Shown: positions 1-32,000 of the stretch, piece after piece
Layout of the letters: each line of letters begins with the position of its first letter
Position numbering within the stretch: position 1 is the first letter of the stretch
Origin: Candidatus Saccharimonadota bacterium
GTDB taxonomy: Bacteria > Patescibacteriota > Saccharimonadia > Saccharimonadales > UBA4665
DNA length: 32,000 bases
Assembly: GCA_016700375.1 (NCBI GenBank)
Contig: CP065016.1
Span: 1,200,001 to 1,232,000 of the forward strand
Direction of reading: 5' to 3'
Notes under the pieces: generated by a model
The model's input: only the letters and a program-made list of their open reading frames with translations
Told to the model about the DNA's origin: nothing
Database searches by the model: none
Translations under genes and position numbers: made by a program

Positions 1-1
1 C

Positions 2-886
2 GACATTGCATTTCCCGCCATGCACGGTACCCATGGCGAAGACGGCGAACTTATGGGGATGTTTGAGCTTGCAGGCATACCATATGTTGGTTGCGGTGTG
101 GCGGCCAGTGCGGTTGCCATGGATAAAGTGCTTGCCAAAAAGGTTGCAAGCGCCGAGGGCATATTGACCCCTAGGGGCATATATACCGACTCGGTGCTCA
201 TTACGAAAAATCCTGCTGCCACGAAGACCATGTGCAAAGGACTCCATTATCCATTGTTTGTGAAGCCAGCGCATCTTGGTTCGAGCATTGGCGTCAGCCG
301 GGTCAAGAATGAAAAAGAACTGACAAATGCGCTCGAGGTTGCGGCGCACTATGACCCAACAGTCATTGTCGAAGAAGCGGTGCCCAACTTGGTTGAGGTG
401 ACGCTACCCATTATGGGGCCGCATGCCAATCCGCAGCCTGCTGTGCTTGAACAGCCGCTCACTCGCAACGAAGATTTCTTTGATTTTGAGCGCAAGTATA
501 TGCACGGTGGCAAAAAAGGCGGCAAACTTGGCACGAAAGCTGGCGGGAAGCCCAGCGTAAAAGGCTCGCAGGGCTATAGCCACATTCCTGCAAACCTGCC
601 AAAAGACTTGTTCGACGCTGCTGTACAAACAGGCCTAGGGGTGTACCGAGCACTTGGCTGCGACGGTATTGCCCGTGTCGATATGCTAGTCGATACCAAG
701 GCTAAAAAAGTCTATTTCAACGAAGTAAATCCGCTCCCTGGCAGTCTCTATGCTCACAACTGGCAGCAGGCCGGCGTTAGTCGGGTTGAGCTGGTAGAAA
801 AACTGATTACGTTTGCGCTTGCTCGACACGCAGAAAAGGCCACGCACACCACCACATTCACTACGAATTTCCTAAAACAGTTCTAA
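2..886 (+). CDS. ddl: D-alanine--D-alanine ligase (5' end outside window)
   Basis: The frame is open from nt 2 (DIAFPAMHGTHGEDGELMGMFELAGIPYVGCGV), matching the conserved Ddl HGxxGEDGxxQG...PYVG region. ATP-grasp C-terminal motifs are present (GIARVDMLVD, YFNEVNPLPGS). It carries a Gly/Lys-rich insertion (see findings). Confidence 0.88.
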   Translation, partial: DIAFPAMHGTHGEDGELMGMFELAGIPYVGCGVAASAVAMDKVLAKKVASAEGILTPRGIYTDSVLITKNPAATKTMCKGLHYPLFVKPAHLGSSIGVSRVKNEKELTNALEVAAHYDPTVIVEEAVPNLVEVTLPIMGPHANPQPAVLEQPLTRNEDFFDFERKYMHGGKKGGKLGTKAGGKPSVKGSQGYSHIPANLPKDLFDAAVQTGLGVYRALGCDGIARVDMLVDTKAKKVYFNEVNPLPGSLYAHNWQQAGVSRVELVEKLITFALARHAEKATHTTTFTTNFLKQF

Positions 887-937
887 GCGCCCTCGAGAAG
901 GTGCGAAATTGACCCACCCCTGATATACTAGAGGTCT

Positions 938-3463
938 ATGAAACGCTACAATCCGAAAGAAATCGAACCAAAGTGGCAAAGTGAGTGGGACAAAGAGCAG
1001 GTCTACAAAGCCGACCTAAACTCCACGAAGCCCAAATACATCGCAATGAGCATGTTCAACTACCCCAGCGGGGCGGGTATACACATTGGCCATGCCATGA
1101 ACTACACCATCAGCGACGTCATGGCCCGGTTCAAGCGCCAGCAGGGCTTTGAAAGCTACCACCCCGTAGGTTGGGATGCATTTGGCCTTCCTGCCGAAAA
1201 CTATGCCATTAAAGCTGGTGTGTCGCCGCAGCAGAGTATGGCGAAGATTATCCCAAGCTACCACACCCAGTACAAAGCCATGGGCTGGAGTAACGACTGG
1301 AGCAAAGAAATCAACACGCACCTGCCGGAATATTACCGCTGGACGCAGTGGATTTTCTGGAAGATGTACGAGCAGGGCATGGCGTACCAAGATGCTCGCA
1401 TGCAGTGGTGGTGCACCAGGTGCCAAACGGTGCTGGCAAACGAACAGGTCTTGGACGGCAAATGCTGGCGGCACGACGCAGCCGATGACCCAGATGTGCA
1501 AAAACGCGAAGTAAAACAGTGGTTTTTCCGCATAACCGACTATGCCGATGAACTGCTTCAGGCCACCCACGACCTCGACTGGTCAGACGTGGTCAAAACC
1601 GCCCAGGTAAACTGGATAGGTAAAAGCGAAGGCGCGAACGTCCGGTTTGTGGTAGAGGGCCATGGGGCCAAAGATGAGTTTGTCGAGGTATTCACAACGG
1701 CTCATGATACGATATTTGGCACTACATTTATGGTACTGGCACCGGAGCACCCACTGGTAGCACATTACGGACAGCTTGCAGATAACGCAGTGGACATAGA
1801 GGAATACATTGCGGGAGTCAATCGCAAGTCCGAACTTGAGCGTTTGGCAGATAAGACCAAATCTGGCGTACCTATCGAAGGTCTGTATGCGATAAATCCT
1901 CTAAATGGAGCAAAGATTCCTATCTGGACCGCTGACTATGTGCTTATGGGCTATGGAACTGGTGCCGTTATGGGTGTACCAGGCGAAGACGAGCGAGATA
2001 ATGAGTTTGCGAAGAAATTTGGTCTCCCCATTATCTATACAACAAAACAACAGGAATTTATCTCTTATACAGACGAGATTAAGCCAAATCGCAAAAAATA
2101 CTTCTTGGCTAACTCTGGCGAATTCGATGGCATGGATTTTGAGGTTGGCCGTCAAGCAATGCTCGATGCACTTGTGGCGAAGGGAGCCGGAGAAGCGGTA
2201 ACACAGTATAAAATCCGTGATTGGTCTGTGAGTCGGCAGCGGTACTGGGGTGCGCCTATACCCATTGTGCATTGTCCGGTGGATGGCATTGTACCAGTGC
2301 CAGAGAGTGAGCTGCCGGTTGTACTACCCGAGCTGGAAGATTTTGCGCCGAGTGGCGATGGCCGCAGTGCGCTTGCCCGCGCTAGCGAATGGCTCAACAC
2401 ATCGTGCCCCAAATGCGGCGGCCCGGCCGAGCGCGAAACAGACACGCTCGACACCTACATTTGCAGTAGCTGGTATGAGCTGCGCTATTTTGACCCCGCA
2501 AATAGTAACGCGCCATTCGACTCTGCATTGGCCAACAAATGGATGCCCATAGACTTTTACAACGGTGGCGACCACGCCACGGCACACCTCATATATGTGC
2601 GTTTTATTGCCCGCTTTTTCCATAAACTCGGCATGCTGGCCGACCCAGAACCGTTCAAACGCTTTCTGTTCAACGGTAAGGTTACAGCCAGTGACGGCAC
2701 CATGTTTAGTAAAAGCAAAGGTAACGGTGTTGACCCGCTCGAAATTATTGCTCAGGGCTACGGTGCCGACGCGCTGCGCACGTATCTCATGTTTGCCGCG
2801 CCGCTTGACCTCTGGGTACGCTGGGACCCACAGGGTGTGCCAGGAACCTACCGCTTTTTAAACCGCGTGTGGAATCTTGTGCAGGAATACCTAGAGCAAA
2901 GCGCAGAGGGCAAAGAGCAAAGTTCGCCTGCTGTTCAAACAAAGCCCGATACCCAAAGCCGCACACCCCAGTCATTGGCCGTTTTGCGCGCCATTCATCA
3001 GGCTATCCAAAAGGTGACGGCCGACCTAGAGGCGCAGCGCTACAACACTGCAATTGCCGCCATGATGGAAGTTACGAATACGCTTTACGCGCTCAAAGCC
3101 AAAGACGGCTTCGCGAACCAGAATGCATGGAATTTTGCGCTCAAAAGCTTAGTTGCGCTCGTAGCGCCCTTTGCCCCGCATATTGCCGACGAGCTCTGGC
3201 ATGACCTTGGGCGGACCACAAGTGTGCAGCGGGGTAGCTGGCCCGTACTTGACGAGCAGTATTTGGTAAAAGATACCGTTACGCTAGCTGTGCAGGTAAA
3301 TGGCAAACTACGCGGCACCGTAGAGGTTGCGGCAAATGCCGATGAAGCCACCTCTGTAGAAACCGCCAAACGAGACGAAAAAGTCGCTGGCTACCTTGAG
3401 GACAAAGAAATCATAAAAATCATCTACGTCCCCAAAAAACTTATTAGTTTTGTTGTGAGATAA
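938..3463 (+). CDS. leuS: Leucyl-tRNA synthetase
   Basis: 841 aa with the class I HIGH motif (HIGHAMNY) and a KMSKS-type motif (MFSKSKGNG). It has the LeuRS-typical N-terminus (YNPKEIEPKWQSEW), a large editing insertion and Cys pairs (CTRC, CPKCGG). Confidence 0.95.
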   Translation: MKRYNPKEIEPKWQSEWDKEQVYKADLNSTKPKYIAMSMFNYPSGAGIHIGHAMNYTISDVMARFKRQQGFESYHPVGWDAFGLPAENYAIKAGVSPQQSMAKIIPSYHTQYKAMGWSNDWSKEINTHLPEYYRWTQWIFWKMYEQGMAYQDARMQWWCTRCQTVLANEQVLDGKCWRHDAADDPDVQKREVKQWFFRITDYADELLQATHDLDWSDVVKTAQVNWIGKSEGANVRFVVEGHGAKDEFVEVFTTAHDTIFGTTFMVLAPEHPLVAHYGQLADNAVDIEEYIAGVNRKSELERLADKTKSGVPIEGLYAINPLNGAKIPIWTADYVLMGYGTGAVMGVPGEDERDNEFAKKFGLPIIYTTKQQEFISYTDEIKPNRKKYFLANSGEFDGMDFEVGRQAMLDALVAKGAGEAVTQYKIRDWSVSRQRYWGAPIPIVHCPVDGIVPVPESELPVVLPELEDFAPSGDGRSALARASEWLNTSCPKCGGPAERETDTLDTYICSSWYELRYFDPANSNAPFDSALANKWMPIDFYNGGDHATAHLIYVRFIARFFHKLGMLADPEPFKRFLFNGKVTASDGTMFSKSKGNGVDPLEIIAQGYGADALRTYLMFAAPLDLWVRWDPQGVPGTYRFLNRVWNLVQEYLEQSAEGKEQSSPAVQTKPDTQSRTPQSLAVLRAIHQAIQKVTADLEAQRYNTAIAAMMEVTNTLYALKAKDGFANQNAWNFALKSLVALVAPFAPHIADELWHDLGRTTSVQRGSWPVLDEQYLVKDTVTLAVQVNGKLRGTVEVAANADEATSVETAKRDEKVAGYLEDKEIIKIIYVPKKLISFVVR

Positions 3464-3472
3464 TCTGAAGTT

Positions 3473-4000
3473 CTACCCTCGGCGGAAGCCTTGGTCTAAA
3501 AGCCCTTGGAGGAAAAGCCCCCCACGTACTTTGTCGGCATCAACTGGCACACGTGGCGAACGACTCCCTGTATCAACAATACATGCGTCGGATGCGTCGA
3601 AAGGTTCATGAGTCTCTGGACGGTTAGAAAGTAGTGTATTCTCCACGTCTAGTGCGGACTCTGCGTGTTGTAAAAATGATGTATCAACTGCTTCTGGTGC
3701 TGAGCTCCCATGAATAGCTCTTATAACCCCCGCACCGACTGCAACCGCAACAACATCATCGTTCGCTCGTCTTTGTCGTCGTGTTTCCAGCTCACTCGCA
3801 GGTATTACACTGGCTAAGACATCAGCGCTCTCTTGTGACAAGGGTTGTAGTCTGCCACCAAAGCCATTAACTCCAGTGCTTTGCAATATACTAAGTTCAC
3901 GTCCGGCCGCACTTGAATGTCGAAGCTGTGAGGCGGTCAATCCATCGATAATTCCTGCAAGAAGTGCAGCCGGACTTTCATAAGCTTTAGTTTTTTTCAT
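3473..4000 (-). CDS. Hypothetical protein (175 aa if started at MKKTK)
   Basis: Long ORF convergent with leuS and no motif I recognise. On the minus strand a TTGACA-18-TATAAT promoter (plus coordinates 4037..4008) ends 7 nt before the ATG at 4000, which suggests a leaderless start; the upstream ATG at 4009 lies inside the -10 box. Confidence 0.5.
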   Translation of the reverse strand: MKKTKAYESPAALLAGIIDGLTASQLRHSSAAGRELSILQSTGVNGFGGRLQPLSQESADVLASVIPASELETRRQRRANDDVVAVAVGAGVIRAIHGSSAPEAVDTSFLQHAESALDVENTLLSNRPETHEPFDASDACIVDTGSRSPRVPVDADKVRGGLFLQGLLDQGFRRG

Positions 4001-4044
4001 AAATAGCATTATATCATAAAAGTATAGTTTTTGTCAATTCGTAC

Positions 4045-4073
4045 TTGAGACGTTTATCTATTTGCTGTATAAT
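4045..4073 (+). promoter_or_regulatory. Sigma70-like promoter upstream of rpmF-nusB-nudix
   Basis: TTGAGA (4045-4050), a 17-nt spacer, then TATAAT (4068-4073), about 47 nt upstream of the rpmF ATG. Confidence 0.45.
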
Positions 4074-4119
4074 ACGGTCAAATAATAACTACAAACTTCG
4101 AGAAGGAGTTAGCACATCT

Positions 4120-4275
4120 ATGGGTAAACCAAAGAAACGAACCAGCCCCCGAGCTACCGGTGCGCGTCGCAGCCACCTCATAGTTAAGCTCGCCCGAGCT
4201 GTCAATAAAAAATCGCCAGTAAAAGCCTACACGACCCGCCGCGAAAGCGGTAAGAAGCTGGCCGCTACTAAGTAA
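4120..4275 (+). CDS. rpmF: 50S ribosomal protein L32 (bL32)
   Basis: MGKPKKRTSPRATGARRSH matches the bL32 N-terminal signature (PKKRTSxxxxxxRRSH). A GAAGGAG SD lies at 4102-4108. The ORF-track start at 4045 is an upstream in-frame extension. Confidence 0.85.
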   Translation: MGKPKKRTSPRATGARRSHLIVKLARAVNKKSPVKAYTTRRESGKKLAATK

Positions 4276-4294
4276 TTACTAAAGGAGCGAGCAT

Positions 4295-4831
4295 ATGGCT
4301 TCAAACCGCCACCTCGGTCGTATCGTTGCGCTGCAAACGCTCTATGAGCTAGATTTTCGCCGCGAAGCAGGCGACACAACCTTTGACCTCGGCTTAGTGC
4401 TAAAACGCAATATTGCACGGTACGAATCTACGGTAGACGACGTATTTTTCATAGAAGAACTGGTAAAAGGTGTCGAGAAGTACGAAAAAGAACTCGACGA
4501 CGAACTCCGGCCGCTTGCGCCAGAGTGGCCACTAGAACAAATTGCTCGTATGGACAGAGTGGTCTTGCGTATGGGACTGTACGAACTGCACCACGAGCCA
4601 GACGTCCCGCCAAAAGTGGTTATAAATGAAGCCGTTGAACTCGCCAAGGCCTTTGGTGGAGACAATAGTAGCAAGTTTATTAACGGCGTACTGGGTACGG
4701 CCCTGAAAAACAAGTCTGGCGCAAATGAAGTAAAACCCACAGAGGAGAAGGCTTCATCCCAGACGAAAACGGCCGCAAAGTCGGCAAAGAAATCACCCAC
4801 AGCAAAAAAACCTACAAAGAAGGCGGCTTAA
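4295..4831 (+). CDS. nusB: Transcription antitermination factor NusB with Lys/Ala-rich C-terminal tail
   Basis: The N-terminus [17 protein letters not shown] and the segment [24 protein letters not shown] are typical NusB. An AAGGAG SD lies upstream. About 40 aa of basic low-complexity tail follow the domain. Confidence 0.85.
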
Positions 4832-4834
4832 GCC

Positions 4835-5371
4835 ATGGGTGAAGCAAAGCGCAAACGACTCGCTGCTATGGAGGGCATAAAAAAACCCATTGAGGGCTTT
4901 CGCAAGTTTGTAACGCGCCGCCCCGTTATAGAAGAGGTGGTGCGCGAAACAACATCTGGCGGCATAGTATTTAGGCACAACGAAAAGACGAGTGGCGTAG
5001 AAATACTGCTTATTAAAGATGCAAAAAACCGATGGACTATCCCCAAAGGTCACGTAGAAGAAGGCGAAGAGCCAAAAGCGACCGCCGAACGCGAGATTCG
5101 TGAGGAAACTGGCCTGCAAGAAATGCGGGTTATGCAGTGGTTAGGAAAAGTGAATTTTCGCTATAGGCGGAACCACACACTCGTGCTTATGACTATGCAC
5201 ATCTACTTGGTGGAAGGGCTCGGTAATACAAACCGCCTGCACCCAGAAGATTGGCTGAGTGATATTCAATGGCTGCCCGCCACCGAAGCGGTGGATGCAA
5301 TTGCCTATGAGGACATCGGCAAGCTTATGCTGGCTGGTATGAAAAAAGTAAGGGAAAGGAGAGCAAACTAG
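4835..5371 (+). CDS. Nudix hydrolase
   Basis: Nudix box GHVEEGEEPKATAEREIREETG (Gx5Ex7REUxEExGU). The start is 3 nt after the nusB stop. Confidence 0.8.
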   Translation: MGEAKRKRLAAMEGIKKPIEGFRKFVTRRPVIEEVVRETTSGGIVFRHNEKTSGVEILLIKDAKNRWTIPKGHVEEGEEPKATAEREIREETGLQEMRVMQWLGKVNFRYRRNHTLVLMTMHIYLVEGLGNTNRLHPEDWLSDIQWLPATEAVDAIAYEDIGKLMLAGMKKVRERRAN

Positions 5372-5403
5372 TATTTAGCAGTTAGTATTTGGTATTTAGG
5401 GAT
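5369..5403 (+). repeat. Degenerate heptanucleotide tandem repeat starting at the Nudix stop codon
   Basis: Read in 7-nt register: TAGTATT TAGCAGT TAGTATT TGGTATT TAGGGAT. The first TAG is the stop codon. Confidence 0.4.
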
Positions 5404-5445
5404 TTCCCTAAGGGCTAACTACGAACTACTAACAACTCACGCATT

Positions 5446-6138
5446 ATGGACACGACACAGTATCAAGATTTTGCCAAGAAGTATTTGGGCGGCGCGTTTA
5501 CGCGGCTAGAGGTACTTATAACGGCGTTTACGCACCGTTCGTACCTAAACGAACACAAAAAATCGGCCAGCGAACACAATGAACGCCTGGAGTTTCTGGG
5601 TGATGCTGTGCTTGAGCTGGTAGTCACAGAATTTCTCTACACCAACTACCCAGACCCAGAGGGAATTTTGACCAACTGGCGGAGTTCGCTGGTGCGCACG
5701 GAAAGTATTAGTGCGGCTGGAGCACGCCTTGGTGTTGAGTCGCTACTGCGCTTGAGCCGCGGCGAAAAGAATGGCACAGAACGGGCGCGGGCGCAGATAC
5801 TGGCAAATGCGTTCGAAGCTATCATCGGCGCGCTGTACCTAGAGCGCGGCTACGATGCCTGCAAGGTCTTTATAACCGAAAACATTCTCAGTACGTTCGA
5901 TGACATCTTGAAAACTGGCTCCTGGATGGACCCGAAATCGCGCCTGCAAGAGATTGTACAGGGGCAGGTAGGGGCGACACCGTCGTACCGCGTGCTCAGC
6001 GAGGAAGGCCCCGACCACGAAAAAGAGTTTACCGTAGGTGTCTATGTAGACGACAAACTCATCGGCAAAGGCAGTGGCCCCAGCAAACAAGCCGCCCAGG
6101 TCTCTGCCGCCACTACAGCATTGAAAAAGTATGTTTGA
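5446..6138 (+). CDS. rnc: Ribonuclease III
   Basis: RNase III signature ERLEFLGDAVLELVVTE, a second catalytic region (ANAFEAIIGALYLE) and a C-terminal dsRBD (GPDHEKEFTVGVYV...GSGPSKQAAQVSAA). Confidence 0.92.
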   Translation: MDTTQYQDFAKKYLGGAFTRLEVLITAFTHRSYLNEHKKSASEHNERLEFLGDAVLELVVTEFLYTNYPDPEGILTNWRSSLVRTESISAAGARLGVESLLRLSRGEKNGTERARAQILANAFEAIIGALYLERGYDACKVFITENILSTFDDILKTGSWMDPKSRLQEIVQGQVGATPSYRVLSEEGPDHEKEFTVGVYVDDKLIGKGSGPSKQAAQVSAATTALKKYV

Positions 6139-6191
6139 CATATATACAAAATTAATGTAATATAAAAATATTAGAGATTGACGGAGTAATT

Positions 6192-6482
6192 ATGGATAGA
6201 ACGGGTTATGAAAAGATCGCCGAAAGGCTTTCAGATTCACTTGGAGACGATGTAGTAATTAAGCCTCCTGTGCCTGAAGAAGGAGAAGATATCAGATTCA
6301 TATCAGTTTCTTCGGCTGCTGGAACTGCTGCGATACTTAACGCATTAGATCGCATACCAGGAGTTCAGGACGGTTTTTTGGAACGATTAGGTGCTCGCGA
6401 AGGCTTATTGAGGCCGGAACTAGCAATTGCCGGGATGCCGGACCCTACAACAGTTACGTTCGATGACGTTAATTGTCGATAG
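6192..6482 (+). CDS. Hypothetical small protein (96 aa)
   Basis: An ORF with a GACGGAG SD-like sequence upstream. It sits in an AT-rich pocket between rnc and rpsP and has no recognisable motif. Confidence 0.4.
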   Translation: MDRTGYEKIAERLSDSLGDDVVIKPPVPEEGEDIRFISVSSAAGTAAILNALDRIPGVQDGFLERLGAREGLLRPELAIAGMPDPTTVTFDDVNCR

Positions 6483-6530
6483 CGCAAATCATATTCCTGC
6501 ATTTTTATATCAAAGGTTTTGACGGGATGT

Positions 6531-6559
6531 TTGACAACAGAGGTGGGAAGCTGTAAAAT
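6531..6559 (+). promoter_or_regulatory. Sigma70-like promoter upstream of rpsP
   Basis: TTGACA (6531-6536), a 17-nt spacer, then TAAAAT (6554-6559). A GGGAAGGA SD lies at 6581-6588 and the ATG at 6600. Confidence 0.45.
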
Positions 6560-6599
6560 AGTTTGAGTATAAAATTTTAAGGGAAGGATTCGTAAAACG

Positions 6600-7019
6600 A
6601 TGTTAGTTATTCGTTTGCAACGCACTGGCCGCAAAGGTCATGCACAATTCCGCGTCGTCGTTCAGGACAGTCGCCGGACCCCCACGAGTGGCAAGATTGT
6701 CGCCCAAGTAGGCACATACGACCCACATACAAAAACACTTAACCTCGACAAAGAGCGGGCGCAGCACTACCTCGACCACGGTGCACAGCCAAGCGACCGC
6801 GTGGCGCTTATTCTCAAAAAAGAAGGGGTGAAGCTACCATCATGGGTAAAGCTTCCGGCAAAACAAGAAGGCAAGCTCCGTAACCCAGAGAAACTACGCC
6901 GCAACCGCCCAGAAGAACCAAAAGAAGAACCTGCAGCAGAGGAAGCTCCCGCAGAAGAACCTGCAGAGGCAGCGGAGGCTTCACCAGAGGCAGAAACCAC
7001 TGGAGCAGCTGCCGAGTAA
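6600..7019 (+). CDS. rpsP: 30S ribosomal protein S16 (bS16) with acidic/Pro-rich C-terminal extension
   Basis: MLVIRLQRTGRKGHAQFRVVVQDSR is the canonical bS16 N-terminus. The C-terminal ~55 aa are low-complexity (PEEPKEEPAAEEAPAEEP...). Confidence 0.92.
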   Translation: MLVIRLQRTGRKGHAQFRVVVQDSRRTPTSGKIVAQVGTYDPHTKTLNLDKERAQHYLDHGAQPSDRVALILKKEGVKLPSWVKLPAKQEGKLRNPEKLRRNRPEEPKEEPAAEEAPAEEPAEAAEASPEAETTGAAAE

Positions 7020-7040
7020 AAGAAGATATAATGTAGTTAA

Positions 7041-7068
7041 AAGTGCCCCACTGGGGCACTTTTTGTTT
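7041..7068 (+). terminator. Intrinsic terminator after rpsP
   Basis: Stem GTGCCCC / GGGGCAC with a short loop, followed by TTTTTGTTTG. Confidence 0.6.
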
Positions 7069-7096
7069 GTCCGGGCTGGTGGAAGCTTTGGCATTA

Positions 7097-7125
7097 TTCG
7101 CATTTGGGGGCATATACGCTATAAT
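7097..7125 (+). promoter_or_regulatory. Possible promoter of the KH-domain gene
   Basis: TTCGCA (7097-7102), a 17-nt spacer, then TATAAT (7120-7125). A GAGGAGG SD lies at 7147-7153. Confidence 0.35.
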
Positions 7126-7159
7126 TACAGGTACCAGATAAAGCCAGAGGAGGCAGAAC

Positions 7160-7651
7160 ATGTCAGCAACTATAGATGAACAATTTGTCGAGTACGTCGT
7201 CAAATCACTCGTAGGTAAGCCAGAGGCAGTCAGCATAAAGCGCAGCGTAGACGAAAAGGGCGTACTACTCGAGCTCACGGTGGACGCAGAAGACCTTGGG
7301 CGGGTGATTGGTAAGCGTGGCGCAACCGCTCAGAGTATTCGCACGCTCTTGCGTGCGCTCGGCACGAAGCAAGAAGCCCGATACAACCTAAAAATTGTCG
7401 ACGTTGACCGTTTGGATGAAAATGGTAATCCGCTGCCTCGCCCAGAACGCGATGACCGCCCCGTCCGGGATGACTCACAGTCAGTTGCCAGCAGTGACAG
7501 CGCCAGCGACGATACAGCCCAGGCATCTTCCGCTGCAGTGGCGAGTGACGATGACGACGATGCCTTTGATGTGCCAGCCGAAAAGAAAGAAAGCGACACC
7601 GTTGCTCGAACTCGCGCAGAGTTAGCCGACCTCGACGACCTCGATATCTAG
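7160..7651 (+). CDS. KH-domain RNA-binding protein (YlqC/UPF0109-like) with long acidic tail
   Basis: KH GxxG motif in context (LGRVIGKRGATAQSIRTLL). It occupies the conserved position after rpsP. The C-terminal ~80 aa are Asp/Ser-rich. Confidence 0.75.
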   Translation: MSATIDEQFVEYVVKSLVGKPEAVSIKRSVDEKGVLLELTVDAEDLGRVIGKRGATAQSIRTLLRALGTKQEARYNLKIVDVDRLDENGNPLPRPERDDRPVRDDSQSVASSDSASDDTAQASSAAVASDDDDDAFDVPAEKKESDTVARTRAELADLDDLDI

Positions 7652-7658
7652 CCACTCA

Positions 7659-8020
7659 GTCATCCTGAACTCGTCGTTTCAGGATTCATGGCTTTCTCAG
7701 GTGTCTGTGCTTTCCATAAACCCCACAGTCTCACTACGTTCCTTACTGTCACCGGTAGTTCCCGGACTGCCAGACCGACCGGGGTCATTTTCTTCAAAAC
7801 ACATGCTGGTTTCGTCCTGTAGCCGACCTACTTTTTCTGCCGAAGAAAAAGTAGGCAAAAAGTCTCGACCAAAGGCTCCACCTCTTGGTCAGAAGCTGTC
7901 AGTTCTACAACCGACATGAGAACTCGTCAGACAGGTATTGCCACCGGCAATACCTGTCTTCCTCAAACAACTCGTGCCGCCTGTCGGAAGTTGTAGAACC
8001 TGACATCATCTGAGCCATGA
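7659..8020 (+). repeat. Hairpin-rich repeat element, copy 1 (homologous to 14190-14500)
   Basis: It begins with the palindrome GTC-ATCCTGAA-8nt-TTCAGGAT-TCATGG (7659-7691). A 12-bp A/T hairpin lies at 7827-7855. Long-range inverted arms 7898-7916 and 7982-8004 flank a perfect 13-bp hairpin at 7930-7958 (GACAGGTATTGCC-ACC-GGCAATACCTGTC). Colinear similarity to copy 2 was judged by eye. Confidence 0.6.
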
Positions 8021-8256
8021 GGTTGCGCATGGCCATTTCTAGCTATATCGCTTCGCGATAATGTACTAGCGGCCGGCGGCCGCATCTGAGATCTAAGCTC
8101 TGCAACCTGAGCTCTAGCACTCTATCCCCCTTGTGTTTTCTACGGTGTTGTGCTAGGGTAGTAAGAGTCTTTTTAAAAGACAAACTGATAAAACAAAAAC
8201 ATGTACGTTGCCCATGCGAGCGACACGCTAAACCGTGTTGGGGCCTTATGTGGCTG

Positions 8257-8291
8257 AATAACCTCTGTTTCAACAGAGGTTATTTTGGTTT
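8257..8291 (+). terminator. Intrinsic terminator 13 nt upstream of trmD
   Basis: Perfect 12-bp stem AATAACCTCTGT / ACAGAGGTTATT (8257-8268 / 8273-8284) with loop TTCA, followed by TTGGTTT. Confidence 0.6.
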
Positions 8292-8303
8292 ATACTATAA
8301 CGA

Positions 8304-8957
8304 ATGAAGATTCAAGTCATTACGCTTTTTCCCGAAATGTTTACCGGTGTGCTTGGTAGTAGCATGCTCTGGAAAGCGGCTGACAGGGGTATTGTAGAGT
8401 ACGAGTTTATAAACCTGCGTGAGTTTGGGCTCGGCCCACGACAGCAGGTAGACGACACTCCCTATGGCGGCGGCGATGGCATGCTTCTTATGGTGGAGCC
8501 ACTGGTGGCCGCCATAGAACATGCACAAAGCAGGGCAAAGGGCAAAGGGCAAAGGGCAAAAGTCTTGCTGCCAACCCCGCGAGGGAAGCTATACAAACAG
8601 TCAGATGCCAAGCGACTCGCCGCCGAAGAACAAGGTCTCATCATTATCTGTCCGCGCTACGAAGGCTATGACGAGCGTGTCACGAAATGGGTTGACGAAC
8701 AATTTTGCGTGGGTAACTATGTGCTGACCGGTGGCGAGCTGCCGGCAATGACTATCATAGACAGCGTTGTGCGCTTGTTACCTGGCGTGCTCGGGGGTGA
8801 AACCAGTGCTGAAAACGAGTCATTTCAGGATGACGACGAAAGCATAGAATACCCACAGTACACTCGCCCAGAAGTGTTCAAGGATATGAACGTACCCGAT
8901 GTCCTACTATCCGGCCACCACGCCGAAATCGCCAAATGGCGCAATTCGTCAAATTAG
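8304..8957 (+). CDS. trmD: tRNA (guanine37-N1)-methyltransferase
   Basis: MKIQVITLFPEMF..., DDTPYGGGDGM and ICPRYEGYDERV are canonical TrmD motifs. There is no SD; a TATACT box at 8291-8296 lies 7 nt before the ATG. Confidence 0.92.
   Translation: MKIQVITLFPEMFTGVLGSSMLWKAADRGIVEYEFINLREFGLGPRQQVDDTPYGGGDGMLLMVEPLVAAIEHAQSRAKGKGQRAKVLLPTPRGKLYKQSDAKRLAAEEQGLIIICPRYEGYDERVTKWVDEQFCVGNYVLTGGELPAMTIIDSVVRLLPGVLGGETSAENESFQDDDESIEYPQYTRPEVFKDMNVPDVLLSGHHAEIAKWRNSSN
8533..8560 (+). repeat. Perfect heptanucleotide repeat (GGGCAAA)x4 inside the trmD coding sequence
   Basis: Direct reading gives GGGCAAA at 8533, 8540, 8547 and 8554. It encodes part of the AQSRAKGKGQRAK linker. Confidence 0.95.
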
Positions 8958-8995
8958 ACGCGCCGGGGTATACTTATCGTACTAGGAGGCTTTTT

Positions 8996-9376
8996 ATGAA
9001 GTTATTTCGAATTAAACCGGTGTATGCGCATTGTGATTTGCCGTGTGGGGTGTACGACCCGGCGCAGGCGCGGATAGAGGCCGAGAGCGTAAAGGCCATG
9101 ATGCAGAAGTACGAGGGTCTAGACGAGCACAACAAAATGCGCGCAGTCATACTTATAGAGGAGCGGGCTGAGTTAGTGAAGCACCACCTGTGGGTGCTAT
9201 GGACTGATTACTTTAAGTCACCACACCTTGAAAAATACCCAGATTTGCATGAGAAATTCTGGCTGGCAACAAAGCAAGCTGGCGAGTGCAAGCACCATCT
9301 CGACGTGGCCGAGGCAGATAAGCTCCTTGCCATGATAGACGATATTGCAAAAATCTTTTGGGAGACCAAAAAGTAG
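8996..9376 (+). CDS. sodN: Nickel superoxide dismutase precursor
   Basis: The Ni-hook HCDLPCGVYDPAQARIEAESVKA follows a short pro-peptide (MKLFRIKPVYA), and the C-terminus is IFWETKK. An AGGAGG SD lies at 8984-8989. Similarity to Streptomyces SodN is close, from memory. Confidence 0.9.
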   Translation: MKLFRIKPVYAHCDLPCGVYDPAQARIEAESVKAMMQKYEGLDEHNKMRAVILIEERAELVKHHLWVLWTDYFKSPHLEKYPDLHEKFWLATKQAGECKHHLDVAEADKLLAMIDDIAKIFWETKK

Positions 9377-9387
9377 AATCAAGAGAC

Positions 9388-9690
9388 ATGAGTCAAGAGG
9401 CAAGAAAACGCTCAAAAATATTCCTTATCAGGCGGGTGGTCGGTAAGAGTATGTGGCCGGTGCTTGACCCCGACCAAGTTGTTGTAGTTTTACGAAAAAC
9501 AAGGTATTTCCCTGAGGAAGTGGTGGTAATTCTGCACAATGGGAAAGAAAAAATAAAACGTATTAGAACAGTTGAGGGCAAGAAGTATGATGTGCGGGGC
9601 GATAACCCTTCGCAAAGTACCGATAGCCGTCACTTTGGGCTTGTGCGACTCGAGGATATTTTAGGTAAAGTTGTTTGGCCAAGAGTGTAA
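9388..9690 (+). CDS. sodX: NiSOD maturation protease (S26 signal-peptidase-like)
   Basis: GKSMWPVL (GxSMxPxL Ser-protease motif). It is small and lies immediately downstream of sodN. An alternative TTG start at 9358 would overlap the sodN end. Confidence 0.72.
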   Translation: MSQEARKRSKIFLIRRVVGKSMWPVLDPDQVVVVLRKTRYFPEEVVVILHNGKEKIKRIRTVEGKKYDVRGDNPSQSTDSRHFGLVRLEDILGKVVWPRV

Positions 9691-9855
9691 ACGCCCTTAA
9701 GTTCAACAGGCTAAGAATTGCATGGGTATGTGACTTTTTGCGCAAAGTTGTTTGTTTGCACACAAATTTCATGAAGGTGCTAACTGTAAGATTTTTCATA
9801 GTTAAGCTGCGGTTAGTGAGAGTACTATACTATGTATAGGCGAGGAGTGTTTAGT

Positions 9856-10068
9856 ATGGCACAGAAACCAGGCAAAGGGTGGCATGGTGATTCAGCGGGG
9901 CATGCTCGCGCTGGTCGAAAAGGCGGTAAAATCAGTTCTGGTAACTTCAAGAATAACCCAGAACGAGCATCGGCTGCTGGCAAGATTGGCGGTGCAGTTA
10001 GCCCCGGTAATTTTAAAAACAACCCAGAACGAGCCCGCGAGGCTGGTCGTAAGGGCGGACAATCGTAG
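9856..10068 (+). CDS. KGG-repeat general stress protein (YciG-like)
   Basis: Repeated GGxxSxGNFKNNPERAxxAGxKGG units match the stress-induced KGG motif. A GAGGAG SD lies 8 nt upstream of the ATG. Confidence 0.72.
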   Translation: MAQKPGKGWHGDSAGHARAGRKGGKISSGNFKNNPERASAAGKIGGAVSPGNFKNNPERAREAGRKGGQS

Positions 10069-10184
10069 GTTTTTCTAACAACCTAGCGTAGTTGTATTAT
10101 TTATCACACCAAATATGTGAATTGTATTACTGCCGTCAGCCGATACTCAGGGTAGTATATGAGTATCATACGGGAGGAATGCGT

Positions 10185-10319
10185 ATGAACACCATATTTA
10201 CACAAACATTTAACTTGCAACCTCGCAGCGAAGCCGAGCTTCAGGCGGTCATACGACGCTTTGAAGCGAAGTGGCAGCGCCGCAGGCGGGCACATCGTAT
10301 TGCGGGGTTTGCGCTCTAA
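10185..10319 (+). CDS. Possible 44-aa Arg-rich peptide
   Basis: A GGGAGGA SD at 10172-10178 lies 6 nt before the ATG. No homology is recognisable and it may be non-coding. Confidence 0.25.
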   Translation: MNTIFTQTFNLQPRSEAELQAVIRRFEAKWQRRRRAHRIAGFAL

Positions 10320-10410
10320 GCGCACACAGTATGCATATGATACATACCAGCAAGAAAATGTGAAGAGCCTCGGCAACCCGGGGCTCTTAGTATATGCAAG
10401 TACGTGTAGC

Positions 10411-11550
10411 CTAATTTTGTGGGGTCTTATGAGCGGAGCCAACTGCCTCGCTAATATTCGCGAAATTATCGCGTTTTAGTAGTTCTACAAGCTCACGGTT
10501 GATTTGACCAATTTGCTGCGGGCCTTCATAAATCATGCCGGTAATAAGTTCTACTAGGTTTGCGCCGAGGCAAATTTTGCGGTAGGCGTCTTGAGCGCTA
10601 AACACACCACCGACTCCTACGATAGTTAGTCGACCAGCATAATTTGCGTAGGTAAGGCGTATTAGTTCGTTGCTGGGTGCTTGTGTGGGGAGGCCGCTCA
10701 GGTTCCCTTTTACTTCATTTGGCAAATCTTGGGGCGGTATTTCACCTCGATTCTTCTGCAGGTTACCTATGGTGATGCCCTGTACTCGGTGGCTGATAAT
10801 TACCTGAAGCAGCGCATTGAACTCAGGCCAGGCAAGGTCAATTGGCATCTTTACCCAAACTGGCTTGACGATGTTTAGGGCATCTACGGCTACAAGCAGT
10901 TGCCCAAGCCGCAATGGGTCAGTGAAGGGCTCACCGCCGTACGCATTCGGGCACGATATATTTATTTCTATGGCGCTCACCTGCGGTTGGTTTTGCAGCA
11001 GGCTCAGGCTGCCAATGTAGTCCGCTATGGCACTCGGGTCATCACACGCTTCGGGGCTATTTGTTTTTGCCACTGATACCACGAGTGGAAACTGTTCAAA
11101 TTGAGATGCTCTATACGTCCGCAGCCTTTCCATAACGGCTTGGGTGCCTTCGTTTGCTAGGCCAACATTTACAACCAGTGACTTTTGGTTTGGTAGGCGG
11201 TAAAACCATGGTCGAGGATTGCCGTTGTATTCGTGAAACGTCACCGAACCACCGGTCATAAACCCAAACCCCACTGCTTTCATGGTGGGTGCAAGTTCAA
11301 TATTTTTATCGAAACCAGCTGCAAGTCCTACCGGATTGGGAAAGTGAATTCCGTTTACGCTCTGACTGAGAGCCGCACTGTTCTGGTAGCTCAATAGTTT
11401 TGAAGCAAGACTATCCGTGAATGGGTATTTTTGCCGGAGCCTGCTCATGCGCAGTAGCCTGGCATGGACATCGTCGGGGCTGGATTTGAACAGTATAGGC
11501 TTAACAATGTTTCGGTACGTCGTTCGACTAATTGCGGTGAAGAAGGGCAT
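10411..11550 (-). CDS. pyrD: Dihydroorotate dehydrogenase (class-2-like architecture)
   Basis: N-terminal extension KPILFKSSPDDVHARLL (compare E. coli RKALFQLDPERAH), then NPVGLAAGFDKN, GFGFMTGGSVT, INISCPNA and IVGVGGV. A TATACT box lies 6 nt upstream of the ATG and there is no SD. Confidence 0.9.
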   Translation of the reverse strand: MPFFTAISRTTYRNIVKPILFKSSPDDVHARLLRMSRLRQKYPFTDSLASKLLSYQNSAALSQSVNGIHFPNPVGLAAGFDKNIELAPTMKAVGFGFMTGGSVTFHEYNGNPRPWFYRLPNQKSLVVNVGLANEGTQAVMERLRTYRASQFEQFPLVVSVAKTNSPEACDDPSAIADYIGSLSLLQNQPQVSAIEINISCPNAYGGEPFTDPLRLGQLLVAVDALNIVKPVWVKMPIDLAWPEFNALLQVIISHRVQGITIGNLQKNRGEIPPQDLPNEVKGNLSGLPTQAPSNELIRLTYANYAGRLTIVGVGGVFSAQDAYRKICLGANLVELITGMIYEGPQQIGQINRELVELLKRDNFANISEAVGSAHKTPQN

Positions 11551-11627
11551 ACATACAGTATAGCGAAGACTTGTTATTTTTTGCCGAAAAGCGCATTATG
11601 GAAACACAAGGTAAGAGGGAGGTTAGT

Positions 11628-11804
11628 ATGGCAAAGTTTGAAGTTTATGAGAGTAAAAGTGGCTGGCGCTGGCGCCTGAAGGCCGGTAATGGTGAAGTTG
11701 TCGCAACTGGCGAAGAATACACTACCAAAGACGGTGCGGTTCGTGGCTGTGAGGCAGTTGCTCGTGCGGCCGCAGACGCTGAAGTGGTAGAAGTCGAAAG
11801 CTAG
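11628..11804 (+). CDS. DUF1508 (YegP-like) protein
   Basis: MAKFEVYESKSGWRWRLKAGNGEVVATGEEYTTKDGAVRG is the YegP repeat pattern. A GGGAGG SD lies upstream. Confidence 0.75.
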   Translation: MAKFEVYESKSGWRWRLKAGNGEVVATGEEYTTKDGAVRGCEAVARAAADAEVVEVES

Positions 11805-11824
11805 AACTCCCACTTTCAAACGAG

Positions 11825-11857
11825 AAAACCCCATGAAACCTTGGGGTTTTTCTTTTT
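11825..11857 (+). terminator. Intrinsic terminator after the DUF1508 gene
   Basis: Stem AAAACCCCA / TGGGGTTTT with an 8-nt loop, followed by TCTTTTT. Confidence 0.7.
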
Positions 11858-11882
11858 AAGGTGTAGGTGGGACAATGGTGCT

Positions 11883-12356
11883 ATGCAGGAGGAAAAAGCT
11901 AAAATTCGCAAGAAACTTTTGGCACAAAGAAAGGCGCTTACTAAGGAGGTTATTTCCGAAGACAGTCTGAAGATTGCGCGCCAGGTGCGAAAGGCTGCTA
12001 ACTGGCAGCAGGTTCATAGTGTACATATGTACCGCTCACTCCCAGCGCTTGGCGAAATAGACACGCAGCCTATCATCGACTGGCTGGCGGTAGCTTACCC
12101 CGACATTTGCGTGACGGTTGGTGAGGGCGCGCTCGATGCACCATTTCCCGAGGGTTTATACGACGTTATTTTCGTCCCGGTGCTTGGTTTTGACAGAGGC
12201 GGGTTTCGTCTGGGAATGGGCGGCGGCTGGTATGACCGCTGGTTGAAAATGCAGCCTCAGGCGCACAAAATAGGCCTCGCTTATGCCTGGGCAGAGTTAC
12301 AAAATCTGCCCCACGAACCTCATGATGTTCCCCTGGACCAAGTTCTCACTGGGTAG
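11883..12356 (+). CDS. 5-formyltetrahydrofolate cyclo-ligase
   Basis: KIRKKLLAQRKAL N-terminus and the MGGGWYDR motif. The ORF-track start at 11841 lies inside the upstream terminator, so the ATG at 11883 is preferred. Confidence 0.78.
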   Translation: MQEEKAKIRKKLLAQRKALTKEVISEDSLKIARQVRKAANWQQVHSVHMYRSLPALGEIDTQPIIDWLAVAYPDICVTVGEGALDAPFPEGLYDVIFVPVLGFDRGGFRLGMGGGWYDRWLKMQPQAHKIGLAYAWAELQNLPHEPHDVPLDQVLTG

Positions 12357-12357
12357 G

Positions 12358-13986
12358 TTATTGCATGTTACGCCACAGTTGCAGCAGCTGGGTTGTCGAT
12401 GAATCATATGAGCCCGTCGTCTTGCCAGATGTATCTTCATAGAGATTTTTGGCGAGAACTTTACCGAGCTCAACACCCCATTGGTCGAAACTGTCTATAC
12501 CCCATATTGCGCCTTGAACGAAAATTTTGTGCTCATAGAGAGCGATGAGTTGACCAAGGGCGTAAGGAGTGAGCTTCGCTAGGAGCAGGGTGTTCGATGG
12601 CCGGTTACCGGGGAATGTTTTGTGCGGTATGAGTTCTTCGGTGGCCCCTTCGGCGCAGACTTCATCGGCCGTTTTGCCAAACGCAAGGGCTTGGCTTTGT
12701 GCCAGCATATTTGCCACGAGTTTGCGCTGGTGTGTGCCCTGTTCATCGGGGTCATTGAGTGAACGTGCAAACCCAATGAAGTCACATGGGATAAGCCGGG
12801 TTCCTTGGTGGATGAGCTGGTAAAACGCGTGCTGGCCATTCGTGCCCGGTTCGCCCCATATAATCGGGCCGGTGTGGTAGGTGGTGGTGCTGCCATCGCG
12901 CCGAACGCGCTTGCCGTTACTTTCCATGTTGCCTTGCTGGAAGTAGGCGGGAAAGCGGTGAAGGTACTGGTCGTATGGGAGGATTGCCTCGGTTTCAGCC
13001 CCTAAGAAAGTTGTGTTCCAGAGGCCTATGAGGGCCATAATGGCAGGAAGGTTTTCTTCAAGCGGGGCAGTGCGAAAATGCTCATCCATGTCGTAAAAAC
13101 CGTGCAGCATCTCGTCGAAGTTTTCGGGGCCAATTGCGAGCATGATGCTGAGGCCGATTGCGCTCGTCAGGCTGTAGCGCCCGCCGACCCAGTCCCAAAA
13201 CTGGAACATATTTGCCGGGTCAATCCCGAAGGTCTGGACGGCTTCCGTGTTGGTGCTGAGCGCGACGAAATGCCTTGCCACCGCCGCTTCGTCATGCAGT
13301 ACCGCCAGTAGCCACTGTTTGGCTGTGGTGGCATTGGTCATGGTTTCGTCGGTAGTGAAGGTCTTGCTGGCAATGATAAAGAGGGTTTCTTCGGGGTTAA
13401 GTCTACCAAGTGTTTCAGCAATATGTGTGCCATCTATGTTCGATACAAAGTGTACCTGTAGGTCGCGTTTGCTATAAAACTTTAGTGCTTCGGTGACCAT
13501 GACAGGGCCAAGGTCGGAACCGCCAATCCCAATATTAATGACGTGTTTGATGGGCTGGCCCGTAAAGCCCTTCCATTCGCCGCCCCGCACCGCCACGCTA
13601 AATTCCCGCATGTGGCGTAGTTCTTCTCGTACGTTTGGCATAACATCTTCGCCGTCGAGCTCGATGGGACGGTCAGATAGATTGCGCAGGGCGGTGTGTA
13701 GCACAGCGCGGTTTTCGGTAGTGTTGATTTTTTCGCCGGCAAACATGGCATCGCGAAGGCTTTCGACCTGACACTCCTGCGCCAAGCCGAAAAGGAGTTG
13801 GAGGGTTTCATCGGTAACAATATTCTTTGAATAGTCGAGGTATACATCGCCTACTTGCTTTGCTAGGCGCTGACCGCGCTCTGGGTCTCCCGCAAAAAGG
13901 TCGCGAAGGGTTTGGGAAAAATTGTCTTTATGTTCCTGAAGTTTTTGCCAAGAAGCCGTATTTGTTGGGTCAAGTGCGTCTACCAT
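12358..13986 (-). CDS. pgi: Glucose-6-phosphate isomerase
   Basis: 542 aa with PGI signatures [15 protein letters not shown] and [25 protein letters not shown] box lies 6 nt upstream of the ATG and there is no SD. Confidence 0.95.
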
Positions 13987-14012
13987 GCTTACACTATAGC
14001 ACTCATGGCTTT

Positions 14013-14219
14013 GTCACCCTGAATAAAGTGAAGAATATCTCCCCAGTCTTTTCATTCCCATCCCCCCGCCTGTCATTCCCGCCCCACAACCCAAGTCGAG
14101 GGTAAACTCCAGCGGTAATTCATGCCTTGCCACCAACAAAAGCCTTGTCATTCCCGCGCAAGCGGGAATCCATGCGCTTTTTCAGTCCCGTCATGCTGAA
14201 CTAGTTTCAGCATCCATAC
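14013..14219. repeat. Cluster of GTCAT-type palindromic elements (2 intact hairpins plus degenerate half-sites)
   Basis: Intact hairpins: GTC-ATTCCCGC-GCAA-GCGGGAAT-CCATG (14147-14174) and GTC-ATGCTGAA-CTAGT-TTCAGCAT-CCATAC (14190-14219). Half-sites: GTCACCCTGAA (14013), TTCATTCCC (~14052) and GTCATTCCCGCC (~14072). Confidence 0.75.
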
Positions 14220-14500
14220 CCCTCCATCGGCGTCAGTGCGTCTACCGCACCTCGCAGTGTCTCCACGCCCTCCCACTGATATGCACGGTCTCGTCCGCGC
14301 GCCACGACCATCTTTTTTGGTGGCAAAAAAGCTGGCCAAAAAAGCCAGAGCAAGGCTGCGTCTCTCGGTGTCAGGTTGTCAGTTTTGCAACCGACAAAAC
14401 AACTCACTCCACTCAGACTGCCACCGGCAGTCATTCCTTCCGTTCTAACAAGCTTTGCCGCCTGTCGGTAGCTATGCAAAGCCTGACAACATGACAGCCA
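14190..14500 (+). repeat. Hairpin-rich repeat element, copy 2 (homologous to 7659-8020)
   Basis: Same order of modules as copy 1: a GTCAT palindrome, an A/T hairpin at 14308-14335, arms 14378-14396 and 14463-14487, and a central hairpin GACTGCC-ACC-GGCAGTC at 14416-14432. Stem sequences differ from copy 1 but stay complementary. Confidence 0.6.
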
Positions 14501-14579
14501 GGTGACTACACATGCTCGTTCTAGTTGTATCCCGCCAGCGGGCTGGATGATTCCTGGCGGCCTGCGGCCGCACCAACGT

Positions 14580-14945
14580 CTAACGTCCACCATCCGAGCG
14601 TACAGCTGCCACATCTCTGGAAAACTGCGCTTTAAGCTCATCGGTATTATCGAAGTCCATGGGGGGGCGGATGAAAGGACCGAGCTGAAATGAGAGCGTT
14701 TCGCCGTAAATTTCCTGAGTAAAGTCGAGGATATGAATTTCTAGAACACGCTTGGTTTCGCGCAGGACAACTCGGGGTCCCAGGTAAAGTGCACCTCTGT
14801 AAAATTGCTTTCCCAGACGAACCTGGCAGGCGTACACGCCTTCTTTTTCTACATGCACTAATACTGCCGCATCAAGATTCGCCGTCGGAAACCCCAGCGT
14901 CCGACCGTACTCATCACCATGCTGAACAGTTGATGTATACCACAT
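14580..14945 (-). CDS. Riboflavin kinase (monofunctional, RibF C-terminal-domain type)
   Basis: GRTLGFPTANL and LEIHILDF...IYGE motifs, with no FAD-synthetase domain. The ATG at 14945 follows a GGAG; the ORF-track start at 14990 is a GTG and is an alternative. Confidence 0.72.
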   Translation of the reverse strand: MWYTSTVQHGDEYGRTLGFPTANLDAAVLVHVEKEGVYACQVRLGKQFYRGALYLGPRVVLRETKRVLEIHILDFTQEIYGETLSFQLGPFIRPPMDFDNTDELKAQFSRDVAAVRSDGGR

Positions 14946-15034
14946 ACTGCTCCAGTGTAACTTACCCGGACGCTGATACGAAATACCCACATTAATCAGC
15001 GGTAGAATAAACCGAATACCCGAATTTATTTCGG

Positions 15035-16138
15035 TTATGAAGCGGAGGGGTTAGCCCCTCCTATAATGTAACCTTTCGCGGCGAGGAGTTCGGCCATGAG
15101 AATGGCGCCGCCTGCGGCACCGCGGACGGTGTTGTGTGCGAGGGTTATGAATGTCCACTCGTGCTCACCAAGCTGGCGCAAACGTCCCATGCTTACGCCC
15201 ATGCCGTTTGCGTAGTCACGGTCTAAGCCAGTCTGTGGCCGATTATCTTCCTCAAAGTACTGAATAAGCTGCGATGGAGCTGACGGTAGGTCGAGCTCTT
15301 GCAGCGGATTTCCAAACGCAGCAACTGCCGAGATAATAGCCTCCCGAGTAGGGGCTTTCTGGAATGAAACCCGAAGTGAAGCCATGTGGCCGTCAGTTAC
15401 GGGAACACGAATACAGGTAGCAGTGATGGTCGGGCTTGTGGCGGGTATGACTGTACCATCTTTTGCTTCGCCCCAAATTTTGGTTGGCTCTTTTTCACTC
15501 TTTTCTTCTTCGCCGCCAATGAAGGGGATGACATTGTCAACCATCTCTGGCCAGGTTTCAAACGTTTTACCGGCACCAGATATAGCCTGCAGGCTGGTGA
15601 CATCTACGCTGACAGGCTCAAATTCTTTCAGCGCCGTTAGAACGGACACATATGACTGAATAGAGCAGTTTGGCTTGACAGCAATGAGTCCGGTGGTCCA
15701 CCCGCGGTTTTTACGCTGGGCATCCACTAGTGCTACATGATCAAAATTAACCTCCGGCATTATCATTGGCACATCGGGCGTCCATCGGTGGGCGGAGTTG
15801 TTTGATATAACGGCAACTCCCGCGCTAGCATAAGCTTCTTCTAAACGGCGGATGTCTTCTTTTTCCATGTCGAGGGCGCAAAAGGCAACGTCAACGCTGG
15901 CCGCAATTGTCTGCAGGTCGTCTTCCACCGAAAGCACGGTTAGATTTGCAATGGCCGTCGGGATATCCGTGGGCATAGCCCATCTGCCCGCTACGGCATC
16001 GGCATACGATTTTCCGGCAGAACGGGGTGAGGCGGCAACGGTAGTCACCGTAAACCACGGGTGGTTTTCAAGCAGTGCAATAAAACGCTGCCCGACCATG
16101 CCGGTGGCGCCGAGTACGGCAGCCTTGTATGTGTTCAT
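15035..16138 (-). CDS. asd: Aspartate-semialdehyde dehydrogenase
   Basis: MNTYKAAVLGATGMVGQRF Rossmann N-terminus and an active-site Cys in VKPNCSIQ. Its ATG overlaps the lysC stop by 1 nt (TGATG at 16140-16136). The upstream ORF-track extension was rejected. Confidence 0.88.
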   Translation of the reverse strand: MNTYKAAVLGATGMVGQRFIALLENHPWFTVTTVAASPRSAGKSYADAVAGRWAMPTDIPTAIANLTVLSVEDDLQTIAASVDVAFCALDMEKEDIRRLEEAYASAGVAVISNNSAHRWTPDVPMIMPEVNFDHVALVDAQRKNRGWTTGLIAVKPNCSIQSYVSVLTALKEFEPVSVDVTSLQAISGAGKTFETWPEMVDNVIPFIGGEEEKSEKEPTKIWGEAKDGTVIPATSPTITATCIRVPVTDGHMASLRVSFQKAPTREAIISAVAAFGNPLQELDLPSAPSQLIQYFEEDNRPQTGLDRDYANGMGVSMGRLRQLGEHEWTFITLAHNTVRGAAGGAILMAELLAAKGYIIGGANPSAS

Positions 16139-17547
16139 CACTTTTTTCCTTTCGTGTTGTACAGCGCATCGTGGATGCACTGCAATGCTTTTGCATCTTC
16201 GGTACTTTCGACCACGATGGTAATATTTAGCTCCGAGGAACCTTGGGCAATGGCAATTACATTAACATTGCCATTGCCAAGTGCGGTGAATATTTTGCCC
16301 GCCATACCAACGTGCTGGCGCATGCCCGTGCCGACCACCGCTATGAGTGAGACGCCACCATGGTACTCAACAAAATCAATCCGCTTCGCACGTACTTCAC
16401 TGGCAAAAGCTTGTCGCAACACCCGGGTAGCCACCTGACCAGCGGCCTTTTCTACTACTATGGTGATATTGTTTTCAGACGATGCCTGCGATATGAATAG
16501 CACGTTGACTTTTGCGGCAGCCATCGTGTCGAACACGCGCGACGCGGTGCCAAAAACGCCGCGCATACCTTTGCCCTGAATGGTTATCATGGCAAGGTCT
16601 TTCATGAGGGTAAGTGCTTTAGCGCCCTTGGCGGCCGCATCCCCATTAGGAGTAATTTGCGTACCAGGGTGCTCAGGGTTCATGGTGTTTTTTATAACAA
16701 TAGGTATACCCAGCTCGGCCGTGGGAATCATGGTGCGTGGGTGAATAACTTTGGCCCCAAAATAGGAAAGCTCCGAGGCTTCTTCGTACGACATTCGCTC
16801 TATGGTACGCGCGGCCGGCACAACGCGTGGGTCACTGGTCATGACACCGTTCACATCGGTCCATATCCAGACTTCGTCGGCGTCAAGGCAGTAGCCAAGG
16901 ATTGTTCCTGAAAAATCCGAGCCGCCGCGACCGAGTGTGGTGGTTACACCGTCACGCGTGGCGCCAATGAAGCCGGTTACTACTGGCACAGTACCTTTTT
17001 GGACTAATGGCATGAGTAATTTTTGTGCTTTTTTCTTAGAAATGGTCAGGAGCGGCTGTGCGTCATTGAATGTATCGTCTGTCACTAGAAAGTCGGTGGC
17101 ATTTACCGCGACGGCCGGTACGCCCTGGGCGTTCAGCGCGGCAGCAACTAGGTGTATGGAAAGCCGCTCGCCAAATGACAAAATAAGGTCGCGTCCCCGC
17201 GGGGTGAGCTCGCCCAGTGACGTCACGCTTTTCAGAATATTTCCCAGAATAGCAATCTTGCTGTCAATAATTTCGCGTAAATCGGCCTCAGCGGTTGGTT
17301 CGAGCTGTAGGCCGGTGATGGCGGTGTCGTGCACGGCTTTTACGGCAGCAAGTTTTTTCGCAATTACACGTTTCCTATTGCCGGTGGTGGCGAGTCGCGC
17401 CATTTCCTCGAGCTGATTGGTTATTTGCGTCATGGCAGAGGTCACTACCACTGGCTGGCTTTTTTGGTAGCCTTTCACGAGCTGTGCGACATCGCTGATA
17501 CGCTCGGCGCTGCCGACAGATGTGCCGCCAAATTTCATTACTATCAT
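16138..17547 (-). CDS. lysC: Aspartate kinase
   Basis: MIVMKFGGTSVGS N-terminal kinase signature, 469 aa, with C-terminal tandem ACT-like regions. Confidence 0.9.
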   Translation of the reverse strand: MIVMKFGGTSVGSAERISDVAQLVKGYQKSQPVVVTSAMTQITNQLEEMARLATTGNRKRVIAKKLAAVKAVHDTAITGLQLEPTAEADLREIIDSKIAILGNILKSVTSLGELTPRGRDLILSFGERLSIHLVAAALNAQGVPAVAVNATDFLVTDDTFNDAQPLLTISKKKAQKLLMPLVQKGTVPVVTGFIGATRDGVTTTLGRGGSDFSGTILGYCLDADEVWIWTDVNGVMTSDPRVVPAARTIERMSYEEASELSYFGAKVIHPRTMIPTAELGIPIVIKNTMNPEHPGTQITPNGDAAAKGAKALTLMKDLAMITIQGKGMRGVFGTASRVFDTMAAAKVNVLFISQASSENNITIVVEKAAGQVATRVLRQAFASEVRAKRIDFVEYHGGVSLIAVVGTGMRQHVGMAGKIFTALGNGNVNVIAIAQGSSELNITIVVESTEDAKALQCIHDALYNTKGKK

Positions 17548-18596
17548 GCAGATTGCTCCAAGCGGGAGAGTCGCACGTAATCGTCAATCATGGCGTTGAC
17601 GGTTGGTTCAACACCAGCACCGGGTCCCGTCACGCTGTAAACACCGTCACTATTGTTTGGTCCGAGCCCAACCACCAATCCGTTCCCGGCCTGGGTAAGC
17701 GGCGCAAAACTTGCAAACAACGGGTTTGCCGTGAGCGGGCGGAAGCCAGCAACGAGTCGCCAGCCGTCGATTGTGACATCAAACCCACCGAGCCGTTTTC
17801 CTGGGTCTGCCGAGCTACCGGTAGGGTAGAACGAGGCAATGAAACGGTGTGGCTCGCTAGCACCAACGGCAGCGTTAATATCTTCGTCGGACAGTGAAAA
17901 CGCCAGCATCTCGGGAGTGACGGTGGTATTGCCCAGCCCGAGTGTATTAAATATGATGGACATTTTCTTTGGTATGTCGCCCTCGGCTTCGCCGCGTAAA
18001 ACTGCTTGCGGCGAGTCGGCGCCTGGTTCAGCGTAACCGGCCTTCACCGCATGCTCCACCGCAGCTTCAAGTGCAATATCACTCCCATTGGCAGGGGCAA
18101 CCTCACTCATGATGGCGGTCATTGTGCCGTTTAGAACGGCGTGCATTTCAGTTATATTTGCTTGGTCTATATTGTACTGCTCGGCCACACGCAGCATACG
18201 CGTGCCGCCGCCCACCGTCGTCGTGATGCCAAACCGGGTGAAATCTACAGAGGCCGTTTTGAGCTCCCGGAAGAAATGCGAGAGCGCACCCTTTTCAGCA
18301 GTGACCGCCATTTTGCCTTTTGCTAAGATAGTCGATACATAGCCGTAGGCTAACGTGCCATCGCCGCCGGAAGGAATGGCTAGGAACATAACATCGGGAA
18401 TGTTTGCATCGGCAAACTGTGTGGCACTGTCTATTTTGCCACTAGCATCTGTAATGCCGTTTACTTCTACTATCATGCGCGGTTTTTGCTCCAGACCGAG
18501 CCGGCTCGCGACATGCTGCTGCCCAATCTGCCGTTCGAGCTCACGACCAATGTTCCCGCGCCCAATGAGTCCCCATGTTTTTACGCTATCTGCCAT
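17544..18596 (-). CDS. hom: Homoserine dehydrogenase
   Basis: Dinucleotide-binding WGLIGRGNIG and the catalytic-domain LNGT motif (HAVLNGTMTAIMSE). It shares a 4-nt ATGA overlap with the lysC start. A GAGGAG SD precedes the ATG at 18596. Confidence 0.75.
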   Translation of the reverse strand: MADSVKTWGLIGRGNIGRELERQIGQQHVASRLGLEQKPRMIVEVNGITDASGKIDSATQFADANIPDVMFLAIPSGGDGTLAYGYVSTILAKGKMAVTAEKGALSHFFRELKTASVDFTRFGITTTVGGGTRMLRVAEQYNIDQANITEMHAVLNGTMTAIMSEVAPANGSDIALEAAVEHAVKAGYAEPGADSPQAVLRGEAEGDIPKKMSIIFNTLGLGNTTVTPEMLAFSLSDEDINAAVGASEPHRFIASFYPTGSSADPGKRLGGFDVTIDGWRLVAGFRPLTANPLFASFAPLTQAGNGLVVGLGPNNSDGVYSVTGPGAGVEPTVNAMIDDYVRLSRLEQSA

Positions 18597-18713
18597 ATAA
18601 ATCTCCTCTATAGTAAATAGTATAACGTAAACTTTCGTGACAAAAACAAGCAGGTGGCAACATTTTTTTGATGAAAGTAGTAAATGGGGCAATGGTGTAC
18701 TACAATCAAGTAT

Positions 18714-19187
18714 ATGAATCCATCAAACGACTCCAAGAAAATCATCATTGTCGAAGATAACACTGCGCTTGCAGAAATATACAAAACCCGTCTAGAGCTA
18801 CTCGGCTATACCTGTTTTGTGGCCTACAATGGCATAACTGGCCTCTATTTTATCCAAAAAGAAATTCCAGACTTGGTCCTGCTTGACCTGATGATTCCTG
18901 ATATATCTGGTGGCCAGCTACTTGCTACCATGCGGGGAACCGACTGGGGAAAGAATATTCCAGTATATGTTATCTCTAATCTTAATGAAACGGAGGCGCC
19001 CAAAGACCTCCGCGACCTGGGCATTTCTGGGTATTCGGTGAAGGCCATGATGACCGAAGATACCGTAGACCGAATAGTAAATGGCATCTTGCGCCCAGAT
19101 ATGCAGCAGGAACCCATCTCTGCGCCAGACACCCCGCCTGCCGGTGCCACGCTAGCCGACGTGCCGTTCCACGAAGCACCGCAGTAG
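18714..19187 (+). CDS. Orphan response regulator (receiver domain only plus short tail)
   Basis: KIIIVEDN, DLVLLDLMIPDISG (phospho-acceptor Asp), VYVISN and SVKAM make up the CheY-like residue set. There is no output domain. TACAAT lies 7 nt upstream of the ATG with no SD. Confidence 0.8.
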   Translation: MNPSNDSKKIIIVEDNTALAEIYKTRLELLGYTCFVAYNGITGLYFIQKEIPDLVLLDLMIPDISGGQLLATMRGTDWGKNIPVYVISNLNETEAPKDLRDLGISGYSVKAMMTEDTVDRIVNGILRPDMQQEPISAPDTPPAGATLADVPFHEAPQ

Positions 19188-19335
19188 TAAGTAGTAAGTA
19201 GTAAGTAGTAAGTAGTAAGTAGTAAGTAGTAAGTAGTAAGTAGTAAGTAGTAAGTAGTAAGTAGTAAGTAGTAAGTAGTAAGTAGTAAGTAGTAAGTAGT
19301 AAGTAGTAAGTAGTAAGTAGTAAGTAGTAAGTAGT
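19184..19335 (+). repeat. Perfect heptanucleotide tandem array (GTAGTAA) x ~21.7
   Basis: 152 nt of uninterrupted GTAGTAA. The response-regulator stop TAG (19185-19187) is inside the first unit. The array has stops in all three plus frames and is open on the minus strand. Confidence 0.98.
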
Positions 19336-19336
19336 C

Positions 19337-19358
19337 GCGCCGAAAAGGCGCATTTTTT
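19337..19358 (+). terminator. Intrinsic terminator directly after the heptamer array
   Basis: GCGCC-GAAAA-GGCGC followed by ATTTTTT. Confidence 0.6.
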
Positions 19359-19498
19359 ATGCTTAAGCTACTCGTAAAACATACTATACCACATGTTTTT
19401 TTGACGATTAACAGAGGTAAAATTTCATGTTATATAAATCACAACGGCAAAATCTAAAAGTTTGATTGCATAGAAAAAATGTATGATATAATAAGTAC

Positions 19499-19596
19499 TA
19501 GCAGTTTGAGATGAATCTTGCGAGACAGCTCAATCTGCCGTGGTTGTGATGTGAAGTTTTGGGAAGTATAAAAAAGCCAGCGTACTGCTGGTTTTT
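19499..19596 (+). ncRNA. Candidate ~100-nt small RNA (promoter-to-terminator unit)
   Basis: An extended -10 TGATATAAT lies at 19484-19492. An internal hairpin is GCAGTTTGAG...CTCAATCTGC. The terminator is AAAAAGCCAGC-GTACT-GCTGGTTTTT (19571-19596). Only a 12-codon ORF lies within it. Confidence 0.25.
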
Positions 19597-19663
19597 GTGT
19601 TTTATATACTGCATGGAGCGTTCAGTTATGACGTGATGTATTTGCGTTCGAGTCCTGCTTTGC

Positions 19664-19715
19664 TCAAGCATACAAATAGAGCCTACCTTACGGCACTTTA
19701 TTTGTATGGCTGGGG
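19664..19715. repeat. Hairpin repeat unit A (TCAAGCATACAAA...TTTGTATGGCTGGG)
   Basis: 10-bp stem CATACAAATA / TATTTGTATG (19669-19678 / 19699-19708). It shares both flanks with unit B. Confidence 0.6.
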
Positions 19716-19805
19716 ATGAGGGATAGCGCTTCCCTCGGCTACGCCTCGTCGCTTCTCCGTTCTCTGCGCTCACATACGCCGAACCTCGTTCTATAATCCC
19801 CCACT

Positions 19806-19856
19806 TCAAGCATACAAAAAGACCCGGGCGAAGCCGAGTCTTTTTGTATGGCTGGG
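19806..19856. repeat. Hairpin repeat unit B; resembles a bidirectional intrinsic terminator
   Basis: 13-bp stem CATACAAAAAGAC / GTCTTTTTGTATG (19811-19823 / 19838-19850) around a GC-rich inner hairpin, giving an A-tract/hairpin/T-tract layout. It is nested in an outer inverted repeat GTTCTATAATC / GATTATAGAAC. Confidence 0.55.
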
Positions 19857-19945
19857 CATCAAGAACGATTATAGAACTTTGATAGGGGTAGATAGTTTAG
19901 ATATCATCGAAAAAGAAGAGGACGATGATAGTGAGGAGAATAGCG

Positions 19946-20428
19946 ATGTTTAGGCTATTCTCACGCACAACTGACACGCAAGGGCTATGTAGTTCTCGTC
20001 TCTTCAACAACGAGTCGTTTTACAAGTCTTTTACTAGCGACTTACGGTACGCGAAACAACGTGTCCATATTGAGAGTCCGTTCATCACAAAAAGGCGCAT
20101 TGATGAGTTGCTACCGGTCTTTGAGGGACTACGGCGCAGGGGCATAGCAGTTACAGTTAACACTCGATGCCCTGACGAGCATGACGGAGAATATGTCAGG
20201 CAGGCTTCCGACGGCATTCAGGCAATGCAGGAGCTGGGGGTAAAGGTGCTTTATACCGTAAAGCACCACCGCAAGCTAGCAGTGATTGATGATGTTCTGT
20301 GGGAGGGCAGCTTAAATATACTCTCACAAAATGATAGCTGCGAGATCATGAGGCGTATCGTATCGGCAATACTTACTGAGGAGATGCTACGATTTACAGG
20401 AGCTAATAAATACGTATCTACTTATTGA
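19946..20428 (+). CDS. Single-HKD phospholipase-D-family nuclease (Nuc-like)
   Basis: HKD motif HHRKLAVIDDVLWEGSLNILSQND (HxKx4Dx6GSxN), ~160 aa. A GAGGAG SD lies 7 nt before the ATG at 19946; an alternative ATG is at 19925. The 3' end overlaps the convergent HAD-like gene by 11 nt. Confidence 0.8.
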   Translation: MFRLFSRTTDTQGLCSSRLFNNESFYKSFTSDLRYAKQRVHIESPFITKRRIDELLPVFEGLRRRGIAVTVNTRCPDEHDGEYVRQASDGIQAMQELGVKVLYTVKHHRKLAVIDDVLWEGSLNILSQNDSCEIMRRIVSAILTEEMLRFTGANKYVSTY

Positions 20429-20825
20429 GAAAGACTTGAGCTAGCTTTTCGAGCATATCAGGGTCTTTATGGAGGTCAACCATGATGAAGTTTTGAACTG
20501 CCTCATGTTTCTCAAGTACATTGAGTTCGTTAGGCCAAAGATCGTCATCAAACCATAGAAAATCTTGCTCAAAGTCGATTGCATCGGTCTTGAGTTCATT
20601 CCACTCCGACGGCTTCACCTTGTCTAGCAAGATGACAGTTTCGGGATTGAGATGGGGAGCGAGTATTTCTTTTGCCCTGTTTTCACCTTTCCAGTTGTGA
20701 GTAGTCAGCCAATATGTTGAGTCGGGGTACTTCTCCAAAACAGCATGCAAAAACTCGTCGGCATGACGCGCCGCTTCTTTGTCATTTGCTAGGAGTACTC
20801 CGTCGATATCAAGATAAATGTTCAT
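20418..20825 (-). CDS. HAD-superfamily hydrolase-like protein (possible nucleotidase/phosphatase)
   Basis: Motif I at the N-terminus (IYLDIDGVLL), a candidate motif II Thr (WLTTH) and an acidic motif (LWFDDDLW). A GGGAGGA SD lies upstream, with a TAA|ATG junction to the upstream gene. Confidence 0.6.
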   Translation of the reverse strand: MNIYLDIDGVLLANDKEAARHADEFLHAVLEKYPDSTYWLTTHNWKGENRAKEILAPHLNPETVILLDKVKPSEWNELKTDAIDFEQDFLWFDDDLWPNELNVLEKHEAVQNFIMVDLHKDPDMLEKLAQVFLNK

Positions 20826-22469
20826 TTAATTTCCTCCCGTCACACTAGGCGGTACGCCTGTTTTGTACGAAACGTATAAAGCAATAATAGCAACTATAAG
20901 TGATAAAGCCGATACCGCAAGCGCCCATCGGCCTGTTTTTATGTCGGTTCCCGTTGCGCCGAGCTGTGATATGGTCGTGAGGATATCCCTATAATCACTA
21001 TCTAGCTTTGATAATCTCTTGAAAGTTTCATCATTGCGATCCATGACATCATTGAAGAAATCAATAGGCTTTTTCTCTTCGGGCTTCAACTTTGCAGTGA
21101 AGATCGGCGCAGGGGTCATTACGAAGTTAGCGCCCTCAAACCATCGTTTGTGCCGACGAAGATTGGCAACATCTTGTCGGATACTAGCAAGCGTGAGACT
21201 TGAATCGAGGACAATGCCACTTAAACTGTTTACGCTGCCCACCTTAAACTTTTTGTGCTGAAGTTGAGCGCCATCACGCAATTTTGCATATTGTGCTTCG
21301 AGAACTAAGAGTAATTGAGATATAGCTAGAAGTACAAGTGTCGGGCCGACGCGTTCTTCTGCAATGTATGAGACAGCGTGATTAGCGTCACCGCCAAAAC
21401 CCTTGAAGTTCTCAGTCGATTTAACTATCTTACCTCTATTAACGATAAGTCCCCATGTACGTTCCGGGTCTATAACTGACTCAGAGAGCCTACTAGCTTG
21501 AGCTAGCAACATGTCGGGAATCTCTGGCGCAGTTATCCTATAAAAATCTGAGCCGTCGATACCCAGCGCCCGAAGCGCATCATGAACATCATTGTCAGTT
21601 CTTTTCGTGCTTTTGCTGACCGGATTATATTTTTCCGTCATCATTACATCCATCGAGAGCTGTTTCTCGCCATGCATAGCGAAGTACCCAGGACAATACT
21701 TAGTCATCCAATCTCTAGCTAGACTATGGAGGTCATCTCGGGTCTTCTGAGTTGCTTTATATGTAGCGAATTGCCGATCTACGGGATGCAATTTGCTAAA
21801 CGCGCCCATTGTTTTTGAGCGTTCCATATACGGCTCATGGTCAGCATGCCAGACATCATCAAGCTTTTTAGAGTGCGCATCGTTGAAATTAACACGCGCG
21901 ACAACTGCGGTCAGGCCTGATCCCACTTGGATAGCCTTAAGTTGTATCCATTCAATGCCGTCAGGCAGCTTCGTGCGATGGGCATCAGGTACATAATATC
22001 CCTCTGTATTAACTATATCTGCCAATCGCCACCAAGACATACCGTTACGTGATCGTGCCTGCGCAAGACGTTCACTATTAGTTTCTCTGGTTGCCGTTCG
22101 GGTACGTTCGTTCCACTTGTTCTTCCTAATGTATTTCTCAAGTGTAGCGGCTTCGTTTGGTGTAAACAACTCCACGACAATGACGGAAGCTACAGTAACA
22201 TGCTCATCCTTGGGTATATGTACATTGTGATAATGGTCAACCTTATTCCACGATTTCAACCGGTCAAGTTCGTTAATCTGTATGAGATTATTTACCCCCT
22301 GCAAGGCAAGCGTGCGTATGGGCGCAGGAGTTACTTTCTTGTGCTTGATAAGCCACCATAATACTTTGTATGCGGTATCGTAGTGCCATCTCCAACCATG
22401 ACCAATCTCAGGCACTTCATCAAAAGCCTCTTTTACAAACGAATGTTCTTTGGGCTTTTTAGTAGCCAT
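20826..22469 (-). CDS. 547-aa protein of unknown function with C-terminal transmembrane anchor
   Basis: Long ORF in an operon context. I recognise no catalytic motif. A hydrophobic C-terminal segment (WALAVSALSLIVAIIALYVSY) and an internal hydrophobic helix (GPTLVLLAISQLLLVLEA) are present. Confidence 0.8.
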   Translation of the reverse strand: MATKKPKEHSFVKEAFDEVPEIGHGWRWHYDTAYKVLWWLIKHKKVTPAPIRTLALQGVNNLIQINELDRLKSWNKVDHYHNVHIPKDEHVTVASVIVVELFTPNEAATLEKYIRKNKWNERTRTATRETNSERLAQARSRNGMSWWRLADIVNTEGYYVPDAHRTKLPDGIEWIQLKAIQVGSGLTAVVARVNFNDAHSKKLDDVWHADHEPYMERSKTMGAFSKLHPVDRQFATYKATQKTRDDLHSLARDWMTKYCPGYFAMHGEKQLSMDVMMTEKYNPVSKSTKRTDNDVHDALRALGIDGSDFYRITAPEIPDMLLAQASRLSESVIDPERTWGLIVNRGKIVKSTENFKGFGGDANHAVSYIAEERVGPTLVLLAISQLLLVLEAQYAKLRDGAQLQHKKFKVGSVNSLSGIVLDSSLTLASIRQDVANLRRHKRWFEGANFVMTPAPIFTAKLKPEEKKPIDFFNDVMDRNDETFKRLSKLDSDYRDILTTISQLGATGTDIKTGRWALAVSALSLIVAIIALYVSYKTGVPPSVTGGN

Positions 22470-22471
22470 GC

Positions 22472-22789
22472 CTACTTTACAGTCTTACCGTCTCGGACAG
22501 CTTCGAGTAATTCTCGGTGACGAAGTTCATTCCGTTTGTTTTTTCGTGCGCCGCGCCGCCATAGCCGCCAAGGAATGAAAAGAATGCCAAACAGTACATA
22601 CATAATAAAGTACCAACACGCCACAAACATCCATGCACAAGCGATCAACATGAGGGCAATCGGCACGAGCAATAGCCACTTTATCCAGACGTTACCTGAA
22701 TTAGTTATTTTCCATATACGTTGAGCCGATCCCGAAAAAGAGAATGGCGCTGATACTACTATTTTTTCTGATGTTAACTTTTCACTCAT
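22472..22789 (-). CDS. 105-aa two-TM membrane peptide
   Basis: Two adjacent hydrophobic stretches (WIKWLLLVPIALMLIACAWMFVA and YFIMYVLFGILFIPW) are followed by a basic tail (RLWRRGARKNKRNELRHR). It shares an ATGA overlap with the upstream gene. Confidence 0.7.
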   Translation of the reverse strand: MSEKLTSEKIVVSAPFSFSGSAQRIWKITNSGNVWIKWLLLVPIALMLIACAWMFVACWYFIMYVLFGILFIPWRLWRRGARKNKRNELRHRELLEAVRDGKTVK

Positions 22790-24261
22790 AGCTTCCTCAA
22801 AACATTAAATATTTCAACCATCGCCAATGTATCCAGCTTGCAATATTCCAACAGATCAGCGAACAGCACCTCTTTATCTATTGAATCCTTACCATCAATC
22901 ACGCCTTGCATCCAAAGCCTCTGAGCGGATGCGCCCTCATGAATACCCAGTCCAGCGTAAGAGAGTGTTGGTACAAGAACGGGCAAAACTTTTTTGATAC
23001 TAGCACTACCGTAAAAGTCCTTATCCACGTACCAAAGTTTCGAGAATGGGAGCATGAGATCATTCATCCGATCATTAACATTGAGTAAGAAGTCTTTTAG
23101 TTCTGGTACTTCTTCGGCTAGAGTTTTATTGCAACTTTTCTCGAAGCCCATGTTCCATGCCAGAACCGTGCCCGTATCGCCAATATGGCTGCGTAGAGCC
23201 CCAGCGATATCTTTGCATGGGTTCGTGCCCTCACGGTGCAGGTACTCTTCGTGTCGTAGCTCAGAATCAGGAGAATCAAGTATGTGTAGTGAATACTGGA
23301 ATGGAACTTGTTGGTATGGGCGCATGCCCTCAAATGGAGGCACGATACCGGCGAGTGTTTCATAATCAAGGAAGTAGAGCGGGTATTCAAACGACCTTAG
23401 TAAGTCTTGGATTGGTTCATGGGTGATGAGCTGCTGATTAAGTTTTGCGGCAGTAGTTTGTTTATGCTGTTTTGGCGATAGCTTGAAGTCATCTGGGATA
23501 TCGGCAATTTTTTCAATACCGGCATCTTCAAGTGCTTTTACTTTTGCCGCATTGAGGCCGCAGAGATAATAAATACTGTCATTGGGCGGATTCGTGAGGC
23601 TTCTGTAGATTGATAGCCAATCCCCAAACGAACTACCGGCCGCAAGAACCGGCGATAGGTCGGGTATATCTGGTGATTGCATGACTTCAAGTGCTTCCTG
23701 AGCGTGCAGTTTTGTGGCTTCACTCAATGCATTCACTTCTGAGGTTACGTCAGTGATCGTACAGAACTCCTCAGGGTTGATGTTACCGTGACGTGTGTAT
23801 TCATTGTTGACGTGGACCACATTGATGTTCCGCACGGTAAAGCCAGATTCACGAAGTACATGAGCCTGAAATGCAAGGTCGGTTGCATGTTCAGGTTTCG
23901 CTTTAGTGCTGGATTTAATCTCGTATAGATCGAATGTCTTGTCGCCAACTACATGCACGACATCACATATACAGGTTAATTGCCCAGCAATAAAGCGAGC
24001 TTGGTAAATAGTCTTTGCGCCGCCAAGTAGTGCTTCCATGGTTTGTTCGGGCAATGCTAAGTAGCTGGCGTAGTCACTAAAGCCTAGTCGCACGCCATCA
24101 TCAAATAATTTTTCTGCGTAGCCCTCGAATAAGTTACCGGCGTCAAAGGTCGCCTGGGTATTGTCGTCAATATGGGGCAGCTTATCTTTGTCGTGCTTTT
24201 TGAGCCACAACCAAGCCGGATGTGCGAGGTAGAGCATATAATCCGACTTAGATAGCAGCAT
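22786..24261 (-). CDS. DUF2779-like protein: PD-(D/E)xK-type N-terminal domain plus DEDDy-like exonuclease-type C-terminal domain
   Basis: N-terminus LSKSDYMLYLAHPAWLWL and ICDVV...FDLYEIKSSTK (D...ExK). The C-terminal half has YPLYFLDYET, VLAWNMGFEKS and YCKLDTLAM (a DEDD-type residue pattern). The family assignment is from memory of the DUF2779 FLDFET hallmark. Confidence 0.7.
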   Translation of the reverse strand: MLLSKSDYMLYLAHPAWLWLKKHDKDKLPHIDDNTQATFDAGNLFEGYAEKLFDDGVRLGFSDYASYLALPEQTMEALLGGAKTIYQARFIAGQLTCICDVVHVVGDKTFDLYEIKSSTKAKPEHATDLAFQAHVLRESGFTVRNINVVHVNNEYTRHGNINPEEFCTITDVTSEVNALSEATKLHAQEALEVMQSPDIPDLSPVLAAGSSFGDWLSIYRSLTNPPNDSIYYLCGLNAAKVKALEDAGIEKIADIPDDFKLSPKQHKQTTAAKLNQQLITHEPIQDLLRSFEYPLYFLDYETLAGIVPPFEGMRPYQQVPFQYSLHILDSPDSELRHEEYLHREGTNPCKDIAGALRSHIGDTGTVLAWNMGFEKSCNKTLAEEVPELKDFLLNVNDRMNDLMLPFSKLWYVDKDFYGSASIKKVLPVLVPTLSYAGLGIHEGASAQRLWMQGVIDGKDSIDKEVLFADLLEYCKLDTLAMVEIFNVLRKL

Positions 24262-24264
24262 AGT

Positions 24265-24702
24265 CTATTTGCCTCTTAACCCTACGAGCGTATTGATTAG
24301 CCTTGGAAACTCACCCGATTCAAATGCACCTACTAATGCGCCATCTGAAAAGCGATCATTGCGAATTACTGCCGTTAGTAACTTAAGAGTTGTAGGTACG
24401 TCTAGGGCATCATACTTCGATTCATCACTATTCTTATACCAGTCGCGGCCCTCATCCCATTCTGACCACTTAAAATTAACGATAAACTCATTACCGTAAA
24501 AGAATGCGACGAACTCGCTTATAAGAGGATCGGATACCCAGTATGGCATTTGTATAACGCCATTTTCGTCAGTCTCACCACCCTGAGTCTTGCCCCAACT
24601 ACCCTCATGGGACTGGACGCGATTGTTGATATCAACAAATTGCTCCCAAGTCTCATCACTGAGTTCCGAAAATGCTTTTACCGATTCTTCTGTTGCGTCC
24701 AT
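24265..24702 (-). CDS. 145-aa strongly acidic protein of unknown function
   Basis: An ORF with a GAGGAGGA SD embedded in the upstream gene end and a TAA|ATG junction. Asp/Glu clearly outnumber Lys/Arg. It is Trp-rich (SEWDEGRDWY). Confidence 0.7.
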   Translation of the reverse strand: MDATEESVKAFSELSDETWEQFVDINNRVQSHEGSWGKTQGGETDENGVIQMPYWVSDPLISEFVAFFYGNEFIVNFKWSEWDEGRDWYKNSDESKYDALDVPTTLKLLTAVIRNDRFSDGALVGAFESGEFPRLINTLVGLRGK

Positions 24703-26886
24703 TTATTCATCCTCCTCATCAGTCGTCTTTTTGGCAGTGAGTTCGGCTTTGATATCATCATGTGCGAGATTGAACGTACTTCCAAGTGCAGCAATAAGCC
24801 GCCGTTTGCTGTTTGTGTTTGTTCCGGTGTCGATGAAGTACCCAGTGTCTAATATCTCGGCGCTGTTATAGAACGCGCTGGCATCCTGTCGGATAAAGCG
24901 CGAAAGATATTCATCCTCAGTTACCATCTCGATAAAGTCGGGATTTCGGCTGTAAATAGCTTCTGCGATAGCGTCCAGCGCCTCGGCCCAAGTTGTCACC
25001 GAACTCTCTTCGCCGAATACTTCGACCGAACGGATACCTGCGCCTTTCAGATCCATTTCATCGAGCAAGTATATCGTGGTGTCTTCTTCTACCGGCTGGA
25101 AAGCGGTTACAGGGAGTGGCCATACTTTTTTGAGACTGGTAACCCACCAATTCTGACGCTCCTTGAGAGTATCTTCGTTCCAGGTATCGTGTTTCGCAAT
25201 CCATTCATTGAGTGGTAATTTGCTATCAGCGAAGCCGACTTTTCGCACTTCTCCCGTTTTCTTATCCTTGACCTCAAGATTCATTTTGTCGAGATATGGA
25301 CGGTTAGAATACTCAGAGTTATAGCCAGTTAGCGTGAGGTTGGCTAGTGTATGGAGATAATCACGGTGAATGCGCTCAAAGTCATCACCGAGCATAGCCT
25401 GCCAGTCTTTGCTTGCCAGCGTCTGGGGCATGACATGCTCAATTGAGAGTTTTAGCTTGCCATCGGAAATCTGATGCAGCGTATGGACGGCCTCTTTTGA
25501 TGATTCCTCGGCAGCAGTGAGAACATAGACGAGGAATGAGTTTCGCTGGTAGTACGCCTCGCGCGAGCGAATCGCGTTTTCATACTCTGCGTCGTCTGGC
25601 ATGCGCGTTTGACCGATACGGTTAAGCAGAATATATCGAAGTACCTCTACGTAATCTGCGTCGGGGCTTGTCTTCTGGTAGCTTAATACATCTTTGTGAA
25701 GCGATGCCAAGAAGCGGTCTACGCTCGTAGTATCTATGCCGCTCACGATACGACGCGAGAAGTACGTTTCGATGAGCTTAAAGACATCCTCAAGCTGTAA
25801 ATCGGTAAGTTCACCAGCCGCATGATGGCGCAACACATTCATGGCGAACGGAATATACAAATCAATCTGCAAGTAGCGCATCTTGAAGATGGTTTCACTA
25901 ATGCCTTTGTACTTTGGCTCAAACTCGCTCGTGTCAATCAGCTTCAGGAGCTTGTAAAATCCAAGTGACTCGACGATATCGCTATAGAATACGTCAATCT
26001 TGTCTTCTTCTTGTGCTTCACCGACATGCTTATCAAACTGCTTCTTGAACTCCGGGTAGACGGCATCCAATCGTACAATAGCTTGGCGCTTCGAGATTAT
26101 GTAGCTACGGAAGAAATCAGTAATATGGTCTTTGTTAGAGTCCACCAGCGATTCTTCGATAATTGACCAGTACTTTTCATAAACTTGGTTGCGGAGCTGA
26201 TCATTGCTAAGCATGAGTGCAAAGTTACGAATTTTGTCACCATCTGTCAAAGGCTTGCCGGTCGAGTTAATGCTCTCGAAGACGCGCTGAGGGTTGTCGT
26301 CGTTGCCGTTGAGAGTGATGGAAATAACCTCAAACATACGCAAGCCGTCAATGTACTTATCAAGGCCGGTACGCGCCTGGAAGTACTTGCGGAATGTCGA
26401 GTAGACCTGATAGATATTGCTCACGCGTTCGCGAGGTTCGAGGCGCGATTCTTCGCCATCTTTATCAAAAATATGTTGCAAAATCTGGTTGTCAGTTGTG
26501 ACGGTACGGAGCTTGACTTTGTTCTTGTCAATATTCGCGTTGAAGAGATAACGATCGCGGATAAGTTCTGGTGTCGTCTCTGGGTTTTCAATCAGCGATG
26601 GATCTTTTTTGACGAGGTGATAAATTGCCGTTACCATCAAAAGCGACGTCGTGACGCGCTGTTGACCGTCAATAATAGCTACTGAATAGCTGCTGGCGGT
26701 GTCTTCGACAAGCACAACCGTACCGAAATAATGGTTTCTCCGCTTAGCAACACTCTCTTCGAGATCAATCAGAAACTCATTCGCATTGTTTGTTTGCCAT
26801 GCATAGGGTCGTTGGAAGTTCGGTATCTCATAGTATGTCTCTGAGGCGTTGAGAATCTTCTGGATATTAGTCTGTGCCGAAATCAT
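24703..26886 (-). CDS. GmrSD-family type IV restriction endonuclease (DUF262 + DUF1524)
   Basis: DUF262 motifs YEIPNFQRPYAWQ and IIDGQQRVTTSLL. DUF1524 His-Me finger motifs IEHVMPQT and HTLANLTLTGYNSEYSN. The ATG at 26886 sits 9-10 nt after an AAGGAGG and 1 nt after the upstream stop. Confidence 0.85.
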   Translation of the reverse strand: MISAQTNIQKILNASETYYEIPNFQRPYAWQTNNANEFLIDLEESVAKRRNHYFGTVVLVEDTASSYSVAIIDGQQRVTTSLLMVTAIYHLVKKDPSLIENPETTPELIRDRYLFNANIDKNKVKLRTVTTDNQILQHIFDKDGEESRLEPRERVSNIYQVYSTFRKYFQARTGLDKYIDGLRMFEVISITLNGNDDNPQRVFESINSTGKPLTDGDKIRNFALMLSNDQLRNQVYEKYWSIIEESLVDSNKDHITDFFRSYIISKRQAIVRLDAVYPEFKKQFDKHVGEAQEEDKIDVFYSDIVESLGFYKLLKLIDTSEFEPKYKGISETIFKMRYLQIDLYIPFAMNVLRHHAAGELTDLQLEDVFKLIETYFSRRIVSGIDTTSVDRFLASLHKDVLSYQKTSPDADYVEVLRYILLNRIGQTRMPDDAEYENAIRSREAYYQRNSFLVYVLTAAEESSKEAVHTLHQISDGKLKLSIEHVMPQTLASKDWQAMLGDDFERIHRDYLHTLANLTLTGYNSEYSNRPYLDKMNLEVKDKKTGEVRKVGFADSKLPLNEWIAKHDTWNEDTLKERQNWWVTSLKKVWPLPVTAFQPVEEDTTIYLLDEMDLKGAGIRSVEVFGEESSVTTWAEALDAIAEAIYSRNPDFIEMVTEDEYLSRFIRQDASAFYNSAEILDTGYFIDTGTNTNSKRRLIAALGSTFNLAHDDIKAELTAKKTTDEEDE

Positions 26887-26887
26887 A

Positions 26888-28051
26888 TTATTCATCCTCC
26901 TTGTTCGGCACAATCGCCTGTAAATCTTTGTCATAGTGAAAATCTACGATATCGCCGTTCTGTAGCATGTTGACTGCCTGCTCAATGGCAAGCAGTGGCA
27001 CTGAGTACCACTCACTCGGCGTATAGTCACGTCCGTCTTTGTCGATAATCGTCAGGTCTACTTTTGCATCGGCAAATATTCGATGAATAAAATGTTCTAC
27101 TTTTTGAGGATTATAGTCTCCAGTCAGTACATAGCTATCGACGACTTCTACGCCAGACATCAAGTATGTTGGGTCTTTTTCTGCATCTTTAATACGATCA
27201 GCCACAGTGGTAGTTGCGAATCCAATCTTGTGTAGATTCTTGATATTTTGCACTTGTGGACTATCGCTCAGTGAACGTAAAACGTAAATGTAGCCCACAA
27301 TAGTATCAGTGTCACTTAGCTCTTCGTATACGGATTCATCTGCTATCGGTACAATCTCATATCCATCTTCGTATAGACGCATAGAAAGTGATCGCCGGTA
27401 CATATTTGATTCAGTGCCATTTTCGTATATGATTCTAAACCGTTCTTTGTTCCGGTCGTATACCCATTTCTTCTCACCGGCATCAATGATGCGAAGCATC
27501 TGGCCAGCATGCACATAGTACGCCCCCATATGTAGTTGATTGACTGACACGTAACGACGGAGCTTTAGCTTGCCCTCTGCGAGAAGTTGCTGTTGTTCGA
27601 CAAATCCAGGTTTATACTCCTGAAAATCTGCTGCGTGTTTGCGGTCGGCTCGTTCTTTAACGGGTCGCGGCTTGGACAGTACTTTACTGACTTTTAGGAT
27701 GTCGTCGCCATCGCTACTAAATAATCCATATGTATCATCAGAAAATAGTTCGTCTATTGATTCTGGCGCTTCAAGTTCTTCGAGCAGTCCAAGACTATCG
27801 ACGGGCTTGAGCGCTTCAACCTTGTCTTTATTTGTTTTTATCGAGTTCAAACGAGCCGCTAATGATGCCTCGCTAATATCGGTTGCATTGATATCGGGCA
27901 AGCGATCATTGATTTCTACAAACTCGGTGATCTGTTTGAATGATGAGGTCAGTCGATCATCGGCAGTAATAGGCTTGGCTTTTTCCTGCGCAGTAAATAG
28001 ACCCTCGTTATCTGTATCGAATAGATTTATTAACTCATCAGAAAAGTCCAT
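26888..28051 (-). CDS. T5orf172 / GIY-YIG-superfamily domain protein
   Basis: The C-terminal domain VGYIYVLRSL...NLHKIGFATTTVADRIKD fits the T5orf172 (GIY-YIG-like) pattern. The N-terminal ~230 aa are uncharacterised. Its ATG overlaps the helicase stop (TAATG). Confidence 0.7.
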   Translation of the reverse strand: MDFSDELINLFDTDNEGLFTAQEKAKPITADDRLTSSFKQITEFVEINDRLPDINATDISEASLAARLNSIKTNKDKVEALKPVDSLGLLEELEAPESIDELFSDDTYGLFSSDGDDILKVSKVLSKPRPVKERADRKHAADFQEYKPGFVEQQQLLAEGKLKLRRYVSVNQLHMGAYYVHAGQMLRIIDAGEKKWVYDRNKERFRIIYENGTESNMYRRSLSMRLYEDGYEIVPIADESVYEELSDTDTIVGYIYVLRSLSDSPQVQNIKNLHKIGFATTTVADRIKDAEKDPTYLMSGVEVVDSYVLTGDYNPQKVEHFIHRIFADAKVDLTIIDKDGRDYTPSEWYSVPLLAIEQAVNMLQNGDIVDFHYDKDLQAIVPNKEDE

Positions 28052-30021
28052 TATGCCTGCTTTTCTTTCTCTCTAAGCCATGCTGCTTTACGAGCAGTCA
28101 GGTATGCTTGCGCCTGAGCAAGTAACTTCTCATTTTTATCAGGGCTATTGATTGCTGGGTACTTGCCGTCATGAGCCACGACGAATGCTTTGATCTGTGG
28201 CACGAGGGCAAGGGCATCTTCGTCTGACATGTCGATACGTGAGCCTGCTATCGTGTCTTGGATGACGCGGAATACATCAGCGCCAACGCGCTTCGAGATG
28301 ACTTCAAATGCGTGCTGGAATGGGTTTATAGAATCAATCAGGTCGATACTGAGTTCGTCAAGGTTCACAAAACTATTGGCGAGCGTGATAAACTTTTTGT
28401 CGCCATCTTCGGTAATCTTAGCAGTCTTAAATGCAAGATTACTTGCTAGGTACTGTCGGGTTACTTCGACTTCTTCCTCGTTAAGTCCAGGTAGACGTTC
28501 ACGAATGATTTTAGACTGTAAGTGCTTCATGTAGTCACCAGTATGGCCATTTGCCGCTGCACGCTGAATCTGTGTATCTTGCAGTACGGCTGCCGTTAGG
28601 TCTTCGAGTTCGGTGGCAAGAATATGTTTAACCTTTTCTGATGGTGGTTTTTTGAGGCCTTTAACAAATACTTCACCAGCCTTTGCTTTTTGGTCGGGTG
28701 ATGTACGTGGCGTGAATGTAAAGTTAGGCGCTAGTACTTGTTCCATCAAGAGAGAGGCGGTGATCGCCTTGAGCATGTTATTGACTGAAACTTGTATGTC
28801 GTCACTTGTGCCATTTGGCTGCACGATTAGATTTGTAAACTGCGCGTGAGACTTGTTGTAGCTATCACGAGTACAGCGGCCAATGATCTGCACGATCTCC
28901 GTCAGGCTTGCCCTGTAGCCTATAGTTAGCGCCTGTTCACAGTAGGGCCAGTCAAAGCCCTCCTTTGCCATACCGAGTGCGATAATGATGTCTACGCCAG
29001 CAATATCGTTTTTAGCAACGTCACTGAGGTACTGGGTGATCTTAGCCCTATGCAACGGGTCATCCTCTACGAGATTGGCGACTTTTACACGACGACCATC
29101 TGGCGTTTCTATGATTTCTACACCGGTCTCGCTGTCTTGTTCTATCCATGTCCCAATAAGGTCAAAAATGCGCGTAACTTCTTCGTGCTTACCAACTTGA
29201 GTCGATTCTTTTGAGTTGACGTTTGGAATGTGAATAATTGTCTTTTTATTCGTATCTAGCACAGCATCTAGTGCGCCGTCATCGAGATAACTACCAGTGT
29301 AGAAGTGATAGCCAATACCAAGCGTCTTGAGGTATGTATACCCATTGAGCTGTTCGTAATAGGTATAGGTTACTTTATCGAACTCTGATTCGTCTTCTGG
29401 CGTAAGGATTGGAATGGCATCGCCACGGAAGTATGAGCCGGTCATAGCAATAATCTGAATGTTAGTGCCGTTCATGACACGGTGCAGCAGTTCACCCAAT
29501 CGGCTGTTTTCGCTAACAGACACATGGTGGAACTCGTCGATAGCCAGAACGGTATCATTAAACAACTCCATAGGGAGTTCTTCGGCCTCAAATGCAAAAC
29601 GTAGGGTTGCATGAGTACAGACAAGTATCTTGTCATCGGACTTCATGAAGCTTGTAAATGATTTCACTTTTGATTTGTCGTCGCCAGTACCGAGGCAGAG
29701 ATTGTTGCGATCTTCTACTTCCCAGTCTGCGAAAAAGCCTGCTTCTGTCAGATTTGTGTTACCGAATGATGAACCGATAGATTTTTCTGGTACGGCAACG
29801 ATGACTTTTTTCTTGCCTTGGTTGATAAGTTTATCGAGGCCGACATACATAAGGGCACGAGACTTACCCGATGCTGGTGGCGCTTTGATGAGTAGATGAT
29901 TGCTGTTGCGCTTATCAAATGCGCGGCGCTGCATTTCGCGCATTCCCATTTCATCAGTCTTGGTACTTTCGCCAGTCTGTTCATAGGTTACATCAATAAT
30001 GTTCAGGGTTTCGTCGTTCAT
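28051..30021 (-). CDS. SF2 DExH-box helicase/translocase (ResIII-like)
   Basis: Walker A KAPPASGKS, motif II AIDEFHH, motif III MTGS and motif VI QIIGRCTR. The ~220-aa C-terminal region has no recognisable nuclease motif. It shares an ATGA overlap with the MTase stop and has an AAGGAG SD. Confidence 0.85.
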   Translation of the reverse strand: MNDETLNIIDVTYEQTGESTKTDEMGMREMQRRAFDKRNSNHLLIKAPPASGKSRALMYVGLDKLINQGKKKVIVAVPEKSIGSSFGNTNLTEAGFFADWEVEDRNNLCLGTGDDKSKVKSFTSFMKSDDKILVCTHATLRFAFEAEELPMELFNDTVLAIDEFHHVSVSENSRLGELLHRVMNGTNIQIIAMTGSYFRGDAIPILTPEDESEFDKVTYTYYEQLNGYTYLKTLGIGYHFYTGSYLDDGALDAVLDTNKKTIIHIPNVNSKESTQVGKHEEVTRIFDLIGTWIEQDSETGVEIIETPDGRRVKVANLVEDDPLHRAKITQYLSDVAKNDIAGVDIIIALGMAKEGFDWPYCEQALTIGYRASLTEIVQIIGRCTRDSYNKSHAQFTNLIVQPNGTSDDIQVSVNNMLKAITASLLMEQVLAPNFTFTPRTSPDQKAKAGEVFVKGLKKPPSEKVKHILATELEDLTAAVLQDTQIQRAAANGHTGDYMKHLQSKIIRERLPGLNEEEVEVTRQYLASNLAFKTAKITEDGDKKFITLANSFVNLDELSIDLIDSINPFQHAFEVISKRVGADVFRVIQDTIAGSRIDMSDEDALALVPQIKAFVVAHDGKYPAINSPDKNEKLLAQAQAYLTARKAAWLREKEKQA

Positions 30022-32000
30022 TTTGTTTTCTCCTTTTCAGTAGCGGTCATTTGTTCAAATAGTGCGAATAGATCGGCGAGTCGTTCTTCGTCATTACCGT
30101 ATGGTCTTGGTCGATATAGTTTATCTACCGCAAGATCAAGTTCATGATGAGCCTGTCGCAAATCTTCCGGCATCTTGATTGGATCGTACATTTCGGCAAG
30201 AGTTTTTTCGCTATGGTTTTCACGAACAAGAAGCACATTGCGTGCAGCAGAAGTGAGCATCTGCTTTTGTGGCTCAGTTAGTGGCGGTACAGGATAGTTA
30301 GCATAAACAATTGCAGAAGAGTATCGTAGCCGATCTTCAAGTTTCCCAGCAACGGAACGAATCCATGCCATGTGCATGCGAGAAGATATGATTCCAAATA
30401 GCCAAATAGGAGCATCATATACTATATTCGCAGCATTTGAGGCTACAGTGTTGCCGTCTAAGAACCCAATTGGTATGTATTCACGACGTTCCGACGAAAC
30501 ACTAGGTATGATAATTGCTTGACCATTTTTATGTGCTCGCTGACGGAATCGATGTGGGTATTTAGCATACTCAACCGTTGAGGGTGTATCTTTGCGACTA
30601 GCCCTAAACTCTGCGACATTCGCAATCATTTCGGCAATAGGAGGAATCGTTTTTGCTTCATCAGCATCCGCATCGCTAATCCATAAACAGTACCTAGTTT
30701 TGCCATTGATGTAATCGCCCGAACCAGTGAACCCTTTAATGAACTTGGCAGCATCAGGATATTCAGAAATTATCTTCTCTCTCTTTTCTTCATCGAATAT
30801 CAAGAATCCACCATCTGTTGGCTTACTCCCCATTACGCAGTCAGGTAGTCCACTGATTGACTTGGCCCGACGAGTAAAGAATATCGAGTCTGAACCGGCA
30901 GTAAGATACGCGCTAATACTAGGTACTTCTGTACGAACAAGATTGTCGTAGATAAACTTCTTAGCCTTACTTGTTGAACGTAAATTGATAACGACAACTG
31001 TTACACCGGCTACATTGCGAGCGCCGTTTGTCCATTTGAATGAAGTATAGGCAAAGCCTATCTCTACATTCTTGTCGAAGACGTATGGCCACAATAAGGC
31101 CACTTGTTCGCCCTGGCAAATAGAGTTTGTTGATACGAATGCGAGCTGTGCTTTAGAATCCTGTATATAGTCTGCACCTATCTTGAACCATGCAGCAATG
31201 AGGTCGAGATTCTTGTAGTTCTTAAAACTCTTGAATACGTGCGTCATGTCTCGCTTTTGGTCTGCATCTTGCAAGCTAGAGCCAAGATATGGAGGGTTGC
31301 CGATTAAGTAAATCTCATCCCAATACTTTTGCTTTAGGTCTTCGTCAGAGATTAAAGCTTCTTGTTCGTTTTCGACTTCGATATCGAGGAGGTATTGCTG
31401 ATCTGGCTGAGTATTATCTATGACGTGTTCGATATTTGGACAAACTTCTCGCCAGTCAATTTGCATAGAGTTACCCTGTACGATTTTTGCGTTATCCTTG
31501 AGCGGGATCAGGATAATTTCTTTACCAAAGTGCTGCTCAAACTCGATGTTCATCTGGTGTTTAGCAAGGTATAGCGAAAGAATGGCAATCTCATGTGCGA
31601 AATCGTCAATCTCTATTCCATAAAAGTTATCGAGCTTGATCTTTGATTCAAGCTTGCCAGATAGCATCGCACGCTGGTAGTCGCTGCTAAACAGACGGTC
31701 GATAATACCATGCTCGATTTTGCGCAGTTCTTTGTAGGCAATAATCAGGAAATTACCAGAACCACAGGCAGGGTCGAACACCTTGATTTTGCTAATCCGC
31801 GACCATATGTTATTGAGCTTATTTGGATTGTCGTAATACTTGTCGAACTCTTCGCGTAGCTCATCGAGGAATAGAGGTTCGATAGTCCGCATGATGTTTG
31901 GCACGCTGGTATAGTGCATGCCGTTAGTCGCGCGGTGCTCTTCGTCAACGATACTTTGGAACATAGAACCGAAAATATCTGGGTTAATCGTTGACCAGTC
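30018..32000 (-). CDS. N6-adenine DNA methyltransferase with fused target-recognition domain, MmeI/type IIL-like (N-terminus outside window)
   Basis: The frame is open to the window edge (DWSTINPDIFGSMFQSIVDEEHRATNGMHYTS). SAM motif I VFDPACGSGNFL and motif IV IGNPPYLG are present. FYGIEIDDFAHEIAILSLYLAKHQMN and the C-terminal SSERREYIPIGF...RMHMAWIR...RLRYSSAIVYANYPVP resemble the MmeI-family MTase/TRD, from memory. Confidence 0.85.
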   Translation of the reverse strand, partial: DWSTINPDIFGSMFQSIVDEEHRATNGMHYTSVPNIMRTIEPLFLDELREEFDKYYDNPNKLNNIWSRISKIKVFDPACGSGNFLIIAYKELRKIEHGIIDRLFSSDYQRAMLSGKLESKIKLDNFYGIEIDDFAHEIAILSLYLAKHQMNIEFEQHFGKEIILIPLKDNAKIVQGNSMQIDWREVCPNIEHVIDNTQPDQQYLLDIEVENEQEALISDEDLKQKYWDEIYLIGNPPYLGSSLQDADQKRDMTHVFKSFKNYKNLDLIAAWFKIGADYIQDSKAQLAFVSTNSICQGEQVALLWPYVFDKNVEIGFAYTSFKWTNGARNVAGVTVVVINLRSTSKAKKFIYDNLVRTEVPSISAYLTAGSDSIFFTRRAKSISGLPDCVMGSKPTDGGFLIFDEEKREKIISEYPDAAKFIKGFTGSGDYINGKTRYCLWISDADADEAKTIPPIAEMIANVAEFRASRKDTPSTVEYAKYPHRFRQRAHKNGQAIIIPSVSSERREYIPIGFLDGNTVASNAANIVYDAPIWLFGIISSRMHMAWIRSVAGKLEDRLRYSSAIVYANYPVPPLTEPQKQMLTSAARNVLLVRENHSEKTLAEMYDPIKMPEDLRQAHHELDLAVDKLYRPRPYGNDEERLADLFALFEQMTATEKEKTK

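What the first reader, a model, noticed from the sequence alone, without database searches (positions are those of the whole stretch)
20418..24702. Five co-transcribed genes of unknown function inside a defence operon: candidate undescribed defence or abortive-infection module
Five minus-strand genes lie between a GmrSD type IV nuclease and a convergent PLD nuclease. Their junctions are 0-4 nt: TAA|ATG at 24703/24702, a 3-nt gap at 24262-24264, an ATGA overlap at 22786-22789, a 2-nt gap at 22470-22471 and TAA|ATG at 20826/20825. The genes are (i) a strongly acidic 145-aa protein, (ii) a 491-aa protein joining a PD-(D/E)xK-like motif set to a DEDDy-like exonuclease motif set, (iii) a 105-aa two-TM peptide, (iv) a 547-aa protein with no recognisable motif and a C-terminal TM anchor, and (v) a HAD-like hydrolase. 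I cannot map this set onto any named system I know (Kiwa, Zorya, Hachiman, Gabija, Septu, Lamassu, Thoeris, CBASS, Pycsar, DISARM, BREX, Druantia, Wadjet). A nucleic-acid-processing protein combined with membrane proteins and a small-molecule hydrolase is the usual logic of sensor/effector immunity. The tight coupling argues for co-function rather than chance adjacency.
Basis: partly seen in the sequence, partly recalled or inferred. Interest (0 to 1): 0.85.

Follow-up and report, generated by a model that had tools for sequence, protein, structure and literature searches.

The report
Mosaic tail of a Saccharibacteria defence island
The five genes are real and lie in an anti-phage defence island of a Candidatus Saccharibacteria genome, but they are a patchwork of at least three separately inherited modules, the most interesting being an undescribed membrane-anchored protein family that recurs in defence islands of Saccharibacteria and Actinomycetota.

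Summary
Observation confirmed: all five ORFs, their 0-4 nt junctions and the flanking GmrSD and PLD genes are as described. All five are under purifying selection (dN/dS 0.03-0.25 in well-supported comparisons).

Interpretation partly supported. The genes lie in a real, horizontally mobile defence island and match no PADLOC v2 system. They are not one five-gene unit.
- Related loci lack DUF2779 (L022), or lack GmrSD, DUF6508, DUF2779 and the 2-TM peptide together (L034/L036, Shedu instead).
- Synonymous divergence falls stepwise along the block (0.95, 0.27, 0.09, 0.08, 0.04), which indicates recombination.
- The part always kept is 547-aa protein + HAD phosphatase, and the convergent PLD in all but L030. 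It is about 97-99% identical in DNA between genomes whose core proteins are 54-74% identical, and it ends at one exact breakpoint.

Component findings:
- The 547-aa protein defines a family of at least 1,091 clusters with no Pfam, PADLOC, NCBIfam or PDB match. Distant members are usually solitary and sit beside type I R-M, Gabija, SIR2, STAND, Shedu, PD-Lambda-1 and recombinases.
- DUF2779 (Cas4-like + DEDDy) is common in Saccharibacteria. It sits inside defence islands in 3 of 3 sampled loci, once directly paired with the HAD homologue.

Mechanisms remain inferred.

The parts
24265..24702 (-). DUF6508 small acidic protein (145 aa, pI 4.3). Separately inherited, and the most diverged gene of the block.
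   Evidence: Pfam PF20118 E 6e-32. pI. dS 0.95 against L001 but dN/dS 0.12. Homologues stand alone in non-defence contexts in L023 and L024/25. Absent from L034/L036 and L007.
22786..24261 (-). DUF2779 protein (491 aa): N-terminal Cas4-like PD-(D/E)xK nuclease plus C-terminal DEDDy 3'-5' exonuclease. Both active sites are intact.
   Evidence: PF11074 E 1.4e-38. Cas4 E 1.4e-3, below threshold. Invariant D100, D111, E114, K116, D299, E301, E374, Y473, D477 in 13 sequences. Domain reading agrees with PMC13621843 and PMC3985635. Cleanly absent in L022.
22472..22789 (-). 105-aa basic peptide with a hydrophobic hairpin (residues 31-76, about two TM helices) and a basic C-terminal tail.
   Evidence: Hydropathy and pI 10.5. 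Conserved in L007 (65% identity) and L022 (85%). Absent in L034/L036. No family hit.
20826..22469 (-). U547: tail-anchored membrane protein (TM 512-537). It has an alpha/beta domain at about 90-350, a helical hairpin at 362-439 and a long stalk helix at 471-537. It founds a large uncharacterised family associated with defence islands.
   Evidence: No Pfam, PADLOC, NCBIfam or PHROG hit. No PDB sequence hit. 1,091 cluster representatives at E<=1e-3. AF2 model pLDDT 81, pTM 0.79. Best PDB fold hits are CorA chains at only E 0.014, and they disappear when the stalk is removed. Neighbours of homologues are known defence genes.
20418..20825 (-). HAD135: cap-less HAD-superfamily phosphatase (135 aa, pI 4.6). 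The most conserved gene of the block.
   Evidence: Invariant D6, D8, T41/T42, D93-D95. HAD_SAK_2 E 0.008, below cutoff. 75% identical in L007. A 54%-identical homologue directly follows DUF2779 in L051, where no U547 is present.
19925..20428 (+). Convergent single-HKD PLD-family nuclease (167 aa). Its 3' end overlaps HAD135 by 11 nt. It belongs to the mobile cassette.
   Evidence: PLDc_2 E 9e-6, 26.0 bits, just below the 27-bit cut-off. MkoC C-terminal region E 1.3e-13. HxKx4D at 115-122. Present with U547+HAD in the A-F architectures except L030.
19836..19862 (.). Exact end of the horizontally shared block. On the operon strand the sequence reads ...CGTTCTT(G/T)ATGCCCAGCCA| and the last shared base is window 19849.
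   Evidence: The same breakpoint is followed by unrelated sequence in L001, L011, L012, L022, L027, L028, L035 and L036. The motif is also found in L026, L031, L032 and L034.
19811..19850 (.). 17-bp-stem hairpin with T-runs on both sides, a terminator-like element just outside the block edge. It is the second of two about 55-nt repeat copies; the other lies at 19664-19717.
   Evidence: Inverted repeat I3 and direct repeats D2/D3. Sequence read. A role as terminator of the long minus-strand operon is inferred.
19879..19907 (+). Promoter-like site for the PLD gene, lying inside the shared block.
   Evidence: TTGATA-17-TATCAT, 10 of 12 matches. This is a consensus match only.
24703..32000 (-). 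Upstream same-strand restriction array: GmrSD (24703-26934), T5orf172/MUG113 (26888-28051), DEAD helicase (28051-30021) and an MmeI-like type IIG/IIL enzyme (30018 to beyond the window end). This is context, not part of the cassette.
   Evidence: Pfam and PADLOC hits. The MmeI match covers model positions 299-910 and full-length copies occur in L022/L036. This array is replaced by other R-M systems in L001 and L007.

Best explanation
The five genes form the 3' tail of a long same-strand restriction array in a defence island of a Candidatus Saccharibacteria (TM7) genome. They are a mosaic of separately inherited modules, not one system.

(1) Terminal cassette: TM105 - U547 - HAD135 plus the convergent PLD nuclease. 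This part moves horizontally and is kept almost everywhere. I infer that U547 is a tail-anchored cytoplasmic sensor/effector of the abortive-infection type. It may oligomerise through its long stalk helices and act at the membrane, helped by the small 2-TM peptide.

(2) DUF2779: a dual Cas4-like/DEDDy nuclease that is a common resident of Saccharibacteria defence islands. I infer that it degrades foreign DNA from the ends made by the neighbouring restriction enzymes.

(3) HAD135: I infer that this cap-less phosphatase trims 3'-phosphate ends so the 3'-5' exonuclease can proceed, or alternatively removes a phosphorylated ligand.

(4) DUF6508: an orphan acidic protein of unknown role.

Shown: gene reality, modularity, horizontal transfer, defence-island association and intact catalytic motifs. 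Inferred: every biochemical and physiological role.
For: Host and locus:
- The DUF6508 protein is 100% identical to IPP75_06320 of a Candidatus Saccharibacteria MAG.
- Near-identical blocks occur in Saccharibacteria MAGs.
- The left part of the window is housekeeping: ddl, leuS, rnc, trmD and others.

Horizontal transfer:
- Window 19849-24687 is 95% identical in DNA to L001, whereas LeuRS, RNase III and TrmD are only 63% identical as proteins.
- The block ends at one exact base in at least 8 different flanks.

Modularity, six architectures:
- MmeI-DEAD-T5orf172-GmrSD + all five genes.
- HerA-like + GmrSD remnant + all five genes.
- L022, without DUF2779.
- L034/L036, with Shedu SduA directly before U547-HAD-PLD.
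- L007, type I R-M - 189 aa - DUF2779 - TM101 - U551 - HAD - PLD.
- dS against L001 steps down 0.95 / 0.27 / 0.09 / 0.08 / 0.04 along the block, with dN/dS 0.05-0.19.

U547 family:
- 1,091 cluster representatives. The loci fetched come from Saccharibacteria, Actinomycetota and unassigned metagenome contigs.
- Neighbours are type I R-M + YgjP with overlapping stop/start (L015, L042), a GajA-GajB fusion and STAND_TPR (L043), SIR2/ThsA-like (L039), PDC-S37/Hhe-like (L010), mad8-like (L009), SduA (L034), PD-Lambda-1 (L047), DUF4238-Pers (L002) and PDC-S53 (L042). Nine of the ten neighbours tested in PADLOC hit a model.
- Serine or tyrosine recombinases lie beside it in L003, L010, L011, L013, L015 and L020.
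- A remote homologue on an Agrobacterium plasmid lies among helicase+DUF2290, SIR2+AAA and HsdR-N genes.

DUF2779:
- More than 5,693 homologues at E<=1e-20, with a dense 56-77% identity series. The few named ones are mostly Saccharimonadales or other Patescibacteria.
- Three of three sampled loci are defence islands: type III R-M + GmrSD_N (L049); type I R-M then PD-T4-3, PDC-S18, SspH-like and HNH (L050); Avs4 then the HAD homologue then an SspH/mad8-like ATPase (L051).

Catalytic residues are invariant in DUF2779 and HAD135.
Against: - No experiment exists, and nothing here shows anti-phage activity.
- The context samples are small: about 22 independent U547 contexts and 3 DUF2779 contexts outside the block. 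They were not compared with a genome-wide background.
- Several U547 contexts show no recognisable defence gene (L016, L017, L003-6).
- The DUF2779 family is quasi-essential in a minimal Mycoplasma (PMC13621843) and appears common in Saccharibacteria. That fits a housekeeping nuclease that merely marks a hotspot.
- The DUF2779-HAD pairing rests on one locus outside the block (L051).
- The fold of U547 gave no significant PDB match. Its alpha/beta domain alone matches nothing, so the pore/effector idea has no structural backing.
- The order DUF2779-TM-U547-HAD-PLD is conserved down to 49-75% protein identity in L007, which leaves room for functional cooperation where the genes do co-occur.
Confidence: 0.6

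Rival explanations
1. One co-functional five- or six-gene defence system. A nucleic-acid-processing sensor (DUF2779) would work with the membrane effectors (TM105, U547), a small-molecule or end hydrolase (HAD), an acidic regulator (DUF6508) and the PLD nuclease.
For: The order DUF2779-TM-U547-HAD-PLD is kept in L007/L008 at 47-75% protein identity, next to a different (type I) R-M system. All junctions are 0-4 nt. The full set was found behind three different upstream contexts.
Against: Natural variants lack DUF2779 (L022), or lack DUF6508, DUF2779 and TM105 (L034/L036), yet keep intact U547-HAD-PLD under the same tight packing. L007 has no DUF6508 homologue. Distant U547 homologues carry none of the partners. 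DUF2779 and DUF6508 have far wider, independent distributions. dS differs about 25-fold along the block.
Confidence: 0.12
2. The genes are not immunity genes. DUF2779 + HAD would be a housekeeping DNA-repair or nucleotide-salvage pair of a reduced genome that happens to mark a recombination hotspot where defence genes accumulate. U547 (with TM105) would be a mobile-element function such as entry exclusion or DNA-transfer control.
For: DUF2779 is quasi-essential in JCVI-syn3.0 and appears common in Saccharibacteria. In L049 it is followed by end-healing or nucleotide enzymes: a Zeta/AAA_33 kinase, 2H phosphoesterases and NUDIX. U547 homologues lie on conjugative plasmids. They also lie directly after HerA/TrwB-like ATPases (L009) and next to recombinases and TniQ.
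Against: In every sampled Saccharibacteria locus DUF2779 is flanked on both sides, on the same strand, by PADLOC-recognised defence genes rather than by conserved core genes. DUF2779 is dispensable in L022, L034 and L036. The HerA-like ATPases next to U547 score as mad8/DndH/SspH-like defence ATPases. No relaxase or T4SS genes accompany the Saccharibacteria cassette.
Confidence: 0.22
3. Chance adjacency of decaying or spurious ORFs in a compact genome.
For: Tight gene packing is common in this genome. One U547 homologue (L013) is split into two ORFs.
Against: dN/dS is 0.03-0.25 for all five genes where enough substitutions exist. Full-length homologues occur across phyla. Catalytic residues are invariant. 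The U547 model is confident (pLDDT 81).
Confidence: 0.02

Closest known systems
DUF2779 / UU173-type solo Cas4-DEDDy nucleases (e.g. MMSYN1_0389 of JCVI-syn3.0; RNase H-like family F.17)
   Same: Same two-domain architecture: Cas4-like PD-(D/E)xK followed by a DEDDy exonuclease. Same conserved D...ExK and D-E-(D/E)-Y-D residues. Clear Pfam PF11074 membership.
   Different: This protein is 491 aa, not about 650 aa. The NCBIfam UU173 model scores far below its cut-off (52 vs 225 bits). It is located in mobile defence islands and is dispensable in sister islands, whereas the Mycoplasma gene is quasi-essential. No member of the family has a tested function.
CorA-family channels, including the CRISPR type III-associated CorA membrane effector with its neighbouring signal-degrading hydrolase (the CRISPR CorA comparison is from my own knowledge, not tested here)
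   Same: Cytoplasmic alpha/beta domain, long stalk helices and a C-terminal membrane segment. CorA and ZntB chains are the top PDB fold hits. A small hydrolase gene (HAD135) lies next door.
   Different: Foldseek E is only 0.014 with TM-scores of 0.2-0.33. The alpha/beta domain alone matches nothing. U547 has one TM rather than two, no GMN motif and no Pfam CorA hit. No cyclase, CRISPR or other signal generator is present. U547 is not a member of this family.
Cap-less HAD phosphatases acting on polynucleotide ends (T4 Pnkp phosphatase domain; HAD_SAK_2 of 'Swiss Army Knife' RNA-repair proteins)
   Same: DxD nucleophile motif, T/S motif and terminal DDD motif. Small size with no cap module. Adjacent to a nuclease.
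   Different: The Pfam HAD_SAK_2 score is below threshold (16.9 vs 27.5 bits). There are no kinase or ligase partner domains. The substrate is unknown.
Single-HKD PLD nucleases of defence systems (Nuc/BfiI type; DrmC of DISARM; C-terminal PLD of Mokosh MkoC; DpdK)
   Same: One HxKx4D motif in a protein of about 165 aa. Best PADLOC match is the C-terminal PLD region of MkoC (E 1.3e-13).
   Different: No DISARM DrmA/DrmB and no Mokosh helicase partner. The gene is convergent, has its own promoter-like site, and travels with U547-HAD.
Candidate defence genes found by association with defence islands (PADLOC PDC and HEC candidates)
   Same: The evidence is of the same type: recurrent placement among known defence genes and on mobile islands, without a tested phenotype.
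   Different: U547, TM105, HAD135 and DUF6508 hit none of the 5,027 PADLOC v2 models. DUF2779 gives only weak Cas4 hits.

Membership tests
Pfam DUF2779 (PF11074) | Score above the gathering threshold over the whole domain | tested here: met
   132.5 bits vs 23.3; residues 296-421 cover model positions 1-126 of 126.
Pfam DUF2779 (PF11074) | DEDD(y) exonuclease acidic residues and tyrosine conserved | tested here: met
   D299, E301, E374, Y473 and D477 are invariant in 13 sequences.
Cas4 (CRISPR adaptation nuclease) | Cas4/DUF83 domain above threshold with the D...ExK motif | tested here: inconclusive
   PF01930 scores 19.2 bits against a cut-off of 22.7. PADLOC Cas4 models give E 3e-4 to 3e-3. 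D100, E114 and K116 are invariant.
Cas4 (CRISPR adaptation nuclease) | Four-cysteine Fe-S cluster | tested here: not met
   Only C99 and C474 are invariant, and C377 is nearly invariant, among the seven cysteines.
Cas4 (CRISPR adaptation nuclease) | Linkage to cas1/cas2 and a CRISPR array | tested here: not met
   No cas gene among the ten proteins tested at 19925-32000 or the ten housekeeping ORFs tested at 20-18692. The only tandem arrays in the window are two 7-nt repeats.
Pfam DUF6508 (PF20118) | Score above the gathering threshold | tested here: met
   110.6 bits vs 23.6. All listed homologues with at least 64% query coverage carry PF20118.
HAD superfamily phosphatase | Motifs I (DxD), II (T/S), III (K) and IV (DD) | tested here: met
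   D6, D8, T41/T42, K69/K71/K79 and D93-D95 are invariant in 5 sequences.
HAD superfamily phosphatase | A curated family model above its threshold | tested here: not met
   Best hit is HAD_SAK_2 at 16.9 bits against 27.5. NagD in the PDB scores E 0.62.
CorA / MIT metal-ion transporter | Pfam CorA match, two C-terminal TM helices and a GMN motif | tested here: not met
   No Pfam hit even at E<=5 for 16 family members. There is one terminal TM. No GMN occurs in the sequence. Fold similarity is E 0.014 and is lost without the stalk.
Any system in PADLOC-DB v2.0.0 (Kiwa, Zorya, Hachiman, Gabija, Septu, Lamassu, Thoeris, CBASS, Pycsar, DISARM, BREX, Druantia, Wadjet, PDC and HEC candidates) | A hit of the five proteins to a system model | tested here: not met
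   No hit for four of the five proteins and only weak Cas4/Cas1g hits for DUF2779. DefenseFinder and later databases were not available.
DISARM | DrmA (helicase), DrmB (DUF1998) and DrmC (PLD), with DrmMI or DrmMII | tested here: not met
   The MmeI-like protein's best hit is type IIG R-M (E 1e-228) against DrmMI at 4e-35. No DrmA or DrmB hit. The PLD's best hit is MkoC, not DrmC.
Single co-inherited operon (the five-gene 'system') | The components co-occur across homologous loci | tested here: not met
   Architectures D (L022), E (L034/L036) and the solitary homologues break the set.
Defence-island gene (association criterion) | Homologues enriched near known defence genes relative to background | tested here: inconclusive
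   Most sampled contexts contain PADLOC or Pfam defence genes. No genome-wide background was computed and the samples are small.

The most novel reading that the evidence does not exclude
U547 founds a new anti-phage, abortive-infection-type defence family. It would be a tail-anchored membrane protein whose alpha/beta domain has no match among solved structures. It would act alone in Actinomycetota and, with a 2-TM peptide, a cap-less HAD phosphatase and a PLD nuclease, in Saccharibacteria. The family would be shared between these epibionts and the phylum of their hosts. In parallel, the Saccharibacteria DUF2779 Cas4-DEDDy nuclease would be a dedicated post-restriction DNA-destruction enzyme, giving the first function for that family.
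Probability: 0.3. Interest if true: 0.72.

Novelty: new variant of a known kind. Interest (0 to 1): 0.55.

Why it matters
Saccharibacteria and other CPR bacteria have tiny genomes, yet this island stacks nine or more defence-type genes. Phage pressure on these bacteria has only recently become experimentally accessible.

The analysis turns a vague "five unknown genes" into three testable objects:
1. A large unannotated membrane-protein family (at least 1,091 clusters) that behaves like a stand-alone defence gene in Actinomycetota, where culturable strains such as Propionibacterium cyclohexanicum and Cellulomonas carry it.
2. A first contextual lead for DUF2779, a widespread and uncharacterised dual nuclease that is quasi-essential in the minimal Mycoplasma cell.
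3. A six-gene cassette that has moved recently between Saccharibacteria whose core proteins are only about 60% identical, and that ends at one exact base. This points to an unrecognised site-specific mobilisation mechanism.

It also shows that tight gene junctions in compact genomes are not evidence of a fixed system.

Tried and rejected
- E. coli genomes: megablast of 19400-27000 found no match.
- tRNA scan of the window: none found, so there is no tRNA integration site.
- Rfam on 18500-25000: no RNA family at E<=0.1.
- PHROGs on the five proteins: nothing useful.
- Phages and plasmids:
  - tblastn of U547 and HAD135 against the phage collection found nothing.
  - IMG/VR scans with U547, HAD135 and DUF2779 found nothing.
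  - tblastn of HAD135 against the plasmid collection found nothing.
  - The genes are therefore not phage-borne in these collections.
- PDB sequence searches with the U547 profile, DUF2779 and DUF6508 found nothing, and HAD135 gave only a noise-level hit to NagD (E 0.62).
- CorA idea: full-length U547 gives CorA as top fold hit at E 0.014. The 1-360 domain alone gives nothing better than E 0.036, and CorA-defining features are absent. I rejected membership and kept it only as a loose architectural analogy.
- BFVD viral fold search: nothing.
- Diversifying selection on DUF6508 (80% identity against 97-99% for its neighbours): rejected. dS is also high and dN/dS is 0.08-0.17, so the cause is recombination, not positive selection.
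- Homology between DUF6508 and the small proteins that occupy the same slot in L007 (189 aa) and L050 (167 aa): none found.
- Homology between TM105 and the small TM proteins next to other DUF2779 or U547 genes: none found.
- An inverted or direct partner of the block-end motif within the fetched DNA: none found, apart from a partial copy 142 nt away in the window.
- Literature: no paper mentions DUF6508. No paper gives a function for DUF2779.

Full report
**1. Observation**

The five minus-strand ORFs are at exactly the stated coordinates. I read every junction from the sequence:
- GmrSD TAA|ATG at 24703/24702.
- A 3-nt gap at 24262-24264.
- An ATGA overlap at 22786-22789.
- A 2-nt gap at 22470-22471.
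- TAA|ATG at 20826/20825.

- The 145-aa protein is acidic (pI 4.3) and belongs to Pfam DUF6508 (E 6e-32).
- The 491-aa protein is DUF2779 (E 1.4e-38) with a weak Cas4 match in its N-terminal half.
- The 105-aa protein has a 46-residue hydrophobic hairpin, residues 31-76.
- The 547-aa protein ("U547") has no hit in Pfam, PADLOC, NCBIfam or PHROGs and has a C-terminal TM segment at 512-537.
- The 135-aa protein ("HAD135") carries the HAD motifs but reaches no curated threshold.

The flanks are a GmrSD type IV enzyme and a convergent single-HKD PLD protein whose 3' end overlaps HAD135 by 11 nt.

All five are real genes. Against seven or eight related alleles, dN/dS is 0.03-0.25 where enough substitutions exist. 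The catalytic residues of DUF2779 and HAD135 are invariant.

**2. Source of the window**

The DUF6508 protein is 100% identical to IPP75_06320 of a Candidatus Saccharibacteria MAG on a 1.26-Mb contig. Near-identical blocks occur in other Saccharibacteria MAGs.

The left 18.7 kb of the window is housekeeping: ddl, leuS, rnc, trmD, pyrD, pgi, asd, lysC and hom. Its GC is about 0.52, against about 0.45 in the island.

**3. The block is mobile and has a sharp edge**

- Window 19849-24687 is 95% identical in DNA to L001 (GCA_032229745.1).
- Window 19840-25044 is 95% identical to L012.
- Window 19849-32000 is 96% identical to L011.
- Between the window and L001, the core proteins in the same chromosomal neighbourhood are only 54-74% identical. 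LeuRS, RNase III and TrmD are each 63%.

The PLD gene plus the five genes has therefore been exchanged recently between deeply diverged Saccharibacteria.

The shared sequence ends at one exact base, window 19849. On the operon strand it reads ...CGTTCTT(G/T)ATGCCCAGCCA|. Unrelated sequence follows in L001, L011, L012, L022, L027, L028, L035 and L036.

In the window the next bases form a 17-bp-stem hairpin with T-runs. This hairpin is the second of two roughly 55-nt repeat copies. I could not find the other end of the island or a partner site.

**4. The five genes are not one unit**

Comparing 20 or so related loci gives six architectures:
- (A) MmeI-DEAD-T5orf172-GmrSD-DUF6508-DUF2779-TM105-U547-HAD-PLD<. 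Found in the window, L011, L026 and L035. L030 is the same but lacks PLD.
- (C) A HerA/TraG-like gene and a GmrSD remnant, then the six genes (L012, L031, L032).
- (D) L022: ...GmrSD-DUF6508-TM105-U546-HAD-PLD<, with DUF2779 cleanly absent.
- (E) L034/L036: MmeI-DEAD-T5orf172-Shedu SduA-U547-HAD-PLD<, lacking GmrSD, DUF6508, DUF2779 and TM105.
- (F) L007/L008: UvrD-HsdR-HsdM-HsdS-189 aa-DUF2779-TM101-U551-HAD132-PLD161<, at 47-75% protein identity.

Junctions stay tight whichever genes are adjacent. Tight packing is therefore a property of the array, not evidence for a fixed system.

Synonymous divergence between the window and L001 steps down along the block:

| Gene | dS |
|---|---|
| DUF6508 | 0.95 |
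| DUF2779 | 0.27 |
| TM105 | 0.09 |
| U547 | 0.08 |
| HAD135 | 0.04 |

This indicates recombination breakpoints between the genes. DUF6508 alleles range from 79 to 99% identity while DUF2779 stays at 97%.

The part that is always kept is U547 + HAD135. PLD accompanies it in all but one locus (L030).

**5. U547**

The word-indexed search found only 19 homologues. A full profile search found 1,091 cluster representatives at E<=1e-3, and 201 at E<=1e-30.

Among the loci fetched, Saccharibacteria members are 43-99% identical to the query. Named Actinomycetota members are 30-39% identical. They include Propionibacterium cyclohexanicum, Cellulomonas, Prauserella and Saccharothrix, and Kitasatospora (a 729-nt fragment only).

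Homologues at or below 50% identity carry none of the other four genes. Their neighbours are mostly defence or mobility genes:
- Type I R-M + YgjP, with the U547 start overlapping the YgjP stop (L015, L042).
- PDC-S53 (L042).
- A GajA-GajB fusion and STAND_TPR (L043).
- A SIR2/ThsA-like protein (L039).
- A PDC-S37/Hhe-like helicase (L010).
- A mad8-like HerA ATPase (L009).
- PD-Lambda-1 (L047).
- DUF4238-Pers (L002).
- DUF4268 (L048).
- TniQ (L018).
- Serine or tyrosine recombinases (L003, L010, L011, L013, L015, L020).

Nine of the ten neighbours tested in PADLOC hit a model. A remote homologue on an Agrobacterium pAt plasmid (24% identity over 221 aa) lies among helicase+DUF2290, SIR2+AAA and HsdR-N genes. 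No phage carries the family.

A few contexts show no defence gene (L016, L017).

Some members are fused to an N-terminal GNAT acetyltransferase (P0093, P0096).

Structure:
- The AlphaFold2 model is confident, with pLDDT 81 and pTM 0.79.
- It shows N-terminal helices, an alpha/beta domain (about 90-350), a helical hairpin (362-439) and a long helix (471-537) that runs into the TM segment.
- The best PDB matches are CorA and ZntB chains, but only at E 0.014 and TM-score 0.2-0.33.
- The 1-360 domain modelled alone (pLDDT 79) matches nothing better than E 0.036.
- U547 has one TM segment, no GMN motif and no Pfam CorA signal.

U547 is therefore not a CorA. The resemblance is architectural at most.

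**6. DUF2779**

Published analyses describe the family as a Cas4-like PD-(D/E)xK nuclease fused to a DEDD(y) exonuclease. Its function is untested, and the gene is quasi-essential in JCVI-syn3.0 (PMC13621843, PMC3985635). Both active sites are intact here.

The 491-aa form is very common:
- It has more than 5,693 homologues at E<=1e-20.
- A dense series sits at 56-77% identity.
- The few that carry names are mostly Saccharimonadales or other Patescibacteria.

Three loci picked by identity and contig length are all defence islands:
- L049: type III Mod-Res-GmrSD_N-DUF2779-DUF898-Zeta/AAA_33 kinase-2H phosphoesterases-NUDIX.
- L050: HsdRMS-167 aa-DUF2779-PD-T4-3-154 aa-PDC-S18-151 aa-SspH-like ATPase-HNH.
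- L051: Avs4 (1,971 bits)-DUF2779-141 aa-SspH/mad8-like ATPase.

The 141-aa protein of L051 is a homologue of HAD135 (54% identity, E 3e-44). The nuclease and the phosphatase are therefore adjacent there, with no U547 or TM105 between them.

**7. DUF6508**

Close homologues are mostly from Saccharibacteria. More distant ones stand alone next to nrdDG (L023), or next to a PPIase and a sigma factor (L024/25). Those are not defence contexts.

The slot upstream of DUF2779 is filled by unrelated small proteins in L007 and L050. I have no functional lead for DUF6508.

**8. Most likely explanation**

Shown:
- A mosaic, horizontally exchanged tail of a defence island.
- Three or more separately inherited modules.
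- Strong association of U547 and of the Saccharibacteria DUF2779 with known defence genes.

Inferred:
- U547 is a tail-anchored cytoplasmic sensor/effector acting at the membrane, possibly as an oligomer through its stalk helices, with TM105 as an optional membrane partner.
- DUF2779 degrades DNA from ends created by neighbouring restriction enzymes.
- HAD135, having no cap module, works on macromolecular ends. It may remove 3'-phosphates so the DEDDy exonuclease can proceed. Alternatively it hydrolyses a phosphorylated ligand that controls U547.
- PLD is a nuclease effector with its own promoter-like site.

I put about 0.6 on the modular defence-island reading as a whole. Any single mechanistic step deserves much less.

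**9. Rivals**

- The one-system reading keeps some weight (0.12), because the order DUF2779-TM-U547-HAD-PLD survives to 47-75% identity in L007.
- A non-immune reading (0.22) remains open. In it, DUF2779/HAD is a repair or nucleotide-salvage pair, and U547 is a mobile-element function such as exclusion. The reasons are that DUF2779 is common and quasi-essential elsewhere, and that U547 occurs on conjugative plasmids and beside FtsK/HerA-like ATPases.
- Spurious ORFs are excluded by the selection data.

**10. Comparison with known systems, and novelty**

No PADLOC v2 model matches four of the five proteins. DUF2779 gives only weak Cas4 hits.

The upstream MmeI-like enzyme is best explained as a type IIG/IIL R-M enzyme, not as DISARM or BREX.

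U547 is an unannotated family whose fold has no significant match in the PDB. If it is a defence protein, it is a new one of a familiar kind (a membrane-anchored effector).

**11. Verdict**

- Observation: confirmed.
- Interpretation: partly supported.
- Interest: 0.55. The leads are real and testable, but the evidence is purely contextual, and the headline claim of a single five-gene system does not hold.

Noticed in passing
window 19183-19335: A perfect 7-nt tandem repeat, AGTAGTA x 21.9 copies, lies in the intergenic stretch between hom and the island. A simple-sequence tract of this kind could vary in length. Its function is unknown.
   Followed up: no
window 19664-19717 and 19806-19859: Two copies of a roughly 55-nt hairpin element (TCAAGCATACAAA...TTTGTATGGCTGGG[G/C]AT) lie 142 nt apart. 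The exact edge of the horizontally shared block (19849) falls inside the second copy, so the last 11 or so bases of the block are partly duplicated outside it. This may be an att-like or terminator target site.
   Followed up: partly
window 10411-18692: pyrD, pgi, asd, lysC and hom (GC 0.52-0.54) lie between trmD and the island. They are missing from the syntenic leuS-rnc-trmD locus of L001. As far as I know Saccharibacteria usually lack amino-acid biosynthesis, so these genes would be unexpected and may themselves be acquired.
   Followed up: no
window 26888-32000; L011, L022, L026, L030, L034, L035, L036: The trio of MmeI-like type IIG/IIL enzyme, DEAD helicase and T5orf172/MUG113 protein recurs as a unit. 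The helicase is 94-100% identical while the MmeI protein ranges from 59 to 100%. This may be a helicase/GIY-YIG-assisted type IIL system. The MmeI gene is cut by the window end.
   Followed up: partly
L051 150-8258: A Saccharibacteria-type contig carries a full-length Avs4 (PADLOC 1,971 bits), followed with overlaps by DUF2779, a HAD135 homologue and an SspH/mad8-like FtsK ATPase.
   Followed up: partly
P0093, P0096 (U547-family representatives); P0060: Some U547 homologues carry an N-terminal GNAT acetyltransferase domain (PDB acyl-CoA N-acyltransferase, E 1e-4). Another has a long N-terminal extension with several hydrophobic stretches (read by eye).
   Followed up: partly
L015 9154-11674; L042 7157-9677: In two Actinomycetota-type loci the U547 homologue starts inside the stop region of a YgjP-like metallopeptidase gene that closes a type I R-M operon. 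This suggests co-transcription with type I R-M.
   Followed up: partly
[not shown]
   Followed up: no
L012 7384-7764 (also L031, L032): Only the last 138 codons of GmrSD remain upstream of DUF6508, next to an oppositely oriented HerA/TraG-like ATPase. This is a deletion or recombination scar in the island.
   Followed up: no
L047 9686-10105, L010 11811-12248, L009 11005-11571: Distant U547 homologues are followed by small hydrophobic proteins (139, 145 and 188 aa). These are not sequence-related to TM105. A small membrane partner may be a recurrent but non-homologous feature.
   Followed up: partly
window 20418-20428: HAD135 and PLD converge and overlap by 11 nt, with no room for a terminator between them. 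Each transcript must therefore run antisense into the other gene.
   Followed up: no

Follow-up and report, generated by a model that had tools for sequence, protein, structure and literature searches.

The yeeA(dnmA)-yeeB-yeeC module in a Candidatus Saccharibacteria genome and its probable role in ATP-dependent restriction

The present locus has its closest described relatives in a 'second set' of MmeI homologues (Morgan et al. 2009, PMC2731913), next to which a DEAD helicase (YeeB-like) and a protein with GIY-YIG motifs (YeeC-like) were 'invariably' encoded. In that work a split, type-I-like model was proposed, and YeeA and a Moraxella homologue were found to have no endonuclease activity alone (PMC2731913). 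In Bacillus subtilis, DnmA (YeeA) makes m6A at GACGAG, and dnmA-yeeB-yeeC neither restricted plasmid transformation nor defended the cell against three phages (PMC7261158). DnmA has gene-expression effects there, its motif is not depleted in phage genomes, and YeeB and YeeC were reported without C-terminal stretches. In Vibrio crassostreae, yeeAB was needed for resistance to one phage group and its inactivation restored sensitivity (bioRxiv 10.1101/2021.05.05.442762). Genetic results on the class thus conflict, the module being inactive in B. subtilis but protective in a Vibrio strain. Since the gene trio and the proposed split mechanism have been in print since 2009, the locus alone is no discovery. 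Of the first-pass annotation, which read the trio as an ATP-dependent restriction-modification (R-M) system split over three polypeptides, the conserved three-gene module stands, the novelty does not (Morgan 2009), and restriction is still a prediction.

In the 32,000-nucleotide stretch of DNA analysed here (the window), three overlapping (-) strand genes encode an MmeI-family methyltransferase (MTase) with target recognition domain (TRD), a DExH helicase and a T5orf172 protein:

30018..32000, (-) strand: yeeA/dnmA-like gene, 3' two-thirds; MmeI-family N6-adenine MTase, TRD and C-terminal domain (Pfam)
30948..31844, (-) strand: MTase catalytic domain (PF20473, E=1.9e-100; residues 53-351 of the partial protein)
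30279..30890, (-) strand: target recognition domain (PF20466, E=5.7e-75; residues 371-574 of the partial protein)
30018..30021, (-) strand: ATGA stop/start overlap of the yeeA-like and yeeB-like genes
28051..30021, (-) strand: yeeB-like SF2 DExH helicase, 656 aa (Pfam DEAD and ResIII)
29860..29883, (-) strand: helicase motif I / Walker A, APPASGKS, residues 47-54, invariant in alignment A1
29524..29538, (-) strand: helicase motif II, DEFHH (DExH form), residues 162-166, invariant in alignment A1
28054..28803, (-) strand: helicase C-terminal all-helical region, residues ~407-656 (AF2 secondary structure, low confidence)
28049..28053, (-) strand: TAATG stop/start overlap of the yeeB-like and yeeC-like genes
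26888..28051, (-) strand: yeeC-like protein, 387 aa (Pfam; AF2 model, pLDDT 74; 76-sequence alignment)
26966..27295, (-) strand: T5orf172 / MUG113 domain, candidate nuclease, residues 253-362 (Pfam)

Both stop/start overlaps were found where translational coupling had been proposed. The yeeA-like frame has its stop at 30018 and stays open up to base 32000, so that the 'ATG 31964' listed as its start is merely the first ATG inside an ORF running off the window end; the 5' end lies outside, and the visible part corresponds to residues ~282-941 of a protein of ~941 aa. The locus displays the features of the cluster of Morgan et al.: similarity to MmeI past the first ~100 residues, absence of PD-ExK in the full-length orthologues, a helicase gene next and then a GIY-YIG-type protein. 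The trio is almost certainly a yeeA(dnmA)-yeeB-yeeC module, here in a Candidatus Saccharibacteria genome, an assignment made by domains, gene order and the description of Morgan et al. 2009.

At least 23 contigs, their DNA ~96% identical to the window, encode a helicase identical in protein sequence and, upstream of it, a 939-941-aa protein carrying MmeI_N, MmeI_hel, MmeI_Mtase, MmeI_TRD and MmeI_C. On one of them, L006, this gene starts at 7179 and window base 32000 falls on position 8022, which places ~281 MTase residues beyond the window. The full-length L006 protein agrees in its C-terminal part with the window MTase at 657/661 positions (660 residues and the stop codon). The L006 protein matched MmeI (5HR4) with E=7.7e-168, the alignment beginning at residue 87, and has kept the FDPACGSGNF and NPPY motifs. 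As the first-pass annotation had claimed, the MTase carries its own TRD, the partial protein matching MmeI_Mtase and MmeI_TRD on the same chain with the scores listed above, and MmeI_C as well (2.5e-22). At the level of sequence, the YeeA-like protein is thus shown to belong to the MmeI family, with intact m6A-MTase motifs and its own TRD.

A complete MmeI-type endonuclease at the MTase N-terminus had been named in advance as the result that would speak against a split system. The N-terminus recovered from the near-identical contigs contains an MmeI_N-like domain in which the catalytic E-X-K is replaced: the D-X9-E-X-K motif was absent from all six full-length orthologues (L001-L006, ~96% identical in DNA to the window), the aligned residues reading D...K-H-V with Lys at the E80 and Val at the K82 position of MmeI. 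The window itself ends before this N-terminus, and the loss in the window gene is deduced from these orthologues. We then aligned 60 full-length helicase-linked MTases, L001-L006 included, to an MmeI sequence verified against 5HR4. The E80 position was K/R in 53/60, the K82 position was V/T/A/E or other (K in 0/60), and the catalytic E-X-K was found in none of the 60. As a control, five plasmid MmeI-type proteins retained D..(9-10)..E.K, and no YeeB or YeeC homologue was detected within 6 kb of their genes (0/5). The alignments thus show that the N-terminal MmeI_N-like domain of YeeA-like proteins has lost its PD-ExK catalytic residues, and in these samples the loss of the motif is strictly linked to the presence of the partner genes.

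These data bear directly on the idea that the gene encodes a stand-alone type IIL (MmeI-type) R-M enzyme with unrelated helicase and T5orf172 neighbours. Such an enzyme would agree with the presence of the Pfam MmeI_N domain and with the match of the MmeI-like protein to the PADLOC type IIG model PDLC03598 (E=3.8e-287), but this model also matches true MmeI-type proteins and does not tell the two groups apart. Given the absence of E-X-K from every helicase-linked homologue, the invariant linkage and translational coupling of the trio and the inactivity of YeeA-type proteins as endonucleases alone (PMC2731913), the idea is contradicted and we regard it as extremely improbable. In practice, PADLOC v2 tags only the MTase, as a type IIG single-protein enzyme, and misses the other two genes.

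The second protein matched the DEAD (8.8e-09) and ResIII (4.2e-06) families of Pfam, with no PD-ExK domain detected by the same search; its ATPase motifs are intact. Only ~25 residues precede its first helicase motif, and its C-terminal 257 aa gave no Pfam match even at E<=10; for these reasons the earlier statement that the helicase shows no nuclease motif holds, as far as a Pfam search and a low-confidence model can test it. The AF2 model (pLDDT 62) predicted an all-helical C-terminal region, and HsdR was among the best Foldseek matches to the helicase model as such. Because of the low confidence of the model, this likeness is only generic SF2 similarity. By hhalign (probability 77%, E=2e-5), the last ~50 residues of the helicase are similar to the helices with which the YeeC-like protein begins, and this common helical module may be a shared docking element.

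From its N- to its C-terminus, the YeeC-like protein comprises helices, an acidic linker, a middle domain rich in beta structure and the T5orf172 domain, the last recognised by Pfam as MUG113 (E=2.7e-10) and T5orf172 (E=2.7e-09). The scores of PF10544 (37.9 bits) and PF13455 (41.1 bits) exceeded the respective cut-offs of 20 and 22.3, and we take both families to be members of the GIY-YIG Pfam clan. Across 76 homologues from many phyla, Y256, K275, G277, R286, E319, E347 and W348 were invariant, with I276 conserved in 95% and H323 in 99%; H323 was invariant in a 36-sequence alignment of the T5orf172 domain. The order of secondary-structure elements in the AF2 model is compatible with the GIY-YIG beta-beta-alpha-beta-alpha core. 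Foldseek returned weak matches to viral T5orf172 and GIY-YIG proteins and one stronger match, to an unnamed viral protein of 107 residues (E=6e-6; TM-score 0.79 when normalised to the viral protein). T5orf172-type Pfam families have been placed in the GIY-YIG superfamily, and the T5orf172 protein Gp88 of phage ICP1 has been described as an origin-directed nuclease (PMC8263062). With no nuclease detected in the helicase and E-X-K gone from the MTase, we uphold the T5orf172 domain as the sole nuclease candidate of the module, as proposed before, with the invariant Arg and Glu as candidate catalytic residues.

Nevertheless, part of these observations would suit a BREX-like system that does not cut, in which YeeA marks self DNA, YeeB and YeeC stop replication or remodel DNA without the mark, and T5orf172 is a DNA-binding module. 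A Lys occupies the place of the second canonical GIY-YIG Tyr, and structural comparisons did not confirm the GIY-YIG fold: beside the weak Foldseek matches, a PDB sequence-profile search found no relative and an hhalign comparison with I-TevI was negative. Database descriptions of viral proteins continue to call T5orf172 a 'DNA-binding domain', and a function in binding DNA has been predicted for it. Phages do not avoid the DnmA motif, and the PglX and DrmMI profiles matched the MTase domain, if weakly. On the other hand, the Arg and Glu candidates are invariant in the 76 homologues, the NCBI annotation pipeline labels YeeC homologues as GIY-YIG nucleases, and Gp88 provides the example of a T5orf172 nuclease (PMC8263062). 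Moreover, the BREX (PglZ, BrxC) and DISARM (DrmA, DrmB, DrmC) partner profiles gave no match anywhere in the operon. We therefore consider a non-cutting system unlikely, and retain cleavage by the T5orf172 protein as the preferred reading.

To follow the module across genomes, as the first-pass annotation had suggested, we surveyed the synteny of 80 helicase-homologue loci from many phyla. The helicase had at least 590 matches in species-representative genomes, covering most bacterial phyla and many plasmids; identity was 51-58% with homologues in Bacillota, Actinomycetota and Pseudomonadota plasmids, and 53-58% with those in Bacillus plasmids and genomes. An MmeI-like gene lay upstream in 64/64 loci with enough upstream sequence, a T5orf172 gene was present in 71/71 with enough downstream sequence, and all 60 loci with both flanks contained the complete trio, unchanged in gene order and with its genes on one strand, which makes it one conserved module. 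On a 7.7-kb Pediococcus plasmid the trio makes up the only annotated genes. Protein sizes were 874-967 aa for MmeI-like and mostly 380-420 aa for YeeC-like members, and defence, toxin-antitoxin or Fic genes were inserted within the trio locus in ~20/64 cases.

Pairwise identities of the helicase correlated with those of YeeC (r=0.82) and of the YeeA N-domain (r=0.83), but with those of the TRD only at r=0.29. Locus L003, nearly identical in the rest, has its TRD segment swapped: in blocks of 40 columns, identity to the window MTase dropped to 37-60% over ~residues 361-600, which span the TRD, compared with 85% in the preceding block and >=95% elsewhere. By these measures the YeeA N-domain, helicase and YeeC are shown to co-diverge as a unit, the TRD shuffling independently. 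The module is widespread and horizontally mobile.

According to the conclusion drawn for B. subtilis DnmA, the trio could be an orphan epigenetic MTase with two relic neighbours, as the lack of restriction and phage defence and the gene-expression effects observed in that species would suggest. This is improbable in view of the complete trio in every fully flanked locus across phyla, of TRD swapping, typical of active specificity diversification, and of the phenotype of the Vibrio knock-out. In addition, the three ORFs are intact on the contigs (at least 23) carrying the exact helicase, and the 22-29 nucleotide differences separating the window helicase gene from those of L001, L002, L005 and L007 are all synonymous (0 amino-acid differences).

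The trio is the upstream part of nine tightly packed (-) strand genes, which further comprise GmrSD, DUF6508, DUF2779 and three genes of unknown type. This defence-like operon adjoins type IV secretion genes. The nine genes overlap or abut on one strand both in the window and in L001-L008, as would be expected if all worked as one system. Within the wider family this is contradicted and very improbable: among the 80 trio loci elsewhere, a GmrSD homologue was found at 1, a DUF2779 homologue at 1 and the remaining downstream genes at 0. GmrSD and the other five genes downstream of the trio are most probably separate cargo.

Taken together, the module is most likely an ATP-dependent, methylase-guided restriction system, a reading that sequence comparisons lead us to hold with somewhat better than even confidence. 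On host DNA, YeeA would methylate its asymmetric site in one strand; on incoming DNA it would recognise sites that are unmethylated. Its degenerate N-domain, no longer a nuclease, would serve as a docking platform; YeeA would recruit or activate the YeeB motor, and the DNA would be cut by YeeC. Because only one strand would be methylated, cleavage is predicted to depend on a convergent pair of unmodified sites, in the manner of type III and type ISP enzymes. More tentatively, YeeABC-type systems could represent a widespread, still unclassified class of ATP-dependent R-M, combining an MmeI-type MTase/TRD whose dead nuclease domain is used for docking, a dedicated SF2 motor with no relative of solved structure and a nuclease of the GIY-YIG/T5orf172 type; methylation would affect one strand, and cleavage would depend on collision. 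What is added here for the class is the loss of the nuclease motif quantified against partner genes with controls, co-divergence as opposed to TRD shuffling, and a possible docking module.

Among known systems, MmeI (type IIL/IIG, 5HR4) shares the domain series N-hel-MTase-TRD-C and the NPPY and FxGxG motifs. However, it possesses D70-X9-E80-X-K82, with Lys and Val at the E80 and K82 positions in the window-type orthologues, and cuts DNA alone without ATP. Its family is also without consistent partner genes (5/5 motif-bearing controls), whereas the trio partners are present in 60/60 loci. Like the YeeC-like protein, Gp88 (Odn) of ICP1 contains a T5orf172 domain (GIY-YIG superfamily); that of Gp88 keeps catalytic Arg and Glu while its motif deviates from the canonical one (PMC8263062). 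Gp88 is, however, a stand-alone phage nuclease aimed by a RepA-like DNA-binding domain, without MTase or helicase partner.

The activities predicted for the trio (nuclease, SF2 motor, m6A MTase, TRD) are also those of type ISP enzymes (LlaGI, LlaBIII), whose recognition sites are asymmetric and methylated on one strand. In type ISP all this is carried by a single polypeptide with an Mrr/PD-ExK nuclease, as opposed to three polypeptides and a GIY-YIG-type candidate nuclease in the trio, and no match to ISP structures was obtained with the MTase at E<=1e-3 or with the helicase profile at E<=1. Type I systems (EcoR124I HsdR/HsdM/HsdS) have separate motor and MTase subunits, as does the trio, and their loci often carry inserted genes, as trio loci do. 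In contrast, the trio has no HsdS, since its TRD is fused to the MTase, and its candidate nuclease lies on a polypeptide other than the motor, where HsdR has a PD-ExK nuclease fused to it. No operon gene matched an HsdS or HsdR profile; the sole type I profile match in the operon was a weak one of MTase_I (E=1.2e-05), on the MmeI-like catalytic core.

The closest counterpart is YeeA(DnmA)-YeeB-YeeC of B. subtilis, which shares with the present trio a PD-ExK-less MmeI-like MTase with TRD followed by helicase and T5orf172/GIY-YIG-motif protein, with order and strand conserved and with protein sizes similar to those in the survey. The present copy differs in its position inside a nine-gene defence-like operon and in its host, a member of the Saccharibacteria (CPR), which shows that the module also circulates in reduced-genome CPR bacteria.

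The first-pass annotation, made from the sequence alone, had described three translationally coupled genes at the end of the window, coding for a MmeI-like MTase, a DExH helicase and a T5orf172 protein (the third protein). This description was accurate for the ORFs, the overlaps, the Pfam domains and the helicase motifs:

stop at 30018, frame open to base 32000, minus strand: MmeI-like ORF (MTase), 5′ end outside the window
28051-30021, minus strand: helicase ORF, 656 aa
26888-28051, minus strand: T5orf172 protein ORF, 387 aa

The stop/start overlaps were confirmed as ATGA at 30018-30021 (MTase/helicase) and TAATG at 28049-28053 (helicase/third protein). The ATG at 31964 of the MmeI-like gene is merely the first ATG, and the ORF runs past the window end. 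In Pfam, the partial MTase matched MmeI_Mtase (E=1.9e-100), MmeI_TRD (5.7e-75) and MmeI_C (2.5e-22), the helicase matched DEAD and ResIII, and the third protein MUG113 and T5orf172, both on its C-terminal third. There was no specific NCBIfam family for the three proteins. Megablast of the region gave no match in E. coli genomes and a single 116-bp match in plasmids.

The missing MTase N-terminus was recovered through related contigs. At least 23 public contigs encode a helicase identical in protein sequence to that of the window, and eight of them were taken (L001-L008, Candidatus Saccharibacteria/Saccharimonadales by source name, ∼95-98% identical to window 19.8-32.0 kb). Upstream of the helicase they encode 939-941 aa comprising MmeI_N, MmeI_hel, MmeI_Mtase, MmeI_TRD and MmeI_C, and the full-length protein matches MmeI (PDB 5HR4) with E=7.7e-168. 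The partial MTase of the window equals the L006 protein at 657/661 positions, so that ∼281 residues are absent from the window. The MmeI_N domain is thus present, but the D-X9-E-X-K motif was not found in the N-terminal domain of these full-length orthologues: where MmeI (sequence matched against 5HR4) carries VD70LFWPGILLIE80MK82, the Saccharibacteria proteins show NDVLQRGVVYFKHV. We then aligned 60 full-length helicase-linked partner MTases to MmeI. The E80 position was Lys or Arg in 53 of the 60, K82 was replaced by Val, Thr, Ala, Glu or other residues and was Lys in none, and D70 was Glu in 45 and Asp in 5. A D..[ED].K pattern matched a few homologues, but at positions other than those aligned to the catalytic residues of MmeI, and these matches were discarded. 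As a control, all five plasmid MmeI-type proteins matching MmeI along the whole N-terminus carry D-X9-10-E-X-K, and no YeeB or YeeC homologue lies within 6 kb of them. The reading of the MTase as a stand-alone type IIL enzyme, like MmeI itself, is contradicted.

The same division was described by Morgan et al. 2009 (PMC2731913), who distinguished two sets of MmeI homologues: those of the first carry the PD-ExK motif and lack constant neighbours, and those of the second lack the motif and are ‘invariably’ beside genes for a YeeB-like DEAD helicase and a YeeC-like protein with a GIY-YIG motif. In their proposal, the MmeI-like subunit is responsible for both specificity and modification, and its N-domain makes contact with the helicase and the endonuclease, which are separate proteins. 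The split type-I-like model of the first-pass annotation therefore stands for the architecture but is not a new idea, and the window trio is a further Saccharibacteria case of the known, poorly characterised YeeABC cluster. No biochemical reconstitution of a YeeABC-type module was found in the literature searched. YeeA/DnmA makes m6A at GACGAG, and transformation was unaffected by dnmA deletion or by the cluster (Nye et al. 2020, PMC7261158). Neither YeeA nor a Moraxella homologue showed endonuclease activity (PMC2731913), and Vibrio crassostreae became sensitive again to one phage group once yeeAB was inactivated (bioRxiv 10.1101/2021.05.05.442762). Non-cleaving, BREX-like exclusion by the trio would be another, less probable explanation. 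As for labelling, the PADLOC v2 type IIG model matches the MTase and also true MmeI enzymes, and PADLOC v2 holds no model for the third protein. YeeABC-type loci are likely mislabelled as single-protein type IIG systems, since only the MTase is caught, without being told from MmeI enzymes.

Conservation of the trio across genomes, proposed earlier as a check, was strict. Scanning species-representative genomes yielded at least 590 confirmed helicase matches, and among the best 80 loci the MmeI-like gene was upstream on the same strand in 64/64 with enough flank, the T5orf172 gene downstream in 71/71, and the trio complete in all 60 loci with both flanks. On plasmids, tblastn with the helicase retrieved 265 records from Bacillota, Actinomycetota and Pseudomonadota, with identity up to ∼58%. 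In the annotated examples the order was constant (DNA methyltransferase or type IIL RM enzyme MmeI, DEAD/DEAH box helicase, GIY-YIG nuclease family protein), and on the 7.7-kb Pediococcus plasmid pP76 the trio represents the sole annotated genes. Two trios with helicases 77-78% identical to that of the window (L015, L016) come from MAGs labelled Woesearchaeota archaeon and Thermodesulfobacteriota, pointing to either recent horizontal transfer or mis-binned Saccharibacteria contigs. About 20 of the 64 loci have the MTase and helicase genes separated by an insert of 0.5-5.7 kb with other genes (PIN-like, Fic/DOC-like, RhuM-like, AlbA_2-like, GxxExxY-like and others, named by reading N-terminal sequences only); the trio can accommodate cargo there. 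Such loci of the survey include:

L012, L020, L027, L031, L036, L041, L042, L048
L061, L074, L076, L077, L081, L084, L088, L093

Window 1-18.7 kb carries genes for Ddl, LeuRS, RNase III, TrmD, DHODH, PGI, Asd, aspartate kinase and homoserine dehydrogenase. The fall in GC content at ∼18.7 kb, from ∼0.50-0.54 in this housekeeping part to ∼0.43-0.47 up to the window end, suggests that the region beyond is an acquired island. A tRNA scan found no tRNA at the island border or elsewhere in the window. Related contigs carry type IV secretion genes upstream of the MTase gene; those seen on the far side of the island are TrbC, TrbL, PrgI, VirB4-like and CHAP. Downstream of the trio, six minus-strand genes abut or overlap (GmrSD-family, DUF6508, Cas4-like DUF2779 and three unknown ORFs), followed by a converging gene:

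24703-26886 (or to 26934), minus strand: GmrSD-family gene with GmrSD_N and GmrSD_C; PADLOC Orf5 and HEC-06 profiles
20418-24702, minus strand: five further abutting/overlapping genes, including DUF6508 (145 aa) and DUF2779 (491 aa, weak Cas4-like match)
19925-20428, plus strand: small PLD-like gene (PLDc_2, under the Pfam cut-off)

Some members of the GmrSD family are type IV, modification-dependent restriction enzymes. Here the GmrSD-family gene directly follows the T5orf172 gene; the longest ORF, from 26934, overlaps it by 47 nt, and the ATG at 26886 behind GGAGG gives a 727-aa form, as called in related contigs. Pfam, NCBIfam and PADLOC gave no significant match for the ORFs of 105, 547 and 135 aa within 20418-24702; HAD_SAK_2 of Pfam matched the 135-aa ORF, but below threshold (E=0.0082). 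The PLD-like gene converges on the operon end, adjoined by a serine recombinase gene in L004 and L008. Among the best 80 of at least 590 loci, GmrSD and DUF2779 were each linked to the trio in one, and the five genes of 20418-24702 occur with it in close Saccharibacteria relatives only. The six downstream genes are separate cargo, as the trio hardly ever has them as neighbours in other loci, and a single nine-gene system was rejected on the same counts. The genes of 20418-24702 may constitute one or more uncharacterised defence modules. Membership of BREX or DISARM was also discarded, no partner genes being found.

The helicase carries the motifs APPASGKS, DEFHH and QIIGRxTRD, with only ∼25 residues ahead of the first. 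Its C-terminal 257 aa matched no Pfam family, even with the cut-off relaxed to E≤10, and were predicted all-helical in a low-confidence AF2 model (pLDDT 62); because this model is poor, Foldseek gave generic SF2 similarity only. The sequence profile retrieved marginal RIG-I-like matches in the PDB, and PADLOC weak PbeA and Cas3 matches.

T5orf172 has been assigned to the GIY-YIG superfamily, and the T5orf172 protein ICP1 Gp88, which keeps the catalytic Arg and Glu, was termed an origin-directed nuclease (PMC8263062). Alignments of 76 third-protein homologues from many phyla and of 36 C-terminal domains revealed invariant or nearly invariant G253-x-x-Y256, K275-I-G277 (‘KIG’ where ‘YIG’ is expected), R286, E319, H323 and E347-W348. 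In the AF2 model (mean pLDDT 74), helices at the N-terminus are followed by an acidic linker that is disordered, a middle domain rich in beta strands and, at the C-terminus, a beta-beta-alpha-beta-alpha domain. Structural confirmation of the GIY-YIG fold was weak. The domain profile gave chance-level matches to PDB sequences and no relative, and hhalign with the I-TevI catalytic domain was negative. Foldseek of the whole model found only weak small beta-barrel matches in the PDB (eIF5A, EF-P), in the middle domain, and modest matches among viral models to T5orf172, Bro and a few GIY-YIG-labelled proteins (best TM 0.79 normalised to target, E=6e-6). PADLOC did not match the protein, and its N-terminal and middle regions had nothing in Pfam even at E≤10.

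Pairwise identities over 56 loci correlated between helicase and YeeC-like protein (r=0.82) and between MTase N-domain and helicase (r=0.83), with r=0.29 for TRD and helicase; these values contain common phylogeny and are not proof of contact. They show three genes that move as a unit and a specificity domain that is exchanged. L003 differs from the window essentially in the TRD and just after it only (blocks of 37-60% identity, compared with ≥95% in nearly all others). In L001, L002 and L005, otherwise near-identical, the differences are confined to the central part of the third protein (residues ∼107-269, window 27245-27733), comprising its linker and beta-rich domain, and its N- and C-terminal parts hardly differ. 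This exchange and the L003 TRD swap are independent of each other. Between close alleles, the helicase gene shows 22-29 nucleotide differences that leave the protein unchanged, with 0 amino-acid changes, which indicates purifying selection. The B. subtilis locus was termed an RM relic in a 2023 mBio paper that confirmed synteny and reported that the locus did not protect against three phages and that the motif was not avoided (PMC9973331). For the Saccharibacteria lineage, an orphan MTase with relic neighbours is unlikely, the selection data standing against it.

The analysis thus shows the domain content of the trio, MTase and ATPase motifs that are intact, PD-ExK residues that have been lost, candidate catalytic residues of the T5orf172 domain that are invariant, strict synteny, TRD exchange and purifying selection. 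ATP-driven, YeeA-guided cleavage of unmodified DNA is the most likely activity that we infer for the trio. YeeA would methylate a single strand of an asymmetric site and recognise unmodified sites, where its degenerate N-domain would recruit or activate the YeeB motor and the candidate YeeC nuclease; ATP-driven translocation would precede cleavage. Since one-strand methylation must leave self DNA safe after replication, cleavage would depend on two convergent unmodified sites. Such dependence is the established logic of type III and type ISP enzymes.

A helical module of ∼47 residues is common to the helicase end (602-656, 28054-28218) and the third protein (33-79, 27815-27955), with an hhalign probability of 77% (E=2e-5) and the pattern F..I..F....G..P.......E..LA..L. 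No Pfam family covers it, and it is possibly a common docking element. Type I R-M loci often hold gene inserts comparable to those at the MTase-helicase junction, and both this likeness and the module shared by helicase and third protein fit a type-I-like system.
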